Part shown: positions 1 to 64,000 of the stretch, piece after piece | Position numbering within the stretch: the stretch's first letter is position 1 | How the letters are laid out: each line of letters starts with the position of its first letter | From: a bacterium | GTDB taxonomy: Bacteria > SAR324 > XYD2-FULL-50-16 | Length of the DNA: 64,000 nt | Direction of reading: 5' to 3' | NCBI GenBank assembly: GCA_032250835.1 | Contig: JAVVEA010000004.1 | Coordinates: forward strand, 1 to 64,000 | Translations under genes and position numbers: made by a program | The notes under the pieces: generated by a model | What the model saw: the letters and a program-made list of their open reading frames with translations, nothing else | What the model was told of the DNA's origin: nothing | The model's database searches: none

Positions 1-327
1 AACGGAATTATCTTTTTTAAGAGTATGCAGCAACAAGCTAAGTGCAGAGGTTGCGTTGTCGCAAATCACAGGGGGCTCTTTTATATTAGTGCCGTAAACG
101 TCATTCAAGCAACCCACGATTTCTGTCCGCTCAGCCTTTATGGTCGAGTTATAGCGATATTCTGAAAGACTATTTTGGGGTTGGTTTGAAGACTCGAATA
201 AAAATCTCCAAGGCAATTCTACTTCTTCTGAGGTGTTGTTCCAATCTGAAATAAAAAAAGGTTCGCGATTCCCATCTAATGGACGATTGTGCGCTTGCTC
301 CATGTGCCAGTTAAAAGAGTAGGGCAT
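1..327 (-). CDS. Partial CDS running off the window edge; probable PLP-dependent aminotransferase class I/II-fold protein
   Basis: Hand translation from ATG at 327 is open to base 1: MPYSFNWHMEQ...FFISDWN...YRYN...VICDNATSALSLLLHTL. The ICDNATSAL segment resembles the xTxGATxAL motif of fold-type I PLP enzymes. AT-rich; not in the ORF track. Confidence 0.5.
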   Translation of the reverse strand, partial: MPYSFNWHMEQAHNRPLDGNREPFFISDWNNTSEEVELPWRFLFESSNQPQNSLSEYRYNSTIKAERTEIVGCLNDVYGTNIKEPPVICDNATSALSLLLHTLKKDNSV

Positions 328-475
328 AATAATTCCTAGTTATTTGATGTGAGAAACAGTTTTGCTGATAGGGTATCTTTGAATATCCCTATCGAACAGG
401 ACAAAAATAGGACACAGCATGTTTAATATCAGATGCTGCGGGATATGCCAAAGAGATAAATATTCCCCTCAGAAC

Positions 476-2251
476 CTACCTACAAACCCGCTCAATCTCC
501 ATCCCCCATTTGTCCATAACCCTAGCGTGAACCTCGGGGTCGGACTCTAGGACCTTGGGGTACCAAGGTTTCATGCGGGCGTCGATGACCAAGGGGCCCT
601 CGATGCCGACGTGGAAGCGCTCGACCAACTGTTTGCCGTAGAGGTCGGCGGCGGGTTCGAAGCGGGTGAAGCAGTGCCAGATGAAGTCCTCGTTGCTGGC
701 AGAGCCCTCGGCGGGGTCGTCCATCAAGACCACCATGGCGAAGGGGGCGATGGCCGGTTCTTGGGCCAGCTTTTCGGCCAGTTTCGGGTCCATCTCATAA
801 CCCACGCCGCCCACGCAGATCACGCCGGGGCAGAATAGGTGAACGGCCCCCAAATTGGGGTCCCGCAAGTCACCGCGCCAGGATTCGGCCAGTTCCCGTT
901 TTTTGTCCCCTAGGCCCATCAAGATCGCCTTGCTGCCTTCGTTGACCTTGGGGCCCGTGTAGTCTAGCGTGTCTTGTGAAATATTACTCAACACAAACAA
1001 ATCGCGGCGCAGGTCGGCGCGCTCCAAAACGCAGGTAAGTAGGGCGGCGAAGTCCTTGACGTTGACATCCTGGTCGGTGACCACCAAAAACTTGGTCAGC
1101 GAGAGTTGGCCTTCGCTCAAGATGCGTAGCGCCGCTGTGAAGGCTTCTTTGGGGTAGCGGTTCTTGACGATGGTCCCGGCCAAGCTATGTACGCCGGACT
1201 CCTCAAAGGCCCAAACTTTCTTTACCTGGTTCATGACCAGCGGGAACAGGGGCTCTAACAACTCCTGCAAAAACTCAGCAATCCAGTGGTCTTCCTGGGG
1301 CGGGCGGCCCACCACCGTGGCGGGCCAGATGGCGTCTTTGCGGTGGTTGAGGCCGGTGACCTGCAAAAAGGGGTAGTCATGTTGCAGGCTGTAATACCCA
1401 TAATGATCCCCAAAGGGGCCCTCGGGGCGGCGCTGGTGGGGAGGGATGCGCCCGGAGATCATGAAATCGGCCTCCAAGGCCATGCGGATGCCCAGGTCAT
1501 CCAGCTTACCCACCTCCAATCGGCGGCCCGCCAAGAGGCTAGCGAAAACCAATTCGGGGATGTCCTCGGGCAACGGAGCTACGGCGGCAATGGTCAGCGC
1601 TGGGGGACCACCCACAAAAATCCGGGCCGGTAAGGCTTGGCCCAGTTTTTCGGCCTCGTGGTAATGGTAGCCGCCGCCCCGGTGGATTTGGATGTGCATC
1701 CCCGTGGTATTTTGGTCAAAGAGCTGGATGCGGTACATCCCTAAGTTGCCTTTGCCGGTGCTGGGGCTTTCGGTATAGACTAGCGGCAGGGTCACAAAGG
1801 CCCCGCCGTCTTCAGGCCAGCTCTTAATCTGCGGCAACTGGCCCAAGTCCACCGGGCTGATCTTTCCGGCCATCACCGGCCCGTTGCTCCGGTTTTTCAG
1901 CCCGATTTTTAAGCCTTCCAAGGCCAATCCCCGCGCTTCCCAAAGCTTTTTTGGGCTCGGCGGCATCAGGTTTTGGGCGGTGTCGGCCAGTTCGCGGATC
2001 AGCTTAAAGGGGCGGTCGCCGAAGGCCAATTCCATCCTGCGGGTGGAGCCGTAGAGGTTAGTGGCCACCGGGAATTGGGTGCCTTTGACGTTGCTGAAGA
2101 GAATCGCCGGGCCGCGACGTTTGACCACTTCGCGCTGGACTTCGGCTAGTTCCAGATTGGGGTCGATGGCGTCGGTGAAGTGCCAGACTTCACCAGCCCG
2201 GTCTAGAAGTTCGACCAATTCACGGGTAGATGCGGGGCTAGGCTGGGCCAT
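476..2251 (-). CDS. UbiD family (prFMN-dependent) decarboxylase, menaquinone-biosynthesis type
   Basis: Motifs NLGMYRIQ, EGPFGDHYGYY and TLDYTG. Start placed at the ATG (MAQPSP) overlapping the lspA stop. Confidence 0.9.
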   Translation of the reverse strand: MAQPSPASTRELVELLDRAGEVWHFTDAIDPNLELAEVQREVVKRRGPAILFSNVKGTQFPVATNLYGSTRRMELAFGDRPFKLIRELADTAQNLMPPSPKKLWEARGLALEGLKIGLKNRSNGPVMAGKISPVDLGQLPQIKSWPEDGGAFVTLPLVYTESPSTGKGNLGMYRIQLFDQNTTGMHIQIHRGGGYHYHEAEKLGQALPARIFVGGPPALTIAAVAPLPEDIPELVFASLLAGRRLEVGKLDDLGIRMALEADFMISGRIPPHQRRPEGPFGDHYGYYSLQHDYPFLQVTGLNHRKDAIWPATVVGRPPQEDHWIAEFLQELLEPLFPLVMNQVKKVWAFEESGVHSLAGTIVKNRYPKEAFTAALRILSEGQLSLTKFLVVTDQDVNVKDFAALLTCVLERADLRRDLFVLSNISQDTLDYTGPKVNEGSKAILMGLGDKKRELAESWRGDLRDPNLGAVHLFCPGVICVGGVGYEMDPKLAEKLAQEPAIAPFAMVVLMDDPAEGSASNEDFIWHCFTRFEPAADLYGKQLVERFHVGIEGPLVIDARMKPWYPKVLESDPEVHARVMDKWGMEIERVCR

Positions 2252-2711
2252 GGGGTTTCTTGAAGCTTTGCCAAAGGACCAAAACAAATCCGATGCTGAT
2301 CAGGTCGTCGGCGAAGTTGTTAACAAAAAAGCCTGTTTGGTAGGCATGAAAGTACATATAGTCGGTCACCGATCCCCGAAAGGCGCGGTCGATCAGGTTG
2401 CCTAGCGCGCCCGATAAGATCATGGCGAAGCCGTAACGTTCCAGGGTGGGCACCCGCTCCCAACGCCGCCAAAGGTAGACCGAAAGGGCCACCACCACGA
2501 GCGCCGAGACACCCGCTAAGACCGGTTGGCGTAATGTTTCAGGCAGTTCCGACAACAAGCTGAAGCTGATGCCACGGTTTTCCTGATAGATCAACCCAAT
2601 AAAATGAGGGATCACCTCGACCACGTGGTCCGTCGGCAAGTACCGGCGGGCGGCCACCTTGATCAGCTGGTCGCTCAGGGTGAGCAATAAAATCAATGCT
2701 ACATAAGGCAT
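2238..2711 (-). CDS. lspA: Lipoprotein signal peptidase II
   Basis: Motifs DQLIK, NRGISFS, GALGNLIDR, SVTDY and NFADD. Confidence 0.95.
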   Translation of the reverse strand: MPYVALILLLTLSDQLIKVAARRYLPTDHVVEVIPHFIGLIYQENRGISFSLLSELPETLRQPVLAGVSALVVVALSVYLWRRWERVPTLERYGFAMILSGALGNLIDRAFRGSVTDYMYFHAYQTGFFVNNFADDLISIGFVLVLWQSFKKPHGPA

Positions 2712-2713
2712 GG

Positions 2714-4510
2714 CTAGCGTTCTGAAGGCAGTTGGAGGCTGCGGGCCCTGTCGAGTTGCCCGGCCTTGATGTAAAATTCCCAGAGCCTAAAAGCAAAGAT
2801 GTCGCTGTAACGGTGCTGGAAGCGCAACATTTCTTCTAACAGTGGGATCGCCGTCTTGTACCGGCCCAAAAAGCCCAGGGACGCGGTGTATAATTGAACC
2901 AAGTCGGGCTGGCGGGGCCAAGTCTTTAGCCCCTGGGCCAGCAGGTCCGCCGCAGAATCAATCTGGCCTTGGTCTAGACGGGCACGGGCCAGCAACAGAT
3001 GCGCCCGACCTTCACCGCGGTGTTGGTGCAACATGGGCCCTAAAAGACGCTCCAATTCCGCGGTCTTCTGGGCGCGCAAGAGGCCCTTGGCCAGCACCAG
3101 CTTGCTCTCGAAGTCTTTGGGGTGGCGGGTGAGCAGTTCGCGGGCACGGGCAATGCCAGTGTCGAAAAGACCCCGCGCAATTTCCAGACGGGCCATGGCC
3201 AATTCAGAGCGGGCGTCGCTGCCTTGTTTTCGGGCCAGCCGGATTAGTGATTCGGCTTCCGCATAGTCACCCCGCATTTGGGCCAGATAGGCTTTGAGCA
3301 ACATCATCCGGCGGCTTTCTTGGTCACTGTCCGTCTGGGCAATTTGGGCCTGGGCCTCTTGCCACAGCCCGCGTCGAATGAGGCTTTCTAATAAGGCCAA
3401 GCGCACTTCTAAGCTACCCGGAGCCAGGGTGCGCGCCTTTTGTAAGGCCATCTGTTCGCCCGCATAGTCGGCCTGTTCCACATAAGCCTTGGCCAAAAGA
3501 ACATAAGCATCCGCCGATTTGGGTTCGATCTTTAAGACCTGCTGCAAGGCCCGTTCGGCGCGGTCCACTTGGCCCATCTCAAGCATTAATTCGCCTTCCA
3601 ACAGCCGCATGGAAACGTTTTGCGGGTTGTTGGCCAGTTCGTCTTGCAACCGGGTCAATATTTCCCCCGGTTCGACGCGGCCCCTTTGTATGCGTAGCAT
3701 CAGTGCGCGGGCCTCTGGGCCCGGTGATTTTTGGGAGGCCAGCAATTCTAGGGCTTCTGTTTCCTCACCTTGGGCGGCGTAGATCGAGGCCAACTCGGCA
3801 ATGATTCGGTCTTTTTCACCAAAGCGTTTGAGCCAGTCTTCTAGGATCAAGCGGGCTTTAAATCCAGCCCCCTGGTCGCGGTAAAGCCGGGCCAACAGCA
3901 AGCTGCCCTCGACGCTGGCCGGTTTGATTTTTAGGGCCTGTTCCAACTGACCGATCATCTCGGCGCGGCGGGTTTGTTGGGCTTCTAGGGATTGTTGGAC
4001 GTCGCCGTTGTTGACCGAGATCCGGACCCAGGCCAGCCGGGCGTCAAAGTAGAGCGGCTCGATCTCTAGGGCTAGGTTTAGTTGGTTGAGTGCTTCTTCG
4101 ACCCGGCCTGTTTCTTCGAGGCTTTTGGCGAGATAAAAATAACCTTCTAAGAGCCGGTCATCAAGCTTCAAGGCTGAAGAGATCAGGTTGACCGCCTGGA
4201 AATGGTCGCCTAGTTCTTGGTAGAGCCTCCCTAAAAGCAGGCGGAAACGGGGCGACAAGGGGGCGAGCGCCACGGCTCGTTCGACTTCGGGCAGAGCTTC
4301 TTTGGTTTTGCCCATGTTGTGCAGCACCCAGCCCAACTGGTAATGAACTATCGGGTCTTGGGGGTCATGGGTGGCTTGGCGCTCTAAGTCTAGGCGGTAT
4401 TCCTCGACATTCCCGCCGTGCTGTGCCAATTCGGTAGCCGGGTCGGGCACCGAAAAACTGCAAGCCACCAAAGGCAATAAACATAAGATCAGGACAAATC
4501 GGCTCTTCAT
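2714..4510 (-). CDS. Tetratricopeptide-repeat lipoprotein
   Basis: Signal peptide with lipobox (MKSRFVLILCLLPLVAC) from ATG 4510, followed by many TPR-like helical repeats. Confidence 0.8.
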   Translation of the reverse strand: MKSRFVLILCLLPLVACSFSVPDPATELAQHGGNVEEYRLDLERQATHDPQDPIVHYQLGWVLHNMGKTKEALPEVERAVALAPLSPRFRLLLGRLYQELGDHFQAVNLISSALKLDDRLLEGYFYLAKSLEETGRVEEALNQLNLALEIEPLYFDARLAWVRISVNNGDVQQSLEAQQTRRAEMIGQLEQALKIKPASVEGSLLLARLYRDQGAGFKARLILEDWLKRFGEKDRIIAELASIYAAQGEETEALELLASQKSPGPEARALMLRIQRGRVEPGEILTRLQDELANNPQNVSMRLLEGELMLEMGQVDRAERALQQVLKIEPKSADAYVLLAKAYVEQADYAGEQMALQKARTLAPGSLEVRLALLESLIRRGLWQEAQAQIAQTDSDQESRRMMLLKAYLAQMRGDYAEAESLIRLARKQGSDARSELAMARLEIARGLFDTGIARARELLTRHPKDFESKLVLAKGLLRAQKTAELERLLGPMLHQHRGEGRAHLLLARARLDQGQIDSAADLLAQGLKTWPRQPDLVQLYTASLGFLGRYKTAIPLLEEMLRFQHRYSDIFAFRLWEFYIKAGQLDRARSLQLPSER

Positions 4511-4556
4511 CTTCCTCCAAATGGAAGGCTCAGCGTAGCCCCGGTGGGTGATTTTC

Positions 4557-5354
4557 TCAAGGGTTGATCTCCACGGCGCTCGAGAGGTTGCCAAAACGGT
4601 CTACCTGCCGGGCTAGGAGCTGCTCTTTGGGCAACTCCAAGTAGGCGGCACCGGTCAGCAAAATTTCTTTTTGGGCCGGTAGCTCTCTGCCCTCTTCGAG
4701 CCGAAAGAGCGCCAGTCCATAATGTTCTTCGGTGTGGTACAGGCCCCCTTCGGGGTCTAAATGATCCAAGCGGCGGGCCAGATCGGGCCGCCAGCGCAAA
4801 TGCAGCAAGCCCATCTTTGGACAATCCTCCCCGCAGGCGGCCGCTTCCCAACGAGCCTCAAGGATGTTGGGCGGGGGTAACGGACCGGGGCGGAACAGCG
4901 GCTTGAGCGGGCTGGCCTCTGAAACTCGGCCCTCTGGTGTGCGGTAATCCAAATTGAGGTGCAGCAGTGCTGCCTGGGGTAGTGCCTGCAAAGGCAGCAG
5001 GAGGCTGTAATTACCTTTTGGGTCGATTTGGGCCTTTAAGTCCGAGGGTTCGCCTTGGAGTAAAACCTTCCCGTCGGGAAAGATCGAAATTTTTCCTTCC
5101 ATCTCGGGGCGGCAAGCGGTACAGCCCGGTTCCGCTTGGAGAAAATGGATGCGGTAAACTTCGACCGGAAAAGCCTCCTCGCTGTCCGCGGGCATCGGTC
5201 GGGCCCAATCGAGCTTGAGTTGCCCACCTACAAACCGCACCTGGATCTCTTGGAGCGCAGGTAACCCGCCGATATCCCCATAGGGCACCGGCGGGGTCTT
5301 TTTGCCGCAGCCCCAGACCAAGAGCAGGGAAAATAGGATCAGTAGCCAACGCAT
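4557..5354 (-). CDS. Lipoprotein with GCGKKxPP N-terminus and beta-sandwich (FN3-like) domains
   Basis: Lipobox LVWGC followed by GKKTPPVP; C-terminal VDRFGNLS resembles an FN3 terminal strand. Confidence 0.7.
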   Translation of the reverse strand: MRWLLILFSLLLVWGCGKKTPPVPYGDIGGLPALQEIQVRFVGGQLKLDWARPMPADSEEAFPVEVYRIHFLQAEPGCTACRPEMEGKISIFPDGKVLLQGEPSDLKAQIDPKGNYSLLLPLQALPQAALLHLNLDYRTPEGRVSEASPLKPLFRPGPLPPPNILEARWEAAACGEDCPKMGLLHLRWRPDLARRLDHLDPEGGLYHTEEHYGLALFRLEEGRELPAQKEILLTGAAYLELPKEQLLARQVDRFGNLSSAVEINP

Positions 5355-5356
5355 TA

Positions 5357-6016
5357 TTAGTACCTCACCATATAATTTACGCCCAAACGGGCCGAAAGCT
5401 CGGCCAGCCCGGCGGAGGCCGAAAGCCCGTAGGAGAAGAAAAAATTTCGGTCTAGATGAAACCGCAATCGGCTTTGCACCAATGCCCCGGTCTCTTTGCC
5501 GATTTCGCCGCGGGTCTCTTGGCTGCTCAGGCTGCCGTCAGTGGTCACAACGTTTTGGTAGGCCGTCATCTGGTAGCTTCCTGAAAAAAGACCCAGGCCT
5601 AAGTCCAGATAGAGCCGGTGGGCGGCCAAAGAGAAACTGCGGCCCGCACTGATTTGGTCCAGGCGGTAGCTCACGGCTTCCCAGCTTTGTCCGTCCAGCG
5701 GGACGGAACGATTCAGCCGGAAGGCACGGTCTACAAAGTGGTAATCGAAATAATATTCCCGCAAGAAACAGCCAAAACCCAAGTATCCCGCTTGGGAGAA
5801 CTTTAGGCCCGTCCATCCGGCCGCTTGGTCCCGGTTGCGGCGCGACTGGTCATGCAGGTTTAAGACATCCGAGGCGACACCAAAACCAATATGACAAGCC
5901 CAGACCTGCTCGACCAACCGAATATCCTCACCGGCCGGACGCGCCACCGGCCTAAGCGGTTCCGCCCACAGCACCCCGCTCCACAACAACCCAAAAAGCA
6001 GCAGCCAAGTTTTCAT
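5357..6016 (-). CDS. Secreted/outer-membrane beta-barrel-like protein
   Basis: Start MKTWLLLF at an ATG overlapping the lptD TGA (ATGA); signal peptide; amphipathic beta strands; ends in aromatic Y. Confidence 0.6.
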   Translation of the reverse strand: MKTWLLLFGLLWSGVLWAEPLRPVARPAGEDIRLVEQVWACHIGFGVASDVLNLHDQSRRNRDQAAGWTGLKFSQAGYLGFGCFLREYYFDYHFVDRAFRLNRSVPLDGQSWEAVSYRLDQISAGRSFSLAAHRLYLDLGLGLFSGSYQMTAYQNVVTTDGSLSSQETRGEIGKETGALVQSRLRFHLDRNFFFSYGLSASAGLAELSARLGVNYMVRY

Positions 6017-8409
6017 TGGAAGTCCACGAATCGTTGGTAGGGGTTGTTTGATGAAGGCCATTTGGCCAACTCCATGCTGAAGGTAAGCCGCCGGTCGATC
6101 TGCTCGAAGTTTCGGCTGCCTTGCTGCACCGCCACCAATTGTTCCCTGTAACCCATGCGGTAGTCGAAGCATTGGTGGCCCAACAGTAATTCGGCACTGA
6201 AGCTGGTCAATTGCTGTTCGAGTCGGTCCCAGTTGGGGTCGCCATAGAGAAAACTGGGGTCCGAACGGCTGAGGTCCCAAACACCCGCAAAATGCAGCGA
6301 ACGGCGGTCACCTAAGATCATGGTCTGGTCCAAACTATAGGATTTGGTTTGGGCGTGGTGGGTGCCGTCTAGTTCCATATAGGCGATGTTGTTGTCGCTG
6401 TAGCCCAGATAGAGTTGGTTGGCTCCGGCCTGCCCGGCGCTTAAACCCACCCGGTTTTCGATCATCCGACCCAATTCATGGTCAAACCGGTAAAACAGGT
6501 CCACCCCATAACCCGGAACGGGCGATAGGCTGAGGTTGATCCGCAGGGGCATCCTCTGGTTGCCCAGGCTGGTCTCTTGCAGTGATTCGGGCACCTGAGG
6601 CCCCACAAAGTCACGGTATATTTCCGCTTGGCTGTCTTTGCGCAGTAGATTGTAAGGTTGGGCCAGCGAAGCAAACAGAAAACGGTGCACCGCTTTGGTT
6701 TGCGGGTCTTTGGTTAGGTACAGGCTGTCTAATTGGTAGGTCATCACTTGGCGGCCATAGGCCGGTTGGGTGAACATATTGCCCCAGCGCCCGTAGTCAT
6801 CTACCGGGCCATTGGTGTCGCTGGGTTGAGTGAGCTGGTAGTCGCCGGGTGAACGGGCCAGCCCTAAGCGCTGGTCCACGTCGGCCACCTCTTCGTAAAC
6901 CACCCGGGGCGTAAAGCTCAGCCTTGAGACCCCGAAGCCCGCATTGTTGCGGTTCACCTTAAAGACCTCTAAATTTACTTCCAGGCGTTTTGAATCGATC
7001 CCCCAACCATAAGGGGTCGGTTCGGTTTCAAAACCCGCCGCAGCGCCTTCGGCAGGGGCTAAGGCGTAGGTTGGAGCTAATTGGTATTGGTCGCGCCTAA
7101 CCGAGGGGACGAAATTTAAAAAATCTAGATTGAAGGGGTATTCTACTTCTAGGTAGCCGCTCTGGAAATCTCCGTTCCAGCCGTAGGTCCGTGAATATTG
7201 CGTCACCCCTGCACCACCACCCATCGAGAGGCCCGTATCCGCGATGTTTTGTTCCCGGTGGTCGACCCGCAGGGCATAGTCACGGTTTAGGTAGGTATCG
7301 GCGTCGGTGGCGGGATCGAAGGTCGAGGGGTAGAGAAAATTAGCCCCTTCGTCTCGTTCCAAAGAAAGACCCCCGCCGGACCAAGGATAGGTCCAAGACA
7401 GGGCACGGCGGTAGGCCAACTGGGTGCCGATTTCGACGTCGTTGTATTCCTTGTCCACTTCGTTGTCGCTTCGGGCTTCCTCGTGGACCATCAACTGACC
7501 GTCAAAGGCCTGCTGGCGGTGGTCGATCCGGTGCCAGTAGCGGGTCGGTTGGCGGTCCACTTGGTCCGCACTGAGGCTGCCTAGGTTTTCGACCGCTAGG
7601 TTGCGGTCTTGTACCGATTCGTCGATCCCCCAAAAGAGTGCTTCCCCATACATGCCCGGAAGGAAGGCCCAGCGATATTCCAGCCCTAAACCCAAGCCGC
7701 GTCCGCTAATGATGTCCGGGGTCACGGTAAGGTCTTGGTCGCGGTCAATGGCCCAAAAGTAGGGGAGCTTGAGGCGGCTGCCGTAGTTGTGCGAGTAGAT
7801 GACGTCCCCGTTTTTACTCAAAAACTCAGGTGCCAATAAGCCCGAGGACCGCCCCCGGCGGGTTGGCCAAGCGACAATGGGGGTATAAAAGATCGGCAGT
7901 TGGTTGAATTCTAGCCAGGTATTGACACTGTAGGCAAAGTCGTCGATCTGGTAATTGATGAACGCGCTTTTAAATTGCCAGGCTGGGGCTTCGGGTTCGC
8001 AGAGCGTCAGTACTGCGTCTTCGATTTCAAAGTGTTGGGGCCCCAGTTGGGTGACCTTTTGGGCGCTGATGTAGGTCAGGTTTACATAGTCGTAAAGCGA
8101 AACCTCTTGCACCTCCAAACGACGGGTTTTGAGGTTGTAACTACCCCGTTGGGCGGTGATCAAGTAATCCTGGGCGCGGATCACAATGTTGCCCGCAAAC
8201 TCCATCCGGTTTTCGTCTTTGAAGTAGGTCAGTTGTTGACCCATCAACTCGGCGCCGGGCAGCGAAGCACGCGGGTTTTTGTAGTGCAGGATTTGTTTGG
8301 CTCGGTCGAAGTCGTAGAGTTCACCTTCTAAGGTGATTTTTTCCCCCTGGGCCCAAATTTTTGGGGCCAGGAGGAGGCAGAGCACCAGAATCCAGCTGAA
8401 TCGAGTCAT
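6013..8409 (-). CDS. lptD: LPS-assembly protein LptD
   Basis: Signal peptide, OstA-like N-terminus, TLC...W, RSSGLLAP, LPYFWAI..DQDLTVTP and GLEYRW; large beta-barrel with C-terminal QCF. Confidence 0.85.
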   Translation of the reverse strand: MTRFSWILVLCLLLAPKIWAQGEKITLEGELYDFDRAKQILHYKNPRASLPGAELMGQQLTYFKDENRMEFAGNIVIRAQDYLITAQRGSYNLKTRRLEVQEVSLYDYVNLTYISAQKVTQLGPQHFEIEDAVLTLCEPEAPAWQFKSAFINYQIDDFAYSVNTWLEFNQLPIFYTPIVAWPTRRGRSSGLLAPEFLSKNGDVIYSHNYGSRLKLPYFWAIDRDQDLTVTPDIISGRGLGLGLEYRWAFLPGMYGEALFWGIDESVQDRNLAVENLGSLSADQVDRQPTRYWHRIDHRQQAFDGQLMVHEEARSDNEVDKEYNDVEIGTQLAYRRALSWTYPWSGGGLSLERDEGANFLYPSTFDPATDADTYLNRDYALRVDHREQNIADTGLSMGGGAGVTQYSRTYGWNGDFQSGYLEVEYPFNLDFLNFVPSVRRDQYQLAPTYALAPAEGAAAGFETEPTPYGWGIDSKRLEVNLEVFKVNRNNAGFGVSRLSFTPRVVYEEVADVDQRLGLARSPGDYQLTQPSDTNGPVDDYGRWGNMFTQPAYGRQVMTYQLDSLYLTKDPQTKAVHRFLFASLAQPYNLLRKDSQAEIYRDFVGPQVPESLQETSLGNQRMPLRINLSLSPVPGYGVDLFYRFDHELGRMIENRVGLSAGQAGANQLYLGYSDNNIAYMELDGTHHAQTKSYSLDQTMILGDRRSLHFAGVWDLSRSDPSFLYGDPNWDRLEQQLTSFSAELLLGHQCFDYRMGYREQLVAVQQGSRNFEQIDRRLTFSMELAKWPSSNNPYQRFVDFQ

Positions 8410-8429
8410 TGGGTTCCTGGCGCAGAGCG

Positions 8430-10307
8430 CTAGGCCAGCGACTTAAGGTGCAGTTCCGCAGCCATAGCCATCAGACGATTTGCCCGGGGGACCATCTCGG
8501 TGGGGTTTTCCAGGTTTCCTTCGAGCAGTGCGGCCCCTTCATAGAGCTGAACAATCACATCATCGATCAAAGAATCAGCGGCGTCTTTTTCTAAGATTTG
8601 GGCCAGATTCTGGATCAAGCGGTGCGACAGGTTGATTTCCATCACCCGCTTAGAGCCTTGGAAATTCTGATCCATCATCTTCATCATCCGCTCCATATTG
8701 GCACCCATTGAGTCCTTCGGGGCCACCAGGGTCGCTGCACTGTCCACTAAACGCTGCGAGGGAATCACCTCACCGACGCGCTCGCCCAAGGTGGTTTTGA
8801 AACGCTCTAAGATCTGCTCTTTGGCCGAATCTTGTAGCGATTCCTTTTCTTCTTCGGGCTGGTTGTCTTCTAATTTTAGGTCTGCTTTGTCGATGGTGAC
8901 CAGCGACTTTTCTTTGTACTGGCCTACGCCGCTCAAGACAAATTCGTCGATTTCTTCGATCAGGTAAAGCACCTCAATTTCGTTCTTTTTGAAGTACTCG
9001 ATGTTCGGAGAGTTTTCGATGGCCTGGCGGTTCTTACCGAAGACATAATAAATCTCTTCTTGCTCGGGCTTCATGCGCTCCACATAACCTGCCAAACTGG
9101 TCAGTCGGTCCGGGTGGGCGCTGCTCTGGCAGCGGTAAAGCTCGAGTAGCTTGTCGCGGTTGCCGTAGTCCGTGTGGATGCCTTCTTTGACGTAATTACC
9201 GAAGCTCTTCCAGAAGCTCAGGTATTTTTCTTCGTCCTTTTTGGCCCAGTCGGCCAGTAGGCCCATCACCTTTTTGGTCAGGTATTGGTTGATTTTGGCC
9301 ATCACCGGGCTGTGCTGGGTCACTTCGCGGCTGACGTTTAAGGTCAGGTCCTCAGAGTCCACCACGCCGACCACAAAGCGCATCCAAGCGGGCAGCAGTT
9401 CCTTGCAGTCGCTTTGGATGAAGACGCGTTTTACATATAAATTGATCTTGCTGTCGCGCTCTTCGGGGTTAAAGAGGTGCGGGGCCGATTCTTGGGGCAG
9501 GTAAAGCAGCGCTTTAAACTGCACCGGAGCCTCGGCGTCCAGATGCAAATGGGCCAGCGGCTCGCCGGTGCCGTGGCTGAGGTAGTTGAAGAATTCGGTA
9601 TATTCCTCGTCGCTCACTTCGCTTTTGGGGCGCGCCCAGAGGGCCTTGGACTGGTTGGCTGCTTCGCCGTTGAGCTCAATGGGGAAGCTGACGAAGTCCG
9701 AATATTTTTTGATGATGCTCTCGACCCGGTACTTAGATCCGAATTCGGCGGCGTCTTCTTTGAGGGTGAAGCTGATCTTGGTGCCTCGGGGTAGGTCGTC
9801 TACCGCTTCGACGCTATAGGTGCCGGTGCCTTCTGAAACCCAGCGGTGCCCCTGGGGGTCGGCGTAGCTGCGGGATTCGACGCTCACTTCGTCGGCGACC
9901 ATAAAGACGGCATAAAAACCCACGCCAAAGCGGCCAATCAATTCCACATCTTTCTTGGCGTCGCCGGTCAGTTGGCTGACAAACCCGGCGGTGCCGCTCT
10001 TGGCGATGGTGCCGAGGTTGGCCATCAGCTCTTCTTTACTCATGCCCACGCCGTTGTCGCTGATGCTCAAGGTCTTGTTTTCTTCGTCTAGGTCGATCTT
10101 GATCTTCAATTCGCCATCGTCGCCCAAGATGTTCGGGTCGGTGAGGCTGTTGAAGTGGAGTTTGCTCAGGGCGTCCGAAGAGTTACTGATCAGTTCGCGC
10201 AAGAATATTTCGCGGTGCGAATAGAGCGAATGGGTGATCAGGTGTAGCAGTTGGGACATTTCAGCCTGGAACTGGAATTCCTCGGCTTGGTGGTTCTTTT
10301 GGTTCAT
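8430..10307 (-). CDS. htpG: Molecular chaperone HtpG (Hsp90)
   Basis: FQAE, SLYSHREIFLRELISN, LGTIAKSGT, IGRFGVGFY and GVVDSEDL. Confidence 0.97.
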   Translation of the reverse strand: MNQKNHQAEEFQFQAEMSQLLHLITHSLYSHREIFLRELISNSSDALSKLHFNSLTDPNILGDDGELKIKIDLDEENKTLSISDNGVGMSKEELMANLGTIAKSGTAGFVSQLTGDAKKDVELIGRFGVGFYAVFMVADEVSVESRSYADPQGHRWVSEGTGTYSVEAVDDLPRGTKISFTLKEDAAEFGSKYRVESIIKKYSDFVSFPIELNGEAANQSKALWARPKSEVSDEEYTEFFNYLSHGTGEPLAHLHLDAEAPVQFKALLYLPQESAPHLFNPEERDSKINLYVKRVFIQSDCKELLPAWMRFVVGVVDSEDLTLNVSREVTQHSPVMAKINQYLTKKVMGLLADWAKKDEEKYLSFWKSFGNYVKEGIHTDYGNRDKLLELYRCQSSAHPDRLTSLAGYVERMKPEQEEIYYVFGKNRQAIENSPNIEYFKKNEIEVLYLIEEIDEFVLSGVGQYKEKSLVTIDKADLKLEDNQPEEEKESLQDSAKEQILERFKTTLGERVGEVIPSQRLVDSAATLVAPKDSMGANMERMMKMMDQNFQGSKRVMEINLSHRLIQNLAQILEKDAADSLIDDVIVQLYEGAALLEGNLENPTEMVPRANRLMAMAAELHLKSLA

Positions 10308-10449
10308 GGTCTACAAGTGGCGCTAAATTATGGTTGAACAAAAAGGTTGGAGTTCCCTGAGGGGGCCTGTTTCCCCTTGGCCCCTACGACCAACAAGCAT
10401 ATTTGTTTTTTTTTGATTCGTCAAAGACGCAAGGGGCTAGGCAGCGTCC

Positions 10450-11397
10450 TTGGCTTCGGATAAGATGGCGGCTATGGAATCTACGCCCCCGACCCCCGAA
10501 AATCCAACCTTAGACCTAGCCCAATTGGCCCGGTTGCTGCGCTACGTTGCGCGGGGCAGTGGATTGGTTTGGGTAGAAGACCCTGATCCGGGGCTGAGTG
10601 AGCAGGTCGAGGCCCATTGGGACTTTGAAGGCTGTTTTGAAGGCCCGCGCTCCGAGCCAGAGCCCCAGCGGAGTGCGATACCCCCGCGCCGACATGAAGC
10701 TCCGGCCCCGATGCGGGCTCGCCGCCCCGGTCCTAGTCCGGCCCCTCCGGTCGAGCCCAGTCCTGTTATAGACGAACCCGCTAAGCCCCCAAGCCCGGTG
10801 GTGCGGACCGAGAGCCCCAAGTTAGAGCCCATGGACTCCAAGAGTCTAGACAGCCTACATTTTCGGGTCGCCCACTGCGTTAAATGCGGCCTAAGCGCGA
10901 ACCGGCGCGCAGTGGTCTTTGGGCAGGGGAATCAAAAAGCTTTTTTGATGGTTCTCGGCGATCAGCCGAGCAAGGAAGACGACCCCAGGGGGTTGGCCTT
11001 TTGCGGTCCCGATGGGGACATGCTGGAAAAAATTCTCTTGGCCTTAGGCCTCAGTAAAGAATCAGCCTATTTAACCAACGCCGTCAAATGCCGCCCTGAC
11101 GGGGACCGCCCGGCACACGAAGACGAACGGGCCGCCTGCGCGTTTATTTTTGGCAAACAAATTGAATTGCTTGGGCCCAAGATGTTGTTGGCCTTAGGCG
11201 AAGCCGCTTTGCGTTCGCTGGTTCCGCAAGCACCCCCCTGGGTCGAGGCCCACGGAAAGGTCTTTCAGGTCGGCAATCTGGCGGTTGCCGCCATCGAACA
11301 TCCCCGGGATCTACTGGCCGATAAGGCTCTAGTCGGTCCTTTGTGGGAGGATCTTAGGCGGATACGCCAGGAATTTAGAAAATGGGTCAATCCTTAA
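10450..11397 (+). CDS. Uracil-DNA glycosylase family 4-like protein with Pro-rich N-terminal extension (start uncertain)
   Basis: Fe-S Cys pattern CVKC, VFGQG, YLTNAVKCRP and a C-terminal HP motif. Confidence 0.85.
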   Translation: MASDKMAAMESTPPTPENPTLDLAQLARLLRYVARGSGLVWVEDPDPGLSEQVEAHWDFEGCFEGPRSEPEPQRSAIPPRRHEAPAPMRARRPGPSPAPPVEPSPVIDEPAKPPSPVVRTESPKLEPMDSKSLDSLHFRVAHCVKCGLSANRRAVVFGQGNQKAFLMVLGDQPSKEDDPRGLAFCGPDGDMLEKILLALGLSKESAYLTNAVKCRPDGDRPAHEDERAACAFIFGKQIELLGPKMLLALGEAALRSLVPQAPPWVEAHGKVFQVGNLAVAAIEHPRDLLADKALVGPLWEDLRRIRQEFRKWVNP

Positions 11398-11600
11398 GAA
11401 TGCAGGTGGATTGAGCGGCGGTCTCCGGTGGGCTTATAAGCGCCACCGTCGACGAACTGCTCAAATTCTTCGTCCACGGCTGAATAGCGGCGGATCGTCC
11501 CTCCTGACTTGAGGAATTGTTGCACGGCGCTGTCGATTTGCTGAGAATCGGGGTTGAAGCCGCGGGTGCGGTCACTGCGCCGGGTTGTACGTTGAGCCAT
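11394..11600 (-). CDS. Small protein with SutA-like (FLxxGGxI) motif
   Basis: GGAG RBS before ATG 11600; 68 aa containing AVQQFLKSGGTIRRY. Confidence 0.6.
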   Translation of the reverse strand: MAQRTTRRSDRTRGFNPDSQQIDSAVQQFLKSGGTIRRYSAVDEEFEQFVDGGAYKPTGDRRSIHLHS

Positions 11601-11633
11601 GCTGCACTCCAAATTAATTTTGTGGTTACCGAA

Positions 11634-11723
11634 GATTCATGGGGGGCCTTGGTGGTTCCAAAGCCTTAACCCCCCATGAATCCGTTGCAGGGTACCGAAG
11701 TGGGTTGTGTCACAGGTATCCTG
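11634..11723. other. Two adjacent hairpins upstream of the small gene (putative structured RNA leader)
   Basis: Perfect 13-bp IR GATTCATGGGGGG/CCCCCCATGAATC, followed by GCAGGGTACC/GGTATCCTGC. Confidence 0.45.
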
Positions 11724-12061
11724 CCCCCTCCTGTTGCTTTAGCTGTGCCAAAGGGTTCAGTTTTTTCAGAATGTTTTATTATCTCTTTTATATCAAAAGC
11801 TTGAGCTAGCATCGGGTGAGGGCCTTAGTGCCCTTTTTCAGACGAAATCGACGTGAGGCCCCTTACGGTGCCCCCGGGCTTATTCGGTATAACCTTTCTG
11901 TTAGAGTATCTTACAGCCTCAAACCCCATTCGACGGAATGGGCGAATGTTGTCGAAAAGGGCCAGCAGAACGCCGAAAAGGGGGATGACTTCGGGGGCTT
12001 AAGCGGCTAGTCTGTAAGGCATCGCGAATGATTGGAAACCAGCTAAGGCACGTAACCCTTT

Positions 12062-15010
12062 ATGAATGCACCGAATATCCAGGCAGGCGACCGCATCTGC
12101 GGTTTTAAGGTAGAGCAGGTCACCGACCTCCCCAAGTTGAGCAACCGGATGATCCGGCTCCGCCACGAGGTCACCGGCGCTCAGATGATCCACCTGGAAA
12201 ACCAAGACGACAACAACCTCTTTGCCGTGGGCTTCCCCACCACCCCGATGGACTCGACCGGCGTGGCCCATATCTTAGAGCACACCGCCCTTTGCGGCTC
12301 CAAGCGTTACCCGGTGCGCGATCCCTTCTTCTCGATGATCAAGCGGTCTTTAAAGACCTTCATGAACGCCTTCACAGCGTCGGACTGGACCATGTATCCC
12401 TTCTCGACCCAGAACGCCAAGGACTTTGACAACCTTTTGGGCATCTATCTGGACGCTGCCTTTTTCCCGCTCTTGAGCCGACTGAACTTTTTGCAAGAAG
12501 GCCACCGGCTTGAGTTTGAAAACCCTGAGGACCCCGAGAGTCCTTTGGTTTATAAAGGCGTGGTTTATAACGAGATGCTCGGCGCGATGAGCCAGCAGAG
12601 CCAAATTATGTACCGTAATCTGGGCCGCGCCCTGTTCCCCACGCTGACTTATCAGCACAACAGCGGCGGCGATCCGGAGCGGATTTTAGACCTGACCCAT
12701 GACGATCTGGTGGCCTTCCACCAAAACCACTACCATCCTTCCAACGCCTATTTCTTCACCTACGGAAACCTGCCCTTGGCGGGGCATTTGGAGAAGATCG
12801 AAGCCCAGGTGCTTTCGAAGTTTGATCCCATCACCGTCCACACCGCCGTGGGCCGCGAGGTGCGCTACCGCCAGCCCGAACGTTTTGACTTTACCTATGC
12901 CTTAGATGCCGCCGATGACGACGGCAAGAAGTGTCAGGCCAGCTTGGCTTGGCTGACCTCAGATGTACGCGAATCGGTGGAGGTCTTGACCTTAGACCTA
13001 CTCAATCAGGTCTTACTGGGCCACGCCGGGGCCCCGCTGCGTAAGGCGCTGTTGGAGTCTAAATTGGGCTCGGCACTGTCCGACGGAACGGGCCTTGAGA
13101 GCGAAATCCGTGAATGTTGGTTTGCTGCGGGGTTGCAAGGGATTGCCGCCGACGACTTTGGCAAGGTCGAAGCCCTGGTGCTGCGGACCTTGTCTGAAGT
13201 GACCGCCAAGGGGATTGATCCCGAAGAGGTCGAATCGGCGCTGCACCAGATGGAAATGGACGCCCGCGAGATCACCGGGGGCCATTACCCCTATTCTATA
13301 AACCTGTTGTTCCGCTTCTTTGGCGCTTGGATTCATGGCGGCGACGCCGCCCAGGCGATTGACCTGGACGCCAGCTTAAAGGAACTGAAGCACCGCTTAG
13401 AGCAGCCGGGGTACCTCGAAGGCAAGATCAAGGAATACTTCCTTGAGAACCAACACCGGGTCTTGGTCACCCTGAGTCCCGATGTGACCTTAGAAAAACG
13501 CCGCGCCGAAGAACGCAAAGCCAAGCTGGAACAAATCCGCCAGTCCTTGAGTGCCGAACAGCGCCAGCAGATTTTAACCGAACAAAAGGCACTAGCGGAC
13601 CTACAGGAAGCCGAAGAGGACCTAAGCGTCTTGCCGACCCTAAAGATCGAAGACATCCCCGAGGGGGTAAGGTTCCAAGATCCGGTTTTAGAGGGGCTTG
13701 AAGGTCATGACGTGACCCTGTACCAGTCACCGACCAACGGAATCAGCTACCTGCAATGTTATTTTAAGCTAGAAGGCGTTACCGACGCAGAACGCCAGTA
13801 CCTCCCCCTCTTGGGCAGCCTACTGACCCAGACCGGTAAGGGAGACTTGAATTACGAGCAAATGTCGGCGCTGATCAACCGCTACACCGGCGGCTTCTCG
13901 GCGGGGCCTTCGCTGCGGCGCAAGCTTGAAGGCGAAGGCTTTGAGGAGTTTTTCGCCGTCGGCACCAAGGCGCTGCACCCGAACCTGCCCAAGGCCTTTG
14001 AGTTGTTGCTGAAGATCTTGAGCGAAGGGCACTTTAAGGAGGTCGAGCGCATCGCCACCTTGGTGAACCAGCGCAGCACCAACCTGACCAACTCGGTGAT
14101 CCAGTCGGGCCACCAATACGCCAGCGCCTTGGCTTCGCGCAACTTCAGCGCCGCCACCAAAATCGACAGCCTCTATGACGGCATCTCTCAGGTGCAGTTC
14201 ATGAAAGAGTTGGCCAAGGTGGAACCCCCGGTTTTGGTGGAACGCCTCAACCCCTTCTTGAGCCTGTTGGAGAAGTTATTTACCGCCAATCGCTTGACCG
14301 TCTTCGCCTTGGGTGAGGAAGAATCCTTAGAAACGCTTAAGGCCCAAATCAAGGCCCTTTACGCCGCCTTGCCCGCCGGTAGCGACCTGAGCGGCCCGCC
14401 GCCTGCCGCCCAAAGCAGTGACGCGGACCTACGCGAAGCCTGGGTGACCAGTACGCCGGTCAACTATGTAGCCAAGGCCTTTAAGGTGCCCCGTTACTTG
14501 AGCCAGGAAGCGCCCAAGTTGCTGGTGCTGGCCAACCTGCTGCGCTCCGAATTCCTGCACGGAGAAATCCGCGAAAAGGGCGGAGCCTACGGCGGCATGG
14601 CAGGCTACAATGCCAACGAGGGGATTTTTAACCTACTCAGCTACCGGGACCCCCAACTGAGCCGCACCTTGGGCGTCTACGAAAAGGTGCCCCAGTGGAT
14701 CGCCGCCGGAAAGTTCAAGCAACAGGCCGTTGACGAAGCTATCCTGACCGCCGTCAGTAGCCTAGACACCCCCAAATCGCCGCTAGGAAAAGCTTTGGGC
14801 GAATACGGCAACCTGCGCAAAGGCAAGACCCACGACCAACGCCTAGCCTTCCGCAAAGCCCTTTTGGCGACGACCCGCCAAGAACTAATCGACCTGGGCC
14901 AAAAATGGCTCACCCAAGGCGGCTCCATCGCCACCATCACCAGCAACGACCAACTAGAAAAAGAGGCCCAAGCGCTGTCAGCGATGGCGCTAAAGAAACA
15001 CAATATATAA
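12062..15010 (+). CDS. M16C (presequence protease/insulinase family) zinc metallopeptidase
   Basis: Inverted zinc motif HILEH in STGVAHILEHTALCGS, plus FMNAFT and IREKGGAYGG. Confidence 0.95.
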   Translation: MNAPNIQAGDRICGFKVEQVTDLPKLSNRMIRLRHEVTGAQMIHLENQDDNNLFAVGFPTTPMDSTGVAHILEHTALCGSKRYPVRDPFFSMIKRSLKTFMNAFTASDWTMYPFSTQNAKDFDNLLGIYLDAAFFPLLSRLNFLQEGHRLEFENPEDPESPLVYKGVVYNEMLGAMSQQSQIMYRNLGRALFPTLTYQHNSGGDPERILDLTHDDLVAFHQNHYHPSNAYFFTYGNLPLAGHLEKIEAQVLSKFDPITVHTAVGREVRYRQPERFDFTYALDAADDDGKKCQASLAWLTSDVRESVEVLTLDLLNQVLLGHAGAPLRKALLESKLGSALSDGTGLESEIRECWFAAGLQGIAADDFGKVEALVLRTLSEVTAKGIDPEEVESALHQMEMDAREITGGHYPYSINLLFRFFGAWIHGGDAAQAIDLDASLKELKHRLEQPGYLEGKIKEYFLENQHRVLVTLSPDVTLEKRRAEERKAKLEQIRQSLSAEQRQQILTEQKALADLQEAEEDLSVLPTLKIEDIPEGVRFQDPVLEGLEGHDVTLYQSPTNGISYLQCYFKLEGVTDAERQYLPLLGSLLTQTGKGDLNYEQMSALINRYTGGFSAGPSLRRKLEGEGFEEFFAVGTKALHPNLPKAFELLLKILSEGHFKEVERIATLVNQRSTNLTNSVIQSGHQYASALASRNFSAATKIDSLYDGISQVQFMKELAKVEPPVLVERLNPFLSLLEKLFTANRLTVFALGEEESLETLKAQIKALYAALPAGSDLSGPPPAAQSSDADLREAWVTSTPVNYVAKAFKVPRYLSQEAPKLLVLANLLRSEFLHGEIREKGGAYGGMAGYNANEGIFNLLSYRDPQLSRTLGVYEKVPQWIAAGKFKQQAVDEAILTAVSSLDTPKSPLGKALGEYGNLRKGKTHDQRLAFRKALLATTRQELIDLGQKWLTQGGSIATITSNDQLEKEAQALSAMALKKHNI

Positions 15011-15337
15011 TCCCGCCTACTTCCGGTCGGCCCCGCTGGGGAAGGCCGGAATCATATCCTTTCGTAGTTTTACCTAGGTCCTAGATTCTGCCGGAGCTTG
15101 TTGCCTGGAGTCGGGGAAATCTAGGCTTATATCCCACTTGATAAGCTTCTAGGGCTGCAGACCGCTTCTGGTCCCTGGCGGTTCCTGGGGCTAGGAAGTT
15201 TGGCTTATTGTTGCCTCAACTAACTAGAATCAAATGAATATTAAAAATACTTCGCCAACCGCTATAAATGGTACTAGGGCAAAAACACTATGTTTGTTAG
15301 AATTTGGGAGCAATTATTTCAACTAGAGGAGGTTTTG

Positions 15338-16858
15338 ATGAAAACTACTTGGATCGTGGCTCTGTTAGCCCTGGTAATGCTCGCTGGCTGTAAGTCGAGT
15401 GAAGAGGATGTGGTGACTAGCAGCACGGCACCGACCGTCAGCTCCACCTCGCCGGCCAGCGGGGCTGCGAGTATCTCGGTCGCCAGCACCTTGCAAGTGA
15501 CCTTCTCCGAGGCGATGAGTACCGCCTCGATCACCACCAACTCGGCGGCTAGTACCTGTAGCGGCGCTATCCAACTGTCTTCAGATTCCTTTTCGACTTG
15601 CGTGCCCTTAAGCGGCACCGTAGACGCCAGTTCGGACAGCAAAACCTTCACCGCCACCCCCTCGGCGGAGTTGACCGGTGCCACCTCCTACATTTTAAAA
15701 GTCACCACCAGCGCAAAGAGTAACGCGGGGGTTGCCCTGTCGGCAGACTACACCATGGCGAACGCCTTCGTGACCAATGCAGGCCCAGCCCTTTCGTCGA
15801 GCACACCGAGCGACGGGGCCACGGGGGTGAAAGACGCAACGCTGAACATGACCTTTGACAAGGAATTGGATTCGACCACGGTCACCGGAAACACGACCGA
15901 CACCACCTGCTCGGGCAGTTTTCAGGTCTCTACCGATAGCTTTGCAACCTGCATGAAATTTACCCAGGCCCCCAGCCTCTCTACCGACAAAAAGACTGTA
16001 AATCTTTACATAGATGCCAACAGTATCACCGCTACTAGTTTATCCATGAAAGCCACAACGGCTCTAAAGGCTACCAACGGAACGCCCCTGGCTTCGGACC
16101 TAACGGTCAGCTTTACGGTGGACGGGGGCTCGAGCACTACCACCACGACCACGACCACTTATAAAGCCCTGGCTTTTAATGGGATCGACAAATACGCCAA
16201 GAACAACACTGCGGTCGACATGGGGATTTCCAGCAGCTACAGCATGGCGGTTTGGATGAATGTCTCGGCCTATCCTGGTGCCACGTTCATGGGCACCATT
16301 ACAGCCCTATCGGCGGGCTTGGAGGCCAACTCGGCGATCTTACAGGTGGACAGTTCGGGAAAGTTAAATGTGGTCGTCTATGACAATTTTTCGGGCAGCA
16401 CCTACAAGCACTATATTTCTAGTGTTGTGCTAGGTACCGCTCGGCGGCATGTGGGCTTGACCTTCGACGGCACTACACTGCACGTTTACATAGACGGCAC
16501 CGAAGACACCTCGGTCGTAAAAACGCGCGATGATACGCTCACGGCCCATACGGTTGCCAATAAGACCCTCTATTTGGGGGCCGACTGGTATGGGGCGAGC
16601 TTCTTCAGCGGTAAGGTCCATTCAGTGGCTTTGTGGAATCAGGTCCTGTCGGCCAACGAGTTTGTGACGCTTTACGCATCCGGCCAACCGGACACGGACC
16701 TAAACGTCAACAGCGGCTCTTACGTTAACAGCACCAATCTACAGCATTGGTGGCTTTTGGGTTACAACGGCTCCCTCTCCTTAGACAAGGGGGTGGGTAC
16801 TGCGGTCTCCATCGACGGCGGGGCTAATATCACCACCTCCGATATTTACGACTTCTAA
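15338..16858 (+). CDS. Surface lipoprotein with two Ig-like (Big_5-type) domains and a C-terminal LamG/concanavalin-like domain
   Basis: GAGGAGG RBS and lipobox LAGC; two PTVSSTSP...VTFSEAM-type repeats, a poly-Thr linker, and HVGLTFDG...YIDG...GKVHSVALWN. Confidence 0.8.
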   Translation: MKTTWIVALLALVMLAGCKSSEEDVVTSSTAPTVSSTSPASGAASISVASTLQVTFSEAMSTASITTNSAASTCSGAIQLSSDSFSTCVPLSGTVDASSDSKTFTATPSAELTGATSYILKVTTSAKSNAGVALSADYTMANAFVTNAGPALSSSTPSDGATGVKDATLNMTFDKELDSTTVTGNTTDTTCSGSFQVSTDSFATCMKFTQAPSLSTDKKTVNLYIDANSITATSLSMKATTALKATNGTPLASDLTVSFTVDGGSSTTTTTTTTYKALAFNGIDKYAKNNTAVDMGISSSYSMAVWMNVSAYPGATFMGTITALSAGLEANSAILQVDSSGKLNVVVYDNFSGSTYKHYISSVVLGTARRHVGLTFDGTTLHVYIDGTEDTSVVKTRDDTLTAHTVANKTLYLGADWYGASFFSGKVHSVALWNQVLSANEFVTLYASGQPDTDLNVNSGSYVNSTNLQHWWLLGYNGSLSLDKGVGTAVSIDGGANITTSDIYDF

Positions 16859-16876
16859 ACACCCACTGAAAAGTCC

Positions 16877-16913
16877 AAAGGCCGAGACCCTCCGGGGCCT
16901 CGGCCTTTTTTTT
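16877..16913 (+). terminator. Intrinsic terminator
   Basis: AAAGGCCGAG...CTCGGCCTTT stem followed by a T-run immediately after the lipoprotein stop. Confidence 0.85.
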
Positions 16914-17134
16914 GCCCAGGCTATGGGGGCCCTGTTACCGCTCAAAGGTAACGGATCGGCTGCTAAGGGACCTGAAAAAAGCCTGTAGAGGTAAAGTTCC
17001 GCCGTGAACTGGCTTGGGGCCCAAGGGTCTGCTCGCCCTAACCCTGGCGCTCTTTCAACTAGTTGGAGTCGGAGCCTTGCGGGTCCCCCGCAACGGCCCA
17101 TTTCCTAAAAGTTCACCCCCAAAAAACCAGTTAC

Positions 17135-17839
17135 CTAAAAGTTCCAGCCCACGCCCAAACTGAAGGTGGACATAGGGAACATGTTTTCGCGCCAGCTGAC
17201 GTCGTCTTTGAGGTGGGCTAGGTCGGCCTCGCTGACGGTGCTGTCTGCGTTCGGGGTGGTGATGGTGATGGTTTTTTGGCGTTGGTCCACGGCGATTAGG
17301 CTGCCTGCGCTTAAGCTGAATCCACTTTCGCTCACCCAGACATAACCCGCGCCCAGAGCGGCTCCGCTGCCGGCCTCTCGGTCGATTTGAATATCCAAGT
17401 CGGTGGTATAGGCGTTATCGCCCAGGATACGCGCCCGTTTGTCATAGACGTAATGCTCGCTTTGGGCACCTAGACTCAGCCCGCCAGCCGAAAAGTAAAG
17501 CCCAAAGTCCCAGGGGGTCCAGCGCAGCTCCACCGTTTGGGTTGGCTCGCGGGTATAGGTGCTTTGGTCTAAGCCCTCTTGTTGGAACATCATCCGCTCA
17601 GAGCCCATCATCCAGCCCATGGCCGATTCCCCTTCGGCCCGGCCTCGCCCGCTGACGCCGAAATACCATTGGGGGTTAAAGTGGTAGCCCAAGGCCGCGC
17701 CTTGGTCATAAGCGGTGGCGTTGGGGCCCCAGTTGGAGGGCGTTAACCATTGTAGTTGGAGCGGGTTCTGTTCGCGCCCGTCGGCGAAGAGGGCCGGAAC
17801 CCAGGCTAGTATAAGGATCAACAACGTTAGTCTTTTCAT
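17135..17839 (-). CDS. Outer-membrane beta-barrel protein
   Basis: Signal peptide MKRLTLL, amphipathic strands, C-terminal LGVGWNF (BAM signal). Confidence 0.7.
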   Translation of the reverse strand: MKRLTLLILILAWVPALFADGREQNPLQLQWLTPSNWGPNATAYDQGAALGYHFNPQWYFGVSGRGRAEGESAMGWMMGSERMMFQQEGLDQSTYTREPTQTVELRWTPWDFGLYFSAGGLSLGAQSEHYVYDKRARILGDNAYTTDLDIQIDREAGSGAALGAGYVWVSESGFSLSAGSLIAVDQRQKTITITTPNADSTVSEADLAHLKDDVSWRENMFPMSTFSLGVGWNF

Positions 17840-18209
17840 TTTATTTGGTGGAAATCTCAGCATTAAAGCATGGTCGTTGAAAGAACTGGACTTATCGGTT
17901 CCAGCCTAAGCCGCCCTTGAAGCTCTGGTGGCCCCGTGTAGGAGCCAAGGTAGCCAGCTCAAGGGATCACCCTCTTTGAGGTGCCAAGCCAAAGACGACC
18001 CCGCCGCCAAGGACCGCTTAAGCTTCCATAGTTGGGGCGGCTCCTAGTCCAAGGCATCTTCGGGTTAACAAAGGTCCCGAAGGGGTTGTACCCAATATAA
18101 CGCTTATACGCCCTTTTCGCCAAATATCTTACCACGGGACTTTTTTTGGTCCTATGGATATTTGGCTCTAATTGGGTGCTTCCCTATAAGGGATAGGTAT
18201 TCTGGGTAA

Positions 18210-18231
18210 AATGGTTGTGCTATTAACTATT
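18210..18231. promoter_or_regulatory. Putative MarR operator
   Basis: Imperfect palindrome AATGGTTG-TGCTA-TTAACTATT about 50 bp upstream of the marR-type gene. Confidence 0.45.
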
Positions 18232-18281
18232 AACCCATAAACTAATACCAAGGCAATTTTAATCGTTCTGCCAGGAAGGAC

Positions 18282-18749
18282 ATGAAAAACCAGCAAAAAC
18301 ACCTACAACTTCAAGATCGAGTTGGGTTTCTCATCAGCAATACGTCTTGGGTGATTCGTAGCCACATGCTCAAGCATATCCATGCGCAGGGGGTTGATGT
18401 AACACCCGAGCAGTGGATTATTCTTAATTGGTTGTGGAACTATCAATCGGCTTACCAACAAGAATTGGCCGATGCCATCCAAAAAACCAAGGCCAACGTG
18501 ACCCGGCTGATTGATGGCTTGGTTAAACGCGGTTTTGTGGTCAGGGAACTCGAAATCGCGGACCGTAGAAAACACCGGTGTGTTTTGACTCCCGCAGGAA
18601 CTGAAATGATGGGTCGGTTAATGCCTATCGTGTTGGCGGAGTATCAAGAGGTCATCAAAGACCTTTCGGGCGACGAGATCCAAGCCTTAAAGAGCATTTT
18701 GGCTAAGATCACGCATCGGGTCCAACAGCTCTCTGGAGATAAATCTTAA
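18282..18749 (+). CDS. MarR family transcriptional regulator
   Basis: TPEQWIIL, QQELA, NVTRLIDGLVKRGFV and DRR..LT. Confidence 0.92.
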   Translation: MKNQQKHLQLQDRVGFLISNTSWVIRSHMLKHIHAQGVDVTPEQWIILNWLWNYQSAYQQELADAIQKTKANVTRLIDGLVKRGFVVRELEIADRRKHRCVLTPAGTEMMGRLMPIVLAEYQEVIKDLSGDEIQALKSILAKITHRVQQLSGDKS

Positions 18750-19183
18750 TGTTAATCAAGGAAAAGATGCCCATTCAAAAAAAGTTCACCTTCAAAAAAG
18801 CCTTTGCCGCATTTGTCATTATTTTTGGGTTGCTGACCCTAAAGTCCGGTGGATCGGTGCTGCTATTTGAAGAATCAGCCCTTGCCGCAGGCCATTACAT
18901 CCCCTTTATCGTCTGGCTTAATGTGCTGGCGGTGCCGTTTTATCTGGTGGCTGGCCTTGCTCTGTGGCGGAATAAGGGTTGTACCGCCAATTTGGGGTTG
19001 GTTCTTTTGACCGTCTACCTGTTGGCCGACGGCTACCTCTTCTTTCATATACTAAACGGTGGTCTCTTTGAAATGCGCACGGTGGGGGCCATGTTCCTGC
19101 GGACCCTTTTATGGGGCGGCCTTTATTGGGTTGCTAAGGCATCCGGCCAAGCTTGCGAAATTGCAGATCAACCTGCGGGGTAA
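18749..19183 (+). CDS. Four-TM membrane protein
   Basis: Four hydrophobic segments; TAATG coupling with the marR stop. Confidence 0.7.
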   Translation: MLIKEKMPIQKKFTFKKAFAAFVIIFGLLTLKSGGSVLLFEESALAAGHYIPFIVWLNVLAVPFYLVAGLALWRNKGCTANLGLVLLTVYLLADGYLFFHILNGGLFEMRTVGAMFLRTLLWGGLYWVAKASGQACEIADQPAG

Positions 19184-19346
19184 AACTCGAATCATGGGCT
19201 TGTCTTTTGCGGTGTTTAACCTGCTACCCGCAATGGAATTGAGAATGATTAAAACAGCGCACTCAAATCAAGTGAGAGAATGCCTGCTACCTCTAGCCCG
19301 GCATTCTTTTGCTGGAACATAGAGATGTTCATCAAATGAAGGCTTT

Positions 19347-20531
19347 ATGAAGCTATCGGCCACTACCTTAAGTGTTCTTTCGCCGTCGCACCCTCTTTGG
19401 CTGGTCGGGTTTCGGCCCTTTTTTACCCTCGTCTTCCTGTCCGGGGTTTTCTTGCCTTGGTATTGGGTGGCGGTCTTTTCGGGTTGGTTACACTGGGATT
19501 GGGGCCCATTTCCGCCAAACCGTTGGCACGGACACGAGATGTTTTACGGTTTTGGTTGGGCCTTGCTCGGTGGGTTTTTGCTCACGGCAAGCAAGAACTG
19601 GGTGAAGATTCGCGGATTGCACGGTGCCGGTTTGATCCTAGCCGTCCTTTTGTGGTTCGCCGACCGCGCTTTGATGTTGCTTGAGCCCGGCTACAGCCTT
19701 TGGGGGCGAGCGGTGGGGAGTCTGTTCCTGCTCTATGTGATCGGCTACCTCCTGTATAGCCTGATCCGGTTTCGGTCCAACGACTCCTTTGCCGACAATC
19801 CGCTTTTTTGGGTCGCGCTGCCCATGTTTTTGGTGGCCAAGCAGCTCATGTTGACCGAGGATTATTTTGATCAAGGGTTGGCCATGACCATCGGACTATT
19901 TCGAGTCGCTTTTGTGATCATGTTCGAGCGGACCATGACTCAATTCATGAAAAACGCCCTGAATTGCCCGCTGCCGCGTAGGCCGTGGCTGGATTACGGT
20001 ATCAAAATTTCCATGCTTTTAGCCGTAGGTTCGATCTTTTTGCCCGCCATGCCCGCCGCTATTTTACTGCTGTCCACTGCCAGTTTGTTGCTCTTTCGGT
20101 TCCTCATCTGGAAGCCCCAGGTGGGGATGCGGAATTTTGGGATCGGCGTGATGTATTTAGGCTATTTCGGCTTGGTCGTTCACCTCGGCTTGGAAATCGT
20201 GCACCGCCTAGAGCCTAGTTGGGGAGTGGGGTCTTATTCCCTGCATATGTTCACCTTTTTTTGTATGGGGCTGATCATTCCTGCGATGATGATCCGTATC
20301 AGCCAAGGCCATACGGGGCGAAAACCGGTCTTTCGGTTTTGGGATAAGGCAGCCCTGGGGCTAATGCTTGCCGGAGGTTTGTTCCGTGTTTTGTTGACGC
20401 AGATTTGGCCACAGGCCTATTTGACTTGGGTGGTGCTGGCCGGGGTTGGCTGGACGAGTTGCTTTGCCATATTAGGAATAGGCTACACCCCTTACTTATT
20501 TCAAAATCGTATCGACGGCAAAGAACATTGA
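19347..20531 (+). CDS. nnrS: NnrS family heme-copper membrane protein
   Basis: GFRPFF, WHGHEMFYGF, GFLLTA..NW, LH and RISQGHTGR. Confidence 0.92.
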   Translation: MKLSATTLSVLSPSHPLWLVGFRPFFTLVFLSGVFLPWYWVAVFSGWLHWDWGPFPPNRWHGHEMFYGFGWALLGGFLLTASKNWVKIRGLHGAGLILAVLLWFADRALMLLEPGYSLWGRAVGSLFLLYVIGYLLYSLIRFRSNDSFADNPLFWVALPMFLVAKQLMLTEDYFDQGLAMTIGLFRVAFVIMFERTMTQFMKNALNCPLPRRPWLDYGIKISMLLAVGSIFLPAMPAAILLLSTASLLLFRFLIWKPQVGMRNFGIGVMYLGYFGLVVHLGLEIVHRLEPSWGVGSYSLHMFTFFCMGLIIPAMMIRISQGHTGRKPVFRFWDKAALGLMLAGGLFRVLLTQIWPQAYLTWVVLAGVGWTSCFAILGIGYTPYLFQNRIDGKEH

Positions 20532-20625
20532 GCAGGCCTCTTCGCGTATCGATTCTGCTGCTGGCCTAGGTTTACGCTGGGGCGAGGCGGGGCCGAGGAA
20601 ACAGCAAATCGCTCGCGGGTCCACT

Positions 20626-23142
20626 TCACCGGCTTACCTTCTTTTGGAAGTTCAAGTTGGCCACGCGGACCAGGGCGGGCAACATCAAGAGGTCCGCCAG
20701 TAAAGCCGCCCCCATGGCCTGGGCGCTGAGGCTGCCGAAGGCCGACATGCCTGTGTGGCCTAAAAAAATCATGCTGCTAAAGCCCACGGCGAGGATCAGG
20801 CTGGTGAAGCTCATGGCCTGCCCCACTTCGCGCATACTGCCCAAAACCGCTCGGTCCATGTCGCCTCTCAATTCAATGGCTTCACGCTTATAGTGTGATA
20901 GAAAATGGATCGTATCGTCCACGGCGATACCGATCACCACCGGCGCGATGATCAGCGTGTCGGCGTCGAGGGGTACGCCCATATAACCCATCAAGCCAAA
21001 GGTAGTGACCACCGGGAATAGGTTGGGGATCATGGCGATCAGGCCCACCCGCAGCGATTTAAACAGCAGCAACATGACCAAAGTGATCGAGCCCAAGGCC
21101 AAGGAGAAGGACTTGATCTGGGACCAAGCAAAGCGGTCCACCATGGTCATGGTCAGGGCCACCGCCCCGGTTAGCTCGATGCGGAGTTTTGGGTAGCGCT
21201 CTTTAAGGGCCGAAAATTCTAAGGCTGTCAGTTTTTCGGCTTCAGGCAAAAATTGGCTATAAAAGTCCGACCCCCCGTTGACCATGCGCAGATTGATGCG
21301 GCCCTGGCTGTAATCATCGGGCACCAACTCTAGGCGGTCTTCCCGGTTCGAACCGTCAAAGAGAAACAACACCTGAGCCAAGGTGTTCTGGTCGCTGGGT
21401 AGGCGGTAAAACTCCGGGCGCCCTTCGTTGAGCACTTGAAAGCTATATTTGGCCACCTCCACCAAGCTGTTGGTTTGGACTACCTGGGGGTATTGCGCTT
21501 TTAACTGGCGCTGTACCCGGTCCATCGCCGCCAGCACTTGGGGGTCTTTGAGGGCGTCGTTCTCATGGAAATTGAGGTAAATTTCTAGGCTGTCGCTACC
21601 GCCCATTGCTTGGTCCACTATGCGGAACCCCTCTTTGACGGGATAGCCGTCTTTGATCACCTCTAACAGGTTAGAATCGATCTTGATTTGGGTAAAGCCG
21701 CCGAGCGCCACCAGCGTCACTACCCCGAAAGCCAACAGCGTATAGCGCGGGTGGTGCAGTACCAGCGGTTCCATGTAGTCCAAAAACCGATCCACCAACC
21801 CCAACCGGCTGGCCGGAGTGGCCCGGTCCTTCTTCACCGGTGCCCAAAGGTCGATCAACATGGGCAGCATCACCAAGCTCAAGACCAACGCAATGCTGAT
21901 CCCGCCCACGGCGGTAAGGCCAAAGTTGCGCAGCATCCGCACCGGAACCAGAGTCAAAGAAAACATGCCTAAGGCGGTGGTGAAACTGGCCAAGATGCAG
22001 GGCGGACCGACCCTGCGCATGGTCTCGGCCAGGGCCCCAGGATGGTCCAGCCCAGCGCGGCGGTGGAAGAGATAGCCCGAAAGGATGTGGACCGAGTTGG
22101 CCAAGCCGATCACCAAGATCAAGACCGACATGACTTCTAACATCATGCTCTGTTCGATTTGCAGCCAACCGACGGTGCCCACCGCCGCGAAGTTGGCCAA
22201 GACCACAATCAACACCGGCCAGATCACCGCCGCCCAACTGCGGAAAAGCAACCAGAGCATGGCCAACATCAGGCCAATCAAGGCTGCAAAGATGTAGTTT
22301 AATTGGGGGATTAAGACGTCGTTAAAAAAGCCCATCAGGACGGCGTTGCCTACGGGATGGAACTCTAAGGCGCTTTGGTAGGCAGGTTGTTCAAAGACTT
22401 GGCCCAGCGCTCTGTTGACGTCGGCATAGTCGCCCATTTCCACTTCCTTAAAGCGGATCGGTCCCGCAGGGGTGCTGGATGGCGAAGTTAAATCGGGGGT
22501 GTCTAAATCAAAGCCCGAGCCGCTGAAAGAGTCTTCAAAACCCTCGACGATAGGACCTCCGCCGATCCGCTCGCCGCCCAGGTCGGTTTTGAGGATCAAG
22601 GCTCCGTATTGGGAGTCTCGGCTCATCAAAAAACCGGGAAAGTCGGGGTGCGTTAAAATCTCCTGGCGCAGCCGCTCACGGGCTGCCTCGTTTTGGGGGA
22701 GTCTTTCGCCCACCAAATCGCGGCTGTTCAAGAGGTCGCCTTGGGATTCCAAATAACTGGCGTTGATCAAGCTAGTCACTTCGGTGAAGTGCTTGAAGGG
22801 TCCTTCGGTGGGGGTGCTGATCTTGCGGGACAGCTCTTGGTGCAGTGCCAAGAGGGCCTTGAGGGACGCCGCACTGAGTACGTCGCCGTCTTTGGCGCGG
22901 TAGGCTAGATAGATGGCCTCATCAGACGAGAAGGTGGCCTTAAACTGGTTGTAGAGGTCTAAGGCCGGGTCGTCGGACATGAAGTTGGCCTCCATGGACA
23001 TATTCATCTTGATCCGAGGGGCCCCAGCACTCAAGAAGACCAAGGACAAAATGATCACCGGCCAAACCCATTTGCGGCGTTGGCGCAACCACCCAGGCAG
23101 TTGGGCGAAGAAATTTTGTGTGCGGTGGTTGGTAGCGTTCAT
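20626..23142 (-). CDS. MMPL/RND family transporter
   Basis: Duplicated TM bundles, GLANSVH, TTALGMFSL, IPNLFP and GIAVDDTIHFL. Confidence 0.9.
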   Translation of the reverse strand: MNATNHRTQNFFAQLPGWLRQRRKWVWPVIILSLVFLSAGAPRIKMNMSMEANFMSDDPALDLYNQFKATFSSDEAIYLAYRAKDGDVLSAASLKALLALHQELSRKISTPTEGPFKHFTEVTSLINASYLESQGDLLNSRDLVGERLPQNEAARERLRQEILTHPDFPGFLMSRDSQYGALILKTDLGGERIGGGPIVEGFEDSFSGSGFDLDTPDLTSPSSTPAGPIRFKEVEMGDYADVNRALGQVFEQPAYQSALEFHPVGNAVLMGFFNDVLIPQLNYIFAALIGLMLAMLWLLFRSWAAVIWPVLIVVLANFAAVGTVGWLQIEQSMMLEVMSVLILVIGLANSVHILSGYLFHRRAGLDHPGALAETMRRVGPPCILASFTTALGMFSLTLVPVRMLRNFGLTAVGGISIALVLSLVMLPMLIDLWAPVKKDRATPASRLGLVDRFLDYMEPLVLHHPRYTLLAFGVVTLVALGGFTQIKIDSNLLEVIKDGYPVKEGFRIVDQAMGGSDSLEIYLNFHENDALKDPQVLAAMDRVQRQLKAQYPQVVQTNSLVEVAKYSFQVLNEGRPEFYRLPSDQNTLAQVLFLFDGSNREDRLELVPDDYSQGRINLRMVNGGSDFYSQFLPEAEKLTALEFSALKERYPKLRIELTGAVALTMTMVDRFAWSQIKSFSLALGSITLVMLLLFKSLRVGLIAMIPNLFPVVTTFGLMGYMGVPLDADTLIIAPVVIGIAVDDTIHFLSHYKREAIELRGDMDRAVLGSMREVGQAMSFTSLILAVGFSSMIFLGHTGMSAFGSLSAQAMGAALLADLLMLPALVRVANLNFQKKVSR

Positions 23143-23145
23143 CGG

Positions 23146-23757
23146 TTATTTCTCCGTTGCGGGGCCCCCGATTAGGGTCCGGATCATCTGCTCCATAGCC
23201 TCCCAAAGGCCATCGTCTTCCACTAGTTCGGGGCGCAACATGATTTGCAGGCCCATCCCGTCGAGGAGCGCGGTCAAGAGGTTGGGTAGGTAGTTTAAAG
23301 GGACCAGAGGGTGGGCCTTCCCTGAGGCTTGCATGCGGCTCAATCCGCCCAGCATCAAGCCCGGAGCGGCCAGCAGCATAGCCAGCATCTTGTCTTGCAC
23401 CGGTCCTGGATGCCGGGCGACGGCTAGGGCTTCGATCATCAAGGCCATCGACTCGGGATCTTCGCGGACTGCGGCGCGGGTCTGGACCGTTAAGATATGG
23501 GCCAGTTGGGCCGCGTCTTCGGCTTGGTCGAAAAGCCCGCCCATCATCTCGAAGAGCGGACCAAAGGCTAGATCGGTGGCCTCGGCGAGCAACACTTCGG
23601 TGTTGTGGAAGTAGTAATGCAGCAGGCCCCGACTGACGCCTGCCGCCTCGGCCACCAGGGTGACCGTGGTGCCTGCATAGCCATACTTGGCTAGGGTCTT
23701 GATCGCTGCGGTGAGGATCAGTTCCTTGTTGTGTTGGGTCTTTTCGGTGGTAGTCAT
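23146..23757 (-). CDS. TetR/AcrR family regulator
   Basis: N-terminal HTH GYAGTTVTLVAEAAGVSRGLLHYYF. Confidence 0.92.
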   Translation of the reverse strand: MTTTEKTQHNKELILTAAIKTLAKYGYAGTTVTLVAEAAGVSRGLLHYYFHNTEVLLAEATDLAFGPLFEMMGGLFDQAEDAAQLAHILTVQTRAAVREDPESMALMIEALAVARHPGPVQDKMLAMLLAAPGLMLGGLSRMQASGKAHPLVPLNYLPNLLTALLDGMGLQIMLRPELVEDDGLWEAMEQMIRTLIGGPATEK

Positions 23758-23772
23758 AGGGTGGCCTCTTTA

Positions 23773-23786
23773 GATGGACGTCCATC
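23773..23786. promoter_or_regulatory. Putative TetR operator
   Basis: Perfect 14-bp palindrome GATGGACGTCCATC just upstream of the tetR start, downstream of a minus-strand TTGACG-N16-TAAACT promoter-like sequence. Confidence 0.65.
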
Positions 23787-23876
23787 CAGTTTTCAGTTTA
23801 AACCAATGGGGCGGCCCGTCAAGTTTTTCTTGAATGATTTTGGTCGAGACGGAGGGGGAATCCGTCGGTTGGGGGC

Positions 23877-24647
23877 TTAGAAGTCGATAGAAAAGCTGAG
23901 GCTGCTGCTGGTGTCGGTTGTTTTGAGTCCCGTTAAGGGTTCGGTATCGTTGCTCCAGTCGATATTGATCTTTAAGGAGAGCTGCTCGTCTAGCGCCCAC
24001 TTGAGCGAAAACTGATCTAGCGAGCGGATGTCATCGCCTCCGCCCAAGGCGGGTTGTAGGTAGTAGACATTGCCAATCTCTGGTCCACCCTTGATTTTAT
24101 AAAAAAGGGACCAATAAAAGTTTCCCCGTAGGTTGTGGTCGTTGTTGGGGTCTACTGGGTCGGCGTAGCTTTCTTGTTCGTCAAAAAGGCCTGCGCCCAA
24201 GTGGTGGCTGTAGCGGCCCGGATCGTTGTTCAAGCGAAAGCGTAGCCCGCCACCGGCGACGATGCGCCGCTTGACCAGTAAATAGGCATTGGATTGGGCC
24301 TGAAAAAAGGCCTCGTACCCCATCACCCCATCAGTGGGTTGGTAGGCCCGCAAGTGTAGCCATATGGTGTCGTCGAGCTTGTGGCCCTCGCTGCTGGCAT
24401 AATAGCGGCTCGCTAAGACCATATATTCCCGGTCTTCCTCGGCCCCAAAACGCACCGCCGCATCCCCGCCCCATTCGTCATAGACTAAGTTGCCTCGGTC
24501 TTGGCCTAGATCTACGCTTGCGCTGCCTTGTATGCCGGGCTTAAGGGGTTTAAATCGTTCTTGTTCTACGCTGACAATCGCCCAGACCGGTTGGGTAAGC
24601 AACAGGGCGCAGAATAGCAGCAAAGCCGCAGAAAAGGAGCGTTGCAT
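23877..24647 (-). CDS. DUF481 family outer-membrane protein
   Basis: Signal peptide, GN near the N-terminus, GGGLRF, YYLQP and C-terminal F. Confidence 0.75.
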   Translation of the reverse strand: MQRSFSAALLLFCALLLTQPVWAIVSVEQERFKPLKPGIQGSASVDLGQDRGNLVYDEWGGDAAVRFGAEEDREYMVLASRYYASSEGHKLDDTIWLHLRAYQPTDGVMGYEAFFQAQSNAYLLVKRRIVAGGGLRFRLNNDPGRYSHHLGAGLFDEQESYADPVDPNNDHNLRGNFYWSLFYKIKGGPEIGNVYYLQPALGGGDDIRSLDQFSLKWALDEQLSLKINIDWSNDTEPLTGLKTTDTSSSLSFSIDF

Positions 24648-24740
24648 ATAAAAACTGGGGAAGGTCGATGGATTTGGGGGTCTCAGGCCCCTTAGAAATT
24701 CAAGATCAGTATAGGCAAAAGAATCTAAAAAGACAACGGA

Positions 24741-26153
24741 TCAGGCCTTTTCAGGTTTTTGCTTATCGGTGAACTTGATGATTTCTCGGCGGGATTTTGG
24801 CATCATCACCTGCTCAATCCAGCTTTCGTCAGCGGTCACAGCGTTGCTGGTCAAGACTTTGATCACCATGCCGTCTTCTAAAACCTTATTGCGCGGGTAG
24901 CGGGTGTTGTTGATGATCCCGCCAATGGTCTTTAAGCCCAACTCGGAGTGTACCGCAAAGGCGAAGTCTAGGATGGTGGCCCCGTAACGAAGCTCGATCA
25001 CGTCTCCACCGGGGGTGACGCATTGGATCACCCGTTCCTTGGAGCTGCGGAATACGTCGTCGATGCGGACGTTGTCGTCTCCGGTTACGTCCAGGTAGAG
25101 CTGGAAGAACTGGCGGTAGTTTTCGGATTGGTAGATTCCTTCTTTCATTAAGGTGATCAAACCTTTACGATTTTTTTGCTGGAATTCAGGGGTAACGATT
25201 TGCAAGGAAACCTGCTCCCCATGGACCATCACCTTGGTGCTCAGGCCGCGCCAGCCGTTGGCCCTGGGGTTGCTGATAAAGTCGCGGATCGAGAGGGGGA
25301 TGCTACGCAGGTGGGTGTGTAGATGACCTAATACTTTATAACAACAAAGCGGGCTTTGGGTTTCGATGACCACGTGGTCCAGCAGGCGGTCCACCTCGTC
25401 GCTGGTAAAATAAAAGCTCTGGGGCGTTAGCTTGACGGCCAGTAGGTTGACCACCAAACTGGGCTCGATGGCGGCACGGACGGTGGCGGTGATCCGTTCG
25501 ATCGCTTCGCTGCGGTCTAATTCCAACTGCTCTAGCTTTCGCTGCACCCGCACGAAGCGCTTGGTGTAGAGGTTTTTAAAGATCAGGTTGCGCATCTGTT
25601 CTTCGATCTCAATCAACCCTAAGCCGTGGGCTACCTCGGCATAAATGGCCAGACTCTCTTGGCAGATTCTGCGCTGTTTGTGGCGCGGGAGCGCCTCGAT
25701 GTCCGTTAAATTATCCAGGCGGTCAAGCAGCTTGATCAAGATCACCCGAAAGTCCAGGTTGCCTAGCTGGAAGATCTTATACAACGTCAGGCTCTTAGAG
25801 GTCTTTACCTTGGTCAAGGCCTCTACCAACCGGGCCACCAAAGGCCCGAAGAGCTTGCGGATATTTGACTGAGTAAAAGAGGTGTCTTCGATCACGTCGT
25901 GCAGCAGCGCCCCGATCACCGTGTTGGTGTCTAGGTCGTACTCGGTGGCACGGATGGCCACGCGGATCGGGTGGACAAAATAGGGTTCGCCGTTTTTGCG
26001 GAATTGGCCTTCGTGGGCTTGTTGGCCGAAATCCAGCGCCGCCAACACTTGGTCCAGATCGACGTTGTCGCTCTGACCAATGCGTTGGATCAGCCGTTCT
26101 TTTTCAAGAGTTAGGCTTTCAAACTGGTTTTCAAGGCTGGTAACGGCGGACAT
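24741..26153 (-). CDS. RelA/SpoT homolog: HD hydrolase, degenerate synthetase region and TGS domain
   Basis: RKNGEPYFVHP, ALLHDVIED and IKLLDRLDN; TGS motif GATILDFAFAVHSELG; ends after TGS/helical region. Confidence 0.85.
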   Translation of the reverse strand: MSAVTSLENQFESLTLEKERLIQRIGQSDNVDLDQVLAALDFGQQAHEGQFRKNGEPYFVHPIRVAIRATEYDLDTNTVIGALLHDVIEDTSFTQSNIRKLFGPLVARLVEALTKVKTSKSLTLYKIFQLGNLDFRVILIKLLDRLDNLTDIEALPRHKQRRICQESLAIYAEVAHGLGLIEIEEQMRNLIFKNLYTKRFVRVQRKLEQLELDRSEAIERITATVRAAIEPSLVVNLLAVKLTPQSFYFTSDEVDRLLDHVVIETQSPLCCYKVLGHLHTHLRSIPLSIRDFISNPRANGWRGLSTKVMVHGEQVSLQIVTPEFQQKNRKGLITLMKEGIYQSENYRQFFQLYLDVTGDDNVRIDDVFRSSKERVIQCVTPGGDVIELRYGATILDFAFAVHSELGLKTIGGIINNTRYPRNKVLEDGMVIKVLTSNAVTADESWIEQVMMPKSRREIIKFTDKQKPEKA

Positions 26154-26186
26154 TTCCCTCCTGCGGCGTTCGTTGGGTGCGTCTGT

Positions 26187-26618
26187 TCAAAAATCGCACC
26201 AAGAACCGGGCGGGTCTGTAAGATATTGGGAAGTTTCGAGCTGATAAGAGGCTTCTTGCAGAAGCTCGTAATAGTCACAGGCATAAATCCGTTTATTACG
26301 GGTCTGGTAATAAAAAGATTCCGTTTTTTTTAGGCTATTTTGGGTGTCATACAAAATCTGCATAGACCGCAAACAATAGTCAGCGGCCAAGCGCAAATAG
26401 CGGTATTCTTGGGAGCGCTTAAAGCTCTCGTAGTAAGTCTTTGACCAGCCCTGGGCCGTTTGGGCCTGATAAATTCGGTCCGCATAGGGCATCGGTGCCG
26501 CTTTGGGCTGTCCGTCTGGGCCTAGCTGCTGCTCCGCCGGAGCTTGGGCTTGAGCGGTAAAACCCAAGGGCATCAGCGCCAATAAGCCCCAGCAAAGGGC
26601 TAAGAAAATCCGTCTCAT
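26187..26618 (-). CDS. Hypothetical secreted protein
   Basis: Signal peptide; three Cys in the mature region; operonic spacing. Confidence 0.65.
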   Translation of the reverse strand: MRRIFLALCWGLLALMPLGFTAQAQAPAEQQLGPDGQPKAAPMPYADRIYQAQTAQGWSKTYYESFKRSQEYRYLRLAADYCLRSMQILYDTQNSLKKTESFYYQTRNKRIYACDYYELLQEASYQLETSQYLTDPPGSWCDF

Positions 26619-26621
26619 GTT

Positions 26622-27494
26622 CTATTCAGCCGAGGAGGCCGCGCCCTCGGATGGGGTAGGGGGATTTTTGATCGCATCGGCGACGGAGCTAGACAGATCC
26701 GCGCCCGAAAGATTGACCGCCTTGAAATGGCAGTTGTTGAATTTGCAATCTTTAAAGACCGCCGCAGCCAGCATCACGTTGCTGAAGTTGGCCTCATTGA
26801 ACTCAATGTTTTCGAAATGGGCCGAGGTCATGTTGGCGTCGGTGAAGTTGGCTTCCTTCAGCTTAGTCTCAGACATCCGGGCCTTGACCAAAACCGCCTC
26901 TTTGAGGTTGGCGTTGTTGAGGAAACAGCCCGAAAGGTCGGCGTTGTTTAAAGCCGCCCCTTGGAAGTTGACCCCTTCGCCGCCCTCGACCTTCTTTTTG
27001 ATCAGGTCTTTCATCTGCTGGCTGCTGCTGCGGTCCTTCTGGGCGGTCTCTTGCAGCTTCTCGTTGGTTTCGCGCAGCCGCCCGGCCAAGGTGGTGGCGA
27101 AGTTGCGGAAGAGTTTAAAAGCGATCAAGGTGTTGGACTGCGAAAGCACGCTTTCTTTGATGGTCAACATGACCGCCTTGTCACCGTCTGCAGTGGCGCG
27201 TGCCGAGCGGGGCGATTGGTCGATGATCCCCATCTCGCCGAAGCAGGCACCGGGACCTAGCTTAACCAAAACTTCTTCTTTGCCGCCGCCGATGGGGCGG
27301 CTGATGCGGACCGTACCGGCCAAGATGATGTACATCTTGTCTCCCCGGGTGCCTTCTTTGAAGATCACCTCATCGGGATCAAAGACTTCGGTCGCCGCGA
27401 GTTTTAAGAGCCCCAGGAGTTCGCCGTTGGAAAAAGACTTAAAAAAGTCTACCGACGTTTGGAGCTTCTGGAAGATTTCCTTGGTTAATTGCAT
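26622..27494 (-). CDS. Cyclic-nucleotide-binding domain fused to pentapeptide repeats
   Basis: FGEMGIIDQSPRSA cNMP motif; C-terminal A(D/N)Lxx repeats (ADLSG, ANLKE, ANFTD). Confidence 0.85.
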   Translation of the reverse strand: MQLTKEIFQKLQTSVDFFKSFSNGELLGLLKLAATEVFDPDEVIFKEGTRGDKMYIILAGTVRISRPIGGGKEEVLVKLGPGACFGEMGIIDQSPRSARATADGDKAVMLTIKESVLSQSNTLIAFKLFRNFATTLAGRLRETNEKLQETAQKDRSSSQQMKDLIKKKVEGGEGVNFQGAALNNADLSGCFLNNANLKEAVLVKARMSETKLKEANFTDANMTSAHFENIEFNEANFSNVMLAAAVFKDCKFNNCHFKAVNLSGADLSSSVADAIKNPPTPSEGAASSAE

Positions 27495-27518
27495 GGACAG
27501 GCAAGCAGACTGAGGGGC

Positions 27519-27842
27519 TTAGTTGAAAGCGATCTTGGTTTTGCGGCGGATCAAATCCAGTTCAGCACGACTTAACATCACACGGCGGTTGTAGCACAAA
27601 GAAGGATTATACAAAAAAACCTCAACTGAGTCTTCGATGATATCTGCACCGATCCGGTTGCCCGGAACTTCGCAGGTGCGCTCTAGGTCTTCAACTAAAG
27701 ATAACAGGAGTTTGGCCCGTTTAAAGCGGTTATACTCCTTGGCCCGAGCCAGGGTGTAAAAGTTTTTGTTGCGCGATACCCGCCCTTCGGCGATATCACC
27801 CATCAAGAGTCCTAATTGTTCTATTTCCGTGGAAGTTTGCAC
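27519..27842 (-). CDS. Hypothetical protein
   Basis: GGAGG RBS before GTG; co-oriented with neighbours. Confidence 0.6.
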   Translation of the reverse strand: MQTSTEIEQLGLLMGDIAEGRVSRNKNFYTLARAKEYNRFKRAKLLLSLVEDLERTCEVPGNRIGADIIEDSVEVFLYNPSLCYNRRVMLSRAELDLIRRKTKIAFN

Positions 27843-27931
27843 AACGCCTCCGGTCGGTCTGGGTTCTCAGTGTTTCTACCGACCCCATTATTCATGCAAG
27901 AAGGGCCCTTGTCCAGATTTTTCCCCAACTC

Positions 27932-28849
27932 TTATAGGTCCACCAGCAAGCTATAAATCAGGGCCATTCTTACCCACAGGCCGTTGGCTGCTTGTTCGAA
28001 GAACTTCATGCGTGGATCTTGGTCCACTGCCGTGTCGATCTCGTTAAGCCGTGGCAGGGGGTGCATGACGATGGAATTGTTTTTGAAATGAGACATCATC
28101 TCGGTGTCTATGCGGTATTTATCGGCTGCTTCTTGGTAGCGGCCCATATCCAAGAATCGCTCCTTTTGCACCCGAGTCATGTATACGCAGTCCGCTTGAG
28201 AGACCGCCTTAGCTAAGTCGGGCTCTTCGCTCCAGCTGATTCCTTGCTCGTCTAAGAACGAGAGGATGTCGTCGGCCATGCGGCAGATCGGCGGGGCCAC
28301 AAAGAGCATCTTGACCTTGTAAAAACGCCCCAATAGGTAACAAAGGCTCCGCGTGGTGCGCCCATACAGCAGGTCGCCCACCATTGCGACGGTCAGTCCG
28401 TCGATCTCGCCGAAGTGGCGGCGGATGGTGTAGAGGTCCAGCAGCGCTTGGGTCGGGTGTTGGCCCGCGCCGTCTCCGGCGTTGATCACCGGAACCCGGC
28501 TGGCCGAGGCCGCCCGTTTGGCACCCCCGATTTCGTGGTGTCGCAGGGCGATCACGTCGGCGTAGGCGCTGACGATCTTGATGGTGTCTTCTAAGGTTTC
28601 GCCCTTGGAATGGCTGGAAAACTCCTTGGCCATTTCGGTGCCGATCACGCTGCCGCCTAAGCGGCACATAGCCGCCTCAAAGCTCAAGCGGGTGCGGGTG
28701 GAGGGCTCGTAAAAGAGCGTTGCCAACACTTTACCGGGAATCTGGTACGGCGAGGCATCGACCTGCATCTGGTCGGCCAGGCCGAAGATTTGCTCCAAAA
28801 AGGGGAGCGTAAACTGCTGGGATTCGTAAACGTGGCTTAGTCGGGTCAC
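27932..28849 (-). CDS. pyrB: Aspartate carbamoyltransferase catalytic subunit
   Basis: FYEPSTRTRLSFE, INAGDG.GQHPTQ, TRVQKER and HPLPR; start placed at GTG 28849. Confidence 0.95.
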   Translation of the reverse strand: MTRLSHVYESQQFTLPFLEQIFGLADQMQVDASPYQIPGKVLATLFYEPSTRTRLSFEAAMCRLGGSVIGTEMAKEFSSHSKGETLEDTIKIVSAYADVIALRHHEIGGAKRAASASRVPVINAGDGAGQHPTQALLDLYTIRRHFGEIDGLTVAMVGDLLYGRTTRSLCYLLGRFYKVKMLFVAPPICRMADDILSFLDEQGISWSEEPDLAKAVSQADCVYMTRVQKERFLDMGRYQEAADKYRIDTEMMSHFKNNSIVMHPLPRLNEIDTAVDQDPRMKFFEQAANGLWVRMALIYSLLVDL

Positions 28850-28871
28850 TGTAGATTTTGGCTTTAAGTCG

Positions 28872-28900
28872 TTGCCCCATCGGCGGCGAAGGGGTATGCT
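28872..28900 (+). promoter_or_regulatory. Putative sigma70 promoter for prmA-glgX
   Basis: TTGCCC-N17-TATGCT about 100 bp upstream of prmA. Confidence 0.4.
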
Positions 28901-28996
28901 ATCGCTGAATCGGACAGGGATTATTAAGACCGCTGCCGCTCTTCTCAAGTTACTGCAACCTCCCGGATTGAGCAATCCTTTTTCCCTCTAAGCCTT

Positions 28997-29836
28997 ATGC
29001 AAACAGCCTATTTGGAAGTGATCGTTAAGGTAAACCAAGGCGATGAAGAGATGGCTGGGTGGCTGATGGCCGAAGAAGGTGCTTTAGGGATCGAAGAATT
29101 GGGCCTCGAAGCAGGCAAACTTACCTTAAAGGTTTTTTTTCCCGAAGACGAGGAACTCTGCCAAAGAGCCCTCAGACGCGCCCAAGCGGGGGTGAATATG
29201 GAGGTCGGTGAAAGGTTGCTTAAGCCGGTAGTGGACTGGCAGGCCTATTGGAAAGAACACTTCAAGCCGCTAGAGGTGGGCCGGCGTTTTCTGGTACGTC
29301 CGCCCTGGGAAAAGGCTGACCCCAAAGGCCGGGTGGAGATTGTGATCAACCCAGGCCAGGGTTTTGGTACCGGCTACCACGAAACGACGCGGCTAGCGAT
29401 GCTTGCTCTAGAACAAATCGAGGGGCATCTAACAGAGCCCTTTTTGGACATCGGCACCGGCTCGGGTATCTTGGCTATTGCCGCCCTCAAGCTTGGCGCA
29501 CCCAGCGGGGTGGGCTTAGAGATCGAGCAAGAGGCCTTAGAAGAACTGCCTAGTAACCTAGCGCTTTCGAATCTAGACCCGCAGCTTTTAGTGGGCCATC
29601 TCGCCAAGCCCAACCAATGGGACCAACCGGCCCAGACGGTGATCGCCAACATCACCGGCGATGTGCTGCTGTACCACCACGAAGACTTACGCCGCTTAAC
29701 GGGGCGGCACTTGATCCTTTCGGGAATCTTAGAACCCTTCTTAGAACCCCTAAAAGACCGCTTCAGCGACTGGGAATTGGTCTACCAGGGCCAAGAAGGC
29801 GACTGGTTCGCCTTGTGTTTTAGGAGGCAGGGATGA
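28997..29836 (+). CDS. prmA: Ribosomal protein L11 methyltransferase
   Basis: DW..YWK, VRPPW, INPGQGFGTGYHETT, LDIGTGSGILAI, ANI and LSGIL. Confidence 0.92.
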   Translation: MQTAYLEVIVKVNQGDEEMAGWLMAEEGALGIEELGLEAGKLTLKVFFPEDEELCQRALRRAQAGVNMEVGERLLKPVVDWQAYWKEHFKPLEVGRRFLVRPPWEKADPKGRVEIVINPGQGFGTGYHETTRLAMLALEQIEGHLTEPFLDIGTGSGILAIAALKLGAPSGVGLEIEQEALEELPSNLALSNLDPQLLVGHLAKPNQWDQPAQTVIANITGDVLLYHHEDLRRLTGRHLILSGILEPFLEPLKDRFSDWELVYQGQEGDWFALCFRRQG

Positions 29837-31878
29837 AGTTAGTCAGCTATGTAGGCGATCCGAGGCTGTTGGGCGTCTCCCGAACCCGTAAGGGCCATAA
29901 TTTTGCGATCTTTTCAGACCAAGCCGCCGGGATCACCCTTAATTTATTTGAAGGCGACAGCGCCCTGGCCGAAATTCCCTTGAGTCCCACCGAAAACCGC
30001 ACTGGGGTGATTTGGCATATTGAGCTTTTTGGGCTGCCCGAGGAATTTACCTACAGCTACCGCATCACCGCCACCAATGCGGCAAAACAACCCTTTGACC
30101 CCGATGTGGAGTTAATCGACCCTTACGCCCTGGCTTTAAGCGGTCTGGAGCGTTGGGGACAAAGGAACGAGCGCCCGATACGCGGCGTTTTTGGAGATAC
30201 CGAGTTCGATTGGCAAGGCGACAAACCGCTGGGCCGCCCGCTCAAAGACACCTTGATCTACGAACTTCATTTGCGGGGCTTTACCCAGCATGAAAGCTCG
30301 GGGGTAAAACATCCGGGGACCTATCTGGGGGTGATCGAAAAAATTCCTTACCTTAAGGAATTGGGGATCACCGCCGTCGAATTGATGCCGATCCACGAAT
30401 TCGACGAAACGGACAATCCCTTCATCAACCCCGCCACCGGAGAGCGGCTAAAAAATTATTGGGGCTACGCGAGCCTTAACTTTTTTAGCGTCAAGGCCGC
30501 CTATGGTTCCGACGGAACCGCGTTGGGCGCGCTGCGCGAATTTAAAGAAATGGTGCGCGAGCTGCACCGGGCCGGGATTGAGGTGATCCTGGATGTGGTT
30601 TATAACCACACCGCCGAAGGGGGCCAAGGGGGAAGGATCTATAACTTTAAAGGGTTAAGTAACCAGAGTTATTATATCTTTGACGAAGCGGGCCACTACG
30701 CCAATTACTCGGGCTGCGGGAACACCCTTAACTGCAACCATCCGGTGGTCCGGCGGATGATCATGGACTCACTGAATTATTTTGTCAGCCAATGCCACGT
30801 GGACGGCTTCCGGTTTGATCTGGCCAGTATCTTGAGTCGAGACGAAACCGGGACGGTGCTCACCTCCCCGCCGGTTTTAGACAGCATCGCCAAGGACCCG
30901 ATCTTAAGCCATACCAAGATCATTGCCGAAGCTTGGGATGCCATGGGGCTTTATCAGGTCGGCAGTTTTCCTGCTAGCGGGCGCTGGGCTGAATGGAATG
31001 GTCGCTACCGCGACTGCCTGCGTGCCTTTGTCCGTGGAGAGCGGCACCGTACCGCTGAAGTAGCCACCCGGATTACTGGTAGTGAGGACCTCTACGGCCA
31101 TAGCCAGCGCAACCCCTACCACTCGATCAACTTCATCACCAGCCACGACGGCTTCACCTTGGCCGATCTGGTCAGTTTTGAACGCAAACACAACCAAGCC
31201 AACGGCGAAAGCAACCGCGACGGCGACAACCACAACTTAAGCCAAAACTTCGGCGTGGAAGGCCCCACACCGCGCCAAGATGTCATGGAACTCCGCCATC
31301 GGCAGCTACGAAACCTCCTGACCCTGCTTTTCATCAGCCAGGGCACCCCCATGCTGCCTATGGGCGACGAATGCGGGCGCAGCCAGCAGGGCAACAACAA
31401 TGCCTGGGCCCAAGACAACGCGATTAGCTGGATGGATTGGACCTTGGTAGAAAAAAACACCGAACAGCTGGCCTTTGTGCGCGCCTTAGTGGCGTTACGC
31501 AAGGAACACCCCAACCTGCGGCGGGAGTCCTTTTTTGATGGTCAGGTCAACCGCACCAACGGCCTTCCTGATCTGAGTTGGCACGCCCAAAGGGCCTGGG
31601 AACCTGAGTTTGACCACGGCAACAACAAGCTGGCCTTTTTGGTCAACGCCTTTGAGGGGAGCCACCGGGTCGATGACTTCATTTACGTGGCCATGAACTT
31701 CGAGCGCGAGCCCAAATACTTTGAGCTTCCTTCTGTCAGTGCACACAGCCATTGGCTCGAAGTGCTCGACAGCTTCCGACCCCAGCCCTTTATTGAAGGC
31801 CGCCGGAGCCCCTTCAACGGAGACGCACGGTCACTGCGCTTAGAGCCCTTAAGCGTCCGCATCTTTTTGGGGCAGTAA
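29833..31878 (+). CDS. glgX: Glycogen debranching enzyme (isoamylase, GH13)
   Basis: NYWGY, LDVVYNHTAE, HVDGFRFDLA, IAEAWD and SHDGFTL. Confidence 0.96.
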   Translation: MKLVSYVGDPRLLGVSRTRKGHNFAIFSDQAAGITLNLFEGDSALAEIPLSPTENRTGVIWHIELFGLPEEFTYSYRITATNAAKQPFDPDVELIDPYALALSGLERWGQRNERPIRGVFGDTEFDWQGDKPLGRPLKDTLIYELHLRGFTQHESSGVKHPGTYLGVIEKIPYLKELGITAVELMPIHEFDETDNPFINPATGERLKNYWGYASLNFFSVKAAYGSDGTALGALREFKEMVRELHRAGIEVILDVVYNHTAEGGQGGRIYNFKGLSNQSYYIFDEAGHYANYSGCGNTLNCNHPVVRRMIMDSLNYFVSQCHVDGFRFDLASILSRDETGTVLTSPPVLDSIAKDPILSHTKIIAEAWDAMGLYQVGSFPASGRWAEWNGRYRDCLRAFVRGERHRTAEVATRITGSEDLYGHSQRNPYHSINFITSHDGFTLADLVSFERKHNQANGESNRDGDNHNLSQNFGVEGPTPRQDVMELRHRQLRNLLTLLFISQGTPMLPMGDECGRSQQGNNNAWAQDNAISWMDWTLVEKNTEQLAFVRALVALRKEHPNLRRESFFDGQVNRTNGLPDLSWHAQRAWEPEFDHGNNKLAFLVNAFEGSHRVDDFIYVAMNFEREPKYFELPSVSAHSHWLEVLDSFRPQPFIEGRRSPFNGDARSLRLEPLSVRIFLGQ

Positions 31879-32626
31879 GCTTAAAGCTCGGCGGGTGGCT
31901 TAGCGGATACGTTCGCGGGGCCGCCTGCAACCTTTTACCCCGGTCCGGTTCTTCTGGACCCGCCACGCCGAACGGCGCAGTACTGCGGGTTTCCTTCTGT
32001 ATATCTACCGGCGCGCCCTTGCGGCTTGCTGGTATTTCGCTTGAGAGTTCTGCTGCTTTATCCCCCCCCTCAAGGCTTCGGTTGGTTTTTTTAGGCGAAG
32101 AGCTTTGCTTGTTAGGGACGGCCTTAGCGTTTTATGCGCCTCCATTAACGTCCAGGGCTCCCGGACGTGGCGGTTAGGCTGATGGTACCGGTGGACTGGA
32201 TGTTCGGTCGGGCCTGGAGGAATTCGCGAAGATACCCCGACGGGGGATATTCTTACCATCCAGTCGTTAGCGATGCCGATGCTTAGGGGCCCAAAGGTCA
32301 GGCCGAAAAGTTGGCTAAGGCGCGGTGGATGCCTGTATTTTTATGATTTTGCTATCCTGCCCTTTAGTTTCAATGGGTACTGCGTCCATTTAGCCTTTGT
32401 TGGGGGCTTCCATCTCGGGTAGGGGCCAAAAAGCCTCCTGATTTATCCCTCAGCGAGTAGGTTATCCACCCCAATGCCTCACCGGTTAAGCCCCAGAAAG
32501 GCTTCGGGGGTTTGTGGATTACCTTTGGCAATTGTAAGATAGTTTACAAATAAACCGAGGAACCCCTTTCCTATACCCCCCACCTAACCTGTATGATGGA
32601 GTCAAAGTCGAATAAAGGAGGCACTC

Positions 32627-32722
32627 ATGGAGTGGATCTTACTAAAAACCAGCCTCGGGCTGGGCTTTCTGGCTACGGTTATTACTTTAGTGGCTGCACT
32701 GGACTTGGTTCCAGTCTATTAA
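32627..32722 (+). CDS. Small hydrophobic peptide (31 aa)
   Basis: AAAGGAGG RBS 5 nt before ATG; MEWILLKTSLGLGFLATVITLVAALDLVPVY; not in the ORF track. Confidence 0.6.
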   Translation: MEWILLKTSLGLGFLATVITLVAALDLVPVY

Positions 32723-32820
32723 AATTTTTAACGTCTCGTTCCTGTGAGGGGGGCGTGTTTGACCGGGAGTCAGGCGACTGCTCTCGGTCAGCCTTTTGGT
32801 AGAGCGAAAGGCGAACGAAG

Positions 32821-32863
32821 AAAGGCCCCGGAGCGAAGGATCGTGACGGGGCCTTTTGCTTTT
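32821..32863 (+). terminator. Intrinsic terminator, copy 1 of a repeated hairpin
   Basis: AAAGGCCCCG...CGGGGCCTTT followed by TGCTTTT. Confidence 0.65.
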
Positions 32864-33000
32864 GTGGCATCCGCTTTGGGTCAGCAAGCCCCCGAACAGC
32901 CCCCAAGCAGCAGCAGAAGAAAACCCCTGCCTTTACGGTGCCCTGGCTATTCCCCCGAGGGGGTAGAGCCGCTCAGGGGGACCTAAAATAGAACCAACAA

Positions 33001-33049
33001 AAAAGGCCCCAGAGCGTTAACACGCGCTGGGGCCTTTTGCTTTGTTCGC
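33001..33049. terminator. Bidirectional terminator, copy 2 of the repeated hairpin
   Basis: AAAAGGCCCCAG...CTGGGGCCTTTT just after the rhodanese stop. Confidence 0.75.
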
Positions 33050-33069
33050 TAAAGAAAGGTAGGGGTGTT

Positions 33070-33378
33070 TTAAGAAACCCCTTCAATCACCGCCAACCAA
33101 TCTTTGATCCCGCCGCGGATCACCGTGGCGGAGTATCCGCAAGCTTCTAATAATTGCAGCGCCTGATGGCTTTTGGTGCCGTCTTCGCAGAGCAACAGGG
33201 TCTTCTTGCGGTTGTCGAAGCCGCCTAGTTCGTTGCTAAGGTCCGCAAAGGGGACGTTGCTGAAGCCGTTGATGGACTTCTTAGCGAAGGCTTCCTTGCT
33301 CCTTAAATCAACCAAGCGTAGGTTGTCGGCCGAGTGGATCAATTCGAAGGCTTCGATGACGGTGATCTCGTGGTCCAT
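33070..33378 (-). CDS. Rhodanese-like domain protein
   Basis: LVDLRS, active-site-like C in LLCEDGTKS, and GGIKDW. Confidence 0.85.
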   Translation of the reverse strand: MDHEITVIEAFELIHSADNLRLVDLRSKEAFAKKSINGFSNVPFADLSNELGGFDNRKKTLLLCEDGTKSHQALQLLEACGYSATVIRGGIKDWLAVIEGVS

Positions 33379-33392
33379 AAACGGATGGGTTT

Positions 33393-35543
33393 TTATAGGT
33401 TGATAGGGAGAGTGATGGTGAAGCAGGTGCCCTTTTCGAGCTCCGAAGTGACCTTTAGGTCACCTCCCAACTCCTTGACCCTCAAATAAACGGACTCAAG
33501 GCCCACGCCACGCGCATTGCTTTGGTCTTCGTCTGTGGAAAACAACAAGGCCAGCGATTGCTCGTCGTTCAGCGATTCGGCCTCTTCTGCGCTTATCTGG
33601 CCCCGTTCCACTGCTTCTTGCCGGATTTTTTGCGCGTTCAGGCCGCGCCCGTCGTCTTCGAAAGTCAGCACTAACTGGTCCCCTTCGAGGGCGGCGGCAA
33701 TCTTCATATGCCCTTCTAGGTCTTTACCTAAAAAGACCCGTTCTTCCATTTTTTCCAAGCCGTGCTGCACCGAGTTGCGCACTAGGTGGATCAAGGCGCT
33801 GAAAAGATCCTGCATCCGGTGCAGCGGGACGTCGAGGTCGTGGCCGGTGACCTCGATGACCAGTTGCTTGTTGAGGCGCTTGGCAAAGTTTTCGGCGATG
33901 ATGCCGTATTTCTTCAAAACCAGCCCAATGGGTTGGCGCATCATGGAGTCGAAGCCCTGGTTGATGCGTTCTAAACCCTTGGGGGCGATCTCGTTCCAGA
34001 GGTGGTTCTTGATGCTGCTCAAGCGGTGGCTGGTGATCTCTTGAAGGCCCGGTAGCTTGGTGAAGGGGCGGTAGTTTTTGTCGAAAATCTGGTCTAGTTG
34101 GTTTAAGGCACCTTTGAAGACTTCTTCTTCCATCATGGCACGGACTTCGGCGAAGCGGGCCTCGGGGACCTTAAAGATCGTTCGATCCATCAATTCATTG
34201 TCGGCGATCAGGCTGTCTAGATAGTCGATCTGCAACCGGTCAAAGCCATCTTTGACTTCGCTGGCCATCATCATCAACTGAGCGATGGCGTCGGCCCCAA
34301 AGCCTTCGGGGTTTTCTAAGATTTCCAGTAAAGCATGTTCAAAGTCCTCGGTCAGTTGGGACATCTCGGTGATTTCAAAAATCTCCGCGCCAGACTGTAG
34401 GGTATTGATGGACCCCAAAATGGAATCGGCCCGGATCTCGTCAGCCGGTTTTTCTAATTCCACGATGATCCCGCGCAAAATTTCCTCGGAAGTTTTGCGG
34501 TATTGATCATAGCCCTCTAAATCCATGGCGATTTTGAGGATCATTTCGTTGCGGTTCGCCTCTTCTTGGATGCGTCTTTCCAAGGCCACCTGGGCGGAGA
34601 TATCGGTGATCATCACCAAAATCATGTCCTGGTCCATGTCTTGGGCGTCTTGCAGATAGCGGTAGCTGATCTTTAAAACCGAATCACCTTGGCGCAGTTC
34701 GTTGGGTAACATTTCCTGCAACACGTCTAGGTCCGTGATCCGTAAGAACACCGTCTCCATCAGGTCGCGCAACATGGCGATGTCCGGCTCGGACTTAGCG
34801 AAGCTGGCCGAGTCGCGGTTGTAGGGGGTCCAATGGTGCAGCAGGATTTCTAAGGCGTCGGTTTCGGCGTCTAACTGGCCGAAATAGGGGTGGAACCCGT
34901 TGGTGTACAGGGGAACCACCGTGCCTTTGTTGGTGAAGGCCAAAAAGGCGGCGTCAGGGTGTTCTAAGAAGGCCTTGCCATGCTGGGCCAACACTTGGTT
35001 TTCGCGGTACTGCGGTTCGGCTAGCTCGGCAGCGGCAGTGGGCGTGCTGTGGCCGATTCCTTCGATGGCTTCTTCTAGTTCGCTGGTGTCGGTCAGGTCC
35101 GCCCCGGCTGAAGCCGTGGGGCTGCCGTCGGAGATCGCTAACTGGACTGCGTTGGCCGGTGCCCAGTCTTCGAAGAGGCCCGAAGCCAGCAGCCCTAAAA
35201 CGCTAACGGTGCTTTGCACTTCACTAGCCGCTTGGGCCCAAAGGGCCAAGACCACCTCATTATTGATCGCCACTGCCGCCAAGGCTAAGCCCTCGTGGCC
35301 GGGAATTTGGAGCTCGCGCACCAACAGGCCGTTGTCCAAGGTTTCTTGGTAGGCGCTGGCGCTTAAATTCAAAGAGAGGTCTTCGGCTTCTTCGCGGGTT
35401 TCTTCAGCTAAACAGCGGATGTCTTCGCCCTCGCGCAGGTAGATGGCACCATAGACCAAGCCGTGGGCACCTTCAAAGGCACGGCAGACTAGGGTCAGCA
35501 GTTCGTGGACAAAGGACGGGTCCGATACTGGGTTGGGGGCCAT
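33393..35543 (-). CDS. CheA-like histidine kinase (HATPase with HPt-like bundle, no CheW domain)
   Basis: LIHLVRNSVQHGLE..EER, EDDGRGL, RGVGL and G box; protein ends right after the HATPase. Confidence 0.8.
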   Translation of the reverse strand: MAPNPVSDPSFVHELLTLVCRAFEGAHGLVYGAIYLREGEDIRCLAEETREEAEDLSLNLSASAYQETLDNGLLVRELQIPGHEGLALAAVAINNEVVLALWAQAASEVQSTVSVLGLLASGLFEDWAPANAVQLAISDGSPTASAGADLTDTSELEEAIEGIGHSTPTAAAELAEPQYRENQVLAQHGKAFLEHPDAAFLAFTNKGTVVPLYTNGFHPYFGQLDAETDALEILLHHWTPYNRDSASFAKSEPDIAMLRDLMETVFLRITDLDVLQEMLPNELRQGDSVLKISYRYLQDAQDMDQDMILVMITDISAQVALERRIQEEANRNEMILKIAMDLEGYDQYRKTSEEILRGIIVELEKPADEIRADSILGSINTLQSGAEIFEITEMSQLTEDFEHALLEILENPEGFGADAIAQLMMMASEVKDGFDRLQIDYLDSLIADNELMDRTIFKVPEARFAEVRAMMEEEVFKGALNQLDQIFDKNYRPFTKLPGLQEITSHRLSSIKNHLWNEIAPKGLERINQGFDSMMRQPIGLVLKKYGIIAENFAKRLNKQLVIEVTGHDLDVPLHRMQDLFSALIHLVRNSVQHGLEKMEERVFLGKDLEGHMKIAAALEGDQLVLTFEDDGRGLNAQKIRQEAVERGQISAEEAESLNDEQSLALLFSTDEDQSNARGVGLESVYLRVKELGGDLKVTSELEKGTCFTITLPINL

Positions 35544-35641
35544 TCTTTCCTCATGGAGGTTTACAACCGAGTTTTGGGCAATGCTTTCTTATACGCCGAT
35601 AGGCTCAAAGCGTCAAACCAAGGTTAACCCATGCTTTCAGC

Positions 35642-36589
35642 TTACTTGGGCAGTGCTTTGGCTAGGGAGGTCAGGTCCCTCTGGGCCTTTTGGATCACTC
35701 CTTTGGGGCCCTTGCTTTGTCCTAAATGGCGCAGTTCTTCGAAATCTGGGCCCACTGAGGCCTCGGGCCAACGCAAGAGCTTGCGGGCCACCTCGGCGTA
35801 GCCCAACCGCTCGGCGGTGCTGTGGCTTAAATAATGAACCCAGGCACGGGCAAAGGAGTAAAAAGGGCCCCGCTCGCCCAACTGGCTCAGCCCAAATCGG
35901 TGGCAAAGCTCCTGGGCCGCCAGTTGCCCGGCCACTATCGGAACAAACCATTCGGGGGCCATGGCGGGCAGGGCGTAAAGCTTACCGCCCAAGTGATAGA
36001 CCGGATAAGCCCAGTGGATATATTCGTCAAAAAACTCCACCGGAAAGTGGGGGGGCTCTTCGCGCTGCATCCCCAAAATAATCCGCCAATCGAGCCGGAC
36101 CAAGCTGGGCGGGATTTGGACCCGGTGCCCATGAGCCGCCAGAAAGGGACCCAGCGGGGCTAAGAGTTGGGCCAGTTGGGTCGAAGCGGTGACCAAGCGG
36201 GGCGCGCAAAATTCGCAGACCCCGCCGATGCCCGCAATGCGCTGCTTGATGGCAGGGAAGCGGCAGGTAAAACACCGCTGGCGGGCCTGATTAAAACAAT
36301 CGATACAAACCTTAACGCCCTGTTCGGCGTAGAGCCGCTCGCCTTCTTTGATCTTGCGGCTACAGAGATGGCAAACGCCCTGATCGACTACCGGTCTTTC
36401 TTCCAGGCAAAAGTGGCAGACCTTTCCCAAGGCGGGGTGGTGGTGCAGTCTCTTTTCGGGAAAACCGCATTGCACGCAAGCTTGGCACTGGCGGAAGCAA
36501 TTAAGGCAGACCTTGTGCCCGCGGCCTTCAAAGAACGACTGGGCCGCCGGTATCGGCTGATGGCAATGGTAACAGGAAGACTCGGGCAT
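35642..36589 (-). CDS. Multi-zinc-finger protein, DA1-like architecture
   Basis: Eight CxxC motifs in four pairs (LIM-like), followed by a helical C-terminal domain. Confidence 0.6.
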   Translation of the reverse strand: MPESSCYHCHQPIPAAQSFFEGRGHKVCLNCFRQCQACVQCGFPEKRLHHHPALGKVCHFCLEERPVVDQGVCHLCSRKIKEGERLYAEQGVKVCIDCFNQARQRCFTCRFPAIKQRIAGIGGVCEFCAPRLVTASTQLAQLLAPLGPFLAAHGHRVQIPPSLVRLDWRIILGMQREEPPHFPVEFFDEYIHWAYPVYHLGGKLYALPAMAPEWFVPIVAGQLAAQELCHRFGLSQLGERGPFYSFARAWVHYLSHSTAERLGYAEVARKLLRWPEASVGPDFEELRHLGQSKGPKGVIQKAQRDLTSLAKALPK

Positions 36590-36685
36590 CGACTAACGGG
36601 GCGGTAGTTGCCAAAGATCGGGGCTTGTTTTAAACTAGCCCCTAGAACTTGGCATTGCAATGATTAACCCCATGGAAGGAGCGTC

Positions 36686-37030
36686 TTGCCTACCGATCTG
36701 ATCAAAGTCATCCAAAGCCGCGAAGTTGAGGTCGCCAAAGATCCCGAACGTCTCCGGCGCGAAGCAGTGTCCTATCTGGGCCAAATCAAACAACACAAGA
36801 GCGACCCGGCCAAGATATATCTCTTGATCGATCCCTTGAGCAGTTCTTCGGTTTTAGTGGAGTTTAAAACCGCCGACATCCTCTACGCCGAAAACTACAA
36901 TACGCTCAGCGATGCCCAAGGCGGCTCGGTTCAGTTGATCCAACTGTGGGTCAAGAAAGGGGCCGTGGGCTTGCGCTTGGTCCCCTTTGTGGTCGAAGAC
37001 TTCAGCCGCTACTACGACCATCTGGACTAA
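36686..37030 (+). CDS. Conserved small protein, function unverified
   Basis: GGAG RBS with TTG start; KQHKSD..K..L..DP..S...EFK...LWVKKG...PFVV resembles a deltaproteobacterial family recalled as being labelled Ppa. Confidence 0.6.
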   Translation: MPTDLIKVIQSREVEVAKDPERLRREAVSYLGQIKQHKSDPAKIYLLIDPLSSSSVLVEFKTADILYAENYNTLSDAQGGSVQLIQLWVKKGAVGLRLVPFVVEDFSRYYDHLD

Positions 37031-37808
37031 ACTGCTTAAAAAGCTCCAACCATTCGCTGGGCAGTAGGTTCTCGGGGCGGATGCCCTCAAGCCGCTCGAC
37101 CCAGTCGGGGCTTAACTGCGCGACCAGGGCGGGCTCCTCTTTTTTGAGCCGACTCAAAAGCAACTTGCGCCGTTGGTTGAAGGCATTTTTAACGAACCGA
37201 AAGAAGGCGGTTTCATCGACGCCCAACGGGCCCTTGGGCGTCAATTGCAACACCACAGAGTCCACCTTCGGCGGCGGGCGGAAGGCCCCCGGCGGCACCT
37301 GAGCGACCACCGATACCTCAAAGCCCAACTGCGCGGCGACGGACAAAATACCGTACTCTTTCAGCGGCTTTTCGCGCCCCGAATGCAGCATCCTGACGCC
37401 CACCTCTTTTTGCAGCATCACCACCAGCGTCGAAAACCGCTGGCGTTCTTCTAAAAATTTAAAGAACAGCGGGGTGCTGATATTATAAGGCAAGTTGGCC
37501 ACCAGTTTGTAGCTCCCGGGGCCCAACAGCTCCGCCCAGTCGCGCTTTAAGGCGTCGCCTTCGACCAAGGTGAAATTGTCATGGGCCACAAAACGCTGCT
37601 TCAAGAAAGCCACTAGGTCCCAGTCGATCTCAATGACGGTAACTTGGGCTTTGGTGCCCAGTAACTTTTCGGTTAAGACCCCTTGGCCCGGCCCGATCTC
37701 TAAGACCGCATCTTGAGGGGTCACTTCGGCAGCGGTGATGATGCGGCTCAAAACCGAAGGGTCTGCCAAGAAGTGTTGGCCAAAACGTTTTTTGGTCTGT
37801 GGTTTCAT
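37002..37808 (-). CDS. rsmA: 16S rRNA adenine dimethyltransferase
   Basis: KKRFGQHFL, LEIGPGQG, VANLPYNIS, MLQKEV and FRPPPKVDS. Confidence 0.96.
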   Translation of the reverse strand: MKPQTKKRFGQHFLADPSVLSRIITAAEVTPQDAVLEIGPGQGVLTEKLLGTKAQVTVIEIDWDLVAFLKQRFVAHDNFTLVEGDALKRDWAELLGPGSYKLVANLPYNISTPLFFKFLEERQRFSTLVVMLQKEVGVRMLHSGREKPLKEYGILSVAAQLGFEVSVVAQVPPGAFRPPPKVDSVVLQLTPKGPLGVDETAFFRFVKNAFNQRRKLLLSRLKKEEPALVAQLSPDWVERLEGIRPENLLPSEWLELFKQFSPDGRSSG

Positions 37809-38461
37809 GATTTTTTTTGTTTTTGCAGGGCCCTAGCGCGGGCTTTGGCGAAGAGCCGCCGGAGTCGTTCGTCGTGGATGCCCTGGGCCGAAGCTTCGCC
37901 CGCCTTTTTGGAGGCCTCGTCTAAAGGCACGAAGCGGCGCGGCTTGGCCTTGAGGTCCGCCTTGTGTCGTTTGACCACCTGTCCGTCGGCGCGGATTTCT
38001 TCGACAAAATCTTCGGGGCCTGAGGCAAACAGCTGGGCGATCCGTTCGGGGGTGAGCCGCAGGCCGCCACCCTGGCGCAACCGTTCCAGTTCTTCTTTTT
38101 GTGCTGCTTGGCGCTCAACACTGCTGCCCAAGAGTCGCTCCACCTCACCGATTTTAAAGTCCACATCCCGTAGTTGGATCGGCTCGTCTAGCTGGCCTAG
38201 TTGTTCGATCAAGACCCGTTTGAATTTAAGCCGCAAGATCTGGGCATAAGCCCCATCGGGCACCAGAATGGTTAAAACCCCTTTGCGCAGCGAATAGGGC
38301 CGGGTCTTTAGGGCAAAGTTATGGTCCACCACCAAGAGCCAATATTTGTGGATTAGCGCCAGTTGCCAGATTTCCTCTAGGCCTTGGTCGAGCAGATAAC
38401 CCTTTAAGACCAACTCCAGGCCGTCGAATCCGGCACCGAGTCCCTTAGAGGGGCGGCGCAT
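37805..38461 (-). CDS. dciA: DUF721/DciA family protein with extended C-terminus
   Basis: W..VV....A..TRP.SLRKGVLTILV....YAQ.L pattern typical of DUF721; overlaps the dnaB stop. Confidence 0.65.
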   Translation of the reverse strand: MRRPSKGLGAGFDGLELVLKGYLLDQGLEEIWQLALIHKYWLLVVDHNFALKTRPYSLRKGVLTILVPDGAYAQILRLKFKRVLIEQLGQLDEPIQLRDVDFKIGEVERLLGSSVERQAAQKEELERLRQGGGLRLTPERIAQLFASGPEDFVEEIRADGQVVKRHKADLKAKPRRFVPLDEASKKAGEASAQGIHDERLRRLFAKARARALQKQKKS

Positions 38462-39809
38462 CGGGCTCGCGGGTCGTCAGGTTGCTGAAGGTAGTGTACT
38501 TGCCGGTAAAGACCAGCTTGATGGTGCCGGTGGAGCCGTTGCGGTGTTTGCCAATGATGATTTCGGCGATGCCCTTGTCTTTGCTGTTCTCGTCGTAGAC
38601 TTCGTCGCGGTAGATAAACATGATCAAGTCGGCGTCTTGCTCGATGGCGCCCGATTCGCGCAAGTCCGAGAGCTGGGGCCGTTTGTTGGTGCGGCTCTCT
38701 AAAGAACGGTTGAGCTGAGACAGGGCGATCACCGGCACATGTAATTCCTTGGCCAGACCCTTAAGCCCCCGGCTGATTTCGGCGATTTCTTGTTCCCGCG
38801 GTTGGTTGGGCCTGGAACCGCGCATCAATTGGAGGTAGTCGATGACCACCAAAGAGACGCCCTGGGGGAATTCTTTGTGTAGCTGTTTGGAGATGGTGGC
38901 TACGTCGTAACTAGAAAGCGCTGGGGTGTCGTTAATATAGATGTTACGGCCACTGAGCACGTCGGTGGCCATGGCCAACTTGTCCCAGTCTTCGGCTTCA
39001 AGATTGCCGGAACGTAACTTTTCGCTGTCTACCTTGGCTTCCGAAGAGAGCAGACGGGTCGCCAATTGTTCTTTGCTCATCTCCAAGCTGAAGATCAGCG
39101 TCGCGCCCGGCGTGTCTGAGCGGGTGGCCACATAGCGGGCGATGTTCAACACAAAGGCGGTCTTGCCCATGGCGGGCCTTGCCGCCAGGATGATCAAATC
39201 CGAAGGCTGAAGCCCGCTGGTCTTTTTGTCTAGGTCAATAAAGCCCGAAGGCAGACCCGTGACGTCTTTGTCATGCGCCGAGTTGCGCTCTAAGGTTTCG
39301 AAGGTTGCCGGAAGGATGTCGCGGATATGGCGGTAAGACTTGTCTGAAGAGCGCGAAGCAATCTCGGCGATCTTGGATTCCGCCTCGGCCAAGAGGTCGC
39401 CGATCTTTTGGTCTGGGTTGCGCGACTTGCGGGCGATTTCGGTGGTGGTGGTGATCAACTCCCGCAACAGAGCATGTTCTTGGACGATCTTGGCGTAGGC
39501 GACGACATTGTCCGAACTGGGCGTCTCCAAGAGCAATTCGGCCAGATAAACATAGCCGCCGGCTGTCTCCAACTGGCCTTGGGCCTTGAGTTGGTCGCCT
39601 AAGGTGATCTCGTCAATGGGCTGGTCCGCTTCGCCTAACTCAAGCATCGCCGCAAATATTTGCTGGTGGGCTATGCTAAAGAAAGACAGCGGGGTGAGCA
39701 GCGAAGCCACCTCAACCATCAAGCTGTTGTCCTCTAAGATAGAACCCAAGACGGCCTGTTCGGCTTCTTGGTCTTGAGGGATGGTGGTTTGGGTCAGTTG
39801 CGGGTTCAT
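38445..39809 (-). CDS. dnaB: Replicative DNA helicase
   Basis: AEQAVLG, AARPAMGKT, FSLEM, VIDYLQL, LSQLNR and DLRESGAIEQDAD. Confidence 0.98.
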   Translation of the reverse strand: MNPQLTQTTIPQDQEAEQAVLGSILEDNSLMVEVASLLTPLSFFSIAHQQIFAAMLELGEADQPIDEITLGDQLKAQGQLETAGGYVYLAELLLETPSSDNVVAYAKIVQEHALLRELITTTTEIARKSRNPDQKIGDLLAEAESKIAEIASRSSDKSYRHIRDILPATFETLERNSAHDKDVTGLPSGFIDLDKKTSGLQPSDLIILAARPAMGKTAFVLNIARYVATRSDTPGATLIFSLEMSKEQLATRLLSSEAKVDSEKLRSGNLEAEDWDKLAMATDVLSGRNIYINDTPALSSYDVATISKQLHKEFPQGVSLVVIDYLQLMRGSRPNQPREQEIAEISRGLKGLAKELHVPVIALSQLNRSLESRTNKRPQLSDLRESGAIEQDADLIMFIYRDEVYDENSKDKGIAEIIIGKHRNGSTGTIKLVFTGKYTTFSNLTTREPDAPPL

Positions 39810-40074
39810 GGCCTCTTGGAGTTTGAAGGACTATGGAGCCTACCAATCTTCCCTACCGGCGGCAAGAGCCATGAGCTATCTAACCGAATCCAAAGGTTTT
39901 GACCACTTTTTTCCAAGCCCTATAAAGGGTTTGCCCTAAGCTCTTTAGGGGCTTTCCCTCACCCTGGGGGCCTGTTCGGCGAATTTACTGCTAGAAATAG
40001 AAAAAAAAGCGCGGTAGTATTCAAAAATACAGATACAGAAATCTCAGGGTTCTGTTTGCAGAAGCCAGAGGAGC

Positions 40075-41697
40075 ATGACTTTAGCGTCCACACTTTCTTC
40101 TCTTGAAATGAAAAATCTAAAGATTAAGTTCAAAATCCTGCTCGGATTTTTGGCCGTCATCATCCTGTTCATCGCCGGGGTTAGTATCGGCATGAAAGCC
40201 GTCAACGGGGTTACCGAAGCGGCCAGTATGCTCGAAGAACGGTTGCAGCAAATACGCAGCCTTGAGGAATTAGAGAAAAAGAGCATCCAAATGACGCTCC
40301 TGTTTATGGACATCATCATCGACCGAGATGCGGGGGTGAGTGCTGAACGCAAGGCCCAGCTGGTCGAATTGACGGACTACATGAAGGGCCATGAAGCAGA
40401 GATGCGAGCCGCCGCCGACACACCCTTCGAGCAAGAAACGACCGAAAAGATCATCAAGAACTATTACAGCCTAGCTAAGGTCGGCTCTGATGAGTTGATC
40501 CGCGGCATCGAAGGCGGTAAGGCCAACGATGCTTTTTTCGATGAGATGGACGACAAGATCGACCGGTTTGGTGAAGGCAACGTAGAACTGATCGTCCAGG
40601 TGATCCAGAGCATCGAAGGCGAACTGGAAGAGGCCGAGGCCGAGCGGGTTTCCGCTGTTACCACTAGCCATAGCCTACAGATCGGCAGCTTGGTGGTGGG
40701 GTTGTTGATGGCTGGATTGGCCGCCTGGGTGATTATCGGGTCGATCTCCAAGCCCCTGGACAAGACCTTAGAACTGCTCCAAAACGTTGCCGAAGGAGAA
40801 GGGGACCTGACCCTGCGGCTAGACGAGGCCCGCAAGGATGAATTAGGCCAAGTGGCCCATTGGTTCAACCGCTTTTTGGACAACATGGCGGGGATCATTG
40901 GCGGGGTGCAGCAGGGCGTGGCCGAAATTTCGGCCGCTGGCGAAGAACTTTCCTCGGCCGCCGCCCAGATCAGCACCACCGCCGAAACCATTGCGACCGA
41001 CGCCGAACGAGAGTCGGCGGCGCTGACCGAAGCGGCCAGCTCGATCACCGAGATCGCCGCCGCTTTTGAATCTACGGCAAGGCAGATGAACGAATTGAAG
41101 GGCTACGCCGATGATGCTCGCATGGCCGCCGACCAAGCGAACCAAGCGGTCAGCGAAACCCAGCACAGCATGGAAGAAATAGGCAACTCCAGCAAAAAGA
41201 TCGTCACCATCATCAACGTGATCACCGAGATCGCCAACCAGACCAACTTGCTTTCCTTAAACGCCGCCATTGAGGCCGCCAAGGCCGGGGAATCAGGCAA
41301 GGGCTTTGCGGTAGTCGCCGACGAGGTGCGGCTGCTGGCCGACCGCTCCAATGCCCAGGTGACGCAAATCAAAGACTTAATCGAGATCAGTAGCGCCAAT
41401 GTCGAGAAAGGCCGGGCCATCACCGACAACACGGTCCAGGTGTTGGGCAATATCACCCAACTGGTTGAAGGTATGGCCGAGCCGATCAACAACACCGCCC
41501 TGGCCATCGAGGAACAGCGTTCGGGCGTACAAGAGATGGGCAAGACCACCGACGAGATCAGCAAGGTCAGCGAAAACAACTCCGACGCCGCCAAGCAACT
41601 CTCGGCAGCGACCCAGCAGATTGCCCAGACTTCAGGTAGCCTAGCCGAAATGGTCGATGCGCTCAAACAAAAAACCGACCGCTTCAAGACCGCCTAA
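40075..41697 (+). CDS. Methyl-accepting chemotaxis protein
   Basis: Two TMs, HAMP (GDLT...DELG) and signalling hairpin [30 protein letters not shown]. Confidence 0.96.
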
Positions 41698-41839
41698 CCC
41701 CCCCCGCTCATACTTAAGGTCAGCCCCTCTTGGGGCAGGCCTTGGTGCGCCTAGATTGCCGGTACAATAGTCCAACGGCAGGTCCCGCCAGGACCGCCAA
41801 ACTTGAGGCAGACTCAGGAGGCTGTCCTTTTGGACCACG

Positions 41840-42025
41840 CTAACCTAGTAAACGGCTGATCCAATTAACCGCCGGTTGGATTGTTTCGACCCAGCTTGGG
41901 TTGAGCCAATCTGCCAGATTACGGAGCATTTCAGACAGGTCTTGTTTCCCTAGGTCCTCAGCGAACCACCAGAGGATCTTACGGGAAACCCGCAGCGTCA
42001 GTTTCCATTTGCTTGGATGTTTCAT
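41840..42025 (-). CDS. Small Trp-rich orphan ORF (61 aa)
   Basis: AAAGGA RBS before ATG 42025 (MKHPSKWKL...); AT-rich context. Confidence 0.4.
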   Translation of the reverse strand: MKHPSKWKLTLRVSRKILWWFAEDLGKQDLSEMLRNLADWLNPSWVETIQPAVNWISRLLG

Positions 42026-42264
42026 GTTTCCTTTCTTAAGGAGGTAAAAAAGGACAAAAAATGTTTTCGTCCTAATAGCAAGGTTTATGCGAGTCCAATT
42101 TGTCGTTTTGAGGTCATATTTTTTTAGTCGGCTGTAAAAACTTTTCTCGTGGAGCATAAAAGACTTTATCCAAATCTACTAAGATGAACATGTTCACAGC
42201 AGTTGGAATGGCTCTTTCCAACTAGAAGCATCCACTGGGAGCATCGCTTTATTTTCCAGCCTAG

Positions 42265-42291
42265 TGGTTGCCCCAAGGGGATTCGAACCCC
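42265..42291 (-). pseudogene. tRNA 3'-end remnant (T-arm, acceptor strand, CCA), Glu/Gln-like
   Basis: Minus strand reads GGGGTTCGAATCCCCTTGGGGCAACCA; no D-arm or complete anticodon arm upstream. Confidence 0.65.
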
Positions 42292-42723
42292 AAGAGGGCG
42301 ATTTTTTTTCTGATTTGAAGATAACCGGTAGGTTGGAGCTTGGTAACCGGGGACGATTACCCTAGCAAGCGGAGTCCTGATTTTTTCTGGTGCTAGGCTA
42401 TCTGGACCTTAGTCCGTGGGCGCGTGGGCTATAATCGGAGAGCTTTTAGCGCCCTTCTGAGCCGAAAATTGAGCGTCTTGAGAGTGTCGTTAAACCGAGT
42501 TAGGACTTGAGCTTTGTGGCTCTGCGCCAAAAAGTGGGGGCTGCGGGGTCTTCAACGAAGGCGCCCCAAGGAAAGTCTACGATTGGGAAGGATCGATCCT
42601 TTTACTGCACGCCAATAGTGGGTGAGTCAGGGGGTACTCTGGGGAGGGCCACTTAGCTAGGCAGGCAAGAGCCCAAGCCAGTTGGGCTGCTTGGCGGATC
42701 AAGCGGAAAGTGCCCCAAGGGGG

Positions 42724-44283
42724 CTATTTCCAGTAGTAGCGGATTAGGTAGCGGAAGTTCTTGAAGCCGCCGGTTTCGCCTTGGATGAAGCCGACCCGGT
42801 CGGCGACGCGCAAGTATACGGGGCCCTGGGGGCTTTCGCGGAAGTTGTAGCGGATTTCGGTGCGGCGGGTGCCGATCAGGTTATATTGGTTTAGGTACTC
42901 GACCTCTTGGTCGTACAACTTGATCTGCGGCGAAAGGTCGGTCTTGCCGACCCGTCCCCATTCGATCACCAGCATCTTGGCCCCAACCTTGGGCTGGATT
43001 AGGAATAGGTCCTCGTCGGCTCGACTGGTCACCATGCCGTAAACCAGATGTTTAGGCCCTAGGTTGTTTAATTCATAGGCGTTGTTGTTGGGCTCCGTCT
43101 CGGACCATTTGGGTAATTGCTCTAGGGTAGGCAACTGCCCTTCAGGTAGCTCCAACATTTCGGCAATTTCTTTGATCAGGTCCGGTTGGGGCTCGAAGGG
43201 CTTAAGCTCCAGCAAGCTCCGTTTGGGCTTAAAGGCCGCTTTGATCCGCAAGCGGTTGATGCCCGGCTCTTCTAATTCAAAACTAAAGTAGGGACTCGGC
43301 TGGGCTAGGGCCGCCACCAGCCGCTTCATGCCGCGTTTGGCTTGGACCATGTACTCACTTTTGTCGCGCCCTAAGCCCGTCAGCCAGTATCCGCCGACGG
43401 CGGAACTGGGGCGCAAGATGCGGTTTTCGAATTGGCTGCGGTGGTAAGGGGAGTCTAGGCCTTCTACTTCTAAGTAGACCATCGACTTTTGCCCTTCTTC
43501 AAAGCTGCCCACCTTCAGCGAGCTGACCGAAAAGAGGGCCAGAAAGCTTTTTTGCCGGTCCTCCAAGGCGTCGTCCAGGTCGTCAGCGGCGACGGGGTCG
43601 ATACCCATCGAAAAGCTGCCTAACTGGGCGTAGCCCGCTTGGCGATAAATCCGCAGCCCCACTTGGTCAAACAACTCCCCTTCCTTGGCGCGCCGGGCCT
43701 CGATCAAGAAGATCACCGGGGCTCCGTTGTAGGCCTCAAAAAGGGGTTGGACAAAATCCGGCTGGTCGTGGGGGCCTTCGGGTAGCTGGGCTTGATGGGG
43801 GCCAAGCAGTTCCAGGTGGAATATTTTTAGGCGCTCACGTAGCGCTTCCAAGGGAACCTGCAAGGGTGTTTCGACTACCAGACTGACCTTCTGCCAGGGG
43901 TCGCTGGCCAAGACCAAATGCATTTTGCGCAGTTGGTCGGCAAGGGGTTCCATCTCCACCTTGCCTTCGATTTTCATAAAAAACGCATCGCCCTGGCGCT
44001 TTTCTTCTAAGACCTTAACAGCGTTGATATAGCGGTCGGGCCGGATGCGGCGGCCAGCCAAACGAGAGTCGATGAACTCCTTGTACATCGGCTCGCCGAG
44101 CAAAGAAAAAATTGCCTGATGGACCACTTGTTCGCGCAGCGCCGAGAAGGCCCGGTTACGGGCGTAGACCACGTCGCGGTCCAAAACCTCGACCTGGGTT
44201 TCTACTTGATAACTTTTGATGGCTTGGGCTTGCGACAGCAGGGGGAACCAAAGAGCCAAGCACAGCAGGGCAACTAGCCTCAT
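42724..44283 (-). CDS. Secreted protein with C-terminal PPC-like domain
   Basis: Signal peptide; ETEPNN...GMV....DEDLF pattern typical of pre-peptidase C-terminal domains; ATGA-coupled to the HD-GYP gene. Confidence 0.6.
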   Translation of the reverse strand: MRLVALLCLALWFPLLSQAQAIKSYQVETQVEVLDRDVVYARNRAFSALREQVVHQAIFSLLGEPMYKEFIDSRLAGRRIRPDRYINAVKVLEEKRQGDAFFMKIEGKVEMEPLADQLRKMHLVLASDPWQKVSLVVETPLQVPLEALRERLKIFHLELLGPHQAQLPEGPHDQPDFVQPLFEAYNGAPVIFLIEARRAKEGELFDQVGLRIYRQAGYAQLGSFSMGIDPVAADDLDDALEDRQKSFLALFSVSSLKVGSFEEGQKSMVYLEVEGLDSPYHRSQFENRILRPSSAVGGYWLTGLGRDKSEYMVQAKRGMKRLVAALAQPSPYFSFELEEPGINRLRIKAAFKPKRSLLELKPFEPQPDLIKEIAEMLELPEGQLPTLEQLPKWSETEPNNNAYELNNLGPKHLVYGMVTSRADEDLFLIQPKVGAKMLVIEWGRVGKTDLSPQIKLYDQEVEYLNQYNLIGTRRTEIRYNFRESPQGPVYLRVADRVGFIQGETGGFKNFRYLIRYYWK

Positions 44284-46181
44284 GCCTGTGACTCCAAGGC
44301 CCGCGCGAATTGTGCGAGCAATTGTTCCTGGTACGCCGGCAGGTTGGCTTCAAAGCCCTTGGGGTAAAAGCGTTCCAACCAAGCGTCGACATCCACCGGG
44401 CCCAGTTGGGTTTCCAACAAGTTGCGCTGGGCCCAATCGAGGCAGAGGCCGGATTTTAAAAAGATGCGGATCACCTCGGGGTCTAGATGTCCGTCTTTGA
44501 CCATAAAACCAAGGATTTCTAGGGCCTTTGAGAGCGGCATAGGCTGTTTGTAGGGCCGGTCGCTGGCCGTAAGGGCCTCAAAGATGTCCACCACCGCGAT
44601 GATGCGCGACTGAAGGGGCAGTTGGTTGGCCTTTAGCTTGTGGGGATAACCAGTGCCGTTGAGCGTCTCGTGGTGCGCCGCAGCGTAGAGCGGGAGCTTG
44701 AGCATTTTACGCGGAAAAGGCAGCTTGAACAGCCAGCGCCAAGAGCGGTCCGCGTGGTCGTTGATGATCTTGCGTTCGGCGTCTGAGAGCGTCCCTTTGC
44801 GGATCGAAAGCAACTCTTTTTCCTTTTCGTCCACCAACGCTTCGGGGCTGGGCTGGGCCAACAGCTCGACCTGGGCAATGTAGTCGACGTTGATGCCCTG
44901 CGCGGTGGTGGATTTAAGGAATTGCCGGTGGCTACGCGTGGCGGCGGCTTCGATCTGGGCAATCTTTTCGTCGGCCATAAACTCGCCGCCAAAGTTAAAC
45001 TGCAAAAGCTGTTGCAGCTCGCCCACCAGTTCTTTGACCTGTTCGTTTTTGGTCCCTTCTAGTTCCTTGAGTTCGTCGGGATTGGTGCCCGTTTCTAAGG
45101 CTTTGACCTTGGCTTGCAGGAAGTCAATCTCTAGGTCTTTGATCTTCGAGTTGTAGCGCTGGACTAACATATCAAACCGGTCGACCAGCACCTCCATCTT
45201 CAACTGTTTGCTGACCACACTTTCAGGGGTGGTCAGCTTGCCGATGTCGTGCATCCAGCCGGAAAGCCGGATTTCTTCCATCTGGTCTTCGGTGAACATC
45301 ATGGGGCCGTACATCCCCTCGGGGTGCTTGCTGACCATTTCGGCAATCTCGTAGGTCAAGCTGGCTACCCGGTTGATGTGACCAAAGTTGTAAGGACTTT
45401 TTTCGCCCAAACCTTCGGCCAAAACCTGCACAAATGCGGCAAAGAGGCGTTCTTGCTCAGATACAAGCCGGTCAGTGGTGAGGGAGACGGCCGCTTGGTA
45501 GCTGATCGCCTGGACCACCGCCTGATCGCTGGCGGCGAAGGGGATCACCTCACCATCTTTGTCTTTGCGGTTGATCAACTGCAAAACGCCGATGATCTCG
45601 TTTTCGTGGTCGCGCAGGGGGATCACCAGCATGGACTTGCTGCGGTAGCCGGTCTGCTCGTCGTATTTTTTGGTGCCTGAAAAGTCAAAACCCTGGGCGT
45701 TGTATACGTCAGGGATGTTGATTACTTGGCCAGTGTTGGCGCAGTAGGCCGAAACGTTATTGACGTTTTGGACGCCCTGAACCTCCAAGGGAACAGGGGG
45801 CAAGAAGAATTCGCCGGCTTCGGTGCGCTGGCGGTAGACGTTCATGCTGTCGTTTTGTAGCACCTCAAAGTTGAGGTATTTGGCCTTGAGCTCGCCGGGG
45901 TTGAGGGGCTCGTCGTAATATTCCAGGTCCACCATGTATAAGGTGCCCCCATCGGCATTGGTCAGTTTGCGCGCGGTGGATAAGATGATCTCCATCCCCT
46001 GGCGGCGGTCCTTCATGGTTTTGTTGAGGTCCCCGCCCGCTTCGATTAAGATGTCTACTTGCCGCTCTAATTCACCGATCTCTTTGTGGATCGACGAGAA
46101 GGCGCGCAGGACACGCTCATTGAGCCCCTCGTGCTTTTGCAGTAGCGTCTCAAACTGGATCAGACGGGTGGATAGACGCAT
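44280..46181 (-). CDS. GAF plus HD-GYP c-di-GMP phosphodiesterase
   Basis: GAF (ADGGTLY, YRSKSMLVIPL, LQLIN); HDIGK, HHETLNGTGYP, DIFEALT and RPYK. Confidence 0.92.
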   Translation of the reverse strand: MRLSTRLIQFETLLQKHEGLNERVLRAFSSIHKEIGELERQVDILIEAGGDLNKTMKDRRQGMEIILSTARKLTNADGGTLYMVDLEYYDEPLNPGELKAKYLNFEVLQNDSMNVYRQRTEAGEFFLPPVPLEVQGVQNVNNVSAYCANTGQVINIPDVYNAQGFDFSGTKKYDEQTGYRSKSMLVIPLRDHENEIIGVLQLINRKDKDGEVIPFAASDQAVVQAISYQAAVSLTTDRLVSEQERLFAAFVQVLAEGLGEKSPYNFGHINRVASLTYEIAEMVSKHPEGMYGPMMFTEDQMEEIRLSGWMHDIGKLTTPESVVSKQLKMEVLVDRFDMLVQRYNSKIKDLEIDFLQAKVKALETGTNPDELKELEGTKNEQVKELVGELQQLLQFNFGGEFMADEKIAQIEAAATRSHRQFLKSTTAQGINVDYIAQVELLAQPSPEALVDEKEKELLSIRKGTLSDAERKIINDHADRSWRWLFKLPFPRKMLKLPLYAAAHHETLNGTGYPHKLKANQLPLQSRIIAVVDIFEALTASDRPYKQPMPLSKALEILGFMVKDGHLDPEVIRIFLKSGLCLDWAQRNLLETQLGPVDVDAWLERFYPKGFEANLPAYQEQLLAQFARALESQA

Positions 46182-46187
46182 GGGGTC

Positions 46188-46577
46188 TTAATTGTGGCGG
46201 ATGTGCTCTTGCTGCTCTTGAACTTCCTTGCACTGTATGCACAGGGTGGTTACTGGCCGGGCCTCTAAACGCTGTTTGCCAATCGGCTCCCCGCATTCTT
46301 CACACTCATTATAAGCACCCTCTTCGAGCCGCGCGATAGCTTGGCGTACCTTTTTGATCAATTTACGCTCACGGTCGCGGATGCGCAGGGTGGTGTTGCG
46401 CTCGAATTCGTAAGTCGCCCGGTCGCCGGGGTCAGGGAATTCAAGGTCTGCGTCCTGCATCTCTTGCATCGTGCCGCCTGACTCTTCAATCAAGTCGCGG
46501 ATCTGCTGCTCTAAAAGCGCCTTAAAGTGTTCAAACTCTTCGGGGCTAATATCCGGGTTGCTTTCGTCAAATCTCAT
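46188..46577 (-). CDS. dksA: RNA polymerase-binding factor DksA
   Basis: DPGDRA coiled-coil tip, RDRERKLI and C4 zinc finger CEEC...RLEARP...CIQC. Confidence 0.95.
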   Translation of the reverse strand: MRFDESNPDISPEEFEHFKALLEQQIRDLIEESGGTMQEMQDADLEFPDPGDRATYEFERNTTLRIRDRERKLIKKVRQAIARLEEGAYNECEECGEPIGKQRLEARPVTTLCIQCKEVQEQQEHIRHN

Positions 46578-46590
46578 AATGCCTCCTGGG

Positions 46591-47277
46591 TCAACGAACG
46601 GTTATACGTTCAACTTGTCCGTTCCCGTCAGTATATTGAAGCTGGTTCTCACGAATCCAGCGGAGGTTAAGGTCGGCGCTGTAGTTGACCACCGTGGGTG
46701 CGAGGTGGGTCACCTCGTTTTTGCCCTGCTCGACTACATGCAGTTTGAAGCTGTACTGATAGCGGGTTCGGCCATCAGAGGTTTCAACCTGCTTTCCACC
46801 GACAATGTGGGTGAAGGCACCCTTGTCCTTGCCGTTAAAGACAAAGTTCCCCGCCGTGTTCGAGCGGGGCAGCAGGTCTTGGATTTCACCATCTTCCAAG
46901 ATACGGAACAGTCGAGACAAACCGCCTTTGACCTTGAGGCGGTAAAACCCGTCTTCCAAAGCTTCCAGGCTAACGTCCATTTCCTCACCGGGAATCAACT
47001 CCAGCTTCTTCTGGTTGTCTTCGTCAGTGGCGTAAACCAGCAGACCTTGCTTAATGACGAGCATACCACGTACAGCAAGGCCCTGTCTCGAAAAAATGCG
47101 CTCCCCATTTCGGTAGAGGCTGTTGGCCAACCGCTCGGCTGGGAATACCTGGTATCCCTCTTCCAAGGCCAATATAGGGCTGGCCGGTTCTTCTTGGGGC
47201 TCCGGCGTGGCGTCTTGGGCCCACAAAGGATTGCTGGCCAAAAGGAAAAGAGCGGAAAGAACTAGTACAAGGCGCAT
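46591..47277 (-). CDS. Hypothetical secreted protein
   Basis: Signal peptide; beta-rich; operonic. Confidence 0.65.
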   Translation of the reverse strand: MRLVLVLSALFLLASNPLWAQDATPEPQEEPASPILALEEGYQVFPAERLANSLYRNGERIFSRQGLAVRGMLVIKQGLLVYATDEDNQKKLELIPGEEMDVSLEALEDGFYRLKVKGGLSRLFRILEDGEIQDLLPRSNTAGNFVFNGKDKGAFTHIVGGKQVETSDGRTRYQYSFKLHVVEQGKNEVTHLAPTVVNYSADLNLRWIRENQLQYTDGNGQVERITVR

Positions 47278-47338
47278 TACATTGCATCCATGCTGGGTTT
47301 AGACGCCTCCTCAGAGGGTAAAAGTCAGTTCGTACAAT

Positions 47339-48013
47339 TTAGTGTCCTACAGAGAGCTTGTCAATCACTTCCATTCCTTCGGGAATCTCGAAGTAGAAGT
47401 CTTGAGGCTTTAAAGCGGGCTGAGTCTGGGGATTTTTGAGGTCAAAACGCCTCCAATTTCCCTGCTCATCAAACAAAATGAATGATTCGACCAATCCGCC
47501 ACCGGGCTTTAGGTGCAGCTCCGCGAGGCCCGGCACCGGCTTTTTAGGGCTAAGGTAAAGCCAGCCAGGACCCTTGTCTTCAGTACCGAAGCGGGGCTTG
47601 TTTGAGCTTAAATAAGCCTCCGACAAAGGCGCCGAAGAAAACAAAAAAGCCAAACCTTCTAAGCGGTCCACTTCCGATTTGTCGGCGAGGGTGACGTTTT
47701 CTAAGAGCGGATCGAAGATCCAAACCCGGTCGGTGCCCACGATGATCAACAAAGGCTCCGGCTCGAGGTATTCAAAACGGATCAAGCCGGGGCGCATCCA
47801 AGCCAACTTGCCGCCTGAGGTGATCTTGCGGTCTTTGAGGCGGTTGTAGCTGCTTTGGATGAATTGGGCCGAAAACTTTTGGCTTTGGCGCAAGCGCTGG
47901 CTTAGCCGGTCCATCTCGTCGGCCCACAGGGGGGGGCTGATTAGGGCCAGCAGCAACCAACCGCAGGCGAAGCGGGCCAGCCTGTTGAGGGCTTTGGGGG
48001 TAGACAACTTCAA
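47339..48013 (-). CDS. lolA: Outer-membrane lipoprotein carrier LolA
   Basis: FSAQFIQ, RPGLIRFEY..P, WIFDPLLENVT and F.F.IPEG..VID. Confidence 0.88.
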   Translation of the reverse strand: MKLSTPKALNRLARFACGWLLLALISPPLWADEMDRLSQRLRQSQKFSAQFIQSSYNRLKDRKITSGGKLAWMRPGLIRFEYLEPEPLLIIVGTDRVWIFDPLLENVTLADKSEVDRLEGLAFLFSSAPLSEAYLSSNKPRFGTEDKGPGWLYLSPKKPVPGLAELHLKPGGGLVESFILFDEQGNWRRFDLKNPQTQPALKPQDFYFEIPEGMEVIDKLSVGH

Positions 48014-48480
48014 GCTAGGTTTGAGAGATGGCGGTTGAGGTTTTCCATGAACAAATACCAGCCTTCGCGCTCGCCCTGTTCCAAGACCGCTTTTTTGTGT
48101 TCTTCGGACTGGAAGACCGAAAAGAGCGAGAGCCTGGATTTGCCCGCCTCCAGGTCGTCAAAGACCACCACGTTGACCAAGGGGATTTGGTCGCGGTCGT
48201 CATCCCAGGTGTCGATGTATACTAAGCGCTGGTTTGGGGTTACTTCCTGGTACTGCCCTTGGGTGGGGTACAGGTCGCCCATTTCAGAGCGCAGGTGCAG
48301 TTTAAACTGCCCGCCTACTTTCGCGTCTACTTCGCAAAGCTCAACGCTAAAGCCCGGCGGTTTGAACCACTGGCTCAACTGTTCCGCTTCGGTCCAGGCA
48401 AGGTAAACCTGCTCTTTGGGGAATTCTAATTGCAGGGTGAAGATCAATTCGGCATCGGTACTGTCGGTCATGTCCGTCAT
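48010..48480 (-). CDS. SRPBCC/AHSA1 domain protein
   Basis: VY.AWT...L.QW, D.KVGG, GQY.EV.P..RLVY and GW. Confidence 0.88.
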   Translation of the reverse strand: MTDMTDSTDAELIFTLQLEFPKEQVYLAWTEAEQLSQWFKPPGFSVELCEVDAKVGGQFKLHLRSEMGDLYPTQGQYQEVTPNQRLVYIDTWDDDRDQIPLVNVVVFDDLEAGKSRLSLFSVFQSEEHKKAVLEQGEREGWYLFMENLNRHLSNLA

Positions 48481-48633
48481 ATTCGCTCATAGGAGTCGCG
48501 GGTAAAGTACCCTGGGGTGCTCAAAGCGTCGGTCCGGGGGGGGCTGAGTCCCTGGACTTAGGTGTTGGGTTGGGCATGGGGCTAAAGCTTAGATCTCATT
48601 TTTTTTTCGGCCGCTTCTTTGAGCTAGCCGCTT

Positions 48634-48825
48634 TCATTCGTTTCCGCCCGAGACTTCGGTGATGGTGATCTGCTCCCCATCGACCTGATAAACAATCTGG
48701 TTGGGGTTGCAGCAGACCTCACAGTCGTAAATTTCGGTGACCGGCCCGTTGAACTGGTCGCCGGATTCTAAGTACACCTTAAAGGATTCGAAGCAGAAAT
48801 AACAGGTCACCGTCTTTTCAACCAT
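48634..48825 (-). CDS. Small Cys-rich zinc-ribbon protein (CPXCG-motif family-like)
   Basis: CYFC...DCEVCCNP. Confidence 0.75.
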   Translation of the reverse strand: MVEKTVTCYFCFESFKVYLESGDQFNGPVTEIYDCEVCCNPNQIVYQVDGEQITITEVSGGNE

Positions 48826-48836
48826 AAAGGGGCCTT

Positions 48837-49073
48837 TTATCGGATCGGCTTTTCGATTTCGAGGATAGCGTTTTCTACCTCTTCCATCTTTTTCGAGAGC
48901 ACCGCTTGGGCATCAAAAAGTCCCCGGTTGTAAAAGTAGGGCCCCAGTTTTTCGGCAATAAAATCCAACAAAAACCCGGCATCAAAGGGCCCCAATTCGG
49001 TCTCCAACTCTTTGGCGAAGTAGGCCTGTAATTTCTCGATGATTTCGTCTCGGTTATGCTTGGTTAAGTTCAT
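48837..49073 (-). CDS. DUF2164 family protein
   Basis: LQAYF..EL..ELG.FDAGFLLDF...GPYFYNRGL.DAQ; start at ATG 49073. Confidence 0.85.
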   Translation of the reverse strand: MNLTKHNRDEIIEKLQAYFAKELETELGPFDAGFLLDFIAEKLGPYFYNRGLFDAQAVLSKKMEEVENAILEIEKPIR

Positions 49074-49459
49074 GGGCCTAGGTTTACTGGGTGGGGCCTT
49101 GATTCCTTTGGAAGGCCCCTTTTTGCTTAAATCTTCGTGGAGGCCAGGGGGCCTTGGCTTCGTCCTTTTGGCGCTGTTGCTTGGCCAGCTCTGTCTTGGT
49201 GTGGTGAGTTGGCACAATCTGTTGCGCCCGGGAGCGCCGCTATCTATTCCAAAGCTTTACCTTGGGACCGGCAAAGCGGTCAAACGGTTTAGTGTCGGGG
49301 TGAAACTTGAGCAGGCGGCAAAGCTTTTTTGAGGTGCCTTTAGCCAGTTTGCCTTTAATCCCCGGACAGACCAACGGTTATGGTTGAGTTTCTAGGGCTT
49401 GTGGCGGGGGCGGCTGTGAAAGACCCGTGCATAGTTGGGAGACCTTTTAGGGGCTACAA

Positions 49460-50791
49460 TCAGCTAGCCAACGGAATGGTTAAGGTGAAGATGCTTCCCT
49501 TGGGGAGGTTGGGCTCAAAGGTCAATTGGCAGTCCATTTTGTCTGCAAACCGTTTGGAAACATAAAGGCCAACGCCGGTGCTGCTTTCCAAAGATTGGGG
49601 TTTGTTGCCTACCTGAGCAAACTTTTTAAAGAGCAAGGGCTGTTTTTCGCTGGGTATGCCCATTCCTTGGTCCATCACCTGGATTTTGTAGGAATGATCC
49701 TTGATGCGGCCGAGGACGCGAATTTTTCCCCCCGATGCGCTGTACTTAAAGGCATTTGAAATCAGGTTGGAGATAATGATTTCAGTACTTCGTCGGTTTA
49801 ACCTACAGTTGCTTTCTTCAAAGGCGGAGGTTAATTCAATCCCCCGGATGATGGAGTCGGCTGGTTTTTTGTCGGTGATATATTCGAAGATCTGGTCGAT
49901 TCCTATGGTTTCCATGGCAAACAATTGGCTGATGTCTTCGGCATCGGCTAGCTGTAAAATCTCGTCTATTTGGCCCAGCATATTTGAAGAGGCTTGGGCA
50001 ATCATGCTTAAGTATCGCGCGCCTTCTTGCAGATCCGCTTCCCCGTTTAACAACTGAGACAATCCCGAAATGCCAATCAGAGGGGTTTTCAGGTCATGCA
50101 CAATCGTTTTCAGGTCTTCTCTTTTTTCGGTCAGCGCCTTCGCACTGGATATGGCGGTGCTTAATTTCTGGTCGTAACTAATTAGTTTTTCTTTGGTTTC
50201 GCTCAGCTGTTTGAGTAGCGTTCTTTGGTAAATTAGTTGGGTACCCGAAAGCGTGATGGTCTCAATGAGTGATTTATTGAACCGCAAAATGGCCGATACC
50301 TTTTCTTTGGAATATCTGGGGATTAGGCTAATGGACGCTAAATATTCCTTTTTATCGTACCCGAAGCGCTCGGCTTGTGCCTCAAAAGAGGCCCAATCAA
50401 TGGTTTCGTCTTCGTAGAAAAACTGGCCAAAATAGTAATTCGCCAGATGATAACCCCCAATATCGATGGGGATGGCCGCATCCCAGAGCCCATTTTGACA
50501 TTTGTAGGCAGGATATTGGAGATCAAGGTCCTGGCTCTGCTTTTCGGCCAGTTCTTGGGTGTTCTGGGTCAAAAAAAGATCGCTCGCAAGGCAGCCTGTG
50601 CAGCTTTCGGCGTTCTTGCGGTGGAACTCGGTACAGGCCCTTTGCCCGCCAGCCTGGGCAATGAAGGTCCCCTCAAGATCCAGGACCGCAACGGGGATGT
50701 TAAAGGCCTCAGATAGGTCCGTCAGTAATCGTTGCAGGTGGGATTGATCGATTAGGTCGGTGAATTTAAAGGGCAGGTTGGGTCTAGACAC
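49460..50791 (-). CDS. PocR ligand-binding sensor histidine kinase
   Basis: PocR (ACTEFHR, C..SD, YKCQNGLWDAAIPI, GQFF); HDLKTPL, NLISNAFKY and G boxes; AAAGGA RBS with GTG start; lower GC. Confidence 0.9.
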   Translation of the reverse strand: MSRPNLPFKFTDLIDQSHLQRLLTDLSEAFNIPVAVLDLEGTFIAQAGGQRACTEFHRKNAESCTGCLASDLFLTQNTQELAEKQSQDLDLQYPAYKCQNGLWDAAIPIDIGGYHLANYYFGQFFYEDETIDWASFEAQAERFGYDKKEYLASISLIPRYSKEKVSAILRFNKSLIETITLSGTQLIYQRTLLKQLSETKEKLISYDQKLSTAISSAKALTEKREDLKTIVHDLKTPLIGISGLSQLLNGEADLQEGARYLSMIAQASSNMLGQIDEILQLADAEDISQLFAMETIGIDQIFEYITDKKPADSIIRGIELTSAFEESNCRLNRRSTEIIISNLISNAFKYSASGGKIRVLGRIKDHSYKIQVMDQGMGIPSEKQPLLFKKFAQVGNKPQSLESSTGVGLYVSKRFADKMDCQLTFEPNLPKGSIFTLTIPLAS

Positions 50792-51237
50792 AGGGGTTCC
50801 TTTGAATACCTGAATTTTCGCCTCATAGGGAACCAAGTGACTTAGGGTGTTACCTAGACGAGGCCTTGGTTTCAGTCTACCACACCTTGAACCAGGAATT
50901 TTAATCTTTATTATCAAAGGAACTAAAATATTGCCGCAAATGCCGTCAAACCGCTTGGGGCCACAGGAGGATTTTCTGAAACAACACAAAAAATGAGGTG
51001 AGTGCTGTTGAAATGAAAATTTGGAGGGTGATATTTGCGGTCCCGGTCAATGAAACGACTGAAACTAGCTGCCTGATTCCTAAATCAAGAGGACTTTGGT
51101 GGGAAATACAGGGGGCGTTGAATACAAAACTCAAGGCCCCGTTGCTCTGTGCGGGAGTTGAGGCAGAAGTAACATCAACCGTAGAGTAAGCTTGAAAGTT
51201 TCTTGGTGGCCCTTAGGTGTCTGCGGGAGGCGTGAAT

Positions 51238-51819
51238 TTATGCCTTGGCCACCGCCATTAACACCGGTTTTTCTTCGCCGAAGAAAGGCATGGAAAAGGC
51301 GCGGGTTACTTGGGGTGATTCAAACCCTGCTTGGCGCAAAGCGGCCTCAACTTGGCCTTGGGTGAAGCCCGGCCCGGGCACCTGCTCAATGGTTTCCCAG
51401 TCCCATTGAACCAAGAGTCCCCCAGGCTTAAGCAAGGCCCTTAATTGAGCTAAAGTCGCTGCATAATCGGGCACAAAGGCGCAAACCGAAGAGGCCACCA
51501 CCAGATCAAAGTGGGCTGGGTAGGGAGTTCCCGAAGGGTCTTTTAGGTCCTCCAGGGCGCCGCAAAAGGCCGTAACCTGGGGCAGGTTTTTTTCCTTTAA
51601 GACCCGGATCATCTGTGGAGATGTATCTAAAGACACCGCGCTTTTCACCAAGGGTGATAGTTTTTCGGTCAGTAGCCCTGTACCGCAGCCAAAGTCAAAA
51701 ACGCTCAGACCGGTTAAGTCAATCAGCCCAGTCAGTTGCTCAAAGGCCTTACCGGCGTATTCCCTGACTACAGGGTTGCTGTCCCACTCTAAGGCGCTGT
51801 CATCCCAACTATCGCTCAT
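51238..51819 (-). CDS. Class I SAM-dependent methyltransferase
   Basis: VFDFGCGTG, FDLVV and LLKPGG. Confidence 0.9.
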   Translation of the reverse strand: MSDSWDDSALEWDSNPVVREYAGKAFEQLTGLIDLTGLSVFDFGCGTGLLTEKLSPLVKSAVSLDTSPQMIRVLKEKNLPQVTAFCGALEDLKDPSGTPYPAHFDLVVASSVCAFVPDYAATLAQLRALLKPGGLLVQWDWETIEQVPGPGFTQGQVEAALRQAGFESPQVTRAFSMPFFGEEKPVLMAVAKA

Positions 51820-52000
51820 CTGACCTCTATTTGAAGACTTGGCCTAAAACTGCGTACTTCATTGTGAAAATTGCCTAATATACTATTGCATAGGGGTCCA
51901 AAATCTAGCTGGCCAGCTCACCATATTCCGCGCAATCACAAAGGGGCTATTCTATTGCCCGCTTTAATCTCCACCCAAACACCCGATACGAGTGGGCGCT

Positions 52001-52564
52001 TTATGGTTTTTTAGCCAAAACGAAGAGCGAGTCATCAGGTTCAAACTCTTCGTATATGGTCTGTTCGAGAAGCGTAAATCTTTCTTCAATTAAAGCGATT
52101 AACTGATCCTTAGGGTGATAAATTGCCCGCATGTCACCTTCTTCAAATAGGCTATCGCCAATCCAAAAACAATGTATGATGAGCCCTCCCCTATGGAGGA
52201 TTTCAGATTGCCGGTTAAGGGACTTTTTTATCAGGTCTAGTTCAAAATGCTGGAAGACCTTGCAGGAGTATAGGGCATCAAACTTTTGGTTGGTTTCAAG
52301 GGAAATCGCATCAAGATTCTCAAAGTGACCCCTTGGAAAACGAGCTTTTGCTCGAGCAATAAATTCTTCCGAATAGTCACTACCTGTAACTAGGTAGTGT
52401 TCGGACAACCATTTATAATCATTGCCCGGCCCCATACCGATTTCAAGCAGCGAACTACCCTTTTTCAGAAACTTGAGGATTGATTTTTCAAAGGCTGAGT
52501 TATCATAACCCTCACAGAGCTTGATGTATTCATCTACTCCTTGCGCAGTGGTATAGGTTTTCAC
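52001..52564 (-). CDS. Class I SAM-dependent methyltransferase (AT-rich)
   Basis: LLEIGMGPG, GSDYS and FDALYS.KV..H; GTG start. Confidence 0.88.
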   Translation of the reverse strand: MKTYTTAQGVDEYIKLCEGYDNSAFEKSILKFLKKGSSLLEIGMGPGNDYKWLSEHYLVTGSDYSEEFIARAKARFPRGHFENLDAISLETNQKFDALYSCKVFQHFELDLIKKSLNRQSEILHRGGLIIHCFWIGDSLFEEGDMRAIYHPKDQLIALIEERFTLLEQTIYEEFEPDDSLFVLAKKP

Positions 52565-52743
52565 TCAGCCCCCCGTTTCAGCGTCCTCGACTTTCCTGTT
52601 CCTTTTATTCCCGCTCGATCGTTTTGTTCCTTTACCTATCTATTTTTGCAGAAAAACCAGCTAGAGGTTCGTTGGCGGTAAGGGCCAAGCGAGTCTTAAC
52701 TTCAGTCCAGATGCAAGCCATTAAGCTGATTGTTCGGTCGCCT

Positions 52744-53127
52744 TCAAGCCACCTCCTGCATTCTCCTGTTAACAATCAAACCGACCAATGCTTCGGGCAA
52801 CGGTTGTTCGGGCAGAAAATGGATGGTTGCTCCTTGGTGCTTGATTCCTTTGAGTTGCGCTTTGAGTTCCATCACAAGAGTTGGGCTCATGGTATGCAAT
52901 GAGCAGTGACTCTTGGATGCACTAATCCCAACCAAGTCCTTTCCCCGGCGAAATAGCGGAATTTTGTAACTCACCCGTTCTGAGCAATCAGGCGCAAATT
53001 TTAAAATCAAGGCGCGTAATTGCTCCAGGGCTTGACGTTTACTGGGCTCCTGCTCTGCCAGATAAACATCAATCTCTTCAGGAGAGTGCCTGTCTGCGTT
53101 GGGTTTGGCCAATTCACTCCCACTCAA
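52744..53127 (-). CDS. DUF1801/YdhG-like protein (start uncertain)
   Basis: IDVYLA, LEQLR..I...APD..E.VSY.IP and TIHF...QPLP. Confidence 0.82.
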
Positions 53128-54643
53128 TGGTGCCCGGAGGTTTGCTGGTGATGTCGTAGACCACCCGGTTGATCTTCTTGACCTCGTTGACGATGCGGGT
53201 GCTGATGCGGCCCAGCAGCTCGTAGGGCAGGTGGGTCCAGTCGGCGGTCATGGCGTCGGTGCTGTTGACGCTGCGGACCGCCAAGGTCCATTCGTAGGTG
53301 CGCTCGTCGCCCATCACGCCCACGGTCTTGACCGGCAGGAGCACGGCAAAACACTGCCAGACTTTGTCGTACCAGCCCGCCTTTTTGAGCTCTTCTAACA
53401 CAATGGCGTCCGCCTCTTGCAACACCGCTACCCGCTCGGGGGTGATGTCGCCTAAGATGCGTACCGCGAGGCCCGGACCGGGGAAGGGATGGCGGTTGAT
53501 GAAGCTATCGGGCAGGCCCAATTTGCGGCCCAATTCGCGCACCTCGTCTTTAAATAATTCCCGCATGGGCTCGATCAGCGCCAGATTCATTTTCTCGGGC
53601 AGGCCGCCGACGTTGTGGTGGCTTTTGATCACCGCGCTGGGGCCCTTGAAGCTGACCGACTCGATCACGTCTGGGTACAGCGTCCCTTGGGCTAAGAACT
53701 TAACGCCCTTGAGCTTGTTGGCTTCGCGGTCGAAGATTTCGATGAACTCATGGCCGATGATCTTGCGCTTTTGCTCCGGGTCGCTCACGCCCGCCAATTT
53801 GCCCAAGAAGTGGTCGCGGGCGTCTACGTGGATTAGGTTGATGTGGTAGTGCTCCTTGAACATAGCCACCACTTTTTCGGCCTCGTCTTTGCGCAGCAGG
53901 CCGTTATCCACAAAGACGCAGACCAACTGGTCGCCGATCGCTTCGTGCAGCAAGATGGCGGTGACGCTCGAATCCACGCCGCCCGAAAGCGCACAAAGCA
54001 CCATGTCGCCGCCCACCTGGGCCTTGATCTCCGCAGTCTTGGTTTCAATGAAGCTGGCCATATCCCAGCCCGCTTCGACCTGGGCGATTTCAAAGAGGAA
54101 GTTTTGTAACATCTGTTTGCCGAAGACCGAGTGGGTCACTTCGGGGTGGAACTGGATGCCGTAAAGCTTGCGGCTGCGGTCGGCAATAGCGGCGAAGGGG
54201 GCATGCTGGCTGACCGCCAAGATTTCAAAGCCTTCGGGGATGCGGACCACCCGGTCGCCGTGGCTCATCCAAACGACGCTTTGTTCGTCGATGCTGAAGA
54301 AAAAGCCCTGTTGGTCCCCGGTCACGCTCAGGTCCGTACGGCCATATTCGCTTTCCTTGGCCTTTTCCACCTGACCGCCCAAGAGGCTGACCATCAACTG
54401 CTGGCCGTAGCAGATGCCCAAGACCGGCTTGCCCCATTCAAACAGCTCTTTGTCCACCTTCGGGCTCGCTTCGCCCAAGACGGAGCTGGGCCCGCCTGAG
54501 AGGATGATGGCCTCGGGGTCCATCGCCTTGATTTGATCGGTGGGCAGGGTGCAGGGGTGGATCTCGCAGTATACCTGCATCTCGCGGATGCGGCGGGCGA
54601 TCAATTGGGTGTACTGAGAACCAAAATCAAGGATCAAGACCAT
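53114..54643 (-). CDS. guaA: GMP synthase (glutamine-hydrolysing)
   Basis: [35 protein letters not shown] and KPPGTIEWE. Confidence 0.98.
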
Positions 54644-54647
54644 GGGA

Positions 54648-55019
54648 TTATTCCTCGTCGTCAGATTGGGCGGTGATCTCGATCACCTGTGAATCGGTTA
54701 GTTCTTCTTTTGCACTAGGGATCATCATGGCCAGGGCCCCGCCGGCGATCATCACCGCGCCGATCCATTTGAGGGGCCAAAAGAGACCCCGCAAGGGGCC
54801 CAACAATAACACGGTCATCAAGACCGCCCCGGCGATGATGAAGAGGCCCTGGTTGTAGCTTCCGCTTTTTATCCAGCGGTAGACGCCGTACAGCGCCACC
54901 AAGGCCGGAGCGATGACCGGCGCGAACCATGCTAGGCCCGCTACCGCGCCGCCCAAGACAATCCATTCGGCACCCCGCACCCGCCAGCTTTTGCGTGTTT
55001 TGATGGCTTTTTCACTCAT
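54648..55019 (-). CDS. Small membrane protein
   Basis: Multiple hydrophobic segments; coupled between trpS and guaA. Confidence 0.7.
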
Positions 55020-56014
55020 CGGTCGATCCCCACGGCTTTACGGGCGGCTTCTAAGGTGGGGCGTGCAAAGGCACGGGCCTTTTCGGCCCCCAGGGCTAGA
55101 ATCCGGTCCAGTTCTTTTGGTTCGTTGATGTAACGCTCGTAGGCCTCACGGCCCGGCGCTACATAGGCGTCGATCAGTTCAAAGAGGGCCTGTTTGGCGT
55201 CGCCATAGCCTAAGCCGCCCTTTTGGTAGGCGGCGGCCATTGCGGCGGTTTGGGCCTCATTAGCGAAGAGCTTGTAGAGTTGGAAAACGTTGCAAGACTC
55301 GGGGTCCTTGGGCTCTTCGACGGACTTGGAGTCGGTGACGATGCCCATCACCTTTTTGCGCAGTTGCTTCGGCGGCACGTAAAGGGGCAGGACGTTGTCG
55401 TAAGACTTGCTCATCTTGCGTCCGTCGGTGCCGGGGATGGTCTTGACCGATTCGGCGATGATCGGCTCGGGTAGCGTCAAGATCGGGCCGTATTGGTGGT
55501 TGAAGGCCTCGGCGATGTCTCGGGCGATTTCTAAGTGCTGCTTTTGGTCTTGGCCCACCGGGACTTTGTGGGCACCGTACAAAATGATGTCGGCGGCCAT
55601 CAAAACCGGGTAGTTGAAGACCCCCATGTTGATGCCTAGATCCGGGTCCTTTCCGGCGGCCTCGTTTTTGGCCACCGAGTCTTTATAGCTATGGGCACGG
55701 TTGAGCAGGCCCTTGGCGGCGAAGCAGGACAAAATCCAGGTGAACTCAAAGACTTCGTGGATGTCTGATTGCCGGTAAAAAACCACCTTCTCCGGGTCCA
55801 GCCCAGTGGCCAGCCAAGTGGCGGCGACTTGGTGGACCTGGCTCTGCATGGCCGCAGCGTCGCGGACCGTAGTCAGGGCGTGGTAGTCGGCAATGAAGTA
55901 GAGTGCCTGATAGGTTTCGGCCAATTGGAGCGCCGGTTTGATCGCGCCCATCAGGTTGCCGATGTGCGGGACGCCGGTCGGCTTGATCCCGGTCAGGGAA
56001 ATGCTTTGAGTCAT
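55016..56014 (-). CDS. trpS: Tryptophan--tRNA ligase
   Basis: TGIKPTG.PHIGN, YPVLMAADI, VPVGQDQ.QH and KMSKS; start at ATG 56014. Confidence 0.97.
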   Translation of the reverse strand: MTQSISLTGIKPTGVPHIGNLMGAIKPALQLAETYQALYFIADYHALTTVRDAAAMQSQVHQVAATWLATGLDPEKVVFYRQSDIHEVFEFTWILSCFAAKGLLNRAHSYKDSVAKNEAAGKDPDLGINMGVFNYPVLMAADIILYGAHKVPVGQDQKQHLEIARDIAEAFNHQYGPILTLPEPIIAESVKTIPGTDGRKMSKSYDNVLPLYVPPKQLRKKVMGIVTDSKSVEEPKDPESCNVFQLYKLFANEAQTAAMAAAYQKGGLGYGDAKQALFELIDAYVAPGREAYERYINEPKELDRILALGAEKARAFARPTLEAARKAVGIDR

Positions 56015-56144
56015 GTTCAATCGTTGGTTGTTGTGGTCTTCGTTTCTTCTATCGGATTTGGCGGGGATTGAAAATAGACAAATCCCAAATGTCCCTTTAC
56101 AAAGGAGTTGAGGATTTAAGGTCTGCACTCCAATCGACGTACCC

Positions 56145-58130
56145 ATGAGTTTACCCAGCCGCTTGCAAGGAACCGACGGAATCCGGGGGCGCATCCGCCC
56201 TGAAGAAGGTCCCCGTGGACCTTTGGAGACCTACCTGGGGGAAGGTTTTCTGACGCCCCATTTCTTTGAACTGTACGCCCATGCCTTTGCCTTGCTTTTG
56301 ATCGAGCGGGGCTTAGCCAAGCCCGGTGACGCTTTGGCGGTAGGTTGGGACGGGCGAGACGCCGACGGGGTCTTTGACTCGGCTTTTATGGGCGGCCTGC
56401 GTAAAGCCGGTTTAAACGTTTGGGCCTTAGGCATCCTGCCGACCCCGGCGGCGCCGCTTTTTATGTTGGCTCAGGGCGCACGCGGTGCGGCGGTGTTGAC
56501 GGCCAGCCACAACCCGGCGGATCAAAACGGAATCAAGCTGTTTTTACCTAGCCTGGGCCTCAAATTCTTACCGGCCGACGACGAAGCGCTGACCCAAAAG
56601 ATTTACGCCCTGCGCGAGCGCGACCTGAGCCAGTTGTCGATGCGCGGCGACTTGGTGGGGCGGCATGAGGAAGCCTGGAAGTTTTTTGTGGACCAAAGCT
56701 TAAAGCCCGAGAACTCTTGGATCGAAGGCCTGGACTTGAGCCAGACGGTCCTGGTGGTCGACGCCAGCAACGGGGCCACCGCCGCTTTGGTGGAGCCTAT
56801 CTTCGGCAATCTGGGGCTTAAAGACCTGATCTTGACCAATCTTCAAGGGTCCATCAACGCCAATTGCGGTGTGGCGGACATCGAAGGGCAAGAAGAGATC
56901 GGGCGCGACCAATTGGAGCAGCGTTTTAAGGGCTATCCTATGCTGAACGCCTTCTTTGAAGCTGCCCAGCGCCCCGAAATCCGTAGCGGTGCCGCCCGGT
57001 TGGTGGGATTGGTGTTTGATGGCGACGGCGACCGCTGTTACCGCCTAGACTACGACCCGACCAGCGACGCCGCCCTGGTTAGCTCCGGTGACCTGTTAGG
57101 CTTTCATCTGGCCCGGCATCTAGCCAAAAAGTCCGGACCGGGCCGGTACTTTGCCTTTACCGTCGAAAGCGATTTGCTCTTGGGCCAAGCCGCCGAAGCC
57201 TTGGGCTACAAAGCGCTCTTGACCGGAGTGGGCGACAAGTGGCTGCTGCGCCAGGGGGCCGCTTCGATCTTACGTTCTCAATTGGGTAGCGACCAAGCCG
57301 CCCTGGAACTGGGCAAGATGCTGGAAACTTGGCTGCAAGACCCCGCCGCTTCGGCGCTGGTCATGACCCAAGCCGCCGAATTGTATTTTGCTCAGCGCGG
57401 CTGGCACGAAAAGGGCGCTTTGGACTTTGCGTTGGGCCTCGAAGAATCGGGCCATGCCTTAAGTGCTTTTTGGCTGGAAAAAGAGGGCATCTTGTTGCCC
57501 GCCTTTGCGGGTAACGGGATCAAAGCGGGGCTTAACAGCTTGGCGGCCATGTCTGGGATCATCGAGACCCAGGCCCTTTCGGCCCCCTTTGAGGCGGGCT
57601 TGAAGGCGACCCATTATGTCTATTATGTCGATAAGTCCAAGTTAGAGCCCAACCGTAGCTTCCGCTTAGAGTTCACCAAATTTTTGCTCGAAGCCCTACC
57701 TCAGGTGTTAGGCCCAGGCTTTACGGGCCGCATAGAATCCTTTGCCGAAGAGCCCAGTCTGCTTTTCTGCCACCTACTCAAAGACGGGCATGCCTGGGGG
57801 GCCGTATTCCTGCGCAATTCGGGCACCGAAGATAAGTCGGCGTTGTACCTGCGGGGCCCCCATGCGGGCGCTGCCATCCTGGGGCAGTTGGCGGAACTGC
57901 TGCACGTTAAGCTGTTGGCGGAGCTCAAAGACCCCAACAAAGATTTGGCCCAATTAGAACAGGCCCTGTTAAAGGCCATTGCCCAGGGCCAAGACCCCGA
58001 AGCCGCCGCCGAGGCCTTTGCGGGGCTTCCCTTTGGGCGGGTGTTAAAAGAAATGGAGCTAAAGCAAGGCCTGATTCGGCGGACCCCGGCGGGATTGGAG
58101 ATTGATCAAAAAGGGCGAGCCCTGTTATAA
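56145..58130 (+). CDS. Alpha-D-phosphohexomutase (GlmM-like), enlarged
   Basis: GTDGIRG, TASHNP..NGIK, FDGDGDR, VGDK, EESGH and RNSGTE. Confidence 0.85.
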   Translation: MSLPSRLQGTDGIRGRIRPEEGPRGPLETYLGEGFLTPHFFELYAHAFALLLIERGLAKPGDALAVGWDGRDADGVFDSAFMGGLRKAGLNVWALGILPTPAAPLFMLAQGARGAAVLTASHNPADQNGIKLFLPSLGLKFLPADDEALTQKIYALRERDLSQLSMRGDLVGRHEEAWKFFVDQSLKPENSWIEGLDLSQTVLVVDASNGATAALVEPIFGNLGLKDLILTNLQGSINANCGVADIEGQEEIGRDQLEQRFKGYPMLNAFFEAAQRPEIRSGAARLVGLVFDGDGDRCYRLDYDPTSDAALVSSGDLLGFHLARHLAKKSGPGRYFAFTVESDLLLGQAAEALGYKALLTGVGDKWLLRQGAASILRSQLGSDQAALELGKMLETWLQDPAASALVMTQAAELYFAQRGWHEKGALDFALGLEESGHALSAFWLEKEGILLPAFAGNGIKAGLNSLAAMSGIIETQALSAPFEAGLKATHYVYYVDKSKLEPNRSFRLEFTKFLLEALPQVLGPGFTGRIESFAEEPSLLFCHLLKDGHAWGAVFLRNSGTEDKSALYLRGPHAGAAILGQLAELLHVKLLAELKDPNKDLAQLEQALLKAIAQGQDPEAAAEAFAGLPFGRVLKEMELKQGLIRRTPAGLEIDQKGRALL

Positions 58131-58162
58131 CCAAGTCATTGTAACTTCTAGAGGAGACTTTC

Positions 58163-58864
58163 ATGATGCGTCGGTTGCCCCTTTTCTTAGGCTTGTTTCT
58201 TCTTTTGGCTGGCCCTGTCTGGGCGGAAAGCAAAGTGGCCGAAGTGGCCGCAGACCACGAACCGGCCAAGCTGACCGGCAAAAATAAGCCCATCTTGGTG
58301 GGGCCAAAAAAGGTCTTGTTGGTGCCTCAGTCCTTTAAACAGGTCACCAGCGGCAAAGACACCCTGACCATCGAATACGAAAAGCTGCACCCCACGGACA
58401 AATACCCGATCGTCCGCATCCAGGGGATTCAGTTTAACGTCCGCACCCAAGGGGAAACCATCGAATGGACCTGGCAGGGTGCTGGGTACATGATGGTCTG
58501 GCCCAAAAACGAGGCCGAGAAGGTGACGCTGATGTCCAGCGAGCCCTTTGACAAGCAGGCCTTTACGCCTGAGAAAAAAGACGCCAAACATGCTTTGATT
58601 AAAGAAGGCCTCAAGGTCCAAACGAAGCGCCAAGACGGAACGGTGGCTATGTTGGAGATCACCGCCGTTGAGGAACAGGGCGGCAAGATGACCAAGTTTT
58701 CGGCCCGCACCTTTAGCGACGAAAAGCAGGCCGACCAGTTCCAAAACGAAAACAACATCCCCGCCCCGCCGGTCCATAAACAATACGAGAAGGGCGTCAA
58801 CGGTGAGGTCTTATTCATCTTCACCAGCAATGACAAAGGCCAGATCTTTGTCTACTGGCGCTAG
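58163..58864 (+). CDS. Hypothetical secreted protein
   Basis: GAGGAG RBS; signal peptide; beta-rich. Confidence 0.7.
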   Translation: MMRRLPLFLGLFLLLAGPVWAESKVAEVAADHEPAKLTGKNKPILVGPKKVLLVPQSFKQVTSGKDTLTIEYEKLHPTDKYPIVRIQGIQFNVRTQGETIEWTWQGAGYMMVWPKNEAEKVTLMSSEPFDKQAFTPEKKDAKHALIKEGLKVQTKRQDGTVAMLEITAVEEQGGKMTKFSARTFSDEKQADQFQNENNIPAPPVHKQYEKGVNGEVLFIFTSNDKGQIFVYWR

Positions 58865-59036
58865 TTCTTTCGCGGTTGCGGGCGCTCGCCGCAACCGGGA
58901 CCCCGCTCGATTCCCTTCTTGGTTATTCTGCGCCCTGCCTGGCCAAGTCTTGGCCGGTAAAACTCCCCTGCAACAGTCCCCTTGTTGCGCTGCTGCGGTC
59001 ATGGTACAATAGCCAAAGTGCCATAGGGAGGCCCGA

Positions 59037-60833
59037 ATGATTTCCATTTCTAAGGTAATTAAAGAGTTCCGCATCCCCAGCCTGCCTTCAGACCGGGTTC
59101 AGTTAGAGGTCTTGCTGGGTAAGGGGAGGGAATTGGCCTTGGGTGGCCATGATTCAACGGCGTTGTACCACTGGACTAGGGCCGCAGGGATTTCGAGCAG
59201 CGAAACGCTCGCTTTTGTCAAAAAGCTCTTTAGCCAATGGCGGATCGAAGGGCCCGAAGAAGCCCTACTGACCGCTGGCTTGATGCTGCTAAAATTAGAA
59301 AAGGCCGCGCCGCCGTTGACCAACTTCTTAGGCAATCTGGCGCGCCGCCAAGACAACCTGGGGCTGGCCAAAAAGCTTTATGCCGTAGGTGTCAAGGCCG
59401 CGCCGCTGCACAAACTCAGCCTCTTTAATCTAGCGGCAACGACCGCCAAACTGCCGCTCTACGATGCGGCAATCCCCCAACTCATAAAGAAGTGGCTGCC
59501 CACCGAAGAGGTGGTTTTGCCCGCATACCAGAGTGACCGGGAGGTGATACAAAAGATCACTGCAGCGCTGCATGAGGAAAAAAAGCTGGCCAAAGAAAAG
59601 CGCTTGGTCGAGTTGGCGGACCTGCAAGAAGAGGCGGAGCGCAACATGGACGCCCTCAAGATGCACGGCTACACCACCGAGGTCAAAACCCTGAGCCAGT
59701 CAGACTGTATGCCTAGTAGCGACGAGGTTTTGGCGGTGTTAGAGAAAGAGGTAGAACTGGACCAGCAGGACCCCGACCGGGTGGCCCCGTTGTTTGCCCA
59801 AAAGCGGCTCTACGACCTGGGGCTTTACGCCTTGAGCTTAGAACGCGCCGCCTTGGCGCGGACCTGCTTTGATCGGTTGGTTGCACTTGAGACCCCCTTG
59901 CCCCATATCCCCCTGCTCTTAGGCATGACCGACTACTTGGAAAAGGGGGTCGATGCCGGGTTAGAGGCACTCAATGATTGCCTGCACAAAGACCCCAAGG
60001 ACCGCTACGTCACGGCCAACATTGGTTTGATGCACCTCAGGGAGGGGCACCGTTATTCAGGTGCGCTGTACCGCCTGTTGGCGGCGAACCTGCTTGAGTG
60101 CAGCAACGGCCACTTCCATTACCCCGACTTTCTGGCCGAGGCCCAGGCGGCCTACGAAGACCCAGACCGCCAACGCTTGGCCCTAAAGCTCTACAACCAA
60201 ATTGCGTTAGAACGAGAAGACCCCACCGTCTGGGCCCGGATTGCCAAATTAAACTTCGACGCCAACCGCCTCAAAGAAGCGGCCCAAGCCTTAAAGGAGT
60301 GGCTGGTGTTGGAGCCAAACAATGCCTACGCTAAGGAAAAGCTGGTCGAGTTGAGTGAAGCCTTTTTGGCCAAAGGGCAGCAGCTAGAAACCGAAAAAAA
60401 ATACAAGGCGAGCATGAAGGTCTACCTACAAGCCGCCGAAATCGCCAAGACGCCGGAATTGCTCAAGCGGATTGAAGAAGGCTTTTACCGCTTCAAGCAG
60501 CCTTTAAAGGCCAAACAGGCCGAGATGGAACGGCATGTGATGGTGATGATGGAGCAACGCAAACGGGCGGCAAAGCAACAAGAGGAGTTGCTCAAGGTAG
60601 GCATGGCCTACCTACGCAACGGGGTCACCAAAAAAGCGGCGACCACCCTGGAAAAGGCCCTGGAGCTTAAGGCAAACCTGCCGATTTACCAGACCCTATG
60701 CCTGCTGTATAAAGACGAGGGCAACGAAAAGGACCTATATGAGTTGGAATCCCGCTGGGCCGACATGCTGGCCGAAGAAGAAGAAATGGCTAAGCGGGAA
60801 AAGGAATTCCATTGGTATTATGCGGGGCTTTAG
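59037..60833 (+). CDS. TPR-repeat protein
   Basis: GGGAGG RBS; helical repeats with TPR-like spacing and charged coiled segments. Confidence 0.7.
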   Translation: MISISKVIKEFRIPSLPSDRVQLEVLLGKGRELALGGHDSTALYHWTRAAGISSSETLAFVKKLFSQWRIEGPEEALLTAGLMLLKLEKAAPPLTNFLGNLARRQDNLGLAKKLYAVGVKAAPLHKLSLFNLAATTAKLPLYDAAIPQLIKKWLPTEEVVLPAYQSDREVIQKITAALHEEKKLAKEKRLVELADLQEEAERNMDALKMHGYTTEVKTLSQSDCMPSSDEVLAVLEKEVELDQQDPDRVAPLFAQKRLYDLGLYALSLERAALARTCFDRLVALETPLPHIPLLLGMTDYLEKGVDAGLEALNDCLHKDPKDRYVTANIGLMHLREGHRYSGALYRLLAANLLECSNGHFHYPDFLAEAQAAYEDPDRQRLALKLYNQIALEREDPTVWARIAKLNFDANRLKEAAQALKEWLVLEPNNAYAKEKLVELSEAFLAKGQQLETEKKYKASMKVYLQAAEIAKTPELLKRIEEGFYRFKQPLKAKQAEMERHVMVMMEQRKRAAKQQEELLKVGMAYLRNGVTKKAATTLEKALELKANLPIYQTLCLLYKDEGNEKDLYELESRWADMLAEEEEMAKREKEFHWYYAGL

Positions 60834-60851
60834 GCAGGGGACCGTAAGAAC

Positions 60852-60881
60852 GGGCCCTTCGCGGAGGGGCCCCGCCTCTTT
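60852..60881 (+). terminator. Probable terminator
   Basis: GGGCCCTTC-GCG-GAGGGGCCC hairpin after the TPR gene stop; weak T-run. Confidence 0.5.
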
Positions 60882-60920
60882 AGGTTGGCCCCTGTGCGTC
60901 ATCTGTGCTCCTAACCGCTG

Positions 60921-60975
60921 AGGCCGAACGATCCCTTGAAAATCAGGTGGTAAACTAGTTTGCGGTCGGCTTGAT
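60921..60975 (+). repeat. Inter-cassette site R1
   Basis: 35-mer AATCAGGTGGTAAACTAGTTTGCGGTCGGCTTGAT at 60941-60975; outer stem AGGCCGAACG/CGGTCGGCTT; inner CTTGA-AAA-TCAGG. Confidence 0.7.
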
Positions 60976-60980
60976 AAAAT

Positions 60981-61358
60981 CTAAGCGAAAATCCCGCTAT
61001 GCAGGCCGAACTTCACATCAAAGTCGGTGTATTCAACGATGGGGCGGCTTTTGTTGTCATGTTTTTCAAAAGACACGATCCCATAATGAGACAATTTCTT
61101 TAGCGTCCGGCTTAAATTGGATTGAGCCCGCCCGGTTTGCTGGGCCAACTCGACTATGGAATTGGGATGCGTCTCTAGGATCATTTGCAACAGCTTTTGG
61201 TTCTCCTCGCTTAACAGCTGGGAAAGGGCCTTGACGGAGGGGAAAAAAACCTTCGGTTCCCCCTTGGCAGGTTTGTATTCCCCTTTCGCAATCCGAATGC
61301 TGCGCGCCTGATATTCGGCCAACGGCATGATCCCAATGGTAAGGGTTTTCGCTTTCAT
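60981..61358 (-). CDS. HTH antitoxin (TumA/HVO_A0114-like)
   Basis: FPS...L..LLS.EN..LL, P.SI.ELA..TGR..SNLSRTLK.L..YG.V; ATGA-coupled to the upstream toxin. Confidence 0.8.
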   Translation of the reverse strand: MKAKTLTIGIMPLAEYQARSIRIAKGEYKPAKGEPKVFFPSVKALSQLLSEENQKLLQMILETHPNSIVELAQQTGRAQSNLSRTLKKLSHYGIVSFEKHDNKSRPIVEYTDFDVKFGLHSGIFA

Positions 61359-61690
61359 GGCTGTTTCTCCAAAAACTGGTTCACCTCGGCCCAAAAGTCT
61401 TCCAATAGCTGCCCGGCCGTTTTAAATCTGTAGGGGTACACTTTTTCTTGTTTGTGCAGATGATCCCATTCAACCCGGCGGTGTTCTTTAAAGCCATGGG
61501 CGTTGTCAAAGCCGATAACCCGGTGCTTGGTTTCGTCAAATAGGTTCAGGGCATATTTGATTCCATGGGGAACCTCCTTACGCACGGCAACCTTTTGGGC
61601 TTTAAAGCTCACAAAGTGGCTTGGCGATAAGGCAAAGGCCTCCCCGTCGAGGTCCAGCAGGTATTGCAACCCAGTTTGATCATCTTCCAT
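61355..61690 (-). CDS. TumE/DUF6516-like toxin
   Basis: VPHGIKYAL, RVIGFDNAH, WDH.H and YPY.F.....LL.DFW. Confidence 0.8.
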   Translation of the reverse strand: MEDDQTGLQYLLDLDGEAFALSPSHFVSFKAQKVAVRKEVPHGIKYALNLFDETKHRVIGFDNAHGFKEHRRVEWDHLHKQEKVYPYRFKTAGQLLEDFWAEVNQFLEKQP

Positions 61691-61699
61691 AGCGTGATT

Positions 61700-61718
61700 A
61701 TATCAGCAGGTGATATAT
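61700..61718. promoter_or_regulatory. Putative antitoxin operator
   Basis: TATATCA-GCAGG-TGATATA palindrome just upstream of the toxin start. Confidence 0.55.
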
Positions 61719-61753
61719 ATTTGGAAGCGAATTCTTGAAGCCCCTGCGAGAAA

Positions 61754-61788
61754 AATCAGGTGGTAAATTTGTATGCTGTCAGCTGATT
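61754..61788 (+). repeat. Inter-cassette site R2
   Basis: AATCAGGTGGTAAATTTGTATGCTGTCAGCTGATT; contains the antitoxin stop codon. Confidence 0.8.
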
Positions 61789-62057
61789 TCAAGCTGGTTG
61801 GTGGCGTACTTGTGCAGGATCGACTGGATCAACGTCTGGTAGGGAAGCCCCGCCTTGGCGGCTTTGAGTTGGATGGCCTCTAGGTCGGAATCGGGGATGC
61901 GGATGCTCAAAGGATGGGATTTCTTCAACGTCTGGTCGACGATCATCTTACCTTCGAGACGTTTCAGGGCTTCTGGCGAAGACTGGGTTTTCCCCTTCTT
62001 CAGGTCGTCCATCCAAGCGGCTTCCAGTTCATCCAGCGGTTTTGGGCGGTCTTTCAT
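61779..62057 (-). CDS. CopG/BrnA-like ribbon-helix-helix antitoxin
   Basis: SIRIP..DL..I..KA...GLPYQTLI.SILHKY; ATGA-coupled to the toxin. Confidence 0.85.
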   Translation of the reverse strand: MKDRPKPLDELEAAWMDDLKKGKTQSSPEALKRLEGKMIVDQTLKKSHPLSIRIPDSDLEAIQLKAAKAGLPYQTLIQSILHKYATNQLEIS

Positions 62058-62317
62058 AAATACGTCCACTTTAGCTTGCGCTCAGGCCAAGCAGTGATCA
62101 AAAAGATTTCATCCTCCGATTCCCGAAAGGGCACGCCGCAAACCTCTTCCCCTACAGCAACGGTGAATGCTTGCTGGTCCGGGTAGGCCGGGCGTATTTT
62201 AATGCCCAATACAGCCCCGGCTTGAATTAAATCCGCTATCAACTCCAGTGAATGCCCACGATCCGGGTTCTCTTGCAGGATGCTGCTCTTCTCTGGATTC
62301 CAGCGTATCTTTTTCAT
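62054..62317 (-). CDS. BrnT-like toxin
   Basis: WN.EK...L...RG.S.E, YP.Q, VPF and IFLITA.P.RK. Confidence 0.8.
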   Translation of the reverse strand: MKKIRWNPEKSSILQENPDRGHSLELIADLIQAGAVLGIKIRPAYPDQQAFTVAVGEEVCGVPFRESEDEIFLITAWPERKLKWTYL

Positions 62318-62365
62318 GAAGAAATTGTAGAACAACGTAGCTATAAGGACACCTAAAACCGCTAC

Positions 62366-62432
62366 AAATCCGGTGACCCTATGCCTATTCCCTGAAAATC
62401 AGGTAATAAATGGGTATGCTGTCACCGGGTTT
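62366..62432 (+). repeat. Inter-cassette site R3 (full hairpin form)
   Basis: 35-mer AATCAGGTAATAAATGGGTATGCTGTCACCGGGTT at 62397-62431; 24-nt arms 62366-62389 and 62409-62432; inner CCTGA-AAA-TCAGG. Confidence 0.8.
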
Positions 62433-62437
62433 AGTTG

Positions 62438-62767
62438 CTACCCAAGCAGCCGTTTCCCAAGGAGTTCCTCCATGTTTCGCCGACCGTCCAAAACAGCAAC
62501 GATGTAAACCGTCTTCGCTTGGATTTGATACAAGATGCGGTAGGGGCCTTCGTGGATTTCGAGGTGGCCCTGGTGGCCGACTGCTTCAAGTTCGGGCAAC
62601 ACATGCCCCCGTGCAGGGAGTGTAGATAGGCTATTGCAGGTTGCTTGGAGCTTTTGAAGGAGTTGGGTCGCTTTACCTATGGAGTCATTGGCTCCAACCC
62701 AACGAAAGACATCTTTTAAATCTTTAATGGCCGGTTCAGTGAATTCCACCCGGTAGCTAGGATTCAC
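62438..62767 (-). CDS. RelE/ParE family toxin
   Basis: VEFT..A..DL..., L...P.RG...PEL, YRI.Y and VYIVAVLDGRR; GTG start overlapping the antitoxin end. Confidence 0.9.
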   Translation of the reverse strand: MNPSYRVEFTEPAIKDLKDVFRWVGANDSIGKATQLLQKLQATCNSLSTLPARGHVLPELEAVGHQGHLEIHEGPYRILYQIQAKTVYIVAVLDGRRNMEELLGKRLLG

Positions 62768-63038
62768 CGAGCCCGAACTCCTCACGAATTTCAGCAAACA
62801 CCTCATCGGCAGGTCGTGTTCGCCCCTCTGCAATGGCTTTTTGGCTTTGTGCCAGCATCTTCAGCAAGGCCAAAGTTTCTTGGGTCTGCTCATAGCTGTG
62901 GATGTCTTGCAAGACGGCCTTGGCTTCGCCGTTTTGGGTGATCAGCAAGGTGCGGGGCTCCTGGCCCATATGGCGGATCAGTTCCGCCGCGTGGGCCTTG
63001 ACGTAGCTAATGGGCTTGATGTCTTCGCTGGGTTTCAT
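62757..63038 (-). CDS. Phd/YefM family antitoxin
   Basis: IKPISY.K, LITQNG.AKAVLQD..SYE and LALLK.LA; AGGAG RBS. Confidence 0.92.
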   Translation of the reverse strand: MKPSEDIKPISYVKAHAAELIRHMGQEPRTLLITQNGEAKAVLQDIHSYEQTQETLALLKMLAQSQKAIAEGRTRPADEVFAEIREEFGLGES

Positions 63039-63056
63039 ATTCGGCTCCTGATGATG

Positions 63057-63090
63057 ACTGATTTTAGACTAGATTTAGTCCGAAGGTCAA
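63057..63090 (-). promoter_or_regulatory. phd-relE promoter with overlapping operator
   Basis: Minus-strand TTGACC-N18-TAAAAT enclosing palindrome GACTA-AATC-TAGTC. Confidence 0.6.
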
Positions 63091-63154
63091 GACCACATCA
63101 GGCAGAGCAAACGGGATGGGGACGTTAAGGAGAAGGATCATGCTCATATTCCGT

Positions 63155-63215
63155 AATCAGGTGACAGCATACCAATTTACCGTCTGAGTAAAAAGTGAAA
63201 TATCTCCACCTGATT
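63155..63215 (-). repeat. Inter-cassette site R4 (inverted relative to R1-R3)
   Basis: Reverse complement of 63155-63189 is ACTCAGACGGTAAATTGGTATGCTGTCACCTGATT; outer IR AATCAGGTG (63155) and CACCTGATT (63207-63215). Confidence 0.8.
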
Positions 63216-63231
63216 GGCAGGTGCTAAGGGC

Positions 63232-63384
63232 CTAAGGAACCGCCGCCGGAGCGACCCAAATGGCCCAGGCCAGCCCGCCGATCATCACGGCCAGCGCGGT
63301 GAAGGCTAAAAAGGCGGCGATTCGGTTGATCCGGTGGGCCCAGCGGCAGTAGAGCTGGGAAAGCCAGTCTGGGGGCCAGCTCAT
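63232..63384 (-). CDS. Small single-TM protein (50 aa)
   Basis: ATG overlaps the pirin TGA (ATGA); MSWPPDWLSQLYCRWAHRINRIAAFLAFTALAVMIGGLAWAIWVAPAAVP; not in the ORF track. Confidence 0.55.
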   Translation of the reverse strand: MSWPPDWLSQLYCRWAHRINRIAAFLAFTALAVMIGGLAWAIWVAPAAVP

Positions 63385-64000
63385 GGTTCGATCCGGCCCA
63401 TCTTGCCGGACTCGTAGTCCTCGATGGCTTGCATGATTTCGCTCTTGCTGTTCATCACAAAAGGTCCGTAGCGGGCCACCGGCTCGTTCAAGGGCACCGC
63501 GCCGAGCATCAGCAATTCACAGGGTTCCTCGGCGGTCAGCGCCACCTCGTCGCCGGGGCCCATCACCAACCAATCCCCGGCCTCACCGTTCCAAAGTTCC
63601 GCCCCGAAGCGGCCCTGGCCGTGTAATATATAGAGGTATCCCGTCAACTCCGCATCCAGCGGCAAGCTCAGGTCTGCCCCGGCCTCTAACTTGACATGGG
63701 CATAAAAGATCGGGGTGGTGGTTTGTATTGGCGACTGCTGGCCCTCTAAGCTGCCGGCGATCAGCCGGGCCCAAGCATGGGGCCAAGTCAACTCGGGCAG
63801 TTGCTCTTTGGGGAATTCCTGGTAAGAAGGCTCAGACATCTTGGCGCTGGCCGGTAGGTTGACCCAGAGCTGGATGCCCTCTAAAACCCCGCCCTGCCGT
63901 TTAAATTCGGCTTCAGGCAATTCGGAATGCACCGCGCCGCTGCCCGCGTTCATCCACTGCACGTCGCCGGGGCCCAGTTTGCCGCTATGGCCTGCGCTGT
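63381..64000 (-). CDS. Pirin family protein (5' end outside the window)
   Basis: VQWMNAG.G.VHSE, QLWVNLP..K and EPVARYGPFVMN. Confidence 0.93.
   Translation of the reverse strand, partial: SAGHSGKLGPGDVQWMNAGSGAVHSELPEAEFKRQGGVLEGIQLWVNLPASAKMSEPSYQEFPKEQLPELTWPHAWARLIAGSLEGQQSPIQTTTPIFYAHVKLEAGADLSLPLDAELTGYLYILHGQGRFGAELWNGEAGDWLVMGPGDEVALTAEEPCELLMLGAVPLNEPVARYGPFVMNSKSEIMQAIEDYESGKMGRIEP

Follow-up and report, generated by a model that had tools for sequence, protein, structure and literature searches.

Repeats between the operons of a toxin-antitoxin array probably belong to a REPIN-RAYT system

Introduction

In REPIN-RAYT systems, described for the REP/BIME sequences and TnpA-REP (structure 4ER8) of Escherichia coli and for the REPINs of Pseudomonas fluorescens, a single-copy Y1 HUH gene lies between inverted repeats, the repeat is enriched in extragenic DNA and folds into hairpins as inverted doublets, and inheritance is within a bacterial family (PMC5581495). 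The IS200/IS605 elements and their palindrome-associated derivatives also use Y1 HUH chemistry on single-stranded hairpins. Integron arrays and CALINs have a gene-plus-site layout, with co-oriented small operons and a cargo rich in toxin-antitoxin (TA) genes. The pdif modules (XerC/XerD) of Acinetobacter plasmids are small gene modules, often TA modules, with short bounding sites; the 28-bp site consists of two 11-bp arms and a 6-bp centre, and the central region of Xer sites is 6-8 bp long. Some elements home to the attC sites of integrons, among them the IS1111-attC group and the group IIC-attC introns.

We analyzed a bacterial TA array that is punctuated by four related repeats. A first-pass annotation of the sequence had proposed a distinct gene-capture or shuffling system with a recombinase acting in trans. 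We find that the array probably carries a known kind of selfish repeat at gene-cassette seams and not a new gene-capture machine.

Results

Three TA operons are enclosed by four related 35-mers. The window, by which we mean the whole 64,000-nt stretch that was analyzed, comes from a 3.66-Mb assembly that is 97% complete (the source genome, G000). It contains four related 35-mers (R1-R4) that enclose three co-oriented TA operons, all on the minus strand. A search with the first-pass consensus, allowing three mismatches, returned 61754-61788 (+, two mismatches) and 63155-63189 (-, three mismatches), with 0.00 matches expected from 100 shuffles. A repeat search returned a direct family at 60939-60976 (76% to the reference copy), 61752-61789 and 62395-62432 (82%), with spacings of 813 and 643, and an inverted partner of these three at 63155-63187 (88%). 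All four copies thus lie at the positions first given for them.

The three operons are unrelated to each other. Operon 1 (60981-61690) encodes a TumE-like toxin (61355-61690; PF20126, 38.8 bits) and an HVO_A0114/MarR-type wHTH partner (60981-61358 or 60981-61394; PF25212, 72.1 bits). Operon 2 (61779-62335) encodes a protein of 87-93 aa (62054-62317 or 62054-62335) and a CopG-type RHH antitoxin (61779-62069) that scores 26.3 bits against PF12441, just under the cut-off of 28. The 87-93 aa protein matches no Pfam family even at E≤5, and the label 'BrnT-like' given to it earlier is therefore unsupported. Operon 3 (62438-63038) encodes a Phd/YefM antitoxin (62757-63038; PF02604, 57.7 bits) and a ParE/RelE toxin (62438 to about 62767; PF05016, 66 bits), with matches to TIGR01552 and TIGR02385 as well. 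Orthologues of the TPR gene at the locus were found in other genera only (63% identity in G007 and 61% in G003), with no conserved neighbours, no pirin and no TA array around them. A metagenome scan with the TPR protein gave 51 pattern matches and no relatives.

R1-R3 adjoin the 3' ends of the TA operons, and the four repeats are preserved to different degrees. R1 (60941-60975, +) appears to be a decayed short REPIN in which the left arm AATCAGGTGG is intact and the core and right arm are degenerate. R2 (61754-61788, +; nhmmer E 2.6e-5) is the best-kept short REPIN and consists of an 11-nt inverted-arm remnant fused to a full copy of the motif described below. R3 (62397-62431; E 4.3e-5) together with a degenerate inverted copy at 62366-62389 looks like a decayed doublet (62366-62431, +), with arms at 62366-62389 and 62409-62432 that are 75% complementary. 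R4 (63155-63215, -; E 1.5e-7) combines a full, oppositely oriented copy of the motif (63155-63189) with a partner-arm remnant, CCACCTGATT, at 63206-63215; it sits 117 nt upstream from the Phd start codon. R1 and R3 have clearly decayed, with 8 and 7 substitutions relative to R2. The first-pass annotation was right that R1-R3 abut TA 3' ends: R1 and R3 end 5 and 6 nt from the stop codons of the wHTH antitoxin gene and of ParE, respectively, and the CopG-like gene has its last three codons and its stop inside R2.

The description of the site as a palindromic 35-mer holds in part. The copies are real, and the conserved unit is actually a motif of ~26 nt, AAAATAGGTATRCTGTCACCTGATTT. When folded as single-stranded DNA, R2 (-5.8 kcal/mol, z -2.9) was the only site in the window that folded clearly; R4 with its distal arm (63206-63215) gave -7.0 kcal/mol (z -1.6), and R1 and R3 folded no better than shuffles. 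Six short copies in the genome (R1-R4, C9:31386 and C14:5299) all have one arrangement of truncated arms in common, and this implies that they descend from one deleted element.

The repeats belong to an intergenic family that is found throughout the genome. An nhmmer profile at E<1 gave 55 matches in 44 loci of G000. By our own gene calls, 51 of the 55 lie outside genes, even though coding sequence makes up 87% of the genome. Housekeeping and other core genes, including QueA, GDP-mannose dehydratase and a sigma-54 activator, are among the neighbours of the family, and this distribution does not support a distinct gene-capture or shuffling system. The first-pass annotation had proposed such a profile scan as a check and had named assignment of the sites to a known REP family with no passenger mobility as speaking against its reading; our assignment of the sites to a REP family agrees with that outcome. 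The loci are also clustered: 25 of the 44 have a neighbour within 3 kb, compared to a mean of 3.2 and a maximum of 12 in 500 random placements.

Doublets of the motif form long hairpins. Five divergent doublets occur among the 44 loci, and hairpins formed by doublets had folding z-scores of -6.1 in G000 and -9.2 in G004. Exact 52-nt doublets are present in both orientations in G015 and G004. Single motif copies beside the transposase gene described below folded no better than shuffles (z +0.38 and -0.24), and the motif consensus has no GTAG-type tag, so the classical definition of a REP applies at the level of the doublet only. With up to one mismatch, the motif was found in 9 of the other 18 genomes from this bacterial family and in none of 22 from outside it; a reversed-pattern control gave 0 matches in all 41 genomes.

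Host regulation is a very improbable explanation for the repeats. They could be operators or terminators common to the TA operons, as their positions at operon 3' ends and in upstream regions might suggest, and REPs of other bacteria have been reported to stabilize or terminate transcripts. However, their orientation and distance relative to neighbouring genes were inconsistent over the 55 matches, the decayed R1 and R3 do not fold, the three operons are unrelated, and the motif is tied to a transposase gene. Rfam had no family at E≤1 in positions 58000-64000 of the window and nothing at gathering score across 17 repeat-bearing loci. We also considered the motif as a promoter and rejected this, since only a minority of the 55 matches have a same-strand gene start downstream.

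The genome has a single RAYT gene, and the motif flanks it. A search with PF01797 gave one Y1_Tnp match in the whole G000 assembly, a gene of 219 aa at C43:2516-3175 (42.9 bits, cut-off 23). The protein matches NF047646, 'REP-associated tyrosine transposase', over profile positions 3-146 of 146 (E 2.6e-17), with a score of 63 bits that is under the NCBIfam equivalog cut-off of 80. Residues H60 and H62 (HUH) and Y119 are invariant across 12 homologues and align with the HUH and Tyr of E. coli TnpA-REP (4ER8). In a profile search TnpA-REP was also the best solved relative (E 3.2e-7), with the IS200/IS605 TnpA structures, including ISDra2 and related ones, ranking below as weaker matches; a PDB search with the single sequence gave no match, and the profile was required. 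Inverted motif copies lie on either side of the gene, at C43:2433-2468 (-) and C43:3166-3201 (+), and the second overlaps its stop codon.

The inverted flanks recur in relatives and far beyond them. Orthologues in G015, G017, G008, G012 (two), G026 and G009 have inverted flanks that co-vary with the protein sequence. Across many phyla, 44 of 54 loci of the protein family have an inverted flank pair matching at 13 or more of 14 positions with a TGTC(C/A)CC core, compared to 1 of 54 for shuffled flanks. Across relatives, the motif and the RAYT do not always go together. Of the nine motif-positive relatives, four have an orthologue of at least 47% identity (one with in-frame stops and one partial), three have only paralogues of 34-37%, and two (G007 and G013) lack the gene altogether; several genomes in this set are incomplete. 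Taken together, the sole RAYT with inverted flanks, the co-varying flanks of orthologues, the 44 of 54 loci and the match to TnpA-REP indicate a REPIN-RAYT system. The first-pass annotation had linked the site to GTATGGTGTCCCC-type repeats beside Y1-HUH (RAYT/IS200-like) transposases, and both the flanks of the sole Y1_Tnp gene and the family-wide count bear this out. We also count its suggestion of an enzyme acting in trans as correct, with the sole RAYT gene on another contig (C43). The results further define a widespread family of ~219-aa RAYT-type proteins with TGTC(C/A)CC-type inverted flanks across many phyla.

It is quite unlikely that the repeats work as recombination seams. REPIN-by-REPIN exchange, through RAYT on single-stranded DNA or by homologous recombination, would excise, insert and reorder TA and other small cassettes, and the array would act like an integron run by an HUH enzyme. 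The layout does recur. A second TA array in G000 (C14:5300-9500, with BrnA/CopG-type and HigBA modules) is likewise punctuated by the repeat, and in two arrays of G015 (L060 and L061) most small operons are separated by doublets. Six G015 blocks with homology to sister genomes (5036-5500, 6962-7583, 7819-8348, 8503-9250, 11571-12825 and 18024-18419) lie between doublets or end within a few to ~120 nt of one, and they map to different contigs. Two G015 doublets join one half of an attC site at an identical point, but the DNA beyond their opposite ends is unrelated. However, blocks 9319-10039 and 16408-17259 are not doublet-bounded, and in G017, G012, G004 and G018 the homologous cassettes are just as dispersed but have the repeat (E below 0.1) at 0 of 9 loci. 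Shuffling in those four genomes therefore does not require a REPIN, and the integrons that they carry account for it. Nor does the repeat travel with the TumE cassette: homologues in four relatives lack it, and all six loci inspected in five relatives, counting one partial match, have no repeat within 1.5 kb. Repeats also lie beside the core genes named above, and no repeat-bounded duplicated cassette was found in G000.

The array is also unlikely to be the relic of a chromosomal integron that lost its integrase and, once invaded by REPINs, had its attC sites overwritten or eroded. Integrons do occur in the family, and integron integrases score over the curated cut-off in 8 of 19 genomes. The repeat-bearing arrays of G015 (44 ORFs) have integron-type cargo (three GNAT, three PIN, MazE/VapB, two glyoxalase, GrpB, DJ-1 and GFA genes), group II intron D5-D6 fragments and a true attC family that is also found 4.8 kb from an intI pseudogene; a G015 TumE homologue is ~90 nt from an attC of that family. 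In G000, by contrast, no integrase exceeds the TIGR02249 cut-off (best 67 bits versus 265), and the two nearest genera (G007 and G003) have no intI either. A BLAST search of G000 with five sequences of the genus-g5 attC families gave chance-level matches only (best E 0.03). Sequences flanking the repeats are complementary (z≤-2) at 3 of 46 loci in G000 and 1 of 20 in G015, compared to 0 of 20 controls, and there are thus no intact attC stems around the repeats.

Other searches for integron features gave little. Reading of the sequence revealed no R''/R' boxes at the ends of the window repeats, in agreement with the earlier statement that the site is not attC in form. Our own attC screen was crude. 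Its strict version returned zero sites even in a true integron array. Its loose version, of poor specificity (10 versus 7 per shuffle in L061), found one candidate in the window, inside the ParE gene, compared to 2.2 per shuffle, and no more candidates in the G000 arrays than in shuffles. Boxes resembling attC that were seen by eye around several G015 doublets found no support in the flank-pairing test, and the negative outcome of that test does not support attC targeting by the repeat. A 91-aa tyrosine-recombinase fragment (C40:144158-144433) considered as IntI proved to be a generic phage-integrase C-terminus beside a methyltransferase. No repeats were found near intI in seven short intI contigs, where arrays break the assemblies.

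In integron-bearing relatives, 52-nt REPIN doublets lie at cassette seams, twice abutting half an attC site. This side observation perhaps deserves specialist attention. One could imagine that REPINs of this RAYT clade settle in integron seams, displace attC and then act as seams themselves, and that the window is a post-integron, integrase-less TA array reshuffled by RAYT or by REPIN-by-REPIN recombination and not by IntI; we regard this as very doubtful. A full-text literature search, covering the main texts of papers, found none linking RAYT/REP elements with attC sites or integrons in such a manner. Should REPINs prove to invade or replace attC sites, they would form a third class of attC-associated element, one that offers cassette arrays a route to decay, or to keep shuffling, after loss of the integrase.

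Discussion

Based on these results, we put the probability at about 0.8 that R1-R4 are non-autonomous REP/REPIN elements of the single RAYT of G000 and not capture sites. They would have arisen from an inverted doublet of the ~26-nt motif by shortening and decay. By analogy with E. coli TnpA-REP, RAYT may bind the folded doublet in single-stranded DNA, cut it and rejoin it, and this activity would spread copies of the repeat into intergenic DNA. Copies would build up in accessory, TA-rich stretches, landing between operons and at the 3' ends of genes, and in the case of R2 the repeat would have come to provide the final codons and stop of a gene. The TA operons would be ordinary self-contained modules with their own upstream regions, and the repeats would mark the seams between operons as neither cassette parts nor dedicated capture sites. 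The counterpoint is that copies cluster at seams far beyond what a plain model of any intergenic space predicts. Mobility of the element, including transposition, empty sites and target duplications, is putative. An apparently new recombination site is probably, then, part of the REPIN-RAYT system of a little-studied lineage.

The known systems compare with this locus as follows. The pdif modules resemble it in their small TA modules and short bounding sites, but the arms here are 9-10 bp long and at least 17 nt apart, a geometry unlike that of Xer sites, in agreement with the earlier statement that they are not Xer in form. Integron arrays and CALINs share the layout, the co-orientation and the cargo, and real ones in relatives have the same repeat at their cassette seams; unlike them, G000 has no IntI, and its sites lack R''/R' boxes and are a dispersed repeat family tied to an HUH enzyme and not to a tyrosine recombinase. 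The elements that home to attC resemble the G015 repeat, which twice abuts attC at the same point and shares its arrays with group II intron fragments, but flank pairing was negative and the likeness concerns relatives and not the window. The IS200/IS605 elements share the chemistry; here, however, there is one copy of the gene, far outnumbered by short derivatives, and a single motif, in inverted copies, forms both ends in place of distinct left and right hairpins.

The REPIN-RAYT systems are the closest, and the locus is like them in each of the features listed at the outset. It differs from the classical systems in that a single unit forms no hairpin and has no GTAG-type tag, and in that the enzyme, at 219 aa, has a C-terminal extension and falls below the NCBIfam equivalog cut-off. 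The repeat also has only about 55 copies here, and these are concentrated in TA-rich and other accessory arrays.

Repeats around the toxin-antitoxin operons

The four sites (R1 to R4) around the three toxin-antitoxin (TA) operons of the window (C38:1-64000) are probably (about 80%) decayed REPIN-type repeats, that is, inverted doublets of REP-type repeats, belonging to a system with a REP-associated tyrosine transposase (RAYT). A repeat search placed 60939-60976 (76%), 61752-61789 (the reference) and 62395-62432 (82%) in one direct family with spacings of 813 and 643, and paired with it an inverted copy at 63155-63187 (88%). The 35-mer consensus matched 61754-61788 (+, 2 mismatches) and 63155-63189 (-, 3 mismatches), with 0.00 matches expected (100 shuffles). 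Together, the grouping and the matches bear out the four sites of the first-pass annotation (60941, 61754 and 62397 direct, 63155 inverted).

The sites are separated by six genes, all encoded on the minus strand. The first operon encodes TumE (PF20126) and an HVO_A0114-type wHTH protein, the second an 87-93 aa protein and an antitoxin of CopG type (26.3 bits, below the cut-off of 28), and the third Phd and ParE/RelE. The 87-93 aa protein had been called BrnT-like, which was not borne out: no Pfam family matched it even at E<=5. The sites do lie at gene ends as claimed: a stop codon is 5 nt from the end of R1, the CopG-like gene has its last three codons and stop inside R2, and 6 nt separate R3 from the ParE stop. 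The Phd start codon is 117 nt downstream of R4. R1, along with the final codons and stop of the wHTH antitoxin gene, is enclosed by two direct copies of the 9-nt sequence AGGCCGAAC (60921-60929 and 61003-61011), which could be chance or the trace of an insertion.

The sites had also been described as palindromic. Folded as single-stranded DNA and compared to shuffles, R2 fits that description (z -2.9), as does R4 with its far arm at 63206-63215, though weakly (z -1.6); R1 and R3 folded no better than shuffles, their palindromes having decayed.

A repeat family dispersed through the genome

The genome scan with a site profile that the first-pass annotation had proposed found many further copies. 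A genome-wide fuzzy search gave two (C5:45920 and C9:31386), an nhmmer profile gave many partial matches limited to the 3' two-thirds of the 35-mer, and a second profile, of the core motif (consensus AAAATAGGTATRCTGTCACCTGATTT), gave 55 matches at E<1 that merge into 44 loci. These loci were clustered: 25 of the 44 had a neighbor within 3 kb, versus a mean of 3.2 and a maximum of 12 in 500 random placements. Most matches (51/55) were outside genes called with a simple codon-usage caller, by which 87% of the genome is coding. Orientation and distance relative to adjacent genes were inconsistent, and we therefore ruled out that the repeat is a promoter or operator.

Ten loci had at least two matches, divergent pairs in five of them. 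The "left arm" of the 35-mer, AATCAGGTG, is the remnant of an inverted partner copy. C9:31386, C14:5299 and the four copies in the window have a common truncated layout, which implies that these six short copies descend from one shortened doublet.

Two other features accompany some copies. A second conserved element of ~60-200 nt (core GGCTAGGGGCTCTAAGCCGCTCGCAAAAGGGAACCCAAG, 80-97% among copies), matching no Rfam family, precedes seven repeats (C13:47054, C43:53088, C22:329867, C14:7818, C39:76982, C41:112894 and C39:75328). At C5:40200-46230 (L006:2202-8228), five genes matching no Pfam family make up a 5.4-kb block with an 84-nt doublet at each end, the two being 80% alike. Copies of a 228-nt direct repeat (97%) lie outside the two doublets, one on each side; the right-hand copy is an orphan duplicate of a gene 3' end. 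The block also contains an internal 300-nt direct repeat (98%).

A single RAYT gene is flanked by the repeat

Pfam Y1_Tnp had exactly one match in the genome (C43:2594-2884), in a gene for a 219-aa protein with the motif NHIHLL (C43:2516-3175). This protein scored 42.9 bits against PF01797 (cut-off 23) and 63 bits against NCBIfam NF047646, "REP-associated tyrosine transposase" (equivalog cut-off 80), covering profile positions 3-146 of 146. One motif copy lies 48 nt before its start codon (C43:2433-2468, -) and another overlaps its stop codon (C43:3166-3201, +), the CACCTGATT ends of both pointing outward. H60, H62 and Y119 were invariant in an alignment of 12 homologues. The single sequence matched no solved structure; the profile of the alignment had E. 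coli TnpA-REP (4ER8, E 3.2e-7) as its best match, with HUH and Tyr motifs aligned, and matched IS200/IS605 TnpA structures more weakly. By analogy with E. coli TnpA-REP, the RAYT would move the repeats in the mode of that enzyme. The neighboring genes encode a cold-shock protein and a GFA-family protein (C43:2102-2362 and 3193-3621); GFA-family genes also occur among the array cargo of the relative G015.

Repeat and RAYT in relatives

The flanking repeat and the RAYT protein change together across relatives. RAYT homologues (E<=1e-5) were present in 15 of 41 genomes searched, the studied genome included. Among the closer homologues, the inverted flanks were nearly the same motif in G015 and G017 (63% and 55% RAYT identity), ...GTATCCTGTCCCCAGATC-type in G008 (59%), ...AACCTGTCCCCTTTT in G026 (45%) and ...AATCTGTCCCCTTTT in G009 (34%); the two copies in G012 (54% and 53%) had ...TATGTCCCCCGAA and ...TCGTGTCCCCTGATT.

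Scanning species-representative genomes with the homologue alignment gave 80 loci (L084-L163) in many phyla. Of the 55 loci having flanks on both sides, 54 passed the length filter of the flank-pair script. An inverted pair of at least 13/14 between the 220 nt upstream and the 220 nt downstream was found in 44/54, versus 1/54 with the downstream flank shuffled, and nearly all 44 pairs had a TGTC(C/A)CC core. This bears out the proposed resemblance to GTATGGTGTCCCC-type repeats beside Y1-HUH transposases. The ~219-aa RAYT-type family is thus widespread; it occurs (39-50% identity) in Planctomycetota, Acidobacteriota, Desulfobacterota, Omnitrophota, Alphaproteobacteria and others, nearly always with inverted flanks having a GGGGACA...TGTCCCC core.

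The motif itself (<=1 mismatch) was present in 9 of the 18 other family genomes and in 0/22 outside the family; a reversed-pattern control had zero matches in all 41. The link between motif and close RAYT across relatives is not perfect. Among the nine motif-positive relatives, many of them incomplete genomes, four had an orthologue of at least 47% identity (one with in-frame stops, one partial), three had only paralogues of 34-37%, and two had no homologue.

Gene capture and integrons

The sites had been proposed to be those of a gene-capture system. Favoring this, a second array (C14:5300-9500, L005), which follows a GST gene and contains a BrnA/CopG-type antitoxin and a HigB/HigA pair, is also punctuated by four repeat copies, and the C9:31386 copy adjoins a Fic gene. 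Against it, core genes are flanked too, TumE homologues lack the repeat, and an integron integrase was not found in the studied genome. Pfam assignments of 61 ORFs adjoining repeats outside the window mixed core genes (QueA, GDP-mannose dehydratase, sigma-54 activator, oxidoreductase, GST) with TA and defense genes (CopG x2, HigB, HicB, Fic, TIR, PLD). TumE homologues occur at six loci in 5/18 family genomes, none with a repeat within 1.5 kb (one marginal match, E 0.88). For the TPR-pirin interval, which holds the TA array, the closest TPR orthologues (63% and 61%) belong to other genera and lack conserved neighbors, and a metagenome scan with the TPR protein found no relative. We consider it unlikely that the REPINs are working recombination seams. 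The repeats, read as decayed REPINs, mark TA-operon seams because copies of the family build up in accessory arrays and at the 3' ends of genes.

Integrons are present in the family. Integrases above the TIGR02249 curated cut-off were found in 8/19 genomes (G018, G015, G004, G016, G001, G008, G011 and G012), not including the studied genome or its two nearest genera. The layout at G008:C21 (L081) is a textbook one: intI faces small cassettes that share an orientation over ~8 kb. G015 has 65 motif matches, and in two of its arrays most small operons are set apart by 52-nt doublets. The 44 ORFs of these arrays include GNAT x3, PIN x3, MazE x2, VapB, glyoxalase x2, GrpB, DJ-1, GFA and HTH_3 x2, cargo that is typical of integrons. 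One array, L061, holds a ~115-nt attC family also found 4.8 kb from an intI pseudogene (G015:C77) and ~90 nt from the G015 TumE homologue. Two G015 doublets join the same point of this attC family (...GCCAGGAATTTAAAT|); the second half of the attC is absent there, and the DNA that follows is unrelated. L061 also contains group II intron D5-D6 fragments (RF00029, 54.6 and 58.4 bits; 6687-6763 and 9135-9211). Further such fragments (L065:11138-11214; three matches in L072) and one D1-D4 match were seen. In these arrays of the genus of G015 (g5), the intron matches lie at cassette 3' ends beside attC halves, as expected for attC-targeting group IIC introns.

L061 shares cassette-sized homology blocks with different contigs of four sister genomes. 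Six blocks (5036-5500, 6962-7583, 7819-8348, 8503-9250, 11571-12825 and 18024-18419) lie between doublets or have an edge that is a few to ~120 nt from one; two (9319-10039 and 16408-17259) are not doublet-bounded. None of nine sister loci had a repeat match below E 0.1. Cassette dispersal there thus needs no REPIN, and fits integron activity.

That the window is a relic integron array overwritten by REPINs seems unlikely. Five attC sequences from the genus of G015 had only chance-level matches in the studied genome, and crude screens of poor specificity gave no attC excess in its arrays. Pairing 70-nt flanks, we asked whether repeats generally sit inside intact hairpins; the test was negative, with z<=-2 at 3/46 loci in the studied genome and 1/20 in G015 (0/20 at positions shifted 400 nt). 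It did not bear out attC boxes placed around repeats by eye. Among the 12 top-ranked of 727 full-text matches, "REP-associated tyrosine transposase" was not found together with attC or integron, and the only five papers combining "repetitive extragenic palindromic", "gene cassettes" and attC included none on REPs inside integrons, judged by title and start of abstract.

Comparison with REPIN-RAYT systems

The system resembles known REPIN-RAYT systems in four features: the RAYT is single-copy, its gene has inverted flanks, the repeat is in excess outside genes, and doublets form hairpins. These doublets folded at z -6.1 in the studied genome (C5) and z -9.2 in G004, and exact 52-nt doublets occur in both orientations in G015 and G004. 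It differs in that the single unit does not form a hairpin and lacks a GTAG-type tag, and in that the RAYT scores below the NCBIfam equivalog cut-off. Based on these four shared and two differing features, we file the system under the REPIN-RAYT kind, within a divergent and widespread RAYT clade.
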